From Fistulifera solaris (taxonomy: Eukaryota): a DNA stretch of 64,000 nucleotides. The stretch covers positions 1,922,001 to 1,986,000 of the forward strand of contig AP026164.1 in the NCBI GenBank assembly GCA_030295235.1, written 5' to 3'. Positions 1 to 64,000 of this stretch are shown piece by piece; position 1 is the stretch's first letter; each line of letters begins with the position of its first letter. The position numbers were made by a program, and so were the translations under genes. The notes beneath the pieces are model-generated. The model made no database searches, had not been told where the DNA came from, and worked only from the letters and a program-made list of their open reading frames with translations.

Positions 1-999
1 TGAGAGGATTACCGACAGGACAAGTATTGTCAATGCGTGTAAACTGATCAAAGTCCAATCCGGCTTTGGCAGCCGCCTCCCGAACAGCTGGAACGGCAGC
101 AGAAGGTAATATAGGTTCTTTGGCGTAGACAAAGGCACCTTCGTAGTTCCCCTTGTAATGTATGACCTTTGTAAGCGACTAACTTGAAAGGAGGCACTTC
201 TTTGCTTCCATCCGACTCTCCCAGAATATACCAGTTTTCACTAAAAGAAAGACCGTACATTTTCCCTTCCGTGTGCATGGTAGGTGCGTCTTTCGACTTT
301 GTATCCTCAAGAACCATATGCTCGGTCAACGAGTTTTCCCAGAAACCTCCTTCCGGCCGTCGGACGCGGAAGAAAATTCCCATATCTACTTCCTTGTCAT
401 TGACTCTCTCGAACGTGTTGGTTTGGCAATCAAACAAATCATAATTCGGGTTCAGCCCATCCGTTTTGTACCACGATCCCACCAGTGACCTAGGATCGAA
501 CGCTTCCACTTTGTAAGGAAATCCCACCGTTTCTGCCGAGTTGTCGACATTTTTCGGCACTTTGACACACTCGTTTTCTTCGATCGTACACGACAGCCAG
601 TCGTTCAGTGCCTCGGAACCGAATTCGGCAAAACATTGTGTGGCACAGGCCTGTTCTCCCCTTACAGCGTCCCAGGCACGTGACACCTTTGATCCCTCGG
701 GGATTTTGAAAGAGAGCCTTCGTCTGATCGCCACATTTTTGGACGAAACAAGACACATCGGATTTATCCATTTGATTTTCCTTGGCGTACTCGGCAAAGC
801 CGTCATAGGCAATAGATGGTGAAGATGTGACGAGAGCAAAGGCCAGTGCGACGGAAGCAGCCGTTTGTTGCCAACTATTTTTGTGTGCTTCGAGTTGTGT
901 GCCGATGTGTCGCGTGGGTTTTGGGTTGTTCCGAGGAGCGAACGACTCCACGCAGTAATGGTGTAGGGCGATTAGACCAAACACAAGTAGCGACTTCAT
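1..999 (-). CDS. VDL: Violaxanthin de-epoxidase-like protein (plastid/lumen-targeted, lipocalin-type); 3' end runs off the window
   Basis: ATG at 999 gives MKSLLVFGLIALHHYCVES|FAP (signal peptide plus FAP), then a hydrophobic lumen signal. Cys-rich region CFVQKCG...CLGRCKGEQACATQCFAEFG...SCTIEENECV, then lipocalin-like GSWY...GLNPNYDLFDCQ and YKGHTLQGNYEGAFVY...FTRIDNTC. ORFs 490-1014 and 48-839 join through indels near 660 and 148. VDL1 versus VDL2 not resolved. Confidence 0.85.
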
Positions 1000-1474
1000 T
1001 CTGGATAGGAACAATGGGAGTATGAAGACTGAATGGTGGTGCTTTTGTAATGGTTTCAGTTATTGATGTTGCCGAGCACTTTGACGGGGCTATACTGGTA
1101 GACTCGTTGAAGATCGGTGCTAGGTGGAAGGATGATGGTTTGTTGCGCATGTTTCCATTCGCGTTACATTCGTGACCCAATCTCTCGCAATGGTACAGCA
1201 TACTTGAACAATGTGTACTGGTACTATAGGATGGATTGCAACTAACTTTTTGTTGCGTTGGTACGGTCGTGCGTCGTGCGTCATTCAAGTTGACGAAGGT
1301 CGGACGCCCAAACGTCACCGTGAAACGACGTTGCAAACAAATTGGACATCGACATCAACGACATCGGCGCTACCAGGGTAAAGATCCACAACGACACTTG
1401 CATCAATAACCATTCTTTTCACTATTCTGAAAGTTTGCGACTCAACCATCAGCTTACTTGTTTGCTAGATTCCG

Positions 1475-2348
1475 ATGAGAGCCTCGTCCGCACTTCTCGT
1501 GGCACTGGCAGGGACTCCGTTGGGCGCTGCCTTTGCGCCCCCGTCACCTCCACAACATCGTCTCGTTCCACATCGTCTCACTGCATGAGTCTGCGTCCCG
1601 TTTACGATGAACTATGTCAAAAAGTAGGGGCACAATTTGATCTCAAATACACTGATTTTACGAATGTTATTGGAGGACAGTCGTGGCAGTGCCCGACAGC
1701 TTCCGGAACAGCGGAATGGCTGGATGAATCGAGTCCTCGATTTTTGACGGGAGTCTCCTTTTGACACGCGAAAACGACCCCGCCGTGGGATTAGTGGAAG
1801 AATTGACGATCAATGTCTGGATGGGTCCCAGTTACGATACGCCCCACATGCTATTGACATTCGGAGAAGCCGGAGACGGGCAATATTACGTCACAGCGGA
1901 TTACGTTCCCCGCGGACCCAATGTCTTGGGCAGCGATCCGCAGTATTTGGACATGTACTACGGACCTGACGTTCAGCGGGCGTGGTCGGATGCCTACCCT
2001 CCTCCGGGACAAGCGAGTGATTCATTTCCGCTGCGACCGGCGTACGAGTTCGAGGCGCGTTTGCTGGATTCTCCGTGCCGTATTTCGGTCGTAGGAATGG
2101 ATGCTTCGAAAGCTTCAGCACTCGCAACTCAACATGTAGAGCGATTCCTGGCCTGGGTGGACCAGGCAGAACCTATACCAGCGCGATCTCGTGGTGCCTT
2201 CAATATGCGAGATGATAAATTGCGTCAGTACTTTTTCCGCGCCCAATTTCAACTGCAAGCACGATTGTTGGGTGAAGAAGTGGGATCTGTCGTTGCGGCT
2301 GCCAACACTGGACCTACAGCGGAAGCCTATGTAGGCGGGGGGAGCTAA
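1475..2348 (+). CDS. Plastid-targeted red chlorophyll catabolite reductase-like protein (ferredoxin-dependent bilin reductase fold)
   Basis: ATG at 1475 gives MRASSALLVALAGTPLGAA|FAP. Two homopolymer frameshifts (~1540, ~1760) join it to ORFs 1342-1764 and 1761-2348. Motifs INVWMGPSYDTPHMLLTF, DYVPR...DPQYLDMYY and RDDKLR...RLLGEEVG resemble the RCCR pattern. Confidence 0.6.
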
Positions 2349-2956
2349 AATATGTGAATCAGCTAAGGGTTAAGGAACAAACTCCAGCAATTGTAATTAC
2401 TGATTGATGGTGACTCTCTACGCACGCGCTTACTTTATTGTAGCTATTTTTCAGCACAGATCACTATTTTCTGCAGTGTTGCATTTGTCTAGAGGTGGAG
2501 TCGATTTTTTGCGTTCCAAAAACTGGCTCTCTAGCTCTAGGGATGTGAGCTATAGAACTCCGGAGTACCAGGTACCAGGTACTGTGGTGCCTTTGCTTTG
2601 ATTTTGTCTCACTGAGACAAGTAGGACTATCGGAATATACTGTCGAATTTTGAAGCCGTTGGTGGATCGAATTCTATTTCTGTACTTAATAGATCATTGT
2701 AAAGGTTACGCCGATCCCCGCTGAATCGTGTTTACTGTAGAGTAAATTTGAAATGTGGAACTACAAATAAGGTAGTTTGGCCGTTGAACACGCCAACCAC
2801 GCCGCGGATGTTTCCTCCAACTTGGGCGGCAGCAAACAACAAAATCACAAGCCACAAGCAAAAAGCTGTTGATGTCGCCTGTTACAAGTACCTCCGATAC
2901 CATGGTCATTACCTAATATTGAATAAATCCTACTTTAAATTGAACGTCTCAACAAT

Positions 2957-5900
2957 ATGGAAAACGATCAATCGGGGGATCGAGGGGACAAGTTACGGCA
3001 ACAACTGCAACATTTCGATGACCTGCTGGAAGAACAACAGAGTGCTTTGCGTGATTTGTTGGCTTCGCCACTTGGCACCAAAGATGAAGATGACGATTTA
3101 GCGGACGAGCTGGAAGATCTGGCGCGATCGGAAGAACTGTTACGTCAAGAATTGACCAAGCTGCCGAATAAGGCCGACGCTGTCGCGCCGACCACTTCAC
3201 AACCAACCCAAAGCAATCGACCACTTCGTGACAAGCAAACTTATGTAACAATACCGAGGGAAACAAACGGTTCGAATCATAAAGAACAAGGAATCATCTT
3301 TTACCGAGACAACTGGGACGACGAGTTATTCAGGGAACTTGGGGAAAATGATCATCTTGTTGATGACTACGAGAATGATGAGGAAATGACATGGAACCCT
3401 GGTGATTTTGTTTCTGAGCCTCTTAAAGGAAGTCCCAACAAGAGTTTAGCGGAGCTAGATATAATGCTGTCGTGTGATCAACCCGCTTTGTCTACTGCGG
3501 ACGAGGAGCATGGCCGAATCGAAAAGAGACAGGATAGGAGACAAATAGCTAGTGATGTCGAAGAGGCCGCGATAATTCCTCTCTCGGCTACAATCTACCA
3601 GTCAATCACGGGTCCGACAGTGACACCTCAAAAAGAACAACAGAAACTAACCAGGAGCAATGAACTGCCATTTACGAAATCTTTTATCGCAAAGACGCCA
3701 TCACCCTCGAAAGAATCTTCCATGTCTATCACTCCTCAGTCCACTGATGCACCGACTCCTACGAGAGCGCCTTCTTCACTCAAAAATAAAGATGCAAAGC
3801 CTTGGTTTGGCAAACCCGCTTCCAAGAAAGGTCATTTTCCCTCACCAGCTCCTATGACTGGAAAGAGGCCCTGGTTCTCGAGAACACCGCCGCCTGTGGC
3901 TGCAAAGTCAAGAGAGCGTGCCGCGTTGTCGTCCACCGAAACTCCATCATCCAATGCGAGCTCGAGAGTTCGTCCTCCAAAAGAACCAGCTCATTCTGTT
4001 GAAAGAATATCAACAAACGCAGAATCGCCATCTACTCCAACGCTTGTCAGCATCCTGCAAGAGACTATGGCATTTAACCCCTTGGAAGAGCACCATGAGC
4101 AGGTGCTTGGGTCCTTAATGCTTAGTCCAGAAAATATCGTGTTTGAGTCGTCCTCGGATGACGATACATACGACGAATCAATAGAACATGCCAGAAAAAA
4201 CTTAGACTATGCTCTTGAGAGCAAACTTGCTGTTAAGGGGGCTTCGAGCCTCGCTGCTGGGTCTTTTCCAAATGGATCAGAAGTATCTCCTTCCTTGGCT
4301 GGACATCCTGGTCATGTTCGAAGGCCAAGTTTGGGGGATCGAGAACCACCCCAACGCTGGTCCCCGGCAAGCTCATCGGGCGGATCGAAAGGTGCGAGTC
4401 CAGAGGGACTGTTATCGACTAACCCTGAAATTGATTATGTTCGTGCTACATCCGAGGACTTGTATCCAGAGTTTCATTTTTATGCTTTTTAGATCAGAAG
4501 GCACTCCAAGGGCTCCTTCCTCTGGCGTAGAGCAAACACAGCTGGAGAACGCGTCAAATTTGTCTCCGGATCGTTCCCTTGATACTTCATCGGATAGTGT
4601 TTCCTACGATTCTGCTATGGAAACCCAAACTACGACTGCGTCAATTGGGGCTTTGTCCGGTAACGACGCACTTTCTAGTAATGAGGCCCGCTCTTCACAA
4701 GGAGAGCCCTTCACTAAAGGCTCTTCCACTGCGTCCCAATCATTTGTTACGGCCATGGACGATATTCCATTATCCGGCAATGTATCCGTGAAAACGATAT
4801 CTTCTGGTGACGCGTCCCACATTACTTACGCAACTGCACGAGAACAAGAGGAAGAAAATTCCTCGCTCGTTACAGGTCGGATTACTTCTGGGGACAGTCT
4901 ACATGATGGTCTGAGCAATATGGAAGCTGGAAGTGCAACGGTAGGGACAGTGGCGGCTACGGCTAAGGATTTAACGACCTTCCGGAACAGCGACAGCGAC
5001 TCAGAGACCTCGCAGTCTCGGACTTCTGGTGAACGAACCTCCTCTTGCTTGCAAGCAATTAAACAGGGCCTAGCGAGACCTCTCTCAATTCTTTTCCTGC
5101 TTGTGATCATAATGACTGTTGTTGGAATTTCGATACGCTTGATTATCGAGTCGTCGAGGAATGACAACGCATCTATAGTAGTACCAGAGGAAAACTTTCC
5201 TATGCCCTCGCTGGGTCCAAGTGCAGACCAACTATCACCTGCGCCACTCTTTCCAACATCCAAACCAACAATTACGCCAATTATCCCCTCTCGTGCTCCA
5301 AGTATGACACCGTCTGAACCTGTACCTTCTTTAGGTCCTACGTCAATACCAACACAAGCGAAAACTCTAAGCAACGCGCCGACGACGACCCCAACTGCTC
5401 AGCTTCATGTTCCTTCGACGAAACGACCAACATCAGCATCTCCCTTGGGAGAAACACTTCTTCCTACTCGCTCAACGACATCTGCGGCTCCTTCGGACGT
5501 TCGATCGGACTTGTTGAAATTGCTCAGTTCTGTGTCATTTGACGCTGGTGTTGCACTGCGGAATGTAAGCACTCCACAGTATGCTGCCTATACGTGGCTA
5601 TCACAGGACGAATCATTGCCTGATTACTCTGATGATCGACTGATTCAGCGATACGCCTTGGCCGCAATTTATTTTAGCACCGATGGTGATGGTTGGTCAC
5701 AGAAAACAGGCTGGTTAGGTGATGGTTATGAGTGCAAATGGTACATGCGGTCTAGCATCGGTTCTTGTGATTTATTGGGCCGTATTGTGTCACTAAATTT
5801 AGGTTTTAACGACATCGAGGGTACTATTCCTCCTGAGATAGGGCTGCTGGGACATTTGGAACAATTGGATTTGGGTGGTGGTCCGGGTCGGCAACTATCT

Positions 5901-6785
5901 GGCTCTTTACCAAAAGAAATTGGGCAACTGAACATGCTAAAGAGACTTTTTCTAAGCGGCAATCGTTTGACAGGAACGATCCCAACAGAAATAGGCTTAC
6001 TTTTGAATGTTCAAGAGGTTCGCATAAATGGAAACTCTCTTCGGGGTATTGTACCGACAGAAATCAGCAACTTGCGCAACGCCAGAATAATTGATTTGAG
6101 CGATAACAAGTTGACGGGCAGTATTGCATCGAGTGTTGGAAATTTGACTGGTTTACAGTCGCTTTTTCTAGATAACAATACTTTCGTAGGAGAACTCCCA
6201 AGCGATATAGGTAACTTGGTTGGCCTTCAAACGCTGAGTTTAGCTGGAAACCTAATCACTGGAATACCGAAACAGATTGGCTCTCTGGTTAACTTGACAA
6301 CGTTTCATTTGGACCGCAATGAATTATCGGCAGGCTTGCCGTCGACTCTGCAGCAGCTTACGAATCTTCGGTACCTTTCACTATCGCAAAACAAGTTCAA
6401 CTCTACCATCCCTTCCACATTGGGGTCCTTGATAAATCTCAACGAGTTGGACCTGGCTTCAAACCGGTTCACTGGAACCATACCAGGTGAAATTGGCGAA
6501 ATCAATAGTCGCTTGCGCGTGCTGAAGTTAAATGGCAACAAGCTGACCGGTTCTATCCCCGAGCGATTCAGCCATCTCGATCGGATCAATACGCTCGCAC
6601 TCCATGACAACTTGCTGATTGGTGCGGTACCGTACACAGTTTGCCGTGTGTTTGAATGGATCATCCCTTCCTTCAGTGTCGATTGTAACGAAGTGGACTG
6701 TCCCTGCTGTAATTTTTGCTGCGATGAACAAAATGGATGCATATGTCAGTACAAAGATACGGAAGAAGAATGGCGATGTTACTAA
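2957..6785 (+). CDS. Single-pass LRR receptor-like membrane protein (diatom type)
   Basis: Long disordered N-terminus, TM helix LSILFLLVIIMTVVGISIRLII, PT-rich stalk, PQYAAYTWL...IQRYALAAIYFST...W cap, about 12 plant-type LRRs (LxLxxNxLTGxIPxEIG) and C-terminal VDCxxVDCPCCxxC. ORFs 2957-4492 and 4209-6785 join in phase via a putative intron 4392-4497. Confidence 0.85.
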
Positions 6786-7333
6786 ACATTCATATAGACA
6801 GCGAGGGCTAGCATGTGAGCGCCGCCTTTCCGTTTTCGTTAAAACATCGTCTGTTGGCACCAGAGAAGTGCCAGTAATGCTTGGACCTTTCGAACACATA
6901 TCAGCTGCTTTTTTACATCAGACATCCTAGATTCGGCCGCGGTCTCTGGTGAAAGATGTCGACACGTGGCAAATAAGGAAGTTAGCAGTCAGCATTTTAC
7001 AAGACGAGTTAAAGGCATCGAACTATCACCAGTTTGGTCGTAGAACAGCGCTGTCGTAATCTTCCCAGTAAATAATCTGATTGATTATGAACGTATTTTG
7101 ATGGTTCTTATTATTTCGAACTGCTTGCTTTCGTGCCCGAACGATAGACAATGGCAATGTTCCGAATGCCGAATCATCAGCAACCTAGCTAGGGCGTGCT
7201 ATGGAAATATCTTACCGGCACTCCTCACAATCTCAATTGATACCGTTTTGATCCAGATCTCGTTTTGCGCAATTGAAAACAAAGTTAGTGGTTAGTGTTT
7301 TGCTTTCTTTCTCTTTCCAAATTACTCCGTATC

Positions 7334-7888
7334 ATGGATAGCTTTCTTTTATCTTTGACTGCATTGTACGGAGTAGTTGGTTTTCTTGCTTTTTCTTTCA
7401 TGCGATTTGGTCGACTTCCAGTGATCCTTCAGGCTGCGTTTGCTAGCAATATGACTTTCCAGAATTCGGATGCCACAATCCGGAAAATTCTCACAGAAAC
7501 GCGAACGATTGCTTTGGTGGGGGCGTCGCCGAAACCAGAGCGCCCCAGCCACGAAGTCATGGGCATCCTGTTACACGCCGGCTACAAAGTGATTCCGGTC
7601 AATCCTGGTCAAGTAGGAAAGGAAATTTTGGGAGAGAAAGTATTTGCGACGTTGAAGGATATTCCGGAAAAGGTTGACATGGTGGATATTTTTCGTCGCA
7701 GCGAAGATGCCGGTGCGATCGTCGACGAGGCGATCGCAATCGGGGCAAAGAGTGTCTGGTTGCAGATAGGAGTGATTGACGAAGAGGCTGCAGCTCGTGC
7801 CGAGTCGGCTGGATTGCTTGTGGCCATGAACAAATGCCCGGCTATTGAATTGCCTCGGCTAGGGCTCTCTAATATTCGTCATGCATGA
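7334..7888 (+). CDS. CoA-binding domain protein (YccU-like) with N-terminal hydrophobic leader
   Basis: [45 protein letters not shown] and [10 protein letters not shown] motifs. First ATG at 7334. Confidence 0.9.
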
Positions 7889-8036
7889 ACAAGGACTCAC
7901 AGGAACGCAGAACATTAACGCACAGCTATTACAGTCGATGCTTGATGCCGGTATGTTGGCTATCTATAAATTATTGCTTATTTTCACTCTTTTTGCACCA
8001 ACGATACGCCAGAGGCGTCAAACTTGTATCAAACGT

Positions 8037-10373
8037 TCATTTATTTTTTTCTTTTCCAGCAGTCATGGAACCGCCTTGCAAAAGTGGTCCCATGGTCTGC
8101 TTCAGAAGATTGCTGTCAAGCTGCCAGCATGTTGTTGTGGAGAGAGAAACAATGGTATTCATGTATTTTCCCTTTCCAGAAAAGATCTCGTCACCAAAGT
8201 GGCTGCCGGCCTTGAGATTGCTTCGCCTTGTCTCGCCGTTCGACGACATGTGCACCGAGTAGCAAGTACCGCTCTGGATTACGAACATGCTGTCTCCTGG
8301 TTTTCCTTGCTCGCAAATATTTTCACCGCGACCAAAGGTGATTTCATCCATGATTGCGGCAAGCTTGTTGATGCCGTCCGAATCCAAATACTGGAAGTAT
8401 GGAATTTCACCGAGAACTTTCTTCAGCTCCTTGCGATGATCTTGTGCTTGCATTAAGACTTGACGAAAGGCGGCACGATGCAGTGCCCACAAGTGGCCGT
8501 CCGTTTGGGCCACAATCGAAGCGGAACGAGGCGCTGAGTACATGAGAGCCAGTTCTCCGAAAGCAGGATGTGCGTGCCTTTCACGGGATCCTTCATAGAC
8601 GTGCACGATGTGACCTCCCTCACCCGTGGCATCTTCCTCTCCATCCGGTACAATGCGCACCTCAAAGCGACCTTCATCAATTATGTAAAAACGGTCTCCT
8701 GTGGTACCTTGTCGGATAACCCAAGACCCTGCCTTGACTTTGACGGATTCCATGCAGGCAAAAATCATTTCACGTTGTTCGTCATTAATATTTCGGAACA
8801 TGATAGAGGCTTTAATAGCATCAGCAATGCGAGCTTTTTTCTTCAGCTGTCTTTTCGGTTGCGTGTTTTTCCAGTCAAAATCAGCATCTTCGGCGTCTTC
8901 TTTTCCACGCATCGATTTGCCCATCTCTCGGAGTTTTTGAATTTCTTTGGACTTCTCCTTTGAGACATTCTTGCGGACGGGGCGTAAGCCTTCTGTTGTC
9001 ATGACCATATTTTCGACCGTATCTTCTAGCTCACCCACTTCAGATTCTGACGGCTCGTCTCTCGCACTAGAACGCAAGTCTGTAGACACTCCGTCAATAA
9101 AGATACAAATCATGGTGATATCATCCGTTCGTGATTCATATTGCAACCACAACTCATAGGCTTCAGCTACAACCGCACGGCATGCCTCCAACGGATCTTG
9201 AAACTTCGCGCAGATATCAACAACACTCTGATTGGTCAAGAACTCAAAGACACCATCACTCGCTAGAACAATAATCTTGTCATCTGGCGTGATTTCGCGC
9301 GTGAGCATCTCTGGTTCAGCAAAAACGCCTAGTTCCTCGGCCATCGCATCTCCCAAAGAACGTGTGAAAGCAGTTCCCGGATAGTCTCCCGTGGGGTGCC
9401 ACACACGCGGGGGGTCGCCACCTTCATCCAACTCTTCACCGAGCTCGAAATCTTCGTTCTCCGATGCATCCACAATTGGTTCAAGTCCTTCCAACTGGTC
9501 TAAGGACAAGATTCTCGCACCAGTCGCTCGGATACGTGCACGCTCGTCCTTTCGATATGGTGTTTGATCTCGACTGAGGGGAAGTGCCTTGAGGGCAGGA
9601 CGACCATTCTTACCCTTCGATTCTTGTCCGAGCACAGCACGGCTGTCGCCGACGTTGGATATGGTAATGCGATTGCGTCGACCATGCATGTACAGGGACA
9701 CAGCCGTCGTCCCTGATAGAGAATCGTCAATGGTAGGGTTACGATGTAGACCTTTGTTGGTCTCTACGTGGGCACGAAGAAGAGATGTCTGTACGGCTTC
9801 TTTCGTTAACTCTTGAGTACCTGCATGTTTGCGGGCTTTTTCTAGATGTGCCGACACTTGTTTGTATAGATTCTTCTTGGTGTAGATGGCACAACCGTCA
9901 CCTGTAGCACCATGGCCATCAAACACTCCAAAGAACGCATCTTGCTTTCCGGGTGTCAAAGACTCCTCTACACAGTAAGCATCTTGATTCGCTTTCATTG
10001 GATCATCTGGATAGTGGCCACGCTGACTGAGGTAGGCGTAACGCATTCGAACACCATTCAGTTCCACCTTACGAGATTCCTTTATGGCATCGATTCGATC
10101 ACGAGCTCGGTTGACTGGTGTCGCAGTAGAAGGAAGTTTCGATTTTGGTTCTTCTGGTTTCGCGGGGGAAGGTGGAGGCTGCAGTTTCGGCGGCGGCTGA
10201 GCTTGTTTCGGTTGAGTAGGTTTTGATTTGCTATGATTATCGTATTCTTGTGACAACTGGTTAACATTCGCCTTTCCAACCGCTGAAAGAGTGCTCATCC
10301 GCATTTTACCTTCATCGTGATCGAGGAGTCTCTGTGAGTCTCCGGTCGCGGCTTTGGAAGATCCACAACCCAT
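8037..10373 (-). CDS. Protein phosphatase 2C fused to two cyclic-nucleotide-binding domains, N-myristoylated
   Basis: MGCGSS start. PP2C motifs NQDAY, FGVFDGHG, SGTTA, NVGDSR, FTRSLGD, LASDGVFE and DDIT. cNMP domain with FGELALMYSAPRSASI, then a degenerate second domain. Confidence 0.92.
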   Translation of the reverse strand: MGCGSSKAATGDSQRLLDHDEGKMRMSTLSAVGKANVNQLSQEYDNHSKSKPTQPKQAQPPPKLQPPPSPAKPEEPKSKLPSTATPVNRARDRIDAIKESRKVELNGVRMRYAYLSQRGHYPDDPMKANQDAYCVEESLTPGKQDAFFGVFDGHGATGDGCAIYTKKNLYKQVSAHLEKARKHAGTQELTKEAVQTSLLRAHVETNKGLHRNPTIDDSLSGTTAVSLYMHGRRNRITISNVGDSRAVLGQESKGKNGRPALKALPLSRDQTPYRKDERARIRATGARILSLDQLEGLEPIVDASENEDFELGEELDEGGDPPRVWHPTGDYPGTAFTRSLGDAMAEELGVFAEPEMLTREITPDDKIIVLASDGVFEFLTNQSVVDICAKFQDPLEACRAVVAEAYELWLQYESRTDDITMICIFIDGVSTDLRSSARDEPSESEVGELEDTVENMVMTTEGLRPVRKNVSKEKSKEIQKLREMGKSMRGKEDAEDADFDWKNTQPKRQLKKKARIADAIKASIMFRNINDEQREMIFACMESVKVKAGSWVIRQGTTGDRFYIIDEGRFEVRIVPDGEEDATGEGGHIVHVYEGSRERHAHPAFGELALMYSAPRSASIVAQTDGHLWALHRAAFRQVLMQAQDHRKELKKVLGEIPYFQYLDSDGINKLAAIMDEITFGRGENICEQGKPGDSMFVIQSGTCYSVHMSSNGETRRSNLKAGSHFGDEIFSGKGKYMNTIVSLSTTTCWQLDSNLLKQTMGPLLQGGSMTAGKEKNK

Positions 10374-10775
10374 CGTCCGTTGTTATTCTAAAAGTAAAGC
10401 TTCAGACGTAGGCAGATTCTTATTTTCGTACCAATTGAAGCTCATTCAGCAATTGCAAAGCAATTATCCGAAAGACAAAACTCACTCGATAGAGAAGCCG
10501 AGGGTGCACCAAAGGTAACCTCGTCGTCTTCGCCTTGTCTTCGCTACCAGACCAGGGTACCAGTACCAGGGTATCTGCTACTAGTATCTGCTCTCGAACT
10601 GCATTCGCCCTTGCAGTCATAGTCATTTGGCATTTGGCATCAATGTCGAAACGAGTTCAAGTGCTTTCCGTGAGATAGTGGGCATGGTTTTCAGACATTT
10701 TCCACAATTTTGGGCCAGCTTTTTCGGCGACCAAAAGAACGAGCGATGAACAGACCAAATCTTCACGACCGACGA

Positions 10776-10959
10776 ACAGCGAATCCGGTCACGCTACGGT
10801 TGACGGATGTACGGCCGTTACGGATGAGCCGTCGTACCTCGCGTTAGCAGTCACAACATGCAACACATGGTGGTCATCTCCATGATTAGAAGGTGTAACG
10901 TAATTCATCTATTGCATGCCTATATTTCATTCTATTGCTGCCGTAATAGGATTAACTGT
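10776..10959 (+). repeat. 5' LTR (184 bp)
   Basis: Direct repeat of 16928-17113; differs by one 2-bp indel and one substitution. Imperfect terminal inverted repeat ACAGcgAATCC...GGATTaaCTGT. Confidence 0.96.
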
Positions 10960-10973
10960 GTTTATCAGACCCA
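10960..10973 (+). other. Putative primer-binding site
   Basis: GTTTATCAGACCCA lies directly after the 5' LTR, the expected PBS position. The priming tRNA is uncertain. Confidence 0.5.
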
Positions 10974-11195
10974 TACAGCTTTGATTCAGGTCGGAAGGAG
11001 TTCGATTTGAACAACAACAGCAGAAGACAAGTTGACGATTGCTGCTGCGGAGACATTTTCGTTTTTGCAAGCAATTTTACTCTACGTTCAATCTGTACTA
11101 CTACTCTTCGAGTCACAGTACATCACGAGCGGAAAACGCTCAATCTCTTGCAATTTCTCTTTGTCCTGTTTTAAAAGAAGAAGTGGTCTCTCATC

Positions 11196-12600
11196 ATGGC
11201 TTCATGGAACAACCTCTTGGAGACTCGATTGGGTATTAATGCCGCAACCAGGGCTGAACTTGCATGGAATAACATTGCGAACATGGCTGATTTGTTAGCA
11301 ATGGAGGAGGACACAATTCGCGCAAACAATTTCTTCAATTTTGAAGTATCCTCATCCAAACAGGCCAGCGAATGTGCGGGTGCACCCAACACCTAAGACT
11401 GTTGAAGACTTAAAGATTGTGAGAAAGTGGGGCGATTCTACAGACTCGGATGGGTGTTGAAAATCCGAATCCTGCACATCTCACAGTTGCAGAATTGAGC
11501 AACACTTTCGGCGTCGTGTGGCGGAATTGAAGGCATATGCAGCGTCCATGAAGGATCAAGATGTGCAGAAGCCGAAGTTGAAAAAAGATGTCTGAGTGGG
11601 TCAAGTTTTGGGAAGCTGTGCAAACTTACTTTGGTAGCATTCGAGGTGCAGCAGAAATTCCGTTGGACTATGTTTTCCGTGATAAGGAAGAGGTCACACC
11701 AGCAGAACTCAATGCAGCATACCCGACCTTTGATGCACGCTTTCACCATTGTACCGTACTTTCTGGGGATCATTATCAAGCTGATAACTTGGGAGTTTGG
11801 AATGAATTCAAGGCTTTGGTGCAAGATGGGCCCGGATGGACTTACATCAAGCAGTTTGATACCCAAAAGGATGGAAGAAGGGCTATCCTTACCTTAAAAG
11901 GACAGACTGACACTGCCAATGGAAGATTGAACCGTAAGACCAAAGCTTACAATGACATTGCGGACGCGAGTGTACGTAGGACCTCGACGTGACTATACCT
12001 TCGATCACTACATCACTGCGCACTTGCAGGCTCACAACGAACTTTCTTACTGTGGCGAACCTGTTCCTGAGTCGGAAAAAGGTGCAAGATTTCTTGAACG
12101 GGATCACGTGTGATGTCTTGTCTCAAGCAAAGCTGCATGTCTACGGGAACAACGAGCTGATGGAAGACTTCGATGCAACCCAGAAGTATTTTTCCACTGT
12201 GAACTCGAACAATCGCTTGTCTAGTTCTCAGAGTAAGAAGAAAGGTCGTCAGGTCGCAGGAATGCAGACCGCAGGTGGTGATGCAAAGACGTATTCAGCA
12301 GCTGAATGGAAGAAGCTGTCCGTTGAGGTCAAAGGCGGTAACTGGCAGCCGAAGCGCTTTCCACGCTTTGACGGAAAGTCAGAAGGCAGACGTGAAAACC
12401 GCACGGGCTGCAAAAGAAGAAAAACAAGAAGCAACAGAAGAACGCATAAAGCGGCCGCAGCTGCTAAAGCAGCAGCAGCTAAGGCCAATGATAGCAGTAG
12501 TGCCACTTCGGATGAAGAAGTTCCAATGAAAAATGCCAGAGAACAGTTTGGTCGTGCGGCACACAAGGCAAAGAAGAGCAAGGGTAACCCCAGTCTCTGA
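11196..12600 (+). CDS. gag: Retrotransposon Gag (frameshifted in this assembly)
   Basis: Fragments with IPLDYVFR, QKDGRRA, KKVQDFLNGI, YSAAEWKKLS and C-terminal NAREQFGR. Ends at TGA 12598-12600. Start position approximate. Confidence 0.8.
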
Positions 12601-15600
12601 CTAGGGTCGCTCCGACACATTCATTGTGTCGAACGGCACGTCTATAGGATGGATGTCCTGGACGATGCTGGCTCTTTTGATCGATGTGAGCTCGATAGCC
12701 ATGCGGATACGGTCGTTGCTGGACGGAATATGGTTTTACTTGAAGCTAGTGGGGAAACGGTACAAGTCTCTCCGTACAGCCCTGAGTATCAACCATTGTC
12801 CGACATTCCAATTGCCACATGTGCTACTGCTTACGACAATCCTGAAACTGGCGAAGTTATTCTTTTGATTTTTGGACAGGCGTTGTATTTTGGGGACCGG
12901 TTAGCTACGAGTCTGTTATCTCCGAACCAGATCCGTGACTTTGGTCATGTCGTGGAAGACAGTCCGACTCAGTATGTTCCCGAATCACGACACTCTATCA
13001 TTTTGCTCTCCTGAGCAACCAGAACTTGTCATTTCTCTTTCTATGAACGGTGTTATTTCAGGCTTTACTTCGCCCTACCAACTGACACCGAGTTACGTAA
13101 TGCATCTCGTATCTATGTGACGTCGGAGGACGAGTGGGATCCTTCATCCTCACGTTTTCAAGAGCGAGCAGGCGGCTAAAGATGTGGACTTTCTTTACCC
13201 AACATACCCTGTTCGTCGTAACATATCAGCACTGGTGATTGCTGACAACCCGGCGATATGACTTTGACCCTTTGCATTCCGGCCGGGGACATGGTGGACG
13301 GTGGACTCCAAGAACGGGGACTTCATTGTTGGCGGATTGGCAAAAGGTCTACTATTTTCAGACATTTGTGGTTTCTGTCATGAACGGTATCAAGATTCCG
13401 GGGACTGGTCTGACACGAGACAGGTTGCGGCGTTTCAGAAAGAAGCACCAAAGCCGGCATTGTCGCCAGTTGTGTTGGGTAAGCGATGGGGAATTGGCAA
13501 CGAAGTCGCCTCTAATACCATCAGAACCACAACACAGAAAGGAATTCGGAAAGTGGTACATCCAGTTCAACGACGAATGAAATCACAACCGTACCTCAGG
13601 CATCCAACGCTAAGAGGAAGATGGTATTCAGATACTGTTTTCTTCAAGGATAAAGGCTTGGGTGGAGAAACTTGTGCTCAGTTGACTACCAACGGAAAAG
13701 GTTACGGTCGGTTCTGGCCGATGAAGTCAAAGCGTCTTGCAAGTCATGGATTGGTGAATCTGGTCCAGGAGGATGGGATACCGGAGAAGCTGATTACTGA
13801 CAACTCCAGGGAACAAGGAGCTAGTGGAACCGGGAACACCGAGTGGGAGAAGGTGGTGTCTCGTTATCACATCAATCATACCTTCACGCAGCCATTCTCC
13901 TGGTGGCAGAACCGAGCTGAATCTGAAGTGCGAGAAATCAAACGTGGGATTCGGAAGTGGACGACAAAGAAACGTTCGCCCACGACGGCTCTGGCCGTAC
14001 CTCGGCGACTTGGTCACGCTGCATTCGATGTCTTACAGCTTTGGGCATTCCATCATTGCAAGGGCGGACACCTTTTGAGCACGTTAAGGGCTACACACCC
14101 GATATCAGTACCTATGCTCAGCATGAGTGGTATGACTGGGTGTGGTATCTGGACGAAGATGGCGATAATCATCTAGGTCGTTGGTTAGGGCCAGCTGGAG
14201 AATACGGATCTGGTGATTGTTACTGGATTCTCCCAAGGTCGTGTCAACCGATTGTGAGATCCACGGTGTGGGCGGTGGATGCCCAGGACTTCGGAACCGA
14301 TGCGATGAAGGCTAGAGTCAATGAACTGACCGCTATCATTGAACGAAAGATCGGGGGACACCGCTGAACTCGGCGAAGAGTTGCTACCAGACGTTTCAAT
14401 GCCTGCTGATCTATTTGACGTGGATGCGGATGAACAGCCAGAGCCAGAGGAACCTCGTCCAGATTTGGATGACTATACTCCGGAGGCGTACGATCACTAC
14501 ATTAACTCAGAGATTCAACTCCTAGTCGGTGGTGAGCTGAGGCATGGTGTCGTCAAGCCGGAGGGTTAAAAACGATGACGGCATACCCGATAGGTTCAGC
14601 GAATGAGAATCCAATCCTAGACACACGATATTACGAGGTTGAGTTTCCGGATGGGACAGTTGACTCGTACAGTGCTAACATTATTGCTGAGAATCTTTAC
14701 GCTCAGATTGATGATGAGGGTCGGATGTTTGCGGTATTATCGGAAATTGTCGATCATCGGAAGAACGGTCATGCAGTGTCCAAGGAGAACGGTTTTCTGC
14801 CTGACGGAACTGGCAGCAATCCTAGTCGGAAGATTACTACCAGGGGCTGGGAACTGCTGTGCGAATGGAAAGATGGAAGCTCAGATTGGGTCCGTTTGTC
14901 GGATATCAAGGAGTCCCATCCAGTACAAGTTGGCGCTTTTATGCAGTTGGAGCCAAGATCGACGACGAACCGGCGTTCTAGCCTGGTGGGTTCCCCGTGA
15001 TTCGGAAAAAGGATCGGATTATTGCAAAGACCAAGAACAGATACTGGAAGAGAACTCACAAGTATGGAGTTCGATTGCCAAAGACTGTGGCGGAAGCCTT
15101 ACAGATAGATCGGCGATACCGGTACGGATTACTGGCGGAAAGCGATTGAGAAAGAGATGAAGAATGTTTCGATTGCCTTCGAATTCAATGCCGAGGATTT
15201 GATTCCTGTGGGTCATAAGGAGATCAAGTGTCACATGATATTCGACGTCAAGATCACTTTAGTCCGCAAGGCACGGTTTGTGGCAGACGGTCACAAAGTC
15301 AATGAACCGAAGGAGAATACGTTTTCATCTGTCGTGGTCGAGAGATTCCGTAAGACTGTTCTTTCTGCTTGCTGCTTTGAATAACTTGAAAGTGTTGTCT
15401 GCCGATATTCAGAACGCTTATCTAACGGCCGATCAAAGAGAAATACTGGTATAGGACAGGGTTGGAATTTGGCTCGAATCAGGGTCGCCCGGCTAAGATT
15501 GTTCGTGCTTTGTATGGACTTCCGTCAGCCGGATTTCGATTCCGTTCACACCTTGCATCTAAGTTACGGGAACTTGGCTATACTTCGTGTAAGGCTGATC

Positions 15601-16758
15601 CTGACATCTGGATGCGGCCAGCCCTGAAGCCGGATGGCACCAAGTAATACGAGTATTTGTTGGCGACGTGGATGATCTTGTAGGACAAAGTATCGATCCT
15701 GATAAGATGTTCGGGCGAAATTGCACAAATCTTTCAGTTTAAAGACGGGAAAGCGGAAGAGCCGGAACTATATCTTGGAGCCTGACGTTAAAAAATGGCA
15801 TATTGATGATGCTGAAGACCCAACAAAGGACCGTTGGGCACTCGTCGGAAAAGTATACCAAAAAGGCTATCAGCGAGGTCGAGACTGAGCTAAACAAAGT
15901 TCATTTAGATCTACCAAAGAAAGCGACTCCATTTAGTGCAGGATACCGTCCGAATTGGATGTTTCACCAGAATTGGACAATCGGCGTCAGAATTATTTCC
16001 AGGGGTTGATTGGCGTGTTACGATGGTTATGCGAGTTGGGACGCTTGGATATCATTGTACCGGTCTCGATGTTGTCGAGGTACCTAGCGCAAGCTAGAGA
16101 AGGTCATCTTGATCAAGTGTTTCACATATTTGCTTACTTGAAATCTCACGACCGTTCTACTTTTGGTTTTTGATGATACCAGGCCTTTCATTGATGACAG
16201 ACGGTTCATAAGAAGGGACTGGAGCGAAGTTTTATCCGGATGCAGCTGAAGTGATTCCACCAGACAAACCGGGAGGAGCGTGGTGAGCCTGTGCTTATTT
16301 CATGTTTCTGCGATGCGGATCATGCCGGTTGTAGGGATACTCGACGTTCACATAGTGGCGTGCTTGTTTTTGTAAACAGGGCTCCTATTCTTTGGTTCTC
16401 AAAGCGCCAGACAACTGTTGAGACTTCTACATTTGGAAGTGAGATAGTAGCTTTGAAAATTGCCGTCGAGATGATTGAAGGTTTGCGTTATAAACTCCCG
16501 GGATGATGGGAGTACCGATTGAAGGGTCAACTTCTGTTTTCTGCGATAATGATTCCGTGGTCAAGAATACGACACACCCTGAGAGTCCTTTGAAAAAGAA
16601 AGCTAATGCGGTGGCGTATCACAAAGTTCGTGAAGCGATTGCTGCTGGTATTATTCGATTGACGAAGGAAGATGGCGAGACGAATTTGAGTGACATTCTC
16701 ACCAAGTTGTTGGGAGGTCCGGCGTCTTCGTGATCTCAGCTCTCGGGTGCTGTGGTGA
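12601..16758 (+). CDS. pol: Retrotransposon Pol (protease, integrase, chromo-like domain, RT, RNase H), broken by many indels
   Basis: Consecutive ORF fragments from 12649 to 16733 carry the copia Pol motifs in order. The protease frame continues directly from the gag frame. Confidence 0.9.
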
Positions 16759-16927
16759 TGTTATTTCTTGTGCTGGTTGTTGCCGATGGTGTCGACAGTG
16801 AGAGAGTTTCATTTATTTTACATATTTTACATGTCATGGGTTAAAACAACCCGCCCCCCATTTGAAAATGAAGGGGCCTCTGCAGTCTGATCATGTGAGA
16901 ACCAGTTCGCGACATGCTCACGGGGAC

Positions 16928-17113
16928 ACAGCGAATCCGGTCACGCTACGGTTGACGGATGTACGGCCGTTACGGATGAGCCGTCGTACCTCGCGTTAGC
17001 GCAGTCACAACATGCAACACATGGTGGTCATCTCCATGATTAGAAGGTGTAACGTAATTCATCTATTGCATGCCTCTATTTCATTCTATTGCTGCCGTAA
17101 TAGGATTAACTGT
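16928..17113 (+). repeat. 3' LTR (186 bp)
   Basis: Direct repeat of the 5' LTR, followed by ACGA. Confidence 0.96.
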
Positions 17114-17282
17114 ACGACCCATGAACCAGATGATGAGGGATATTCAAGGGTTCCCTAATAAAGGAAACAATACCGTATACCTTATCGACTGTTTGACTAC
17201 CGTACCGGGACTGTCATTACGGTTCCATGGTACCGGTACCGTACTTTATTCATTCCTCCTGCTGTTACCAGTACTGTACCCC

Positions 17283-17367
17283 GGAACGACGTTAAAATTC
17301 TGCCTCGTCGTAGACGCTACGTAGAATGTTGTACTAGGAGGCAGAATTTTAACGTCCGTCCCTGGTA
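17283..17367 (+). repeat. Short inverted-repeat (MITE-like or hairpin) element, copy 1
   Basis: Perfect 19-bp inverted repeat GACGTTAAAATTCTGCCTC (17288-17306 and 17338-17356). A second copy lies inverted at 22395-22486. Confidence 0.8.
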
Positions 17368-17519
17368 CCACCTGCGACCTGCGATCGAAAATCGAAACCA
17401 CAGGAAACCATTTACGCGATTGGGTGCAATTTTTTCAAGCGAACGCTTTTTTGCGCAGATCGTCGTCGTAATAACAAGCACCCAGATAAACTTTTGGAAT
17501 CTCTGCCGGCAACAAAAGC

Positions 17520-18446
17520 ATGGGTAGTTCCACGAGTCAAAGCTTCAAGTCAGCGTACGAACGGAGCGCCCTCCACGCTGGATCTTGGTACGACGACGAT
17601 CCGAGAAGGTTGAGAACTACATTAGATGAGAACATAAGACAAGCTGAAATCGAATCATTTGACAACGTCCGCGCTTTAATTGTTCCACATGCAGGTTATC
17701 GATACTCCGGGCCTACGGCTGCATTCTCTTACAAGATCCTGCATCAGTGCTTGAGTCGCCAGGCGATTCGAACCATTTTGGTCTTGCACCCCGCACATCA
17801 TGTTTACTTGCGAGGATGCGCTGTGTCGGGGGCAAGTAGCCTACAAACTCCTCTGGGAGATTTAGTGGTGGACGAGGATCTTAGACAGGAAATTCTTTTA
17901 CTGAATGATCCGGCTTTTAGTGTCATGGAGAAAAGCGTAGATGAAGAAGAACACTCGGGTGAGATGCAGTATCCGTACTTGGCACACGTTATTGCCGGTC
18001 GAGACATCAAAGTCTTGCCCATTATGTGTGGTTCTTTAGAAACTCCACAAGAGAAGCTATTCGGGGAAATTCTGAGGGCAATCATTGCTCGCCCGGAAGT
18101 TTGCACAATCATATCATCTGATTTTTGTCACTGGGGAAGTCGTTTCTCGTATCAGCCGACGGGCAACTCAATACCCATTCACCAGTTTATCGAGCAAATG
18201 GACAGAAAAGGTATGGATTTGATTCAATTGAAAGACCCTGGGGCATTTGCTTCGTATTTGAAAGAAACACGAAACACGATTTGTGGACGGCATGCTATTG
18301 CGGTATGGTTAAATGCTGTCTCCGCTTCTACCAACAACAATCTCGAAATATGTTTTGTCAATTATGCACAGAGTTCAGCTGTCACTTCTCGGAAGGAGTC
18401 CAGCGTTAGCTACGCTGCAGCAGTGGCGTTTATGAAAGAAAATTAA
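17520..18446 (+). CDS. MEMO1: MEMO1 / AmmeMemoRadiSam protein B family
   Basis: HAGSWY, IVPHAGYRYSG, EEEHSGEMQ, ISSDFCHWGSRF, NTICGRH and SSVSYA motifs. Confidence 0.95.
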   Translation: MGSSTSQSFKSAYERSALHAGSWYDDDPRRLRTTLDENIRQAEIESFDNVRALIVPHAGYRYSGPTAAFSYKILHQCLSRQAIRTILVLHPAHHVYLRGCAVSGASSLQTPLGDLVVDEDLRQEILLLNDPAFSVMEKSVDEEEHSGEMQYPYLAHVIAGRDIKVLPIMCGSLETPQEKLFGEILRAIIARPEVCTIISSDFCHWGSRFSYQPTGNSIPIHQFIEQMDRKGMDLIQLKDPGAFASYLKETRNTICGRHAIAVWLNAVSASTNNNLEICFVNYAQSSAVTSRKESSVSYAAAVAFMKEN

Positions 18447-18549
18447 TTGTAGGAGTTGCGGATGTCGCCGTCTAGTTTTTCGGTAAAAAAGCTTTGCATT
18501 ATCTACACCTCATCGGATTCTAAATTGTTGCTTAGTGAACGCACGCGAA

Positions 18550-21500
18550 TCATATCTGGCCTTCATTTTTATCAGCATCAGCGTCGCAGCTCTCTTCGGG
18601 ATTCTCACCTTCTGGTTGTTCGCCTATTGCCTCATTTGTTTCTTCAGCTCCTACCTCTTCTTTGTGTCCAGAGTTTTCTTCCGCTACGTGGCGTGGCTCG
18701 TCTTTGTCTTCTTCAACTTTTCCGGCTGGCTGTTCGAAAGTTTCGTTAGCTCCATCTGCCGGCATATTCTCGCTGCTTGGCGGTAAAGCAAGTGCTATCT
18801 CCATTTCCTCTTCACTTAAATTCAAATCGCCTAGTTTGAGCAGAAGGCTTTGCAAGTTCTCCTCGTACTCCGCCGCTGAATCAAATTCTTCACTAGCTAC
18901 TGCGATTTCGATCTTTTCTTCGATTTCCTTCAGCTTCGCGGTCAGTTCTCGAAACTCGAGGTAGATAATTTCTTTTGTAACTGGAGATGTCGAAGTTTCA
19001 AGATCAACACTACGACTCGCCGAAGCACTATTTTCCACCCTCAGAAGGTTTTCCGGTTCATTCGCGTCCGTCGAGCTAGCATTAGATTCTCCGCATCGGC
19101 TTTCTGCGTTCGCGGTATCAGGCTGATCTGGATGAACCTCACCGATCAGATCATCCCACCCTCCATATTTCTCATCATATGCTTTTCCTTCCATGACGAG
19201 AAGCTTGATTTGTCCGTCTAATACGTATGCACCGACTCCTCTGATACTATTTGGATCTGCATCTCCACAAACTTGTTTCTTAGTGGCGACGAATCGTTTG
19301 ACATTCTCTGCAAGCCGTCGCATCGCCGCCATGCCCGATTCCTTTTCTTTTTTTTGAGCAATCGCCTTGATTTCTTCAAGTTCGCTCTGGCATCTACGTA
19401 CATCTTCTTCGGCACTCTCTTTGCGGGACCGTGCTTCTCCCAAAAGTTCTTCTTCGCAATCTTTCAGTCGTGAAGCAGCGTCTTTCGCGTCTTTAGAGGC
19501 TTTGCCTGCCGCTTTGAAGTCTCGCCGAGCTGCCGCTTCTTTCTTCTGCTCTTCGTACTGTGGAATAAGGTGTTTCAGGGACAGTATTTCCTCCTCCAAT
19601 TTCAACATGTGAGAGTATGATGCGGCTAGGGTGTCTTTGCGTTCAGTGAATCGAGCTTCGGCATCCACAACTGCTGCCTGGAGCTTCATCAATTCGCCAT
19701 CGATCTTCTCTTCTTCCTCTTCGGACACTCCAAAGTTCATTTCCTTGGCTAAAATAGAGCCAAAAGTGTCTGCCATTTCGATCTCTGAACCGAGAGAGTT
19801 CATTAGCTTATCATGAGCGAGAAGTTCCTCGGCGTGAGCTTTGACTGTGATATCATGCTCTTCCTTTTGCTTGTCATTCGCTCTCTTCTCCATTTCCCAT
19901 TCATCTCTATTGTCTCTAATAGTATTCTTCTTCTTTGTTACTCTATCAAGCTGGCGTTGAAATTTTACCCGTACCATCAGGATCGATTCATCGTGTCCTG
20001 CTATTTCTGTTCGTAGCTCAGCCGCTCTTGCTTGCTTGGCATTTAGTAGCTTTCGCAATTCTTCAATTTCCTTCTCAGTTTCACCGAGTTCCTCTCTAGC
20101 AACGTCGCGTTGCTTCTCGTATTCTCCTGTCTGCTCAGAAATAGATTTTTCAAGCTCTTTGCTCTCTTCTTCTACAAGTTTTTCGTCACGTTCCATGTGC
20201 TTCAGATCCTGTTCGAGACGCTCCTGTTCTGCCGATATTTTCTTTGAAATGGTTTCCAATCTTTTCAATGTTTCACTTGCATCCTCTCTATCAAGCAGTT
20301 TTTGTTTTTCTTTGAAGCTCATCAAATCTTTTGAATGTCCAAGAAACAGTTCGACACTCCATCAATTATTTGCTGCTTTTGAGAGTCCAGCTGACGGATT
20401 GCCTCTCCTATACTACTCAAGGCAGACGCATATTCTTTGCACTCCTGCTCACGGACTGTAATGATGCCTTGCATTCGATCGGCCAGCTCAAAATCTTCGG
20501 CTTCTGCTGCCTCCATTTGCTGTGCTTCCGCCTGCTCTTTCTCTTGGGTGGCTAGTCTTTCCTTTGCAAGTGTCACAAAGCGCTGATCAATTAACATTAC
20601 GCGCTGTTTGCGGAGGTTGGTAACGTCTTCCATAGAAGCAACGACTTTGCTCCTAAAGTTAGCCATCATGTCATTGAATATGCTTGTAGGCGTCTGTTTA
20701 ATTGAGAATGCAGTAGTCGATGCGACGACAGCATGCTTTTTCATTAGAGACGAAACTGGCAAACTTTCCACCGATTTACTACTCGACGTCAGATGACTGA
20801 TGACCGAATCTTCAGTTTTGATGCTTCGAATCATGTTCAATGGTCGTTCAGCGATGGCGCGCTGCACTTCTTCTTGTTCACGCTGCAATAGTTCCGTTGG
20901 AGTCATATCAGTGTGATCCGTTGAAGGTGCGTTATCAATAGAGGCAGACTGAGAAGCGGTTATCATTGTCTGCTGAGTTGGAGTCGGGCTGCGTGCGGAA
21001 GGGCGGTGACTACTACTCCGACTTATTTGTAACGAAACAGCACTGGAAGAAGAATCTGAATTTCGTGGGCGGAACAGCCCGCCAAGAGCTCCTCCGAATG
21101 AACGATGAGTTTTCTCTAGTTGCTTTGCTTCGGCCACTGCAGCCTTAGCAGCTTGAACCATCTCATCCTGACTGTCAACGCTTCTACTTGCACCTATAGT
21201 GTTGCTGAACGATCCAGAACCCAGCGATCCGCCATCCGGTGGGTTATTATTGGCTTCTTGAATCATCTTTGTGTGAATAAATTGTTCCGCTTTTCTTGAA
21301 GCTTCCGATACAGCGGCGAGGTCGACGGGCGCTGCTGACGGTGCCGGTGCAGGTACAGGGATAATTTCCGGTATAGAAGGACGAGATTGCGCCTCATCCA
21401 TCGTAGCCGCTGCCACTCCAACTTTGGCTGTTCGAGCTCGCGTCATTCTCTTTTTCTTTACTACAGGAGCCATTGTGGCTTTTCCAAATGCCACACCCGC

Positions 21501-22003
21501 CCCTGCAAGGCTGCTCTGTCCATTATTGCTCAAAGATCCAAGAGTATCTTCATGTCCCGCAGCAGTTCGGGTCAATTCAACGTCGGGCGATCCAATGAAT
21601 GAAAACGTCGATGGAGAAGGCATGGAAGCACCTTCGCTTGTACTATGATCAGTGGTTATAGCATAATGGGTTGTAGGTTTCTGAAGGAACGGAAACGATG
21701 ACGCTGCAGCAACAGGGTCTAGTGCTTCATTGGTTTCCGTTGTGGGTGGTTGCGGTTGCGATAGGAAACTGAAAGAGCTGACAGCCGGTGTCGATTGGAT
21801 GTCCACTGGTCCGGGTGCTGATTTTTCCGTTGAAGTGAGGAAGGAAAATGAGGAAGGTTGCGGATCCGAAGGTGTGGGTTGCGACAACGAGTTGTTCAAA
21901 AATGAAAATGCGCTGCTATTTGTCGAAGCCGTGGGTGCGAGACCTTCGGATGAGCTCTCTTTTTGTCGATTTCCTTTCCTTTTAGATCCAATCCACCAAA
22001 CAT
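18550..22003 (-). CDS. Large coiled-coil protein with three UVR (UvrB/C)-like motifs and an N-terminal disordered region with FSF repeats
   Basis: ATG at 22003 (MFGGLDLKG). One missing A near 21962 and an indel near 20325 join it to ORFs 20322-21899 and 18550-20325. Motifs AAEAEDFELAD, AAARRDFKAAG and AVASEEFDSAAE. Confidence 0.8.
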
Positions 22004-22394
22004 GATTGATTGATTTGCCTTACTTGTGTATATTCTGCTTGAAACACAGCTCTCAACAAAGTATAATAGGTTCAGCATGCGCTGATAAGATCGATTTGAA
22101 ACCACCACCATTTTTTCGACCTACAAGTACCTGGTACAGTACCAGTACCACGCACTACGTTTTTCTTTTTCCTTATTGTGCACCATTTAAACAATATTCA
22201 TAGATTGTGTTGGACGTTTCGTACATAGACAAAGGATTGCGGTCTAACCTTAACTCATTCTAAGGAGTACCGGTACCGGTACTTGTACTTTGTACTTTGT
22301 ACGTAACCTTACCAATAGCAGAGGCAGACGAAAACATTGCGTCCTGCCAGACGGACAGACGGACGGACAGACGAGGTTGTCGTTCATTCGAAAT

Positions 22395-22486
22395 TACCAG
22401 GGAAGGACGTTAAAATTCTGCCTCCCAGTACCTGTTACAAGATTCTACGTAGCGTCTACGACGAGGCAGAATTTTAACGCCGTTCC
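22395..22486 (-). repeat. Short inverted-repeat element, copy 2 (inverted)
   Basis: Reverse complement of 17283-17367 with a 7-bp insertion and a few substitutions. Arms at 22406-22424 and 22463-22481 (18/19 match). Confidence 0.8.
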
Positions 22487-23322
22487 CAAGAAACCTTACA
22501 CGGTACAAGTACAACTACCTTGTACTTGTACTTTCAATCTTTAAGTCTCGCAGTTTAGACTCTCCAAAACCTAGACAAGCGTTTAGCAGCTATGGTGAAA
22601 TAATCTGTAACAAGAGATTCATCGTTATTTCCTCCACTTCCCTCAATCCAAAGCGGAGAGCTCCGACGCGCATGAGACCTGATACTGGCACACAAGTACC
22701 TCATAATTGTATTCAGTAAAATTTAAAAATCAAAAGCACAAGACTTAATCCGTATATTTAACCGCGATGCCACGTCACAGGAATGTCGCTACGACATTGC
22801 TGTCATCTTGCTTCTGTTCTGATCGTGTTGGGACCATTTCCATAACACTTACGCAAATGTAATTTCTACGTGCCAAGAACATGAGTAAGGAATAGTGTAT
22901 GTCGTGCCAGTAAATCGCTTCCCAGTTTAACACACTTTAGTATCATTTCACCGATGAGTATGAAAGTCTTGGTCTTTGGGCCTTTGGGTATTTTAGAGTT
23001 GTAGTACGGAAAATCAAACTGTGTGACGAAAGTAAATGCGAAACGTACTGAAGTTTTTCGGGGTTAGTCCTATGTAATAAAGTATATAACGCTCCGCAGT
23101 GCCCAAATTACCAAAATACGACTAGAGTAGGCCCAAAGCAAAGACCCAAAGAACAGTGAGCGGCCGAAAAACGCGAATGACCCCAAACTGACGCCGATGG
23201 TGTGTTTGTTACCTTGCAACATCCGCCAACCCGCTTTTTCGAAGGCTTTCACCAATCCCTCATACTTCTAACAGAATCAGGAGAGAGAAGTATCCTATCT
23301 TTAAAATTGGTTTTTCATAACA

Positions 23323-26300
23323 ATGAAAGTCTTCAAAGCAAACATCAGCATTCTTTTAATCGCACTCGTTCCCATTGTGGCCGCGGAAGCTTCCTCCAAG
23401 GAAGCCGCGAACGCTCAATCTACTCAGGAAGGTTGGTTCGCGAAGTTTTTGGAGAAACTCCCGCATGTTTACATGAGGAAGGAGATTTCGTTCTTTTCCC
23501 ACTTCGGCGAGAAGTTGAACCGCAACAAGAAGCCAGGTCGCTTGGATTGTGACTGGGATGACCCAGTGAAGTCCAAGCACTGTCCTCCTGTTGCTGCTTC
23601 GCCTTTCGTTGGAGGTGGTTCTGCCCCGGCGTTGAAGGGCGCACCTGGAGAGGAGGTCAGTTGTCTTAAGACTCCGAACCACGAGGACTGTCGCATATTG
23701 CAAGCTGCTACTAACGTAGGAGGTTCGTCTACGGCGAGCAACGTGGTTTTGAGTGACCCCGAGCCGGAGCCGAGTGTCCAGAAGGTCAACGTGACAAAGG
23801 TGAAGGCCGAGGAAGCGGAAGTCAAGGAGGAGAAAGTCAAGGAGAAGAAAGTGGAGGAAGACGATGGGGATGCCCCCAATTCGTTCGTCACCGAGTTCCC
23901 CATCGCGACTGTCGCCACTGAGGCTCCTACTCGTGATGACTGTTACGGTAACATGTTTGACGGGCGTTTCTGTGCGTCTTCCATGCCTTCCGTGACAGAG
24001 GAACCCACGAAGGAACCCAAGGTGAATCCGTCGACTGGTAAGCTCAACACTCCTACGAAGATGGAGCTCAACACGGATAGCGGTGGAGGGCGGGTTCCGT
24101 CGACGAAGGATTCGAAGACCGACTCGGTCGGTGCGAAGGTTCCGCCGGGTCAGCTGGACAAGGATACTGGCGGGGCTAAGGTTCCAACGTACACGGTCCC
24201 GAAACCTAGCGCCAGTCCTAGTGGCCAAGTGACGGAGAAAGGGGGCGCTAAGTTACCGACTTTTGCCGTCCCTGAGCCCAGTGCCAGTCCCAGTTCCAGC
24301 CCGACTGTTGAGGTTAAGGAAGACGGTGGTGCCAAGGTGCCGACGTTCACCGTTACCGAGCCGAGTGCCAGTCCTAGCGAGGAGGTTGTCAAAGAAGGTG
24401 GTGCCAAGTTGCCGACTTTTACCGTCTCTGAACCAAGTGCCAGTCCTAGCGGCCTTGTTCAGGAGAAGGGCGGTGCCAAGTTGCCGACTTTTACTGTCTC
24501 TGAACCAAGTGCCAGTCCCAGCGGCCTTGTTCAGGAGAAGGGCGGTGCCAAGTTGCCGACTTTTACTGTCTCTGAACCAAGTGCCAGTCCCAGCGGCCAG
24601 GTTCAGGAGAAGGGCGGTGCCAAGTTGCCGACTTTTACTGTCTCTGAACCCAGCTCCAGTCCAAGTGGCCAGGTTCAGGAGAAGGGCGGTGCCAAGTTGC
24701 CGACTTTTACTGTCTCTGAACCCAGCTCCAGTCCAAGTGGCAATGAGAAGGAAGATGGTGGTGCGAAGTTGCCGACTTTTGCTGCTTCTGAACCCAGCGC
24801 TAGTCCGAGTGCCAGTCCTACCGGTGACGTTAATGAAGAAGGTGGTGCGAAGCTACCGACTTTTGTTGCTTCTGAACCGAGTGCCAGTCCAAGTGGAAAG
24901 GAGAAGGAAGAAGGTGGTGCGAAGCTACCGACTTTTGTTGCTTCTGAACCGAGTGCCAGTCCAAGTGGAAAGGAGAAGGAAGAAGGTGGTGCGAAGCTAC
25001 CGACTTTTGCCGCAACTGAACCGAGCGCCAGTCCAAGTGGAAAGGAGAAGGAAGAAGGTGGTGCGAAGCTACCGACTTTTGCCGCAACTGAACCGAGCGC
25101 CAGTCCAAGTGGAAAGGAGAAGGAAGAAGGTGGTGCGAAGCTACCGACTTTTGCCGCAACTGAACCGAGCGCCAGTCCAAGTGGAAAGGAGAAGGAAGAA
25201 GGTGGTGCGAAGCTACCGACTTTTGCCGCAACTGAACCGAGTGCCAGTCCCATTTCCTCTCCTACCTCAAGTCCTACTTCCGCTCCCACTCGCTGTGAAG
25301 ATCGCGTTGCTGGTCCACTCGAGCGCCAAGCTGGAAGCGAGGTTTGCGTGGAGTCCGATGGAGCTGTCACGATTGTTTCCCGCACCCAAGAGTCCGTTTC
25401 ATTCACTGTCAACCAGCAGTTTACTGAGACGTCCGCGACGTGGGTCTCGACACAGTACGTTGGTGTCGACGGATTCCCAGTTTGTGATATTCAACAAAAT
25501 CTTCCCGTTGGACAGTCCGTGACGTATACGGCTATGTGCGATGACAACTTGTGGGCGTCGATCAATATCTACGTTCACGATGAGTCTTTGAGCGGTGCTG
25601 CTTTCGTCCCTAGTGAGTGTTCGGCGGACTTGTCTACAGGTGGTACTTGCGCGTACACCATTCAGTTGCCCTGTGACTGTACTGGTGTTACTCTCCCGAC
25701 ACCACCACCCACATTCGCTCCAACCGCGGCACCTTCTGAAGAACCCACGGGCAAGCCCAGTCCTTACCCCACAGCTGTTCCCACGAGTGTTCCGAGTTCG
25801 AGCCCATCTGCAGGTCCTATCGGTGAACCGTCGTCTTCCCCTAGTGCCAAACCTAGCTCCGAGCCCTCGGTTAAGCCTTCCGGTGTTCCCACCACTTCTC
25901 CAAGTGTTGTTCCCTCCGGAGGGCCTAGCCCAGGTCCTACTCACGGTCCGACTTCCGGGCCGACATCAGTCCCCAGTTCTCAGCCGAGTCCGGAACCTTC
26001 AGACGAACCCACTGGCAAACCTAGTCCTTACCCGACCAACAAGCCAGTGATCCCTGAAGGATCGCCCACTCCTTTGCCCAGTGCATCGCCATCCCGAGCT
26101 CCTGTTACCCCAAGTGCTCAGCCCACTTCCTTGCCTACGGACCTCCCTTCAGACTCTCAAACGGACCTCCCTTCAGACTCTCAAACGGTACCTCCTACTG
26201 GTGGACCGTCAGGCGTGCCAACAACATCGCCCTCTGGAGGACCAACTGGTGAGCCAAGCGCTTCGCCGACGACGATTCCTTCGAACGAGCCCACTGCGAA

Positions 26301-29300
26301 GCCCAGTTCTTACCCGACGGCTAGCCCTTCGAGCGCGCCCGTGGCCAGTCCCAGCGCTTCACCTTCTGGTTCCCCCTCGGCATCGCCAACGGACTCCGAC
26401 ATCCCCGATGTCATAACGATGCCTCCGGTTCCTGTACCATCAAATGTTCCTACTGACCAGCCTTCGGCGTCTCCCTCCGGCAAGCCTACCACAATCCCTA
26501 GTCAAAATCCCAGTGGAATTCCATCCGTACCTCCAACTGCCAGTCCAACTGGCGCACCTACTGGAAGCCCAACCGGTGTTCCCACCGGTATCCCTTCGCC
26601 TACTCCATCCGGAAATCCCTCTGATTCCCCAAGCGCGGCTCCGACATCTTTGCCGTCGGGTAGCCCCAGCAAAGGACCAACTGCCGAACCAAGCTCATCT
26701 CCTTCAGCCAGCCCGACTGCTTTCCCGTCAAGCACACCAACAGGCCAGCCGTCTGTGAAAGCAAGTGAGAATCCATCGTCAGGTCCCACTCTGTCGCCAA
26801 CAGGATCTCCAAGTGGCAACCCGACAAACGTACCTTCAGAAAACCCCTCAATTAGCGGCTCTGCTACTCCTTCGGTCGAACATAGTCTCACTCCGACGAT
26901 AGACGAAAGTGCTAACCCAACGGTTGTAGCATCAGAGTCTCCCAGCGGAAAACCGACAAGCGGCCCAACAGCCAGTCCCAGCCGTAGTCCTTCTTCAGTA
27001 CCTACATCTGGTCCTTCCTCGAACCCTAGCGGAACACCCAGCGATTCGCCAAGTGCCGTTCCCACCAGTCTGCCTTCTGCCGACCCTTCAGTTTCGCCTT
27101 CGAAAACACCGACCGGTTCCCCCAGTGTCGTGCCAAGTCGTACACCATCTGGTGCACCGTCCCTTGTTCCAAGCCAAGAACCTTCATTAGGGCCTTCAGG
27201 ACAACCTTCTGGTACCCCTAGCATGTTGCCTACTAAAACACCAAGTGCTCTGCCAAGTATGATGCCCACTCCATCCCCCACCGGACGGCCCAGCGGTGTA
27301 CCCAGCAGCGAGCCGACGTCACCGCCCAGTTTGACAGTAAGTCAAGTACCCAGTGTGGCTCCTTCTGCCGGTCCAAGCTCCGAGCCTTCAAATTCACCTT
27401 CTGGTACACCAACCGGAAGTCCAAGCGGTGAACCGTCTTCAGGTCCAACTTCCCCACCTACTGCTGAACCGAGTTCTAACCCAAGTTCAGTCCCTAGTAT
27501 CACTCCTTCGGCGGTGCCATCTTCGGTTCCTACCGTCACGCCCAGTTCTGGACCAAGCTCGGTTCCTAGCGCTACACCTACGACGACTCCAAGTGGAGAG
27601 CCAAGCAGTTCTCCGTCGGGCACTCCCAGCGTTATCCCATCTGCCGGACCAACAGCAAGTCCGTCAGTCCAGCCTTCGGGTTCCCCTAGCGAGACTCCCA
27701 CATTCAAACCAACTGCTGAAGGCGAGAAGTCTCCAAGTGAAGTTCCAAGTTCGTCTCCGACCGACAGTCCGGCTCCTAGTGGAACCCCGACTACTTCTCC
27801 CAGTGGATCCCCGTCTGGTGTACCGACTGGTTCACCAACGTCGGGCCCATCGGGCACGCCAAGTGTCGTTCCGAGCTCGACGCCTTCTTCTTCGCCCAGC
27901 TCTATTCCCAGTACTGGACCGAGCAGCGAACCGAGTGTCACACCTAGTGCCGTCCCGTCTTCTACACCCAGTATTGTGCCATCCGGATCGCCAAGTGCTG
28001 TTCCGAGCATCACACCGAGCGTAACTCCGTCCGCTGTACCAACTTCAGTTCCAAGTGGCACGCCGTCGGGAACTCCGAGCTCTACACCGAGCAGCACTCC
28101 CAGTGCCGTGCCGTCTTCTACTCCTAGCGGAGTTCCAAGCACCACACCGAGTGTGACTCCCAGCTTCTCACCAAGTGACTCACCGTCATCAGTTCCCTCT
28201 ACTAGCCCGAGTTCGGATCCGAGCGTTGCGCCTAGCGGAACACCGACCACTTCCCAAGTTCTAACCCCAGTTCGGTGCCAACGTCAGTTCCGAGCGGAAC
28301 CCCCAGTTCGTCGCCCAGCGCTATCCCTTCATCGGTGCCAACGACGACTCCAAGCGGAACGCCGAGTTCGACACCCTCGAGCTTGCCCAGTATCACTCCT
28401 TCGGCGGTGCCATCTTCGGTTCCTACCGTCACGCCCAGTTCTGGACCAAGCTCGGTTCCTAGCGCTACACCTACGACGACTCCAAGTGGAGAGCCCAGCA
28501 GTTCTCCGTCGGGCACTCCCAGCGTTATCCCATCTGCCGGACCAACAGCAAGTCCGTCAGTGCAGCCTTCGGGTTCCCCTAGCGAGACTCCCACATTCAA
28601 ACCAACTGCTGAAGGCGAGAAGTCTCCAAGTGAAGTTCCAAGTTCGTCTCCGACCGACAGTCCGGCTCCTAGTGGAACCCCGACTACTTCTCCCAGTGGA
28701 TCCCCGTCTGGTGTACCGACTGGTTCACCAACGTCGGGCCCATCGGGCACGCCAAGTGTCGTTCCGAGCTCGACGCCTTCTTCTTCGCCCAGCTCTATTC
28801 CCAGTGCTGGACCGAGCAGCGAACCGAGTGTCACACCTAGTGCCGTCCCGTCTTCTACACCCAGTATTGTGCCATCCGGATCGCCAAGTGCTGTTCCGAG
28901 CATCACACCGAGCGTAACTCCGTCCGCTGTACCAACTTCAGTTCCAAGTGGCACGCCGTCGGGAACTCCGAGCTCTACACCGAGCAGCACTCCCAGTGCC
29001 GTGCCGTCTTCTACTCCTAGCGGAGTTCCAAGCACCACACCGAGTGTGACTCCCAGCTTCTCACCTAGTGTTGTTCCAAGCTACTCCCCAAGTGTTACGC
29101 CATCATCAGTTCCCTCTGCTAGCCCGAGTTCAGATCCGAGCGTTGCGCCTAGCGGAACACCGACCACTTCCCCAAGTTCTAACCCCAGTTCGGTGCCAAC
29201 GTCAGTTCCGAGCGGAACCCCCAGTTCGTCGCCCAGCGCTATCCCTTCATCGGTGCCAACGACGACTCCAAGCGGAACGCCGAGTTCGACACCCTCGAGC

Positions 29301-32300
29301 TTGCCCAGTATCACTCCTTCGGCGGTGCCATCTTCGGTTCCTACCGTCACGCCCAGTTCTGGACCAAGCTCGGTTCCTAGCGCTACACCTACGACGACTC
29401 CAAGTGGAGAGCCAAGCAGTTCTCCGTCGGGCACTCCCAGCGTTATCCCATCTGCCGGACCAACAGCAAGTCCGTCAGTGCAGCCTTCGGGTTCCCCTAG
29501 CGAGACTCCCACATTCAAACCAACTGCTGAAGGCGAGAAGTCTCCAAGTGAAGTTCCAAGTTCGTCTCCGACCGACAGTCCGGCTCCTAGTGGAACCCCG
29601 ACTACTTCTCCCAGTGGATCCCCGTCTGGTGTACCGACTGGTTCACCAACGTCGGGCCCATCGGGCACGCCAAGTGTCGTTCCGAGCTCGACGCCTTCTT
29701 CTTCGCCCAGCTCTATTCCCAGTACTGGACCGAGCAGCGAACCGAGTGTCACACCTAGTGCCGTCCCGTCTTCTACACCCAGTATTGTGCCATCCGGATC
29801 GCCAAGTGCTGTTCCGAGCATCACACCGAGCGTAACTCCGTCCGCTGTACCAACTTCAGTTCCAAGTGGCACGCCGTCGGGAACTCCGAGCTCTACACCG
29901 AGCAGCACTCCCAGTGCCGTGCCGTCTTCTACTCCTAGCGGAGTTCCAAGCACCACACCGAGTGTGACTCCCAGCTTCTCACCAAGTGACTCACCGTCAT
30001 CAGTTCCCTCTACTAGCCCGAGTTCGGATCCGAGCGTTGCGCCTAGCGGAACACCGACCACTTCCCCAAGTTCTAACCCCAGTTCGGTGCCAACGTCAGT
30101 TCCGAGCGGAACCCCCAGTTCGTCGCCCAGCGCTATCCCTTCATCGGTGCCAACGACGACTCCAAGCGGAACGCCGAGTTCGACACCCTCGAGCTTGCCC
30201 AGTATCACTCCTTCGGCGGTGCCATCTTCGGTTCCTACCGTCACGCCCAGTTCTGGACCAAGCTCGGTTCCTAGCGCTACACCTACGACGACTCCAAGTG
30301 GAGAGCCCAGCAGTTCTCCGTCGGGCACTCCCAGCGTTATCCCATCTGCCGGACCAACAGCAAGTCCGTCAGTGCAGCCCACTGGCTCACCGTCGGTGAG
30401 TCCAAGTTCAGTTCCGTCTTCCCTGCCTACATTCCTCTCGGAAAGCATTTGCGTGCAAGAAGCCAGACTAGACAGTAACGTCACCGCGCCGAATGGAAGT
30501 GGCATGTTTACCGAAAATCCGATCAGTCTCGTCTCGCAACGCGGCTCGACTGTTTCTTTTGTTGTGAATCAGAACTGGGGTACAGATTCAATTCATCAAA
30601 TCACAGTCATGTATAAATCTGTACATGATGGAATGATTTGCTCGGAAAATTGGGGAGTTTCTTCCGAGACTTCGGAGTACACCGCACGCTGTGTTGATGG
30701 AGTTACTGAAATCGCCGTTTTTGTTAGCGACAATTCTTTCTCAGGAATTCCGGACATTTCTACTCAGCTTCCTGAAATATGCAATGTGCATTCCCCGTGG
30801 GTTTCCAGGTTTCAATGTTCGTCTTTACTCTCCCGTGCGACACGTCATTGGAAGACTTCTGTGTAGTGTTGTGCCCTGACAGCGAAATGCCCAGTGTTCA
30901 GCCAAGTTCCATTCCTTCCGCGTCTCCCACTGCTCAAGGTGAAAAGGCTCCCAGCGAGGTTCCAAGCACAACGCCTACGGAGAGCCCTGCTCCAAGTGGT
31001 TCGCCGACTGTTACCCCCAGTGGGTCCCCGTCTGGTTTGCCTACTGTTTCCCCGTCTTCTGAACCGTCTGGTGTGCCAAGTGTTACCCCCACTTCGAGCC
31101 CCTCTGGTCTACCAAGTTCTATTCCCACTACTGGACCCAGCGGTGCTCCTAGTGTCACACCTAGCGCTATCCCGTCTTCTCCACCCAGTATTGTGCCGTC
31201 TGGAGCTCCCAGCTCGTCACCAAGCGCTGTCCCTAGCTCCGCCCCCAGTATTGTACCATCAGCCGTCCCAAGCCCAGGTCCCAGCTCATCTCCAAGTGCT
31301 AGTCCGTCGGTGTCGCCCTCCACAGTCCCTACAACGACACCCACCGTTTCTCCTAGTGCATCACCTTCGTCGTCTCCCAGTGTTTCGCCAAGTGGAATCC
31401 CCTCCTCTAGCCCAAGCGGGGTACCGAGTGGATCTCCAAGCTCGGAGCCCAGTTCTTCGCCGTCTTCAGCACCCAGCTCTGGTCCTTCCAGCTCACCAAG
31501 TGGGTCGCCGAGTTCCAGCCCAAGTTCTGTTCCAAGCTCAACCCCCTCTGGTGTTCCAGAGTGGAGTTCCGAGCTCGACACCCAGCGCGATGCCAAGCTC
31601 GAATCCCAGTGGATCGCCAAGCTCTACACCGTCTAGTATTCCCAGCTCGACTCCAAGCAGTAGTCCCAGTGTCACTCCTTCGGCGGTGCCATCTTCGGTT
31701 CCTACCGTCACACCTAGTTCTGGACCAAGCTCGGTTCCTAGCGCTACACCTACGACGACTCCAAGTGGAGAGCCCAGCAGTTCTCCGTCGGGCACTCCCA
31801 GCGTTATCCCATCTGCCGGACCAACAGCAAGTCCGTCAGTGCAGCCTTCGGGTTCCCCTAGCGAGACTCCCACATTCAAACCAACTGCTGAAGGCGAGAA
31901 GTCTCCAAGTGAAGTTCCAAGTTCGTCTCCGACCGACAGTCCGGCTCCTAGTGGAACCCCGACTACTTCTCCCAGTGGATCCCCGTCTGGTGTACCGACT
32001 GGTTCACCAACGTCGGGCCCATCGGGCACGCCAAGTGTCGTTCCGAGCTCGACGCCTTCTTCTTCGCCCAGCTCTATTCCCAGTGCTGGACCGAGCAGCG
32101 AACCGAGTGTCACACCTAGTGCCGTCCCGTCTTCTACACCCAGTATTGTGCCATCCGGATCGCCAAGTGCTGTTCCGAGCATCACACCGAGCGTAACTCC
32201 GTCCGCTGTACCAACAGCCGTACCGAGCTCGAGACCCAGCGCATCTCCAAGTGCTTCTCCGTCGACATCGCCCTCTACAACTCCTTCGTTGTCTCCCAGT

Positions 32301-35300
32301 GTTTCGCCAAGTGGAATCCCCTCCTCTAGCCCAAGCGGGGTACCGAGTGGATCTCCAAGCTCGGAGCCCAGTTCTTCGCCGTCTTCAGCACCCAGCTCTG
32401 GTCCTTCCAGCTCACCAAGTGGGTCGCCGAGTTCCAGCCCAAGTTCTGTTCCAAGCTCAACCCCCTCTGGTGTTCCAAGTGGAGTTCCGAGCTCGACACC
32501 CAGCGCGATGCCAAGCTCGAATCCCAGTGGATCGCCAAGCTCTACACCGTCTAGTATTCCCAGCTCGACTCCAAGCTCTAGTCCAAGCGGTGAACCCAGT
32601 TCTGCTCCGAGCGAACAACCCAGCATCACTCCCAGTGAATTTCCAAGCGCGTACCCAAGTGAGGTTCCTAGTGTTGAGCCCTCGGGCGCCCCGTCGATCA
32701 AGATTTGCGAGGAGTATGAGCGAATTACCTTCAACGAGGATGGTTACGGTAATCCAGTTAGCGCAGGATCATTCGTCTCGCTTCAATGGAAAAATCACGG
32801 ATTCAGACTCTACGCCAAGGAATTATCTGAAGGTACAGGCGGATACATGGAAAATGGCTGGCCTAGGCTATTCGACACGCTCCAGCCTGGAAATCCTGGA
32901 GTTGGTACTCCCGGACTTGCTGGTGATTTTGGCAATGTCTTGATTGTGCAACATCAGAACCCTAAAGGTCCTAAAAACTGGCAGGCAAATGAAAATGGAG
33001 GGGTGATTGTCTTTGACTTCGCTTTGGCCCCTCGAGGAGAGATTGAGGATATTGGGTTGCACAACGTCGTCAAGGATGTCAAGATTCGCGTCACGGACGC
33101 AAAGGGCTTGACCACCGATTTTATTGTTCCTGCTCAAGGAGAAAACAAATCAGTTACCCAGAGACTCAATGCATTTGATGTGAGCAAAATCGAAGTTTTC
33201 ATGGAGGGACCAAGTGCAGTTACAGCGCTTGGAATATGCTATGACCTCGATGGAGCTCCTAGCACCAAGGTTCCCGAAAATTTATGGCCCACTGAACAGC
33301 CAAGTGTCCAACCGAGTCAGAGCCCCGCTCCAAGCTCTCAACCCTCTAGAAGTTCTCAGCCGAGTGCCTCCCCTTCTGCTAGTCCCACTGCGGAAGGCGA
33401 GAAGTCTCCTAGTGAAGTTCCAAGTTCTTCCCCGACAGACAGTCCGGCACCAAGCAGTTCTCCAAGCACTACACCCAGTACTAAACCAAGCACGTCTCCA
33501 AGTGCTTCCCCGAGTGGATCTCCGAGCTCTGGCCCAAGTCAGCACCCTAGTTCGGAACCTAGTTCTACTCCAAGTGTAACACCGAGTGCTGCACCTTCTT
33601 CGGTCCCATCGGTGGCACCGAGTGGAGAACCTAGCTCTAGCCCGAGTTCTGCTCCTAGCTCCAGTCCAAGCTCAACACCAAGTTCTGCTCCTAGTTCCTT
33701 GCCAAGTTCCACACCGAGCTCAAGTCCAAGCGGAACCCCAAGCTCTTCGCCCAGCTCTACTCCCTCTTCGAGCCCAAGCTCTACGCCGAGCTCGATGCCT
33801 AGCTCTACTCCAAGCAGTTCACCGAGCGCGGCACCGAGCTCTTCGCCGAGTTCCAGCCCAAGTTCGACACCCAGCTCCAGCCCGAGTTCCAGTCCTAGTT
33901 CGGCTCCCAGCTCTGAGCCAAGCTCGAGTCCGAGTGTAACTCCTTCTTCGACTCCTAGTGGCGAGCCTTCATCTGCACCCAGCGTTGAGCCGAGTGGCGC
34001 TCCGAGTGTGACACCAAGCTCTTCACCAAGCAGTGTTCCGAGCGTGACACCAAGCGCTTCTCCTTCTTCGACTCCTTCGTCGACTCCAAGTGTCAGCCCG
34101 TCGTCTGTACCCAGTGCTTCTCCTTCAACTACTCCAAGTGGAAGTCCAAGCATTGCGCCGTCGGCTACACCGAGTCAGGAACCCAGCTCTTCGCCGAGTG
34201 CTTCACCATCTGTGTCTCCTAGCGCGGGTCCGTCGTCGAGTCCTAGTGTCAGTCCGTCTGCTGCGCCAAGCGTTTCTCCGAGTGCTGTTCCAACACCTGA
34301 AGGCGAGAAGGCTCCGAGTGAAGTGCCCAGTTCTTCTCCCACAGATAGTCCTGCACCAAGTGGAGCTCCGAGCTCGAAACCTAGTGGCAGTCCCAGCTCT
34401 TCACCAAGCATCAGCCCCAGCATTGAGCCAAGCTCATCTCCAAGCGTCTCGCCGAGCAGCAAACCCAGTTCTACTCCCAGTTCAAACCCCAGCGAGGTGC
34501 CAAGTACCAACCCAAGCGTAAGCCCAAGCAGCAGCCCAAGCTTTTCACCGAGCTCCGTTCCTAGTAATATGCCAAGCTCCAGTCCAAGTTCGTCTCCAAG
34601 CTCTACACCTAGTGTCGTACCGAGCTCTTCCCCGAGTTCAACGCCGAGCACAAGCCCTAGTGCGGTCCCCAGTACCTCACCGAGTTCCACACCGAGCTCA
34701 AGTCCAAGCGGAACCCCAAGCTCTTCGCCCAGCTCTACTCCCTCTTCGAGCCCAAGCTCTACGCCGAGCTCGATGCCTAGCTCTACTCCAAGCAGTTCAC
34801 CGAGCGCGGCACCGAGCTCTTCGCCGAGTTCCAGCCCAAGTTCGACACCCAGCTCCAGCCCGAGTTCCAGTCCTAGTTCGGCTCCCAGCTCTGAGCCAAG
34901 CTCGAGTCCGAGTGTAACTCCTTCTTCGACTCCTAGTGGCGAGCCTTCATCTGCACCCAGCGTTGAGCCGAGTGGCGCTCCGAGTGTGACACCAAGCTCT
35001 TCACCAAGCAGTGTTCCGAGCGTGACACCAAGCGCTTCTCCTTCTTCGACTCCTTCGTCGACTCCAAGTGTCAGCCCGTCGTCTGTACCCAGTGCTTCTC
35101 CTTCAACTACTCCAAGTGGAAGTCCAAGCATTGCGCCGTCGGCTACACCGAGTCAGGAACCCAGCTCTTCGCCGAGTGCTACACCATCTGTGTCTCCTAG
35201 CTCGGGTCCGTCGTCGAGTCCTAGTGTCAGTCCGTCTGCTGCGCCAAGCGTTTCTCCGAGTGCTGTTCCAACACCTGAAGGCGAGAAGGCTCCGAGTGAA

Positions 35301-38300
35301 GTGCCCAGTTCTTCTCCCACAGATAGTCCTGCACCAAGTGGAGCTCCGAGCTCGAAACCTAGTGGCAGTCCCAGCTCTTCACCAAGCATCAGCCCCAGCA
35401 TTGAGCCAAGCTCATCTCCAAGCGTCTCGCCGAGCAGCAAACCCAGTTCTACTCCCAGTTCAAACCCCAGCGAGGTGCCAAGTACCAACCCAAGCGTAAG
35501 CCCAAGCAGCAGCCCAAGCTTTTCACCGAGCTCCGTTCCTAGTAATATGCCAAGCTCCAGTCCAAGTTCGTCTCCAAGCTCTACACCTAGTGTCGTACCG
35601 AGCTCTTCCCCGAGTTCAACGCCGAGCACAAGCCCTAGTGCGGTCCCCAGTACCTCACCGAGTTCCACACCGAGCTCAAGTCCAAGCGGAACCCCAAGCT
35701 CTTCGCCCAGCTCTACTCCCTCTTCGAGCCCAAGCTCTACGCCGAGCTCGATGCCTAGCTCTACTCCAAGCAGTTCACCGAGCGCGGCACCGAGCTCTTC
35801 GCCGAGTTCCAGCCCAAGTTCGACACCCAGCTCCAGCCCGAGTTCCAGTCCTAGTTCGGCTCCCAGCTCTGAGCCAAGCTCGAGTCCGAGTGTAACTCCT
35901 TCTTCGACTCCTAGTGGCGAGCCTTCATCTGCACCCAGCGTTGAGCCGAGTGGCGCTCCGAGTGTGACACCAAGCTCTTCACCAAGCAGTGTTCCGAGCG
36001 TGACACCAAGCGCTTCTCCTTCTTCGACTCCTTCGTCGACTCCAAGTGTCAGCCCGTCGTCTGTACCCAGTGCTTCTCCTTCAACTACTCCAAGTGGAAG
36101 TCCAAGCATTGCGCCGTCGGCTACACCGAGTCAGGAACCCAGCTCTTCGCCGAGTGCTACACCATCTGTGTCTCCTAGCGCGGGTCCGTCGTCGAGTCCT
36201 AGTGTCAGTCCGTCTGCTGCGCCAAGCGTTTCTCCGAGTACTGTTCCAACACCTGAAGGCGAGAAGGCTCCGAGTGAAGTGCCCAGTTCTTCTCCCACAG
36301 ATAGTCCTGCACCAAGTGGAGCTCCGAGCTCGAAACCTAGTGGCAGTCCCAGCTCTTCACCAAGCATCAGCCCCAGCATTGAGCCAAGCTCATCTCCAAG
36401 CGTCTCGCCGAGCAGCAAACCCAGTTCTACTCCCAGTTCAAACCCCAGCGAGGTGCCAAGTACCAACCCAAGCGTAAGCCCAAGCAGCAGCCCAAGCTTT
36501 TCACCGAGCTCCGTTCCTAGTAATATGCCAAGCTCCAGTCCAAGTTCGTCTCCAAGCTCTACACCTAGTGTCGTACCGAGCTCTTCCCCGAGTTCAACGC
36601 CGAGCACAAGCCCTAGTGCGGTCCCCAGTACCTCACCGAGTTCCACACCGAGCTCAAGTCCAAGCGGAACCCCAAGCTCTTCGCCCAGCTCTACTCCCTC
36701 TTCGAGCCCAAGCTCTACGCCGAGCTCGATGCCTAGCTCTACTCCAAGCAGTTCACCGAGCGCGGCACCGAGCTCTTCGCCGAGTTCCAGCCCAAGTTCG
36801 ACACCCAGCTCCAGCCCGAGTTCCAGTCCTAGTTCGGCTCCCAGCTCTGAGCCAAGCTCGAGTCCGAGTGTAACTCCTTCTTCGACTCCTAGTGGCGAGC
36901 CTTCATCTGCACCTAGCGTTGAGCCGAGTGGCGCTCCGAGTGTGACACCAAGCGCTTCTCCTTCTTCGACTCCTTCGTCGACTCCAAGTGTAAGCCCGTC
37001 GTCTGTACCCAGTGCTTCTCCTTCAACTACTCCAAGTGGAAGTCCAAGCATTGCGCCGTCGGCTACACCGAGTCAGGAACCCAGCTCGTCGCCGAGTGCT
37101 ACACCATCTGTGTCTCCTAGCGCGGGTCCGTCGTCGAGTCCTAGTGTCAGTCCGTCTGCTGCGCCAAGCGTTTCTCCGAGTACTGTTCCAACACCTGAAG
37201 GCGAGAAGGCTCCGAGTGAAGTGCCCAGTTCTTCTCCCACGGATAGTCCTGCACCAAGTGGAGCTCCGAGCGAAGCACCAAGCAGTGCCCCTAGCGAGTC
37301 CCCTAGTGTAGCACCAAGCGAATCACCAAGCGAGGTGCCGAGCTCGATGCCTAGCAGTTCGCCGAGCAGCTCGCCTAGTGAATCACCGAGTGTATCGCCA
37401 AGTATTGCCCCGAGCACGGAGCCTAGTTCTGTCCCAAGCACTGAGCCAAGTGCACAACCAAGTTCTGCTCCATCCTTGACCCCAAGTTCTTCACCAAGCG
37501 CAACTCCTAGCGCGACACCAAGCTCTTCGCCGAGCTCATCACCAAGCTCTGCTCCTAGTTCAACGCCCAGCTCTGCTCCGTCCTCTAGCCCAAGTTCTTC
37601 CCCTTCTTCGAGCCCCAGTTCGGCTCCTAGTGCCAAACCCAGTTCTACTCCAAGCACTTCCCCGAGTGAAACTCCTAGTTTAGCTCCTAGTTCCAGTCCA
37701 AGTTCGGCACCCAGCTCCAGCCCGAGTTCCAGTCCTAGTTCGGCTCCCAGCTCTGAGCCAAGCTCGAGTCCGAGTGTAACTCCTTCTTCGACTCCTAGTG
37801 GCGAGCCTTCATCGGCACCCAGCGTTGAGCCGAGTGGCGCTCCGAGTGTGACACCAAGCTCTTCACCAAGCAGTGTTCCGAGCGTGACACCAAGCGCTTC
37901 TCCTTCTTCGACTCCTTCGTCGACTCCAAGTGTCAGCCCGTCGTCTGTACCCAGTGCTTCTCCTTCAACTACTCCAAGTGGAAGTCCAAGCATTGCGCCG
38001 TCGGCTACACCGAGTCAGGAACCCAGCTCTTCGCCGAGTGCTTCACCATCTGTGTCTCCTAGCGCGGGTCCGTCGTCGAGTCCTAGTGTCAGTCCGTCTG
38101 CTGCGCCAAGCGTTTCTCCGAGTGCTGTTCCAACACCTGAAGGCGAGAAGGCTCCGAGTGAAGTGCCCAGTTCTTCTCCCACAGATAGTCCTGCACCAAG
38201 TGGAGCTCCGAGCTTTTCCCCAAGTGTTGGACCAAGCGCGTCTCCTAGTTCTGTCCCGAGTCTGATGCCGAGCGCAACACCAAGCGGTTCTCCGAGTGGA

Positions 38301-41300
38301 TCACCCAGCTCAACACCTAGTCAGGAGCCAAGCTCTGAGCCTAGTTCTGCTCCAAGTGTTTCACCTAGCGCGGCACCCTCTTCGGTACCATCGGTCACAC
38401 CGAGCGTTGAGCCGAGTTCGAGTCCTAGCTCTGCTCCTAGCTCCAGTCCAAGTGAAACACCAAGCTCCGGCCCAAGCTCCTCACCAAGTTCCACACCGAG
38501 CTCAAGTCCAAGCGGAACCCCAAGCTCTTCGCCCAGCTCTACTCCCTCTTCGAGCCCAAGCTCTACGCCGAGCTCGATGCCTAGCTCTACTCCAAGCAGT
38601 TCACCGAGCGCGGCACCGAGCTCTTCGCCGAGTTCCAGCCCAAGTTCGACACCCAGCTCCAGCCCGAGTTCCAGTCCTAGTTCGGCTCCCAGCTCTGAGC
38701 CAAGCTCGAGTCCGAGTGTAACTCCTTCTTCGACTCCTAGTGGCGAGCCTTCATCTGCACCTAGCGTTGAGCCGAGTGGCGCTCCGAGTGTGACACCAAG
38801 CGCTTCTCCTTCTTCGACTCCTTCGTCGACTCCAAGTGTCAGCCCGTCGTCTGTACCCAGTGCTTCTCCTTCAACTACTCCAAGTGGAAGTCCAAGCATT
38901 GCGCCGTCGGCTACACCGAGTCAGGAACCCAGCTCTTCGCCGAGTGCTACACCATCTGTGTCTCCTAGCGCGGGTCCGTCGTCGAGTCCTAGTGTCAGTC
39001 CGTCTGCTGCGCCAAGCGTTTCTCCGAGTGCCGGACCCACTCCGGAAGGCGAGAAGGCTCCGAGTGAAGTGCCCAGTTCTTCTCCCACGGATAGTCCTGC
39101 ACCAAGTGGAGCTCCGAGCGAAGCACCAAGCAGTGCCCCTAGCGAGTCCCCTAGTGTAGCACCAAGCGAATCACCAAGCGAGGTGCCGAGCTCGATGCCT
39201 AGCAGTTCGCCGAGCAGCTCGCCTAGTGAATCACCGAGTGTATCGCCAAGTATTGCCCCGAGCACGGAGCCTAGTTCTGTCCCAAGCACTGAGCCAAGTG
39301 CACAACCAAGTTCTGCTCCATCCTTGACCCCAAGTTCTTCACCAAGCGCAACTCCTAGCGCGACACCAAGCTCTTCGCCGAGCTCATCACCAAGCTCTGC
39401 TCCTAGTTCAACGCCCAGCTCTGCTCCGTCCTCTAGCCCAAGTTCTTCCCCTTCTTCGAGCCCCAGTTCGGCTCCTAGTGCCAAACCCAGTTCTACTCCA
39501 AGCACTTCCCCGAGTGAAACTCCTAGTTTAGCTCCTAGTTCCAGTCCAAGTTCGGCACCCAGCTCCAGCCCGAGTTCCAGTCCTAGCGCTTCTCCTTCGT
39601 CGGCTCCTAGTGGCGAGCCTTCATCTGCACCCAGCGTTGAGCCGAGCAGCACGCCGAGTGTGACACCAAGCGCTTCTCCTTCTTCGACTCCTTCGTCAAC
39701 TCCAAGTGTCAGCCCGTCGTCTGAACCCAGTGCTTCTCCTTCAACTACTCCAAGTGGAAGTCCAAGCATTGCGCCGTCGGCTACACCGAGTCAGGACCCC
39801 AGCTCTTCGCCGAGTGCTACACCATCTGTGTCTCCTAGCGCGGGTCCGTCGTCGAGTCCTAGTGTCAGTCCGTCTGCTGCGCCAAGCGTTTCTCCGAGTG
39901 CCGGACCCACTCCGGAAGGCGAGAAGGCTCCGAGTGAAGTGCCCAGTTCTTCTCCCACGGATAGTCCTGCACCAAGTGGAGCTCCAAGCTCTTCCCCAAG
40001 TGTTGGACCAAGCGCGTCTCCTAGTTCTGTCCCGAGTCTGATGCCGAGCGCAACACCAAGCGGTTCTCCGAGTGGATCACCCAGCTCTGCCCCGAGTCAA
40101 GAACCTAGCTCTGAGCCTAGTTCTGCTCCAAGTGTTTCACCTAGCGCGGCACCCTCTTCGGTACCATCGGTCACACCGAGCGTTGAGCCGAGTTCGAGTC
40201 CTAGCTCTGCTCCTAGCTCCAGTCCAAGTGAAACACCAAGCTCCGGCCCAAGCTCCTCCCCGAGTGAAACACCTAGTTTAGCTCCTAGTTCCAGTCCAAG
40301 TTCGGCACCCAGCTCCAGCCCGAGTTCCAGTCCTAGCGCTTCTCCTTCGTCGGCTCCTAGTGGCGAGCCTTCATCTGCACCCAGCGTTGAGCCGAGTGGC
40401 GCTCCGAGTGTGACACCAAGCGCTTCTCCTTCTTCGACTCCTTCGTCGACTCCAAGTGTAAGCCCGTCGTCTGTACCCAGTGCTTCTCCTTCAACTACTC
40501 CAAGTGGAAGTCCAAGCATTGCGCCGTCGGCTACACCGAGTCAGGAACCCAGCTCGTCGCCGAGTGCTACACCATCTGTGTCTCCTAGCGCGGGTCCGTC
40601 GTCGAGTCCTAGTGTCAGTCCGTCTGCTGTGCCAAGCGTTTCTCCGAGTGCCGGACCCACTCCGGAAGGCGAGAAGGCTCCGAGTGAAGTGCCCAGTTCT
40701 TCTCCCACGGATAGTCCTGCACCGAGTGGAGCTCCGAGCGAGTCTCCCAGTGAAGGTCCTAGCTCTTCACCAAGCATTAGCCCCAGCGTTGAGCCAAGCT
40801 CATCTCCAAGTCTTTCACCAAGCGGGGCCCCCAGCTCTGCCCCGAGTCAAGAACCTAGCTCGGAACCCAGTTCCGCTCCTAGTTTGACTCCAAGTTCCGT
40901 TCCAAGCTCGACTCCTAGTGTAACGCCAAGCTCCATGCCAAGCGTGTCACCTAGTGCAGCACCGAGTGCAGTGCCTAGCTCTTCGCCCAGCTCTGCTCCC
41001 AGTTCCACACCAAGCGTAGCACCGAGTGGCTCGCCTTCTTCGGTACCCAGCACCAAGCCCTCATCTTCGCCCAGTTTGGAACCTAGCAGCGTACCAAGTG
41101 TGACACCAAGTGCTACACCTTCGTCGGTACCTTCGGCGATCCCCAGCTCAGTTCCTTCTTCAGTTCCAAGCATTTCGCCTTCCTCTGAACCAAGTGTAGA
41201 ACCCAGCGTTGCGCCGTCGTCTACACCCAGTCAGGAACCCAGCTCGTCACCAAGTGCTACCCCATCAGTTGCTCCTAGCGCCAGACCTTCCTCCAGCCCT

Positions 41301-44300
41301 AGTGTCAGTCCGTCTGCTGCTCCAAGCGTTTCTCCAAGTGCCGGACCGACCCCGGAAGGCGAGAAGGCTCCGAGTGAAGTGCCCAGTTCTTCTCCCACGG
41401 ATAGTCCTGCACCGAGTGGAGCTCCGAGCGAGTCTCCCAGTGAAGGTCCTAGCTCCTCACCCAGTTCCGGTCCTAGTTCAATGCCAAGCACGTCGCCTAG
41501 CATTTCGCCAAGTGGAGCCCCCAGCTCTGCCCCGAGTCAAGAACCTAGCTCGGAACCCACTACTTCGCCCAGCGTAGCCCCTACTGCTTCACCATCTGCC
41601 GTGCCATCATTGGCACCAACTCGTGAGCCAAGTTCTTCTCCAACGTCTTCACCAACCTCGTCTCCAAGTTCTTCTCCCAGTGACACGCCATCAACTGTCC
41701 CTAGCAGTGCACCGTCTGCTGTCCCAACATTTTCACCGACGAACAAGCCATCTTCACAGCCATCCGATGAACCTAGCTCGACACCAACGAATGCGCCAAC
41801 AAGCTCGCCTACAGCAGCTCCGTCAATGGACAGTGATGCGCCAAGTGAAGCACCGAGTGAATCGCCTAGTGAAGCTCCAAGTTCTGCTCCTAGCGACTTT
41901 GACGAAGACGCCACTAACTTCCCAACGGAGCTTCCCACAGCAGCTTCGTCAATTGACAGTGATGCGTCAAGTGAAGCACCGAGTGAATCGCCTAGTGAAG
42001 CTCCAAGTTCTGCTCCAAGCGAATTTGACGAAGACGCCACTAACTTCCCAACGGAGCTTCCCAGCGAAGCGCCAGTTCTGTCGTTCGAATCCGGTGGACT
42101 GTCTGGTAACCAAGGAGCTCCATCTGCTGAGCCGTCCTCGTCTCCAATCGCAATTCCCTGGACAGCAGCTGAACCTATTTGCGAAATGAAACCAAAGCTC
42201 GAAGACAGTTCGTTAGGACTTGACGGGCCCGGCCACCCAGACGATGACGCCGTGCCGGCACGTGTGGTTTCCATGAGTTCCACCGCGGCTCAAGTTCGTT
42301 TCGCCATTGACAATGTCTGGAAAGCCACAGCAGGCAACATTGACAGTATCCGCGTGTTGTACTCGTCCACGGACCAAGGAATGCTTTGCTCGAAATTTTC
42401 AGATATTCAGAGCTCTACTCCTGAGATGGAGGCCATGTGTATCGACGGCAAAGCTGAGGTTGCTGTCTTCGTGAGCGATTCCTCATTTGCTGGAGTTCAG
42501 GATGTTTCCAGCCTCGTGCCAAATGCATGCATCGATACCGATGGGGGAGTAGAGGGAATGAGTGGAAATACCGTCATGTTCGTATTCTACGTACCGTGTG
42601 ATGCTAATGATGAATCGTGGTGTGTACCAGGCACGATGTGCCCGGATTCCCAAGCTCCCTCTACCGGCCCATCCCCGATTCCCTCTGCTGCGCCTTCCCC
42701 GTCGCCGTCCGCAGGCCCAACGTGGACCGCTGCTGAGTCGATTTGCGTCATGCAGGCCAAGATGGATGAAAGCTCATTGAGTCCCGACGGTCCGGGCCAC
42801 CCTGAAGACAACGCTGTCCCAGCCCGAGTGATTAGCATGAGTTCAGCTGCAGATGAAGTGAAGTTTGCAATCGATAATGTGTGGGGAAGCTCCTCAATTG
42901 ACAAAGTCCGCGTCGTGTACGAATCCACAAGCCAGGGAATGGTTTGCTCAAGGTACTCGAACGTCGAAAACTCGACTCCTGAGATTTCGGCCAAGTGCAC
43001 GAATGGAATTGCGGAAGTTGCTGCTTTTGTCAGTGATTCTTCTTTCGCTGGTGTACAGGACGTATCCAGTCTCTTGCCAAGTGGTTGTTCTAAGATCGTC
43101 GCCGACGGTGACGTTAATGACTGGGATTTGGATGGAAGTCATTCGGCTCCTATCTACAACAGTGGCAACCCGGACCCGTCCTTTAGCGGCTTCCTTGAAG
43201 CTGGTAAGGCTTACACCGAGTACGACTGTCATACTCAAACTCTTTGCGTGTTGGTGATGGTCAAGGATGGCCTTGTCATTGATAGATCCATGGACAACAT
43301 CTGGATCAAGGATTACAAATCAGGTCTGACAGGAAATAAATACCCAACCAAAGGTGGAGGAATCCAATTCGTGGAAAACGCCAACGGCGCAGCCGTTGGT
43401 TGGGAAGGCTTGTTTCGATGTATCAGGTGTCTCCTCTGGTGGATTGCGTGACTCAATCGAGATCCACACGAACTCGCAGGGAAACACACTTTCCACGGGC
43501 AAGCAAGGAAAAGCTCCACTTATATCTATTGATCTTCAGTGTGCGAGCCAATCAAGTCAGAATATGGTCATGTTTGTGTTCAAGGTTCCTTGCGATCAAG
43601 ATGATACGTCTTGGTGTGTCCCTGGCACATTGTGCCCCGATTCAAGTGTCGCCGGTGCTATTGGCACTGGCTCTGCTTCTTTGGTTGCTTCCACGGAATC
43701 TACTGCCTGCAAACAGGAAGCTCGACTTGACAGTGATTCATCTGAAGATGGAAAGGCGGGTATGTACAGAACAAACCCCATTGTCATCACTGAACAACAA
43801 GGCACAAGCGTTTCTTTCCAAGTTGACCAAACCTGGGATATCTCGGAAGGAGATTCGCTAGATTCGTTAGAAGTATACTACGAAACGATTGGTGAAACAA
43901 TGGAGTGTGTTCAAAGTTCTTCATCCTCTGTACCCACTTTTACGGCCAAATGTTCTAGCGATGTTGCTGAGGTCGCTCTTTTGTTCGCGACAGCTCTTTC
44001 AAGGGTCTCTCCGACGTTTCTTCTACAGTTCCCACAGCATGCTCAGGTGCCTTGAGCCCCGGTGCAACAACAGGAGATCTCGTTATGTTCTTCTTCACTA
44101 TCCCTTGCAATCCAACTGATACAAGCTTCTGCAACGCAGCCGTTGAATCAATTAACGAAGTAACTACCCTTCAAGCCCAAGACGACAAAGAAGATGAAAT
44201 CGCTATCACAACGAATGAAATCACTTGTGGATCGATTCACGAAGAATCTTTCGAGAAGCCAGGTGATGCGTTGTCCTGGGAGGGTGGTTTTGATTCTAAT

Positions 44301-44990
44301 ACGGACATCTTCGGTAACTTCCTTGGTCGTTTTGGAAGCATGAATCCGGAAGCGCAGAAAGTATTCCAGATGCCGGCAGGTGCCAGCTCAGCGACAATCA
44401 GCTTCAAGCTTTACGATATCAATGGCGGCACAGCTGGTGACAACCTTCAATTAGGATTCCAGAATTCATGGGTCGACATCGATCTCAGCAGTGCAGACGA
44501 GCAATATCACCAAGATGAATCAGTTACCCTCAGGGACCGCAGTTACGATAGAGTTGCTTTTGTTGTTACGCCCATTGAAAACGTCTACGTAATCGAGATC
44601 GAGATTCCGAAGCGTTGGTGGGCGACCAATGATAACAAGCTACCCTTCGGATTCAGAGTGAAGTCTTCAAACGATATCAATGACGATAGCTATGGTATCG
44701 ATGACTTCACCGTACAGGTTGACTGCGGCAGTCAAAGACGCGCGATGGATGGTTCTGAACAGCCCCCTGTTTCTGAACCAAGCGAAGAGGGCGAAGACGG
44801 CTCGTACTATTGCAAAGCCTCGGATTACCCGTGCGGTGACGGCATGGACATGGTTCATGTTTGTCATTACTCAACTCGCTTGGGATATCAGACATTCTGT
44901 ATTCCTGAGGAAGATTCTGAAGTGCTTCGCTTCTACGGAAATGATTACTGTGGACCATGCGCAGGCGGTTTCAAAGGGTCTATGGACTAA
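23323..44990 (+). CDS. Giant secreted mucin-like Pro/Ser/Thr-rich glycoprotein (~7,200 aa) with interspersed Cys-rich domains
   Basis: Signal peptide MKVFKANISILLIALVPIVAA and RxL site (CRILQ). ORFs 23323-28917, 28275-30866, 30779-31636, 30894-43451, 43354-44055 and 44052-44990 chain through single-base indels; sister repeats show the intact sequence at ~28252 and ~31559. Five related Cys domains (~25290, ~30450, ~42180, ~42740, ~43705) and a C-terminal Cys domain (YYC...YPC...VCHY...TFC...DYCGPC). No introns evident. Confidence 0.88.
24169..25251 (+). repeat. Coding tandem repeat, ~63 bp (21 aa) unit, 15 GGAK[LV]PT[FY] copies
   Basis: Direct reading of the EKGGAKLPTFTVSEPSASPSG and KEEGGAKLPTFAATEPSASPSG units. 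Confidence 0.95.
27495..41420 (+). repeat. Higher-order coding tandem repeats (~0.7-1 kb units, including exact 978-bp periods) built on a PSxx tetrapeptide
   Basis: Landmark GEK(S/A)PSEVPS recurs 15 times. Identical alternative-frame ORFs start at 34090, 35068 and 36046 (period 978). Confidence 0.95.
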
Positions 44991-45193
44991 CTGTCGATGC
45001 TAGTAGATTGTATAAAAGTAACAAAGTAAATTCATTCGTTACTAATTCAAAATATCTCTAAAGTATCGTCTGGGTCTAAACTAAGATTATCCCATAACAT
45101 CAAGGGAGGCGTGGCTTGAAAAAATGACCAGAAGCTATAAGCGATAACGTAGTCTATTTACAATAGAACATAAATTTGTTCTCGTTAACAAAA

Positions 45194-48100
45194 TTATTTA
45201 TGCAAGGCTGTTCCAGAATTCAAAGGTAATCCGTATTTGCCAGATTGGCCGAACGGATCACTAGCCTGACGAAACTCCCCAGGTACAGTTGGTCCCCTAA
45301 GTCGACCGTCACTGGATGGATCGTTGGTTTCAAGTAGGACTATCGGCTCTCTGTTATCGACTGAATCATTTTTTTTCGAAACGTCATGTTGCCCGATACT
45401 TGACCCCATCATACCAGACATATCGGATATTGTCTTTTTCCTTGATCTGCGACCCCGCCCTCCACGACGATTAGCTTTTTCAACAAGAGCTTGCTGCTGT
45501 GCTTGGTTTTCCAGTAGCAGAGTACGAATGGCTTCTGATGACACCTGCTTCTTGTGTCCATGTCTCATCACTAGACCAGCTTGAATCATAACATGCCCAT
45601 GCTCGTTATTCCCTTCAGCTTCTCGCTGGGCAAGAATTAAGTCCCGTGCGTGGGCAGTTTGCTGCTCCTCGAAACGCTTGGATGCCTCAAGGACAGCAAG
45701 GCGCATTTGACGATGAGCCCTATACAATTGCCTATTGACAACAAGAGCCGACTTCGTGCTATCGTGGAGAACTGCTTCGATATCTGTTCTCTGCTGCCGA
45801 GTCTCAGGAAGCACCATGTCACGTACTACATCAGCGACTTCATGCAAGTCGGCACATTCCTTTTCTTCCACCTTAGTGTCTTTGTCATCAACAGATCTTG
45901 AACGACGACGCGTGTAGGGAGACGGACGGATAGAAAGGCCAGGAAGAAGAAGATTTGGTGATATTTTGTCTTCGGAGTCCAAATTCGACGTTCGCCGGGC
46001 TCCCAGCGGCGTACAGTAATCTTGAGCTCCTCTCTGTGGAGATGCCGGAGGTGTGAGAGAAGCTGCACACCCAGGAACGCCAGGTCCAGAAGATAATATG
46101 TCATGATCATCGTCGTCCATTGTTAATGGGCTATCATGATCCGAAAAGTCAAGTTCCAAGCCTTGAAGGTGCTTCGATTGCTCAGAAAGTATTCCTGACT
46201 TGGAAGCCTGCATTGGCAAAAAACTTGAGCCTATATTTTTCGCATCTTGAACAGTTGAGGCTTCCATCACAGTACCGCGGCCAATACCTTCGGCTGGATA
46301 TCTCTCCAGAGAGAGAGCGTTAACTAGTAATTCATTAGGATGATCCATGACGTCGTTTTCGCTGACAACGTTGAGTTGTGATTTGTTCAATAGAAAATTC
46401 ACCCCTGAACCGTTATCGTCTGTGACGGCAGGGTTTTCCTTAGATTGACCCTTCATCAACAAAAGGAAATCATCATAGGTTACGCGCGCGTGTTGGCACT
46501 TCACGGCCTTCATACTGTCCCCCCACATCTCTCGCATGGCCTCCTCACTTTGAAGCGCGTCACTACCCATCACATCCATTATGTCATCCAAAGTGATATA
46601 CTACAAAAAATGCAAGGAATCAGTAGAGAATGCGGCCAATCCAATTTGAAAATGCACACTTACTCCTTTGTGATCAGAATCTAAGCGATCGAAAGCAAGG
46701 CGGAGATTTCGGTCATCAACGCTACACTGTGAAAGCCCAGCAGCAATGAATTCATGCCAGTGAATTCGAGTCTCCGATTTTCGAACCCGCATGGCGTTGA
46801 AAATATCTTCAACTTCTTCCTCCGTGAGAGCACCAAGCGAGCCTGCTCCAGCATTCGTCATTAGTACCTGTTTGAGTGCAGATAAGGATATTTCTCCGGA
46901 ACCGTCCGTGTCCATCTTCTCAAATTCGCGGCGAAGATCTTTGATCTGATCTGGTAGCAAAGTAAATGATAGAACCTCACAAAGTAATTTTCGCATATCA
47001 GAGTACTCTTTAAAATTCACCAGAGCTTTTACAACATTCGGGTTCAGAGCGTGATCATCTCCCGTTCGTGATCGGCTAGCCCATTCCTGTAACCACGGAT
47101 GTTTCTGCGCTGACCGAGCTGTTGGCCGCTTCTGTGGATCAGTAACAAGCAATTCACGAATGAAATCTCGCGCTGATTTACTAACTTGAGCCCAAATGTC
47201 TGGAGGCGAAAACTGATAAGACCCACTGAGAATATTGGCGCGAACTGTCATCAAGGGTTCCGGGCCACCACATCCACCAAACGGAGGTTCTCCCGAGAGC
47301 AACAAAAATGCAATAACACCAATGGCCCAAATATCGCATCTTTCATCGTAGCGACCTCGGATAACTTCAGGTGCCACTGTATAAGGAGTACCGACAGCTT
47401 CATGCTGCTCTTCGCCAAAGTGAAAGTGCTTGGATAGACCGAAATCAATCATCTTCAACTCAGAGTCGGTGGCATCTGTACTGGAGAACAAAAAGTTCTC
47501 AAGTTTCAAATCGCGATGAATTATGCCGCGCGAATGTAAATAGCGCACTGCAGAAAGCATCTGCTTGACCAAACGCGCACACTCAGCTTCCGTATAGTGA
47601 TAATCAGGCTGCTCATCGAGCCGATCAAAAGTTCGCCTCCTAAGCATAGCTCTTGAACCAAATATATTTCCGAGTGGCTTTCGTATACTTCCTCCAATCG
47701 CACAATATTTGGGTGATCCAACTGGAAAAAGAAACGGCTGAGGTACCGCATCAACGCAGTCAGATTGACCTTACCGTCCTTATTGACGTACCTGACACAT
47801 GATAAATATCTCTTCACGCAGCTGTCTCAATCCTTCTGCCGTTTCGACTAGAGCTAAGTCCAAGACCTTCACAGCATATTTCAATCCGGTTTTCTTGTGA
47901 GTGACAAGACGCACCAACCCCGATATACCCGAGCCTAACACCGGTCCATTGTGAATGCCGTCGTATACCTCTTCAATGGGCTTCCCGAAGGGCACCTCAA
48001 TGTGTACAACATTTTGACGGAGATCACCCACTTCTCGACGATCTTCAATCATCGTGTCCAAACCGATGGCTGATGTGCTGTGTGAAAGTGCCTTGGGGTT

Positions 48101-48557
48101 GGAGAGCTGTCGACGATGGCGTTCTTTATTACCACCTGACTTGCCAGATTGCGTAGACGAATCATCGTCACTACTGTGTAATTCCGGAGTAGAAGCACCA
48201 GAAGCATACGAAGCAAAGCGTCCGCGCATGTTATCATCGTTCGAAACGCTTTCCGATTGAGTATTCGTGCCCGGAATGAGCGGCGGTCTTGCACCCGGTA
48301 GTTTTTTCGGGTGCAGCTCCCTTGTCCGGCTGCTGCTTGCTTAGTTCTAAGACCTTTTTAACGTTTGAGGGAACAATTTTGCTAGTTTCTGGACGAGTCG
48401 AAACCACAGACTTGGGAGAACCTTGTAGGACAATAAACGAAATAGTTAAGGTCTAAGGCCGTTCGCATTCTGGACGGAAAAACCAAACGTACAAAATTGA
48501 CCTACCATTCGATGCCGACGACACAGCCGCAGCTTCGCTACTTTGACAGCCTCCCAT
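45194..48557 (-). CDS. Calcium-dependent protein kinase-like (CDPK/CRK-type) with long C-terminal extension
   Basis: MGGCQSS start at 48557. Kinase motifs [22 protein letters not shown] and [11 protein letters not shown]-hand-like DTDGSGEIS and DSDHKGYIT. Introns at 48422-48505, 47722-47791 and 46601-46663. Indels near 48340 and 47630. Confidence 0.92.
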
Positions 48558-50117
48558 TGTTGATAATACGGCAAAAAGCAAGCTGATGAATGTTAACTTT
48601 AAGTCTGTTGAATTGCAATAGTAAGAAAAGCAGTGTTGGTTCACACCGAGAGCGAGTAAGAAGAAAACTATTCACGCTCTTCCTTCGCCACACAAGAGAG
48701 CCGGCTCTGTTTTTGGCGTTTTGCTTTTGGCACAATGAGGAACTCGCGCCCGAAAGTACAATTTGTTGTAGAAAGCTACGTGCGCATGTGCGATGTTTAG
48801 TTCAAACTTCTTTTGTTCACCACCGGGGGGTCAGAAGTCAGAAGGACGACGCAACGAAAATTATTTTTTAAAGAGGGACTTTCCCCGTACATTTCATACA
48901 GCCGAAAAGAGTCTCCCAACCGGCAACGAAAATTTTGTACTCCGTATACGACAAAATGAGTGGTCCTTCGGAATCCAAGAGAAGGAATGCCAAGACGGTT
49001 TCCCCCTAATTGGGAAACGGGCTCTCGACTTGCCCTCTACTAGCACCTACCACTCTCTAGAGAGCTAGGGCTAGAAGCTAGAACCACAGCCTACTCAGCG
49101 AATTGCCAGATTGATATATATGTGACAAAATGAAACGAAAAATGGAAAATTCAGTCGAATGTCAAAATTGAATTCTGACTTTAGGAAATTAGTGAATAAT
49201 TATTAGTTCTAAAGATTAAAGATGTGGGTGTGACCAAAAAAACCAAAAATGGAAAATGCAGTGTTAGGTTGGTTGGTTAACGGGCTCCAGGATGAGCAGA
49301 GCAATGCAGAACCTTTAGGGGTGGACCGAGGTCACTGTAACCCCGGCAGAGGCCACTCTGCCCATCCCGTTTGCTCATTGCTATCGTACTTAATCTCTAG
49401 ACTACTATTATCGTCTTCCTCAGGTAGCTGGTCTTTATCCCACCACTATAAAAGGAATAGATAAAGGTAGAAAGAGAAAGTGTTCTAGCGTGTGTTTTTG
49501 CGAAAATGAAAATCCGGCGTACGGTGCGACGTACGGGGAGGCAACGGAAAATTCAGTGGATTCTGACTTTAGAAATTAGGAATAAATTTTTTTTTTTTTT
49601 TTACGTACGGTGAATAAGCGCCAAATTCTACTTTGCACTCTATACAGTTTTGTGTACCTTCTTTGATGATGGTGATATTGCCATCAAGAGCGAAATCCAA
49701 AGGAAGTGAAATAATAATGACGATGAACACATAACAATTGTGATTAATGATTATTCTCGTCCTTTACCGCCTTTGCCAATGTAAACCAGGCGAACAAGAT
49801 GAAGCACTGTTGGCAACTCCGTCGACAATTAAGGATTATTTTATGTCCAACCTTCGTCCACTATGTGTTGGTGCGTTCTCCTATCGATTCCTTCCGTTTT
49901 CGATTCACGATGCGAATGCATTGCTGGGAAAAGTCCACTGCCTGGCACACAATTGCTATCTACATATCCAGCCTCGATCATAACAACAATCAACCTTTTC
50001 TCGATAGGTTTAAAAAGGCGAGCGGTGGTCTAAGGTCGATGTGCTCCATTGAATAGGCGCCAAAGAAAGTAAAGTGAATTTTAATTCAATTGGACATGAA
50101 CATCTCGCGCCAGCACT

Positions 50118-52198
50118 TCATTTAATTGTCAATAAAATAAGAAAAGAGAGGATGCATGCAATTAATGCACCGGTGAGCTCATGAGGAAAGGCGCTAGATT
50201 CTACGGGGGACCCAAACGGTGCACCTTGTAAAGCATTGGGGTTATCTGCATCATGCATGTCAGTAGCATTTAACCGGCTTGTCAACAACTTTAGAGGATG
50301 GCTAACCAGACCAGATACTTTTGGAATAGTCACGTGAATTTGAACTGCATTGTTGTCAAACGAAATTTCGGGGAAGACACGCCCGGGATTGACTTGAACC
50401 TTCAAGACGTAATCGCCGGCTTCCAGATCCGTTACGTCAATCCAAGAGCAATCGAGCGACCACCCGTACCTATCGAGCCAGCCCTTTTGAATACCTTGGA
50501 AACCACAATCGTACTTCTTGTCACAGGCAACATTCACTCCATCAAAATGGCGCGCCGTGTCTTCCATGCAGTATGCATATTTTCCGCCATGAAGTGCAAC
50601 CTTTTTCCGTCTGATTGAAAGAGTGTGTATTCAGCAAACTTCTTAAAATGATAATGCTGGTGACAGGGACCGTAGTCAAAGAGATCTGGGCGCTCCTTGG
50701 GTTCGGGAAAGGAAATATCTGCTTTGCCTTGATTTAACACCGAAGATGTGAAGCGCAACAAGCGTCGCAATCCTGGTTTTTTAACGCACCCCTCCATCAA
50801 AGAGCAACTGCTTTCAGGAATCATGACGTCTTGCAGAAAGGTCTCTTCGAGCATGTGCTCGATGACTATCACTAAATCGCCCAGGTTATCAAGAGAGTCA
50901 TAGCACTGACAATCCGAAGCACATATTTGAGAGTTTCCACAGCCTTCACAAACCGGATTCATGTGATCGCAAATTTTGAACACCTCACAGCTTGACATGG
51001 GTATAGATCCTGTGACTCTGTCAGGTGCGATGGATGCGCCGAGACAAAAGAAGCCATGACTGCATGCTCCGCAAGAACCGCCACATCCATCTTCACCGCA
51101 TTCGCGATCCTTACATTGAGGCTGGCAGTTCATGGGGAAGCAGCGATTGTAACTGACGTGACATTCTTCATTTTCCGCACATGATCCACAGCTACCACCG
51201 CAACCATCCGGTCCACAGAAATTGCCATCGCAAAGCGGGATACAATTGTTGACAAATGTCGCGCTCAATTCAAACTGGCCACTGTCGGTAGTAGAATAGC
51301 CATCCACCATGAGAAAGTAGATGCCTTCGTCAATTTTGCCTGTGATACGTGAGCCCATGTCTCCTGGAGGAGTACCGTCGTCATTGCAGTTGATGATGTG
51401 ATCTTCCGGGTGCTCATCGGGAAGGCCCTTACTCTCACAAGTGCCCTGTTGAAACGAATAATGAGTGGCGCTTTGCTGTGACACGTTCTTTAAACAATTT
51501 TACTCTAACCTTAATGAGCTGTAATACAGTGTCGTACCCGGTAACGCGAATATCGTATCTTTATTTAATATTAGATTCCAAACAATGGCATGTATGTGAG
51601 ATGTACGTTTATCAGTAAACATCATCCGCCATTTTACGTACCCATAATGCTTTCCTCCTGCCACTTCAAAAGTGAAAACCACTTCGGGACTAGAAGTGAG
51701 CGTGTTGCAAGAAGGAGTGTCGAAATGAATCGACTGTGCTGTGTCACCAAAGGAGGTGATCGTCACGCGTTCAGATGCATTAATGACAGGAACTATGTCT
51801 CCATTTCCAAGATTCAAGGGCTCTGTGCAGGAGCCGGAAGCAACGCCCATGACACAGCTATACATTGAACATCCCATCCCACTGCCGCAAGTACCACAAA
51901 AACCGCCGCAGCCGTCTTCCCCGCATTCCTTACCCCCGCAATTCGGAACACACTCCGCCAAACACACCGGGGCGTTTTCTGGATCCCTCGCAGCATGCGA
52001 ACATCGAAACGAGCTGGGCTCGCAACTGGAATCAGTGGTTTCGTCACCATCATCGCAAATGTTTATTCTCAAAGAGCATTCGCCCCCAACCGTCGTAACT
52101 TGCCACGCGGAACAGAAGTCGTTGTTTCCGCACAACAACTGTGCCCGAACATTTCGCTTAAAAGCGAACGCAAGGAATAAGGTAATTGTGATCTTCAT
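50118..52198 (-). CDS. Secreted, probably GPI-anchored lysyl oxidase-family protein with Cys-rich CGxDGCGGxCG repeats
   Basis: Signal peptide; three CGxDGCGGxCG repeats. LOX domain RRLLRF...CHQHYH (Cu ligands)...GGKYAYCMED (LTQ Lys)...QGIQKGWLDRY (LTQ Tyr)...DCSWIDVTD...VNP...NN. Ends SSA plus a hydrophobic tail. Introns at 51559-51641 and 51446-51509; one missing A near 50603. Confidence 0.9.
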
Positions 52199-53050
52199 GG
52201 GCTTTGGATGTCAAGGAAGCTTGAGTCTCCAAGGAGTCTTACTTGCAAGTTGAATGAAGCAATCAATAAAACACTCGATGATGATGTGGGGGAAACCTTC
52301 GAAAGGGAAACGAGAAACGAGTGTTTAATTGTTTACGGAGTAGTCGCTCCTCGCCTGCCAAATGCGACTTTTTTGGTACCAATTTTTCGGAATGCGAAAC
52401 ATCTCTACTTCAAAATCTACAGTGTCCATAATGACATAAAGGGAGACACTTTCTACTTCGACTCCGTGATTGAAGTACTGACATTTTGAAACAACTTTCG
52501 ATTCGTATATTTCAATTTTTTTTATCCAATAGAAAAGGAGGAGGAGGAGTCATTTTGCATAACATGGACAATGGAAACGGAAACCCAAATCTCAAATCTA
52601 AACAAACCTTTTACAGCGAAAAGTAAAAAGATATGACATCATTCATCATTCGCGAAGAAAGTTGCTTGTTGCTTGTTGCTCGTTGCTCTCCAGTCTCCAG
52701 TTGCTCTGAGTCTGTGGCTCTAGAGTCTAGAGTCTCTCTAAACTCTAAAGTGACCATAAAAAAGCTTATCTGAACGCCCCATCATTACAAAGTATCTGTT
52801 AGCAACAAGCACAATAACTCTCGCTGCAACGAACATCACAGGACCTATAGAAAGATTCGCACATTGCAAGTCATTATCAATGATTATCAACTGCAATGCA
52901 AGATTATTATCCAATGATTGGGATCCTTAGCCTGCAACTCCCGACGAAGTATCTTTTCGCTCGTAATCATATATGAGTGATTTTGTCTAGTAGAAGAAGT
53001 TATTGTATTTGAATTTGGATACCTGTATAGCAGAAAGAGCTAATTAGCAA

Positions 53051-53809
53051 TTATTGCTGCAGACCCATGCCCTGTGCTATTGACGGATACGCATATTCAA
53101 TCAACCATCCCAATGTAGCTGATGGAATTATATCCGTCAAAGGAAGGATTTCCTCGAAAAACGACAAATATTTGAGGTTCGGACTGGTGGCATCGTACAT
53201 CGCCATGATCAAAATTGTTTGAATGGGTGCCCACGCAATATCGAATCCTTCGCCCACCAACGGTAATAAGTAGCTTGCACTTCCGCAAGCGTCAATAATC
53301 AAACTAACAATAAGCTTGCCCCAAATGTGTTCCGGAAGAATGGCCACGGCGACGTTCACAGGTGTGGGACGAGGACCCGTAACGTAGATAAGTCTCTGAC
53401 CCCAGGATGTAAATACAATCGCCTGCACGACGGGATGGAACAGTACCTGGACTTGCGATCGCCCGCTTGATGTGCTGCAATAGAGACCCGAGGCGACCAC
53501 CGCGACACACAGTAAGAGAGACCCGACCACTACCAGCAGAGGAAGAAACATTGGTAGCCCCACCAAAAGCACGCCTAGTAGAATGGGAAGTGAAACCACC
53601 AACAGGGACAGAATCGGGGCAGCGGGTATTAAAAAGTACTTGGAGTCCGGCAGGGAAACCTTGGGGCATTTGGAAAGCAGTTCCTTGATATTGTCCTCAA
53701 TCGCGTCAACGAGTCCAAACCAGGCATTGCCAAGCTGCAATAGAGCAGCGATTTCGGTCCGATAAGGGCCTTCCAGTACAAGCTGGAGTCGAATCGTTGG
53801 AGGCGCAGT

Positions 53810-53842
<33 letters not shown>

Positions 53843-54301
53843 CTTCACGTGAGATTCACCGCTGGTCTCCGGAGCGCCCGACAAAGGAAGGATCAACCAT
53901 GTTTTTTCATGAATTTTGAGTTGTTTCAGCTCGTATGTCGTCGTCAAGGTTTGGGAAGGTTGATTGGAGTAAACCAGTTGAATGACAGCCGTTTGCTCGT
54001 AGAGTTGGGCGAGAGGTAAGGTAACGGAAACATGATTTCCAGAGTGTTCGGATAGACCCGAGCCGGCAGCAAACTTGAACGCATTGCGGTCCTTATGTCG
54101 CTGTACCGGTGGACCGGTGCATACGACCGTGTTCCCTACGGTGATGGAAACATGAGAGGGAGGATCCCGTAAAGGAAGATCGTATGCGGAAAGAACCGCA
54201 GCTCGCAAGCAACCTCGTCCAGCAAACGCATTTTGTGGCTCGGATCGATTGAGAGATTGTAGTTGAGAATTTCTGTTGTTGAGTGGTACCACTGCGCTCA
54301 T
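53051..54301 (-). CDS. Membrane protein of unknown function (C2-like N-terminal region, several TM segments)
   Basis: 416-aa ORF with LRAAVLSAYDLP, long hydrophobic segments and C-terminal DACGSASY...FEEILPLTDIIPSATLGW. Confidence 0.75.
53809..53841. repeat. (GTC)11 microsatellite encoding poly-Asp
   Basis: Direct reading; encodes DDDDDDDDDDD in the 53051-54301 protein. Confidence 0.9.
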
Positions 54302-55006
54302 TGCATCGTATGTTCAATGTTGTTATATGGTCTTGACTCAGTGAAAGCTTACAAAAGTTGTGATTGTTGCGTGTCGAACATCAATTATTGATCATCGCAA
54401 CAGAACTCTCTCGAAACGACGAATAAAAGCATGGCTTCGCTCCTTTTGCTTTCGTCATAAAAACTGTGCCATCATCACGACAACAAGCTCATGATGTCAC
54501 ACCGAAGATCTCAACGGCAAGTAAGGCAAATTCAGGCAAACGCGCTGGAAACTTAAAATAATAATGATTGATGATCCATTCGTGACTTAACCGGCACTGA
54601 AGCACACTTTGCAATATAAAGTAAATAATAGTAAATCTCCTTCTTGGTTTGTCCTCATTTAAGACTTATGACTTTTGTATTCGGCCGTTTCTGAGATTTA
54701 AAGTGGACCCGTTTCTTTTTCGTAGTCACTATACCATATAGTGTCCTTTGCCACGTGGCGCTTCGCTCACTTTTGTTTTTTCGGCCACCTTGTACTCTTT
54801 ACGCTAGCGTGCCTTGCAACGTCTCAAATCGAAAACCGGCGCATCGACAAACTCACGGCACACGGCAACCAGCCGCTGCATGCGCTGACATCCTCTTCAT
54901 CACTTTAAAATTTACATGTCATCCAGCGTTCGGACAGTGACAACCAGAATTGCAATCTCATTCTCATTAAACTCGTTGTAACAACATCTTAGTTCGTTGC
55001 GATACG

Positions 55007-55610
55007 ATGAGACTGCAAACTCTCCGCCGCATCAGTGCACTGGCGACTAAGCGTGGCTCCGTCACCAGAATACCGATTCGCTCCGCATCTGTCAACCTTC
55101 AAGACTGGTCGTCGAGCAAAGCGGAACATGAGAAGCTCATGGTTCGTATGTCGATACAAAAACTTCTCGAAGTAGCCAATGATGAATCACCAAATGAAGA
55201 AAAATTGCACGAATTGGAGCGTTCGCTTTTGGCGGTGCAGGTGAGTGGATAGTGACACAAAACCTGGAGAGTTTGGCTTGTCCATCGCATCGAATCGTCT
55301 GACTCTTCGTGTTTCACTTCGAACCATTCGACTGCAGTCCCGACTCGAAGAAGCCCAACTTTGTATTAGCGACTGCCAGGATGTCGCGAACATTGATTCC
55401 ATTGATGAAGAACTACGAACGGCGGACATGGCTCTGGAAGCCGTAGGTGCAGCCATGGTCGATTTCTTGGAAGCCTCGCGGGATATGGATGAAACACAAC
55501 GGCTGAACGACGTTCGGAAAGAGTATGTCACTCGATTCAAGGGCTTGCGCAATCAACTGGAAGAATTGGTGCGGCAACATCGCTGTGAGGTGGATGAAGT
55601 GACACGATGA
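55007..55610 (+). CDS. Small coiled-coil protein with mitochondrial-type presequence
   Basis: Arg-rich N-terminus MRLQTLRRISALATKRG. Phase-0 intron 55241-55337 (GTGAGT...CTGCAG) joins ORFs 55007 and 55245 in frame. Confidence 0.7.
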
Positions 55611-55743
55611 GTGGGATAAGTTGTTGCAGGTCGGTGGTGCGTTTCATCCATGTCATTCACAAACGCACGCTTGGAAATAATGTAGAGGAAAATAACATAA
55701 GAGTCGGTGTTGTTGCTACAATTTTCTGTTCCAGAGTATCTGG

Positions 55744-57555
55744 TCACGAATTTTTGTTACCACTGTTCTGCAGCGACTTTCTTCCAATCGAATTCCGACT
55801 TTTCATAGGGTCCGCTCCTAGAATAGAAAGCTTTGAAGTCCCTGTTTCAAATGAAATGCGAAAAAAGCTTTCAGCTATCACCCCACGGAAGAGAGCTTCC
55901 AGTGGCAGGGTAATCGAGCCGGATGCCAGGCACAGCGTATGGACCGACTGGAGCTTGTCGCCGTCTACGGGAGTCAAAATATAGAAAAGACCTTTACCAA
56001 CATCCACAGAGCGCACAATTCCCAAGCCAACACATGCGGTAAAATTGGATCCGCTGGATTCCTCCGAAGATTTGGTACATAGACCGACAATGGAACCGTT
56101 GAACAAATTCATGATGTATTCCATTGCCGTTTCTGGGTGCACCTGGAGCCAGCATTCAAAATCGGTCTGTTGCTCCAGCGATGCGAATGTACAATGAACC
56201 ATTTCGAACGAAACTATGTAGGGCAACGAAGAAGCCAGCCGTTTAGCCCATTCGCAATGGGTGTCTTGTAAGAAGCCTTCTTGTTTGTTCTGCCCAATAC
56301 CTATTGAATCCCAAACTTCACCTGGATCTTCACATTCGGCTATGTCTAAAAAGTATGCCAGAAGACGAATATTGCGCAGAGAAGACGGTGGTAGCGACAT
56401 GGATGGACCTGAAACGAGGTCGGAGCAGTCTATCGGATTTTCTTGTATCGGTGCCTCTGGCAATGACTCGTCTGACGTTGTTGGAATGTCAACCGCTTTC
56501 TCCGATGTACTAGTATCGAATGCAAGACAAGAGTGCAGAATGTAGTCTACTTTTCCCGTCTCTAACTCAGATGATTTCATTCTCCTCTCAATTTGTAGAA
56601 TATGTGAAGGGCGCAGTACGTCGTGAATCAACGATTGTAAAATTTCCAGCCCCAGCCCTTGTACCCAGCCATCCAAATTAATTAAGAGAGGTACTGGGTC
56701 ATCCACAAGCGAATAATAAGCCTCAATCAGATACCGAACACACTGAATGTACCGTTCCGGATTTGTTTGGGAGGTTGTAGAGCCATAAAAACAGGCGTCC
56801 ACGTATTCCGGACATTTCTTCGTCAAGAAATGCGCAAACGGGTGCTTCAACAGTGGTTCAGTTCGTATCGATAACGTAAGCATCCCGGGAGGTCCCAGCT
56901 CGGGCTGCCCAACATCCGCGTCTAGCACGGCCACCTTGGGAGTAAACTTCGGATTGGATAGCAAGCGATTTAAACAGAATCGTAAGCAAGTTGATTTCCC
57001 CACTCCTTTCGCTCCAGTGAACGCCACCTTGTATGTTTGTTTGCGTGAATGTTCCGTCGTCACGGGATCCTCTAGTGAAGCTGATTCAAACAAAAGAGTC
57101 GATTCTCGAGTCCGTCGCTGTAAGAAAATCCGCCAATCGGCTTCGACTTCCTGAACGGCCGTCTGCCACGACAAGGGAATAACCGTAGGACGAGCTTCGG
57201 CATCGTGAGCGGATAAAATACGCACCCTGTTGGGTGTAGAGGATATCTCTAACACGGCTCCTTTAGGCATTTCTACGGTGAGAGCGCTCGCCCACCTTGG
57301 GCAGTCGAATTCAAGAGATGATTTTTGTGATACTAATCGACTCTCGTCGTTCATCTCTGCATGTGACGGCAAACTGTAGCCGTTGGCTACTATGGTAATG
57401 CCATTAGGAGATAAGGAACGTATTCTTCCTCTCCCTTCAAGAGCAATAATGCATTTGCGTCGCGAGAGTATTCTACAGTGACCGGCATTTGCATGTTCGA
57501 TAAACCACGGTTGCTCGTCATTTGGATGGGGGCGTTTCTGGCCCACCTTCAGCAT
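55744..57555 (-). CDS. NOL9: Polynucleotide 5'-hydroxyl kinase NOL9/Grc3 (Clp1 family)
   Basis: GAKGVGKST, LDADVGQPELGPPG, LLINLDGWVQGLG and C-terminal CVGLGIVRSVD...FYILTPV motifs. Confidence 0.9.
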   Translation of the reverse strand: MLKVGQKRPHPNDEQPWFIEHANAGHCRILSRRKCIIALEGRGRIRSLSPNGITIVANGYSLPSHAEMNDESRLVSQKSSLEFDCPRWASALTVEMPKGAVLEISSTPNRVRILSAHDAEARPTVIPLSWQTAVQEVEADWRIFLQRRTRESTLLFESASLEDPVTTEHSRKQTYKVAFTGAKGVGKSTCLRFCLNRLLSNPKFTPKVAVLDADVGQPELGPPGMLTLSIRTEPLLKHPFAHFLTKKCPEYVDACFYGSTTSQTNPERYIQCVRYLIEAYYSLVDDPVPLLINLDGWVQGLGLEILQSLIHDVLRPSHILQIERRMKSSELETGKVDYILHSCLAFDTSTSEKAVDIPTTSDESLPEAPIQENPIDCSDLVSGPSMSLPPSSLRNIRLLAYFLDIAECEDPGEVWDSIGIGQNKQEGFLQDTHCEWAKRLASSLPYIVSFEMVHCTFASLEQQTDFECWLQVHPETAMEYIMNLFNGSIVGLCTKSSEESSGSNFTACVGLGIVRSVDVGKGLFYILTPVDGDKLQSVHTLCLASGSITLPLEALFRGVIAESFFRISFETGTSKLSILGADPMKSRNSIGRKSLQNSGNKNS

Positions 57556-57812
57556 TGATTATATATTATACTGAAACACGAAACAAAGGAAAGGATATTC
57601 GTTCAATGGAGCAACTCTAGAGATCCTTCTTTTACCCTCACAATAAATTTTTGTCAAAAAAAAAAAAACGGCGGTGAGGCGAAAGCGACGAGTCACGAGT
57701 TTAGTCCCGTATCGATGAACGACCAACGAAGGCATTCAACATGCACTTTAAAGCATTGTTTTATAGCAATCGGTTAAAGCTTTTAAGAACAACAAAGCGC
57801 CCGATCTGTACG

Positions 57813-60029
57813 TTAAAGGTTAGGATTGGGGAAACTCGACGGGAACTCGGATGGCATTTTGGCGATATCCGAAAATTCGCATGAATCTCCTTCACCGATT
57901 CCCACTCGGAGCTTCTTATCGTGGAAAGCGATTAAAGATGGTCGATGTCCTACACTGACATAGGTCAATCCAGGACGGGACAAACCGCTTTGATGCGATA
58001 ATTCACGGCGTGCTAAATTTTGGAGCAGATTGTACATCCGAGCTTCCGATACCACATCGAGAGCGGACGTCGCTTCATCTAAAATTACCAATGTAGGTCG
58101 ATTCACTAAAACACGACCAAAGGCCAATCTCTGTTGCTCTCCCAAGGAGAGTCGGTTGCTCCAATCCAGTACAGCGTACAAACCACGAACAGGATCCCCA
58201 TCTCCTGCATTTCTCGCAACCTCAAGCAGGTTCACTTGTTCCAGAATATCAAGCAAATCTGTGTCTTCCAGAGACTCAACCAGTAGATGAGACTTCGGAA
58301 CAATCTTGTTCTCGAATGTACTACCATTTGTTGCATTCAAGTCGACAGACGGATATAGCAATTGGTCCTTTAGGCTGCCCAGCGTACAATAGGGTCTTTG
58401 AGGCAAGAAGTAAACACTGTCGTCCGGGGGACTATAAATCGACCCATTGCCTTTCGTCCAAAGGCCCGCAATGGCCCGCAATAGACTGCTTTTCCCCGCC
58501 CCCGAGTTTCCTACAATCAGCAAGTTTTGTCCTTCTTGCAATTCAAAAGTGAGATTGCGAATTAACATGCGCTTCTGATCGGGAGTGCATAAATCAAGAT
58601 TCACAGCCTGCAGGACCGGCCGGTTGGTTGGCGTCGAAGATTTCCCGCTATACTGCACGTCATTCCAGGCCTTTAGCGCAATAGTCCCAAACGTGGACAT
58701 AAAATCCGAAGAATCACCGTAGTTGAACGGTACAGTGGCATTTCTATCGTCATGTGTCAGCATCACCGAAAGCGCTGTTCGGTTTCCAACCTTCAGAAGA
58801 CCACTATTAGTCGAGGCACGTTCCGGATTCGATGCTCGCATAGCATCATAGAAAGAAGCAAGACGATCTATACCGGCCGAGAACGTACTCAATTGCTCGA
58901 ATTGATTGATAATGATTGACAGGTCTGAGAGAATGTGATTGAACGCCCCAACCGATTGACTGATTACACCCAATCCAATATCACCGGCAAAGTACTTGGG
59001 AGCCACTACCGCCACGGGCACAATTTGAATAAGGTACCGATATGCTGTGGTGAAGAACTCTAAATTACGTTCCACTTCGATCAAAGCTCGACGATTGCCC
59101 GTTACACGTTCTAGTCGATCTTCCACGGCCTGTCCTTCTAGATCTTCTCCCCCGTAAAACGCAATCGATTCCGCATTGTCGCGAAGCCGCACGAGGGAAT
59201 AACGCAAATCGGCTTCGCGCTGCAATTGTTTAAAATTCAAGTGCACCAAGGGTCGACCTAGGAAAGTGGTCACCACGGTACCGAAAGTAGCGTAAGCAAT
59301 GATAGCAACAAACAATTGCGGATAGATACCCCATAAAATCAAACTGAACGACACCAGGTCAATCAATGAAGTAATGATCGTAATAACGAGCTGCAGTGAG
59401 TAGGATGTAAAAGATTTCACATCTTCCGTAATGCGCTGATCCGGGTTGTCTATGATGGAGGGATCGAGATTGTAATACACGCGATTGCTGGTGTAAAGCT
59501 CAAAGGTTCGTGCCGTCATCCATTCCCGCCAATGAATCGCTAGCCGCTGTCGTTGATATCGGTATAGGGTAATGACGGGCGCACCAACAATTAAAGCTCC
59601 CAAGTACTTTTGCAGAACTTCATAAAAGACGGGAATATCCTTGGCGGAGAGCGCATTCCAGAAATCTTTGCCCAAATAACTAAACAAGACGGATACACCG
59701 GAATTCAACAAAGTTAAAGCGAGGAGTCCGGCGAGCAACCATCGACCGCGGGTGGACTCTTCGTAATACGGAAAGGCCATGTCTTGAAATAAACCAAATT
59801 GCCGACCAATCACATTCCAATCGAATTGATTGGTGGCCTCTTCATCATCGTCCTTCTGTGCGAGACGATGAAAGATACCACGATTTCTACTATGCTTATT
59901 ATCATAGCGCGGAATTATTTGTTGAATAGGTTGTCGATGGAGAGCGTAGGAAGCCGTGAATCCGTGTGCCGCACGAAATGAAACGCACAGGCAGGTGGCG
60001 ATCACGACGCGCAATAGTCGGCGTGTCAT
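57813..60029 (-). CDS. ABC transporter subfamily D half-transporter, probably plastid-targeted
   Basis: Signal peptide plus AHG|F. IDNPDQRITED, EADLRYSLVRLRDNAESIAFYGGE, Walker A GNSGAGKSS, LSLGEQQRLAF, ILDEATSALD and VSVGHR. Confidence 0.93.
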   Translation of the reverse strand: MTRRLLRVVIATCLCVSFRAAHGFTASYALHRQPIQQIIPRYDNKHSRNRGIFHRLAQKDDDEEATNQFDWNVIGRQFGLFQDMAFPYYEESTRGRWLLAGLLALTLLNSGVSVLFSYLGKDFWNALSAKDIPVFYEVLQKYLGALIVGAPVITLYRYQRQRLAIHWREWMTARTFELYTSNRVYYNLDPSIIDNPDQRITEDVKSFTSYSLQLVITIITSLIDLVSFSLILWGIYPQLFVAIIAYATFGTVVTTFLGRPLVHLNFKQLQREADLRYSLVRLRDNAESIAFYGGEDLEGQAVEDRLERVTGNRRALIEVERNLEFFTTAYRYLIQIVPVAVVAPKYFAGDIGLGVISQSVGAFNHILSDLSIIINQFEQLSTFSAGIDRLASFYDAMRASNPERASTNSGLLKVGNRTALSVMLTHDDRNATVPFNYGDSSDFMSTFGTIALKAWNDVQYSGKSSTPTNRPVLQAVNLDLCTPDQKRMLIRNLTFELQEGQNLLIVGNSGAGKSSLLRAIAGLWTKGNGSIYSPPDDSVYFLPQRPYCTLGSLKDQLLYPSVDLNATNGSTFENKIVPKSHLLVESLEDTDLLDILEQVNLLEVARNAGDGDPVRGLYAVLDWSNRLSLGEQQRLAFGRVLVNRPTLVILDEATSALDVVSEARMYNLLQNLARRELSHQSGLSRPGLTYVSVGHRPSLIAFHDKKLRVGIGEGDSCEFSDIAKMPSEFPSSFPNPNL

Positions 60030-60452
60030 GGCCGATTATTGAACTGAAAGTATTAATTCGATTCGTGTTCAGCAGCGAAATTCGGTAATCGATACCGAAT
60101 GGCACGGAGAAAGCATCCGAGGTTTCTATTGTCTGTTTTATCTACGGAGTATTTGCTATTCTCATTTCCTCAAAAAAAAACAGGAAGGAAGAAGGATTGA
60201 GACCATCACGTCACCAAAAGGAAAACCGCAAAGCACGAGTCTGACGAAAGTCACGTTAAAGGTTACCGTGTATGGTTCGAGATATATTTTTGAAAACCGC
60301 AATAACAGTCACGCATAACCACGAATCATCACCTGCCCGTATTATTATCACGACATTTTGCGCCCGTTCTTTATTATCCGCACCAAAAACACAACCATAA
60401 AAGCATTTTCAATTTCATTCTCACGTAAGAATCTACAAAAGAAACGCATAAA

Positions 60453-60729
60453 ATGAATCAGTCTGCATCACCGGATAAGCAAGCGGCGAAAATAGCGCCA
60501 GCAATGATGAGAATGGAGGATCCCATAATGATGATGATGATGCGTGGCGGGTCCAGCCCTGCCCCGTACAGTCATTCCAGGATTCAGCACACTGACGCGG
60601 TGGTCGGTACGTTTTGTCTGAATCCGATAATTACGATTCGTCCTGGCCCCACTAAATTCTCTCCCTTATATTACAGTTCTGCCCGATGACTTTGATCTAC
60701 AGGAAACGAAAAAACGCCGTGAAGAATGA
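60453..60729 (+). CDS. Putative small spliced orphan gene (~68 aa)
   Basis: ATG at 60453. 70-nt intron 60607-60676 (GTACGT...ACTAAA...TTACAG). Second exon reads VLPDDFDLQETKKRREE* in phase. Confidence 0.45.
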
Positions 60730-61115
60730 CCACCATGACGATGAGAAAAAAATATATTTTTCATTAATTTTGCTAGAACACAGACACAGATGAGTTAATG
60801 ATGTTAATAAGTTGATGATGTTCTTTACGAGAATGTCTTGTGCTACTTTGCTAACAATCGATAAGGATGCCCTATAAAACGTTTGCAGAGCTCTTCCTTT
60901 AGTACTACGTATTATTCCCAACAACCATGTCTCATTGGGACTTGTTTTATCGGAACTCGAGACTATGGCGTTATTTTGTTATTGCGTCTATCAAGCCCCG
61001 ACATTCCATGAAAAATTAACAACAATAGAACACAGAGATCTGTCACTAGTCGCTACCAGTACTGAAACGTTCCCGAGAGAAAGGCGACGCAACTTTGTGT
61101 GCACAAAGTGTCATC

Positions 61116-62802
61116 ATGGCATACCGTACCTTGTGCTGGATCGTTTTGCTGCGTATTGTTTCACTTCCAGGATTTTGGTGTCATTCCGTTGCTACCGAGA
61201 ACGCCGCAACACAAGCAGCTCTACGTTTGCTTCAAGACGAAGGATTTCATATCTGCTCTCACGTACCGTATCCAAATGTTGAGCTATGTGACTTTGCATT
61301 CCAACTTCGACGACATTCACCTCCCCGACGTTTAGAAGAGACCGCGGTCGACGAGGCTCCTTGGTATTTTAACTTACTCGCAGCCGGATTCTGCGTTTCT
61401 TTAGCCGCAGTGGCAGCAGGTCTGACACTTGGTATGTTAGCCATGGATCCCTTGATGTTACTCATCAAAGAACGGGCTGGTGAAACAGAAGAAGAACGCA
61501 AAATGGCCAGTACGCTGTTACCGATTGTGAATCAGCATCATCGACTGCTAGTGACACTCCTCCTCATGAATTCCATTGCGAATGAAGCCTTGCCCATTTT
61601 TCTGGAAGCGTTGGTTCCTCCTTCCGTGGCCATTCTCCTGTCAGTCACGATGGTGTTGTTTTTTGGAGAAATAATCCCTTCGGCCATATTTACTGGACCT
61701 AACCAGTTGAAGTTGGCTCATCGCCTGGTTCCATTGGTGCATTTGGCATTATTTTTGCTGTACCCCATCGCTGGACCGATCGCCAAAATTCTCGATCATG
61801 TTCTGCACGATGAAGACGGTGATCCACATGGATACAATCGGGGCGAACTCGCCGCACTCATTCGCATCAATTACGAACAAAGGCTAGCGCAGAAGCGCAC
61901 GAAGCGAAATCAACGGGACAATATGGCTATGGTGGTACAAGGGGAGCGCGTGGGTGCTTTGGATTTTACTTCAACTCGTAGCTTGACATCTTTCGACAAT
62001 TCCAAAAGTATGCGTGCTGCAACGAATCAATTGACACGCACTGAAGGCAACGATGCGGCGTTCGCCCCAATCAAAAGCTCCAGTGAACCCATCCTTATAA
62101 CAAGATCACCTAGTTTTCATCTAGATGAAGTTCTAATGGCCGAAGGTGCGTTGCAAATGAAGACCAAAGTTGCCTATGATGTGTTCACTCCTCTTCGCAA
62201 GGTCTTTTCGGTTCCAATTGACATGGTACTATCGGAACGAAATCTTGTCAACATATATGCATCGGGTTACACTCGAGTCCCCGTTCACGCTGCGGATAAT
62301 AAATCGGCGATACTTGGAGTCATGCTAACTAAGCAACTCATTGTAGTTGATGGAAAAGACAAAAGGCCACTCAGCACGTTGCCATTACGCATTCCAAATT
62401 GTGTGAGTCCTACGATGCCGTTAGTTAATCTACTCAATCTGCTGCAAATGGGAGGCGAAAAAGGGAGGGGTGGTCACATGGCTCTAATTTGCGCCAGACC
62501 TGACGTTGGAAACAGAGCCCTTTCTTTAGGACAGGCAGTGCCCGAGACAGCAGGTTTAATAGGCATCGTCACTTTAGAAGATATCTTGGAGGCCTTATTG
62601 CAAGAGCAAATTTATGACGAAATGGACGCAAGAGAACGAGCAGCTTTGCGACTTGCCAGGATGGTAGTGAAAAGTGGCGGAAATATGTTCGTACAAGAAA
62701 ATCCAAAACGCTGATACCGTCACAAAACAATCCCGCTCTCGTATCGGTGGTACAAACAGTAGTGGCAAAGAGGCCGCGGACGAGAGAACAGCGCTCTTGT
62801 AG
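61116..62802 (+). CDS. CNNM/DUF21 plus CBS-pair metal transporter (MAM3-like)
   Basis: AGLTLGML, HHRLLVTLLLMNSIANEALPIFL, FGEIIPSA, GYTRVPV and GIVTLEDILE motifs. C-terminus probably extends through indels to DERTALL* at 62802. Confidence 0.92.
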
Positions 62803-62852
62803 ATACTTGTACTCCTCTGATAGTCCTCGATTGACTCCTGAGAAGGTTTCGA

Positions 62853-64000
62853 CTATTTACACGGCGGAGATTTACGTCGCTGTGTAGTCTTCCGTTTAGG
62901 TGGTGCAGTGGAGTCCTCATCTCCCTCGCTTCCTTTTTGATAGGCGGCCCCAGGTTTTCGTCCTAAACCAGGCGTATCACTAAACGATCTATATTTCCCA
63001 TCTGTTGCACTAAAGGCTGGCATTCCAACGTAGTTCCGCATTTCGCCGGTGAAAAATGGGATCGCCCAACCACTACCACAGTCCCCTCGTCGAAATCGTC
63101 ATCTTCTGAGAGCCACTTATCCAGCTTAGCCGATATATCGTCCGAGGCAACCTTCTTTTGACGATATCGTTCAGCCAAGACATTACCTTCTGTTTTTGAA
63201 ATGTTGTATCCACCACTTATGCCACGTTCACAAAGAAGGTTGACCATCTCCTGATTTAGCTCATCATCCATGGCTTCTTCTTCGCCTACTAACATAACTA
63301 AAGCATCGCAACCGAACTGGTTCACATTCAGTCGCCATTCCTCATCATTTCTACCCCATGCATTGCCCGACTGATATGATTTCTGATGAAACATCATGTA
63401 TTCACGGTTGTCTAGGTAGTCGTGCTCCACTGCTTCAGTCGTTAAACCAGCAATCTTTTCATCCTTACTCGCACCGGAGGATACTAAATGAAGGTCGGTT
63501 ACCTCGAAGGTGAGAGGCTCCCAAAGCGCACGTAGTTTTCTGGCTGTCTCCATGGCACTTGTTACTGTATGAAAGGCAGCAATAGGGACGAGAGGTCGGA
63601 AAACATCTTCATCCAAACTTTGTAAAACCGATTTTGGCAGTCGTAATGCACCAGAGACTGTGCTACTGGGAGAATACGCGCCGGTAAAGAAAGACCGTTC
63701 ATCCTTGTTTTGAAAAAGTCCCTCGATTATTTTTTCTGCGAAGGTCCTTGAGTTTCTCCTTGCTTTCTGGGTCTGGCTCCAAAACAACTACAGTCGGCCC
63801 GTTAAACTCTTCGTACATTTGCTTTTGCTTCTGTAGCAAGGCTCTCGCATTGCTTCTTTTGGGATTTGTGCCGTTTTCATTCTCGGTTTCTACAGTTGTT
63901 TCACCATTTCCGGCCATCCTGTCTTTCCTTTTCTCACGCCCGATCCTTTCTTCTCTCGCGATCAATTCCTGGATGGCTCGATCTTCTTCACTCATTGGAA
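62853..64000 (-). CDS. Protein of unknown function, 5'-partial
   Basis: ORFs 63699-63995, 62963-63787 and 62853-63041 chain through homopolymer indels into one protein-like sequence. Confidence 0.65.

Follow-up and report, generated by a model that had tools for sequence, protein, structure and literature searches.

An in-frame UGA between gag and pol of a copia-type LTR element and most of its relatives, and the probable readthrough of this stop

The window analyzed here, a stretch of DNA of 64,000 nucleotides, holds a copia-type LTR element whose gag ends at a UGA while pol continues in the same frame directly behind it, and the question raised by this locus is whether the stop is a scar of decay or the place at which the synthesis of Pol is regulated. 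The stop and its frame are conserved across a large copia lineage, its context more loosely, and the sequence behind the stop is under coding constraint; we consider occasional ribosomal readthrough of the UGA to be the probable route to Pol, with good though not full confidence.

The element is a full-length LTR element of 6.3 kb and it is young, with one substitution and one 2-base indel between the 5′ and 3′ LTRs. Its parts are as follows.

10772..10775, + strand: left target-site duplication ACGA, the same four bases standing outside both LTRs
10776..10959, + strand: 5′ LTR, 184 bp, ends ACAG...CTGT, aligned to the 3′ LTR, with the same ends in the C2 copy
10960..10972, + strand: primer-binding-site position, a 13-base motif common to other copia families of the genome (exact matches)
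11196..12597, + strand: gag-like ORF1, about 467 codons, fragmented in the assembly, start codon inferred (tblastn)
12601..16721, + strand: pol, with protease, integrase-like region, reverse transcriptase and RNase H-like end, fragmented (from a relative's Pol)
12694..12711, + strand: aspartic protease active-site motif DSHADT (predicted structure comparison)
16928..17113, + strand: 3′ LTR, 186 bp, with a short run of purines before it (LTR alignment)
17114..17117, + strand: right target-site duplication ACGA, read from the sequence

The direct LTRs (184/186 bp) with a 4-bp target-site duplication are as expected of a Ty1/copia LTR element, and a copia-type reverse transcriptase (RVT_2) lies late in Pol. 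TG...CA ends were not found, since both the window and the C2 copy have ACAG...CTGT; LTRs without TG/CA ends are described for the diatom families CoDi3.2, 4.2 and 4.3 (PMC2806351). The 13-base motif has 11 exact matches in the genome against 0 for its reversed control, and no primer tRNA for the element was found in the 3 of 10 loci checked. The 490-aa ORF1 of an intact relative matches 11582-12210 (tblastn, E 9e-29), and its Pol maps collinearly over 12616-16721, with RVT_2 (E 2e-14) in the second half. RVT_2 scored above the cut-off in 3/3 intact relatives, whose Pol is 29-70% identical to the window, and the assignment is made via these relatives because the window fragments scanned alone did not span the reverse transcriptase. 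Pfam returned no family for the gag, protease and integrase fragments of the window and three relatives, rve (integrase) included; PF00665 occurs together with PF07727 in 2/43 homologues, and 13600-13950 is what we take to be a D-D-E-like (integrase) stretch.

The predicted Gag model of the relative bears a weak likeness to Retrotran_gag_2 clusters (TM 0.30-0.36), and its nearest structural clusters are Bacillariophyta, from 3 and 1 recorded members. For the protease, with the motif DSH and not D[ST]G, the six best of 32 structural rows for the model (pLDDT 79) were retroviral proteases (Z 3.6-4.5), which align their catalytic Asp onto that of DSHADT; Foldseek gave no match for this model at E <= 0.001. 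The comparison of models points, weakly but consistently, to a retropepsin-like aspartic protease at the start of pol. Membership in CoDi (copia of diatoms) is likely, as is a diatom host; the 10 homologue clusters looked up carry generic names only, with no CoDi name among them, and the 38 pattern matches in IMG/VR include no relatives.

At the junction, the original prediction described a gag TGA followed by CTAG, with the same frame open into ELDSHADT, and both the coordinates and the translation agree with it. The translation of 12400-13020 includes MKNAREQFGRAAHKAKKSKGNPSL*LGSLRHIHCVERHVYRMDVLDDAGSFDRCELDSHADT, in which the asterisk is the stop that ends gag.

12598..12600, + strand: in-frame TGA ending gag (translation; kept in copies and across families)
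12601..12604, + strand: CTAG, the 3′ context of the stop, identical in 3/3 copies and fitting the UGA-CUAG motif as given in PMC4132726
12649..12651, + strand: first ATG in frame past the stop; the catalytic Asp follows 15 codons later

The pol frame has no further stop for 137 codons past this TGA, to 13014, and the catalytic Asp of ELDSHADT (codon 12694-12696) lies 32 codons past it, all of this inside an element with near-identical LTRs. A host-wide reassignment of UGA was rejected, because all three stops terminate long ORFs here, in which TGG encodes Trp.

Both gag and pol of the window copy are split by many 1-4 base indels, so that one stop in this single damaged copy proves nothing by itself, and the argument therefore rests on other copies and on relatives. 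When the copies were checked for a sense codon or a different frame, 3/3 were found to keep TGA-CTAG, one of them being 87% identical overall. Frameshifts differ among the copies, with 52/58 at CG dinucleotides (background 31%) and none at the junction. The junction of the C3 copy lies in an unchanged stretch of 96 nt, but four stretches reach 94 nt or more, and this one was dropped as stand-alone evidence. Other copia families of the same genome carry TGA-CTG (13/13 pattern matches of family B), TGA-CAG in frame (L007), TGA-CGG (L008) or TGA-GGA (L011-L013), and at the stop position TCA is found in a tandem pair of old family B copies. With TGA-CTAG kept in 3/3 copies and TGA-C in other copia families of the genome, the sequences indicate that the stop is inherited and not a product of decay.

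The same arrangement extends to metagenome relatives, 49/80 of which have a single in-frame stop after gag, all outside a single-ORF group. These 49 clean stop-type loci comprise 48 TGA and 1 TAG (L062, whose sister L077 has TGA), with C next in 37. Among 35 lineage representatives, defined as stop-type loci at under 80% identity, TGA is present in 34, C follows in 26 and CT in 21, while 2 have exactly CUAG, 6 have CUA/CGG and 9 are without C; CUG and CUC are the commonest codons right after the stop. Glu is the commonest residue just before the stop (9/38). By comparison, of 12 true terminators of pol in this set, 4 are TGA and 2 have C next; the gag stops differ from these with Fisher P 1e-5 and 1e-3 (shared descent ignored), and off-frame triplets are 53% TGA with C after 21%. 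Conservation of TGACTAG, which the original prediction made its test, thus holds among the copies and fails among relatives (2/35), where TGA-C is kept (26/35). The conserved signal is UGA-C, mostly CU, and not the seven-base TGACTAG. It is also worth noting how loose the context is, 9/35 representatives lacking C after the stop.

A sense codon at this place, or a gag in a different frame, would have spoken against a programmed stop; among relatives both are mostly absent but do occur. Gag is in the frame of pol in 48/54 scorable relatives outside the single-ORF group, with stop-to-Asp distances of 23 to 72 codons, and in 4 decayed loci the gag end is out of the frame of pol. Eighteen related loci, which form a group of their own, and two families of this genome appear single-ORF, with sporadic stops within the group, so the stop is dispensable in principle. 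In a quick tree on 182 columns (L079, L084 and L091 excluded for their short length) the deep forks are weak, and we therefore claim no order of gain and loss.

The RNA around the stop is predicted to fold, with three hairpins of interest.

12587..12607, + strand: small hairpin enclosing the stop (predicted fold, z -1.8 alone)
12613..12631, + strand: hairpin of 7 bp, separated from the stop by 12 nt, candidate stimulator of readthrough (folds 3′ of the stop)
12634..12670, + strand: second, longer hairpin 3′ of the stop (folds; unchanged in 3/3 copies)

The small hairpin, on which the original prediction had drawn, is recovered as a predicted fold but is weak by itself: 9/200 shuffles were equally good, and in the C3 copy its outer A (12587) is changed and the outer pair lost. 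A hairpin that contains a stop would be unwound upon decoding, judging from ribosome geometry, and the hairpin 12 nt downstream is the likelier stimulator. The wider junction (12560-12680) has z -5.1, with 0/200 shuffles as good; among 156 windows along the element, 12576-12675 folds best (z -5.75), and 60-nt windows 3′ of the stop have z -2.9 to -5.1. The sole change among copies in 12613-12631 turns a G-C pair into G-U. Among relatives, windows at the stop have the lowest mean folding z (-1.43, -1.20, -1.00), 12 other offsets ranging from -0.83 to +0.11; z falls below -2 near the stop in only 26-31% of representatives, and the structure is thus not universal. In 13 sequences of one sister clade, a 10-bp stem starts 7 nt past the stop, and 91.7% of its cells pair, compared with 25-53% when the stem is slid. 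It has a single covarying pair (C-G in 9, U-A in 4), in sequences that were picked after their folds were seen.

The stretch from the stop to the first AUG evolves like coding sequence. Over 302 codons in 13 pairs, there are 67 synonymous vs. 34 non-synonymous single changes, and 147 changes at third positions vs. 114 and 86 at the others. In 11/35 lineages no ATG in this frame stands further than 3 codons ahead of the Asp, which together with the coding-type constraint puts readthrough ahead of re-initiation or splicing.

Among the alternatives, the one that survives best, although we consider it unlikely, is a separate start of Pol, which would yield free Pol and no Gag-Pol. Ribosomes would re-initiate at the codon beside the stop or the first AUG, or a weak internal promoter would be used. 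The codon right after the stop is start-like in 13/35 lineages (CTG 10, ATG 1, GTG 1, ACG 1), the window ATG 15 codons before the Asp is retained in 4/5 nearest relatives, one clade retains a Met 18-21 codons before the Asp, and a minor promoter was reported in the junction of the Candida element Tca2 (PMC2194720). However, a start-like codon directly behind the stop is lacking in 22/35, among them the window (CTA), and 11/35 have no usable ATG. Moreover, a start at AUG would need neither the frame match of gag nor the open, synonymous-biased stretch upstream of the AUG, yet both are present. A Tyr is conserved two residues before the candidate Met (12649-12651) in all 5 nearest relatives as in the window, with Phe-x-Ile/Val at a comparable place in sister lineages, and we read this ATG from the alignment as an internal Met and not a start.

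Less probable still is readthrough or another bypass that depends not on the local UGA-C and hairpins but on RNA elements far away or on a factor that the element encodes. This has been proposed for Tca2, whose local junction was insufficient in S. cerevisiae (PMC2194720). Context and 3′ folding do differ among relatives, and another strong fold lies in the 5′ leader (11056-11155, z -4.9). Against this, the enrichment of C after the stop and the stem at a fixed 7-nt spacer look local, and UGA-CUA alone is reported to give 1.5% readthrough in human cells (PMC4132726).

We give very little credence to a minor splice that excises the stop and fuses gag to pol. Drosophila copia sets Gag:Pol by splicing and the authors of the Tca2 study considered splicing (PMC2194720), and a GTAA lies 14 bases upstream of the window stop; but a GTRAG donor upstream with a pyrimidine-YAG acceptor downstream occurs in only 2/35, and an intron would keep neither frame nor synonymous bias. 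One sequencing run was found to contain the element, no RNA run being listed as carrying it; 80 contigs of this run cover the element, with no joint among the pieces listed, in data that can drop rare splice forms; these contigs differ from the window in 57 indel rows and 199 substitution rows. Equally improbable is the decoding of UGA as selenocysteine. The genome has 6 tRNA-Sec matches above the Rfam cut-off, one of which was read and has anticodon UCA, and the stop is UGA in 48/49; however, Rfam, SECIS included, gave no match in 10700-17200 at E <= 1 (a divergent SECIS could escape), the stop lies in a variable linker and not in a catalytic place, and TAG in L062 stands against TGA in its sister. 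Finally, the view that the TGA arose by random nonsense mutation or misassembly in a defunct copy, in a coincidental context, is already refuted unless the relatives are mis-aligned. In its favor are the many frameshifts of the window copy, the frequency of TGA-C by chance (21% of off-frame TGA), the sense codon in two old copies of family B and the sporadic stops within the single-ORF group. Against it, 3/3 copies carry this stop, dozens of lineages have it where gag ends, and the CG-biased frameshifts vary by copy and spare the junction.

Overall, the programmed readthrough of the original prediction is supported as an inference by the copies (3/3), the shared frame (48/54), the identity of the stop (34/35 TGA) and the coding constraint, to which the predicted 3′ structure and the single covarying pair of the sister clade may be added. 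One genomic mRNA would be made from the element, the majority of ribosomes would terminate at the UGA and release Gag, and in a minority a near-cognate tRNA would decode the UGA and continue in the same frame into a Gag-Pol fusion. The outcome would be a high Gag:Pol ratio, with Pol carried into the particle. The signal would be UGA plus C (here CUAG), probably aided by the hairpins from 12 nt downstream, as at type II viral sites. That ribosomes read through, together with the rate, the inserted residue and the stimulation by hairpins, is what we infer from these comparisons.

A broader reading, to which we lean by a small margin over even chances, is that a large branch of the diatom-type copia elements makes Pol by default through UGA readthrough, a trait gained or lost on several occasions relative to single-ORF sisters and driven by UGA-C with a short fixed-spacer hairpin kept at amino-acid cost. 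If so, readthrough would be a main copia strategy in plankton and not a yeast oddity, and this would be a first defined readthrough signal for stramenopile ribosomes. Diatom retrotransposons are abundant and stress-induced, and Phaeodactylum is a transformable model. Such a system would show how diatom ribosomes handle leaky stops and how diatom retrotransposons set their Gag:Pol ratio. For annotation, the gag-end TGA in these elements should not count as a disabling mutation; gene callers begin Pol at an internal Met, and many Pol-only proteins of 1,320-1,410 aa are found among the homologues.

In the usual description, copia elements rely on a single ORF, on splicing or on a +1 frameshift, and Tca2 stands as an unsolved exception. 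The original prediction had contrasted the junction with this usage, and here it needs correction, since a gag-UGA-pol copia element is already known in Tca2 (pCal) of Candida albicans, a Ty1/copia element described with gag and pol in one frame and one UGA between them (PMC2194720). By layout, the two are alike in being copia-type, in their single-frame gag-UGA-pol and in a predicted structure 3′ of the stop; Tca2 differs in having a purine-rich 8-nt spacer and an MuLV-like pseudoknot as described, compared with UGA-CU and simple hairpins here. The Tca2 junction failed as a readthrough reporter, 300 nt giving 0.3% readthrough in S. cerevisiae and holding a weak promoter (PMC2194720). Whereas that layout is known from one element, gag-UGA-pol here is common to a broad lineage, and its dozens of lineages with natural context and hairpin variants are comparative material that Tca2 lacked.

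The readthrough layout itself is also known from other retroelements. In the fission yeast elements Tj1, Tcry1 and Tosmo1-3 (Ty3/gypsy), gag and pol are described as separated by an in-frame TGA with CTA or CTG next, interpreted as programmed readthrough (bioRxiv 10.1101/2022.12.06.519325). There, too, single-ORF relatives exist (Tf1, Tf2) and Glu is commonest before the stop, as per that preprint; however, those elements are gypsy and not RVT_2/copia, and their 8-base context is strictly conserved, whereas the one here is loose. By description, the diatom CoDi elements resemble ours in being full-length LTR elements, as this one of 6.3 kb is, with near-identical LTRs and, given the putative integrase here, the order PR-IN-RT-RH, some families likewise lacking TG/CA ends; the main text of PMC2806351 mentions neither stop, context nor readthrough ("readthrough" and "read-through", 0 matches), and the open-license literature that we searched gave no account of readthrough for copia elements of diatoms.

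The signal itself resembles type II sites of alphaviruses, tobraviruses and furoviruses, described as UGA-CUA/CGG with a stem 7-12 nt 3′ of the stop (PMC3159437), and the window shares UGA-CUAG with the mammalian genes of PMC4132726. The 12-nt spacer before the predicted hairpin of the window and the 7-nt spacer before that of the sister clade are both within the type II range as reported, and UGA followed by CUA or CGG is found in the window but strictly in only 6/35 relatives, the lineage having mostly CUG and CUC. Viral type II stems are said to enclose loops of ~100-150 nt (PMC3159437), while the stems here are short. The likeness involves no homology and is that of a parallel solution.

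Translation of the window recovered the junction of the original prediction: gag ends ...AAHKAKKSKGNPSL at TGA 12598-12600, CTAG follows, and the same frame stays open for 137 codons, running through the protease motif ELDSHADT, whose catalytic Asp lies 32 codons from the stop. In a model of the protease domain (pLDDT 79), this Asp registers on the catalytic Asp of the retroviral proteases that fill the six top structural rows, at weak scores (Z 3.6-4.5); a Foldseek search with the same model gave no significant match. The element, which has a 4-base target duplication at its ends, is copia-type, since the Pol of an intact relative maps in order over window 12616-16721 and RVT_2 is present in all three intact relatives, and its near-identical LTRs mark a young insertion. 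The element and its flanking host genes are as follows.

8037-10382, minus strand: PP2C phosphatase fused to cyclic-nucleotide-binding domains
10776-10959: 5' LTR; one substitution and a 2-base indel separate it from the 3' LTR
16928-17113: 3' LTR (element 6.3 kb overall)
17490-18446, plus strand: Memo-like protein

The LTR ends (10776-10779 and 17110-17113) read ACAG...CTGT; the 89-bp LTRs of family B, another copia family in this genome, likewise lack TG...CA, which the family of locus L007 has. Directly 3' of the 5' LTR, a 13-base motif (10960-10972) has 11 exact matches in the genome, at several element families. Its first bases are not TGG; the primer may be an internal tRNA fragment or something other than a tRNA. 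Elsewhere in the window, large nested tandem repeats (12- and 893- to 978-base periods) at about 27000-43450 sit in Ser/Pro-rich ORFs of 1,870, 876 and 4,194 codons, and a 72-base repeat lies at 24200-25300.

Because gag and pol of the window copy are in pieces, decay had to be ruled out as the origin of the stop. The window (10776-17113) and the copy on contig C2 are separated by 58 indels. Of these, 52 fall no more than 3 bases from a CG, against a background of about 31%, in a test that pools the contexts of both sequences and leans slightly high; comparison of the window with short-read contigs from a single public run gives 57 indel rows. We infer that the window/C2 indels are base-calling errors at methylated CG in the long-read assembly, probably confined to transposons, as host ORFs beside the element are unbroken whereas the element's indels cluster at CG. 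The junction is free of indels, and TGA-CTAG is kept in all three genome copies (100, 96 and 87% identity), which argues against decay of one broken copy. The C2 copy (L114, G000:C2:998000-1005800) has a head-to-tail pair of LTRs at its end, with the primer-site motif after them; the C3 copy (L115, G000:C3:2110600-2118600) has lost most of its 5' gag, with the junction unchanged.

The gag-TGA-pol arrangement is real and lineage-wide. Scanning metagenomes gave 527 confirmed relatives. Among the best 80 of these, a sample biased towards the query, a fixed rule gave 54 stop-type, 6 fused and 19 unclear loci and 1 without upstream sequence. A quick tree places 17 rows together with support 89, and this group plus L096 accounts for every fused locus; five "stop" rows in this group, inside the gag tail (three TAG from identical rows, one TAA, one TGA), were dropped as sporadic nonsense. 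The 49 stop-type loci left comprise 48 TGA and 1 TAG, with C next in 37, and the pattern extends to proteases just 45-61% identical to the query. Outside the fused group, 13 other loci include seven with in-frame TGA-C and extra damage or a contig end, four in which gag ends at a TGA in a frame other than pol's and pol is broken, one unreadable and one without sequence. With one representative per 80%-identity cluster (35 loci), 34 have TGA, followed by C in 26 and CT in 21; the predicted conservation of TGACTAG thus holds for the stop and largely for the next base, but the exact seven bases occur in only 2. As controls, 12 true pol terminators include 4 TGA, and C is the next base in 2; among off-frame triplets 53% are TGA, and 21% of those precede a C. 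P values for the enrichment take no account of shared descent and exaggerate its strength. Variant junctions include TAG-G in L062, TGA-G in its sister L077, and TGA-ATG in L060, L073, L091 and L112. In one clade (L064, L071, L094, L060, L101 and kin) a hydrophobic segment some 20 residues long directly follows the UGA and lengthens the stop-to-Asp distance to 67-72 codons.

A protease search of the genome yielded 35 matches, and 30 loci among them were retrieved. In family B the stop context is TGA-CTG, 21 codons ahead of the Asp, and the family's pattern with the stop's middle base left free occurs at 13 places, all TGA; two old tandem copies have TCA instead. L007 has an in-frame TGA-CAG, while L008 (TGA-CGG) and L011-L013 (TGA-GGA) carry the stop in the corresponding position, indels separating it from the protease. 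In family C (3 loci), only L029 has an in-frame TGA-CTG, and an alternative reading is possible; no junction stop could be placed in family F (6 loci) or L019.

Of 156 windows along the element, the junction folds best (z -5.75). Ribosome geometry implies that a hairpin containing a stop would be open while the stop is decoded. The hairpin originally proposed does enclose the stop, but is weak by itself (z -1.8), and one copy lacks one of its pairs. Two others are predicted 3' of the stop.

12613-12631: predicted hairpin, after a 12-nt spacer
12634-12670: second predicted hairpin

Averaged over the 35 representatives, z reaches its minimum at the stop, with only 26-31% of them at z < -2. One clade shares a predicted 10-bp stem starting 7 nt after the stop, in 13 sequences picked after the folds were seen, with three at a 3-base offset and two fragments left out. 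At one of its pairs 9 sequences have C-G and 4, spread over three branches, have U-A, and the change on the 3' side replaces Asp by Asn; this covariation gives modest but real support for structure in that one clade, separate from the window's family. A 96-nt unchanged run at the window family's junction is one of four such runs and was rejected as evidence on its own. The 5' leader (11056-11155) is the second-best folding window (z -4.9), a candidate packaging or dimerisation signal.

The best reading, and on these sequence comparisons a likely one, is programmed readthrough: ribosomes would read through the UGA at the gag end to make a Gag-Pol fusion. Alternatively, Pol might be started separately by re-initiation. 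That would leave the stretch from stop to first ATG untranslated, yet the single changes there are 67 synonymous to 34 non-synonymous, with an excess at third positions (302 codons, 13 pairs, two loci used twice). In addition, 11 of the 35 representatives have no in-frame ATG lying over 3 codons upstream of the Asp. Of 57 loci examined, 54 could be scored, and in 48 of these the longest upstream ORF, taken whatever its frame, is in pol's frame, although the stop-to-Asp distance ranges from 23 to 72 codons. Shared frame, missing ATGs and coding-like change therefore favour readthrough over a separate start. The window's ATG at 12649 is preceded by Tyr, kept in the five nearest relatives. A start-like codon directly follows the stop in 13 of 35 (CTG in 10, plus ATG, GTG and ACG), so stop-start re-initiation could operate in some lineages; in the window the next codon is CTA, which is not start-like. 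Decoding of UGA as selenocysteine would be served by the host's tRNA-Sec genes, but a search of the element found no SECIS match, and one lineage has TAG instead. The tRNA-Sec matches over the Rfam cut-off number six, on G000:C4, C27, C29 and C3, with two pairs in tandem. Removal of the stop by splicing is disfavoured, with splice signals on either side of it in only 2 of 35.

Both mechanism and layout are already known. UGA-CUAG is an established readthrough context in mammalian genes (PMC4132726), and the window's 12-nt spacer matches that given for Sindbis-like alphaviruses (PMC3159437). TGA-CT(A/G) is kept at the gag-pol boundary of fission-yeast elements, which are gypsy rather than copia-type (10.1101/2022.12.06.519325). 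Open-licence papers yielded no description of gag-UGA-pol readthrough in diatom copia elements, and its use across a whole lineage of diatom-type copia elements seems not to have been stated outright in that searchable literature. Closest in layout is the Candida albicans copia element Tca2, likewise gag-UGA-pol, whose 300-nt junction gave low readthrough (0.3%) in S. cerevisiae and contained a weak promoter, while Pol nevertheless followed the LTR promoter (PMC2194720); this result is the chief warning that layout must not be taken for mechanism.
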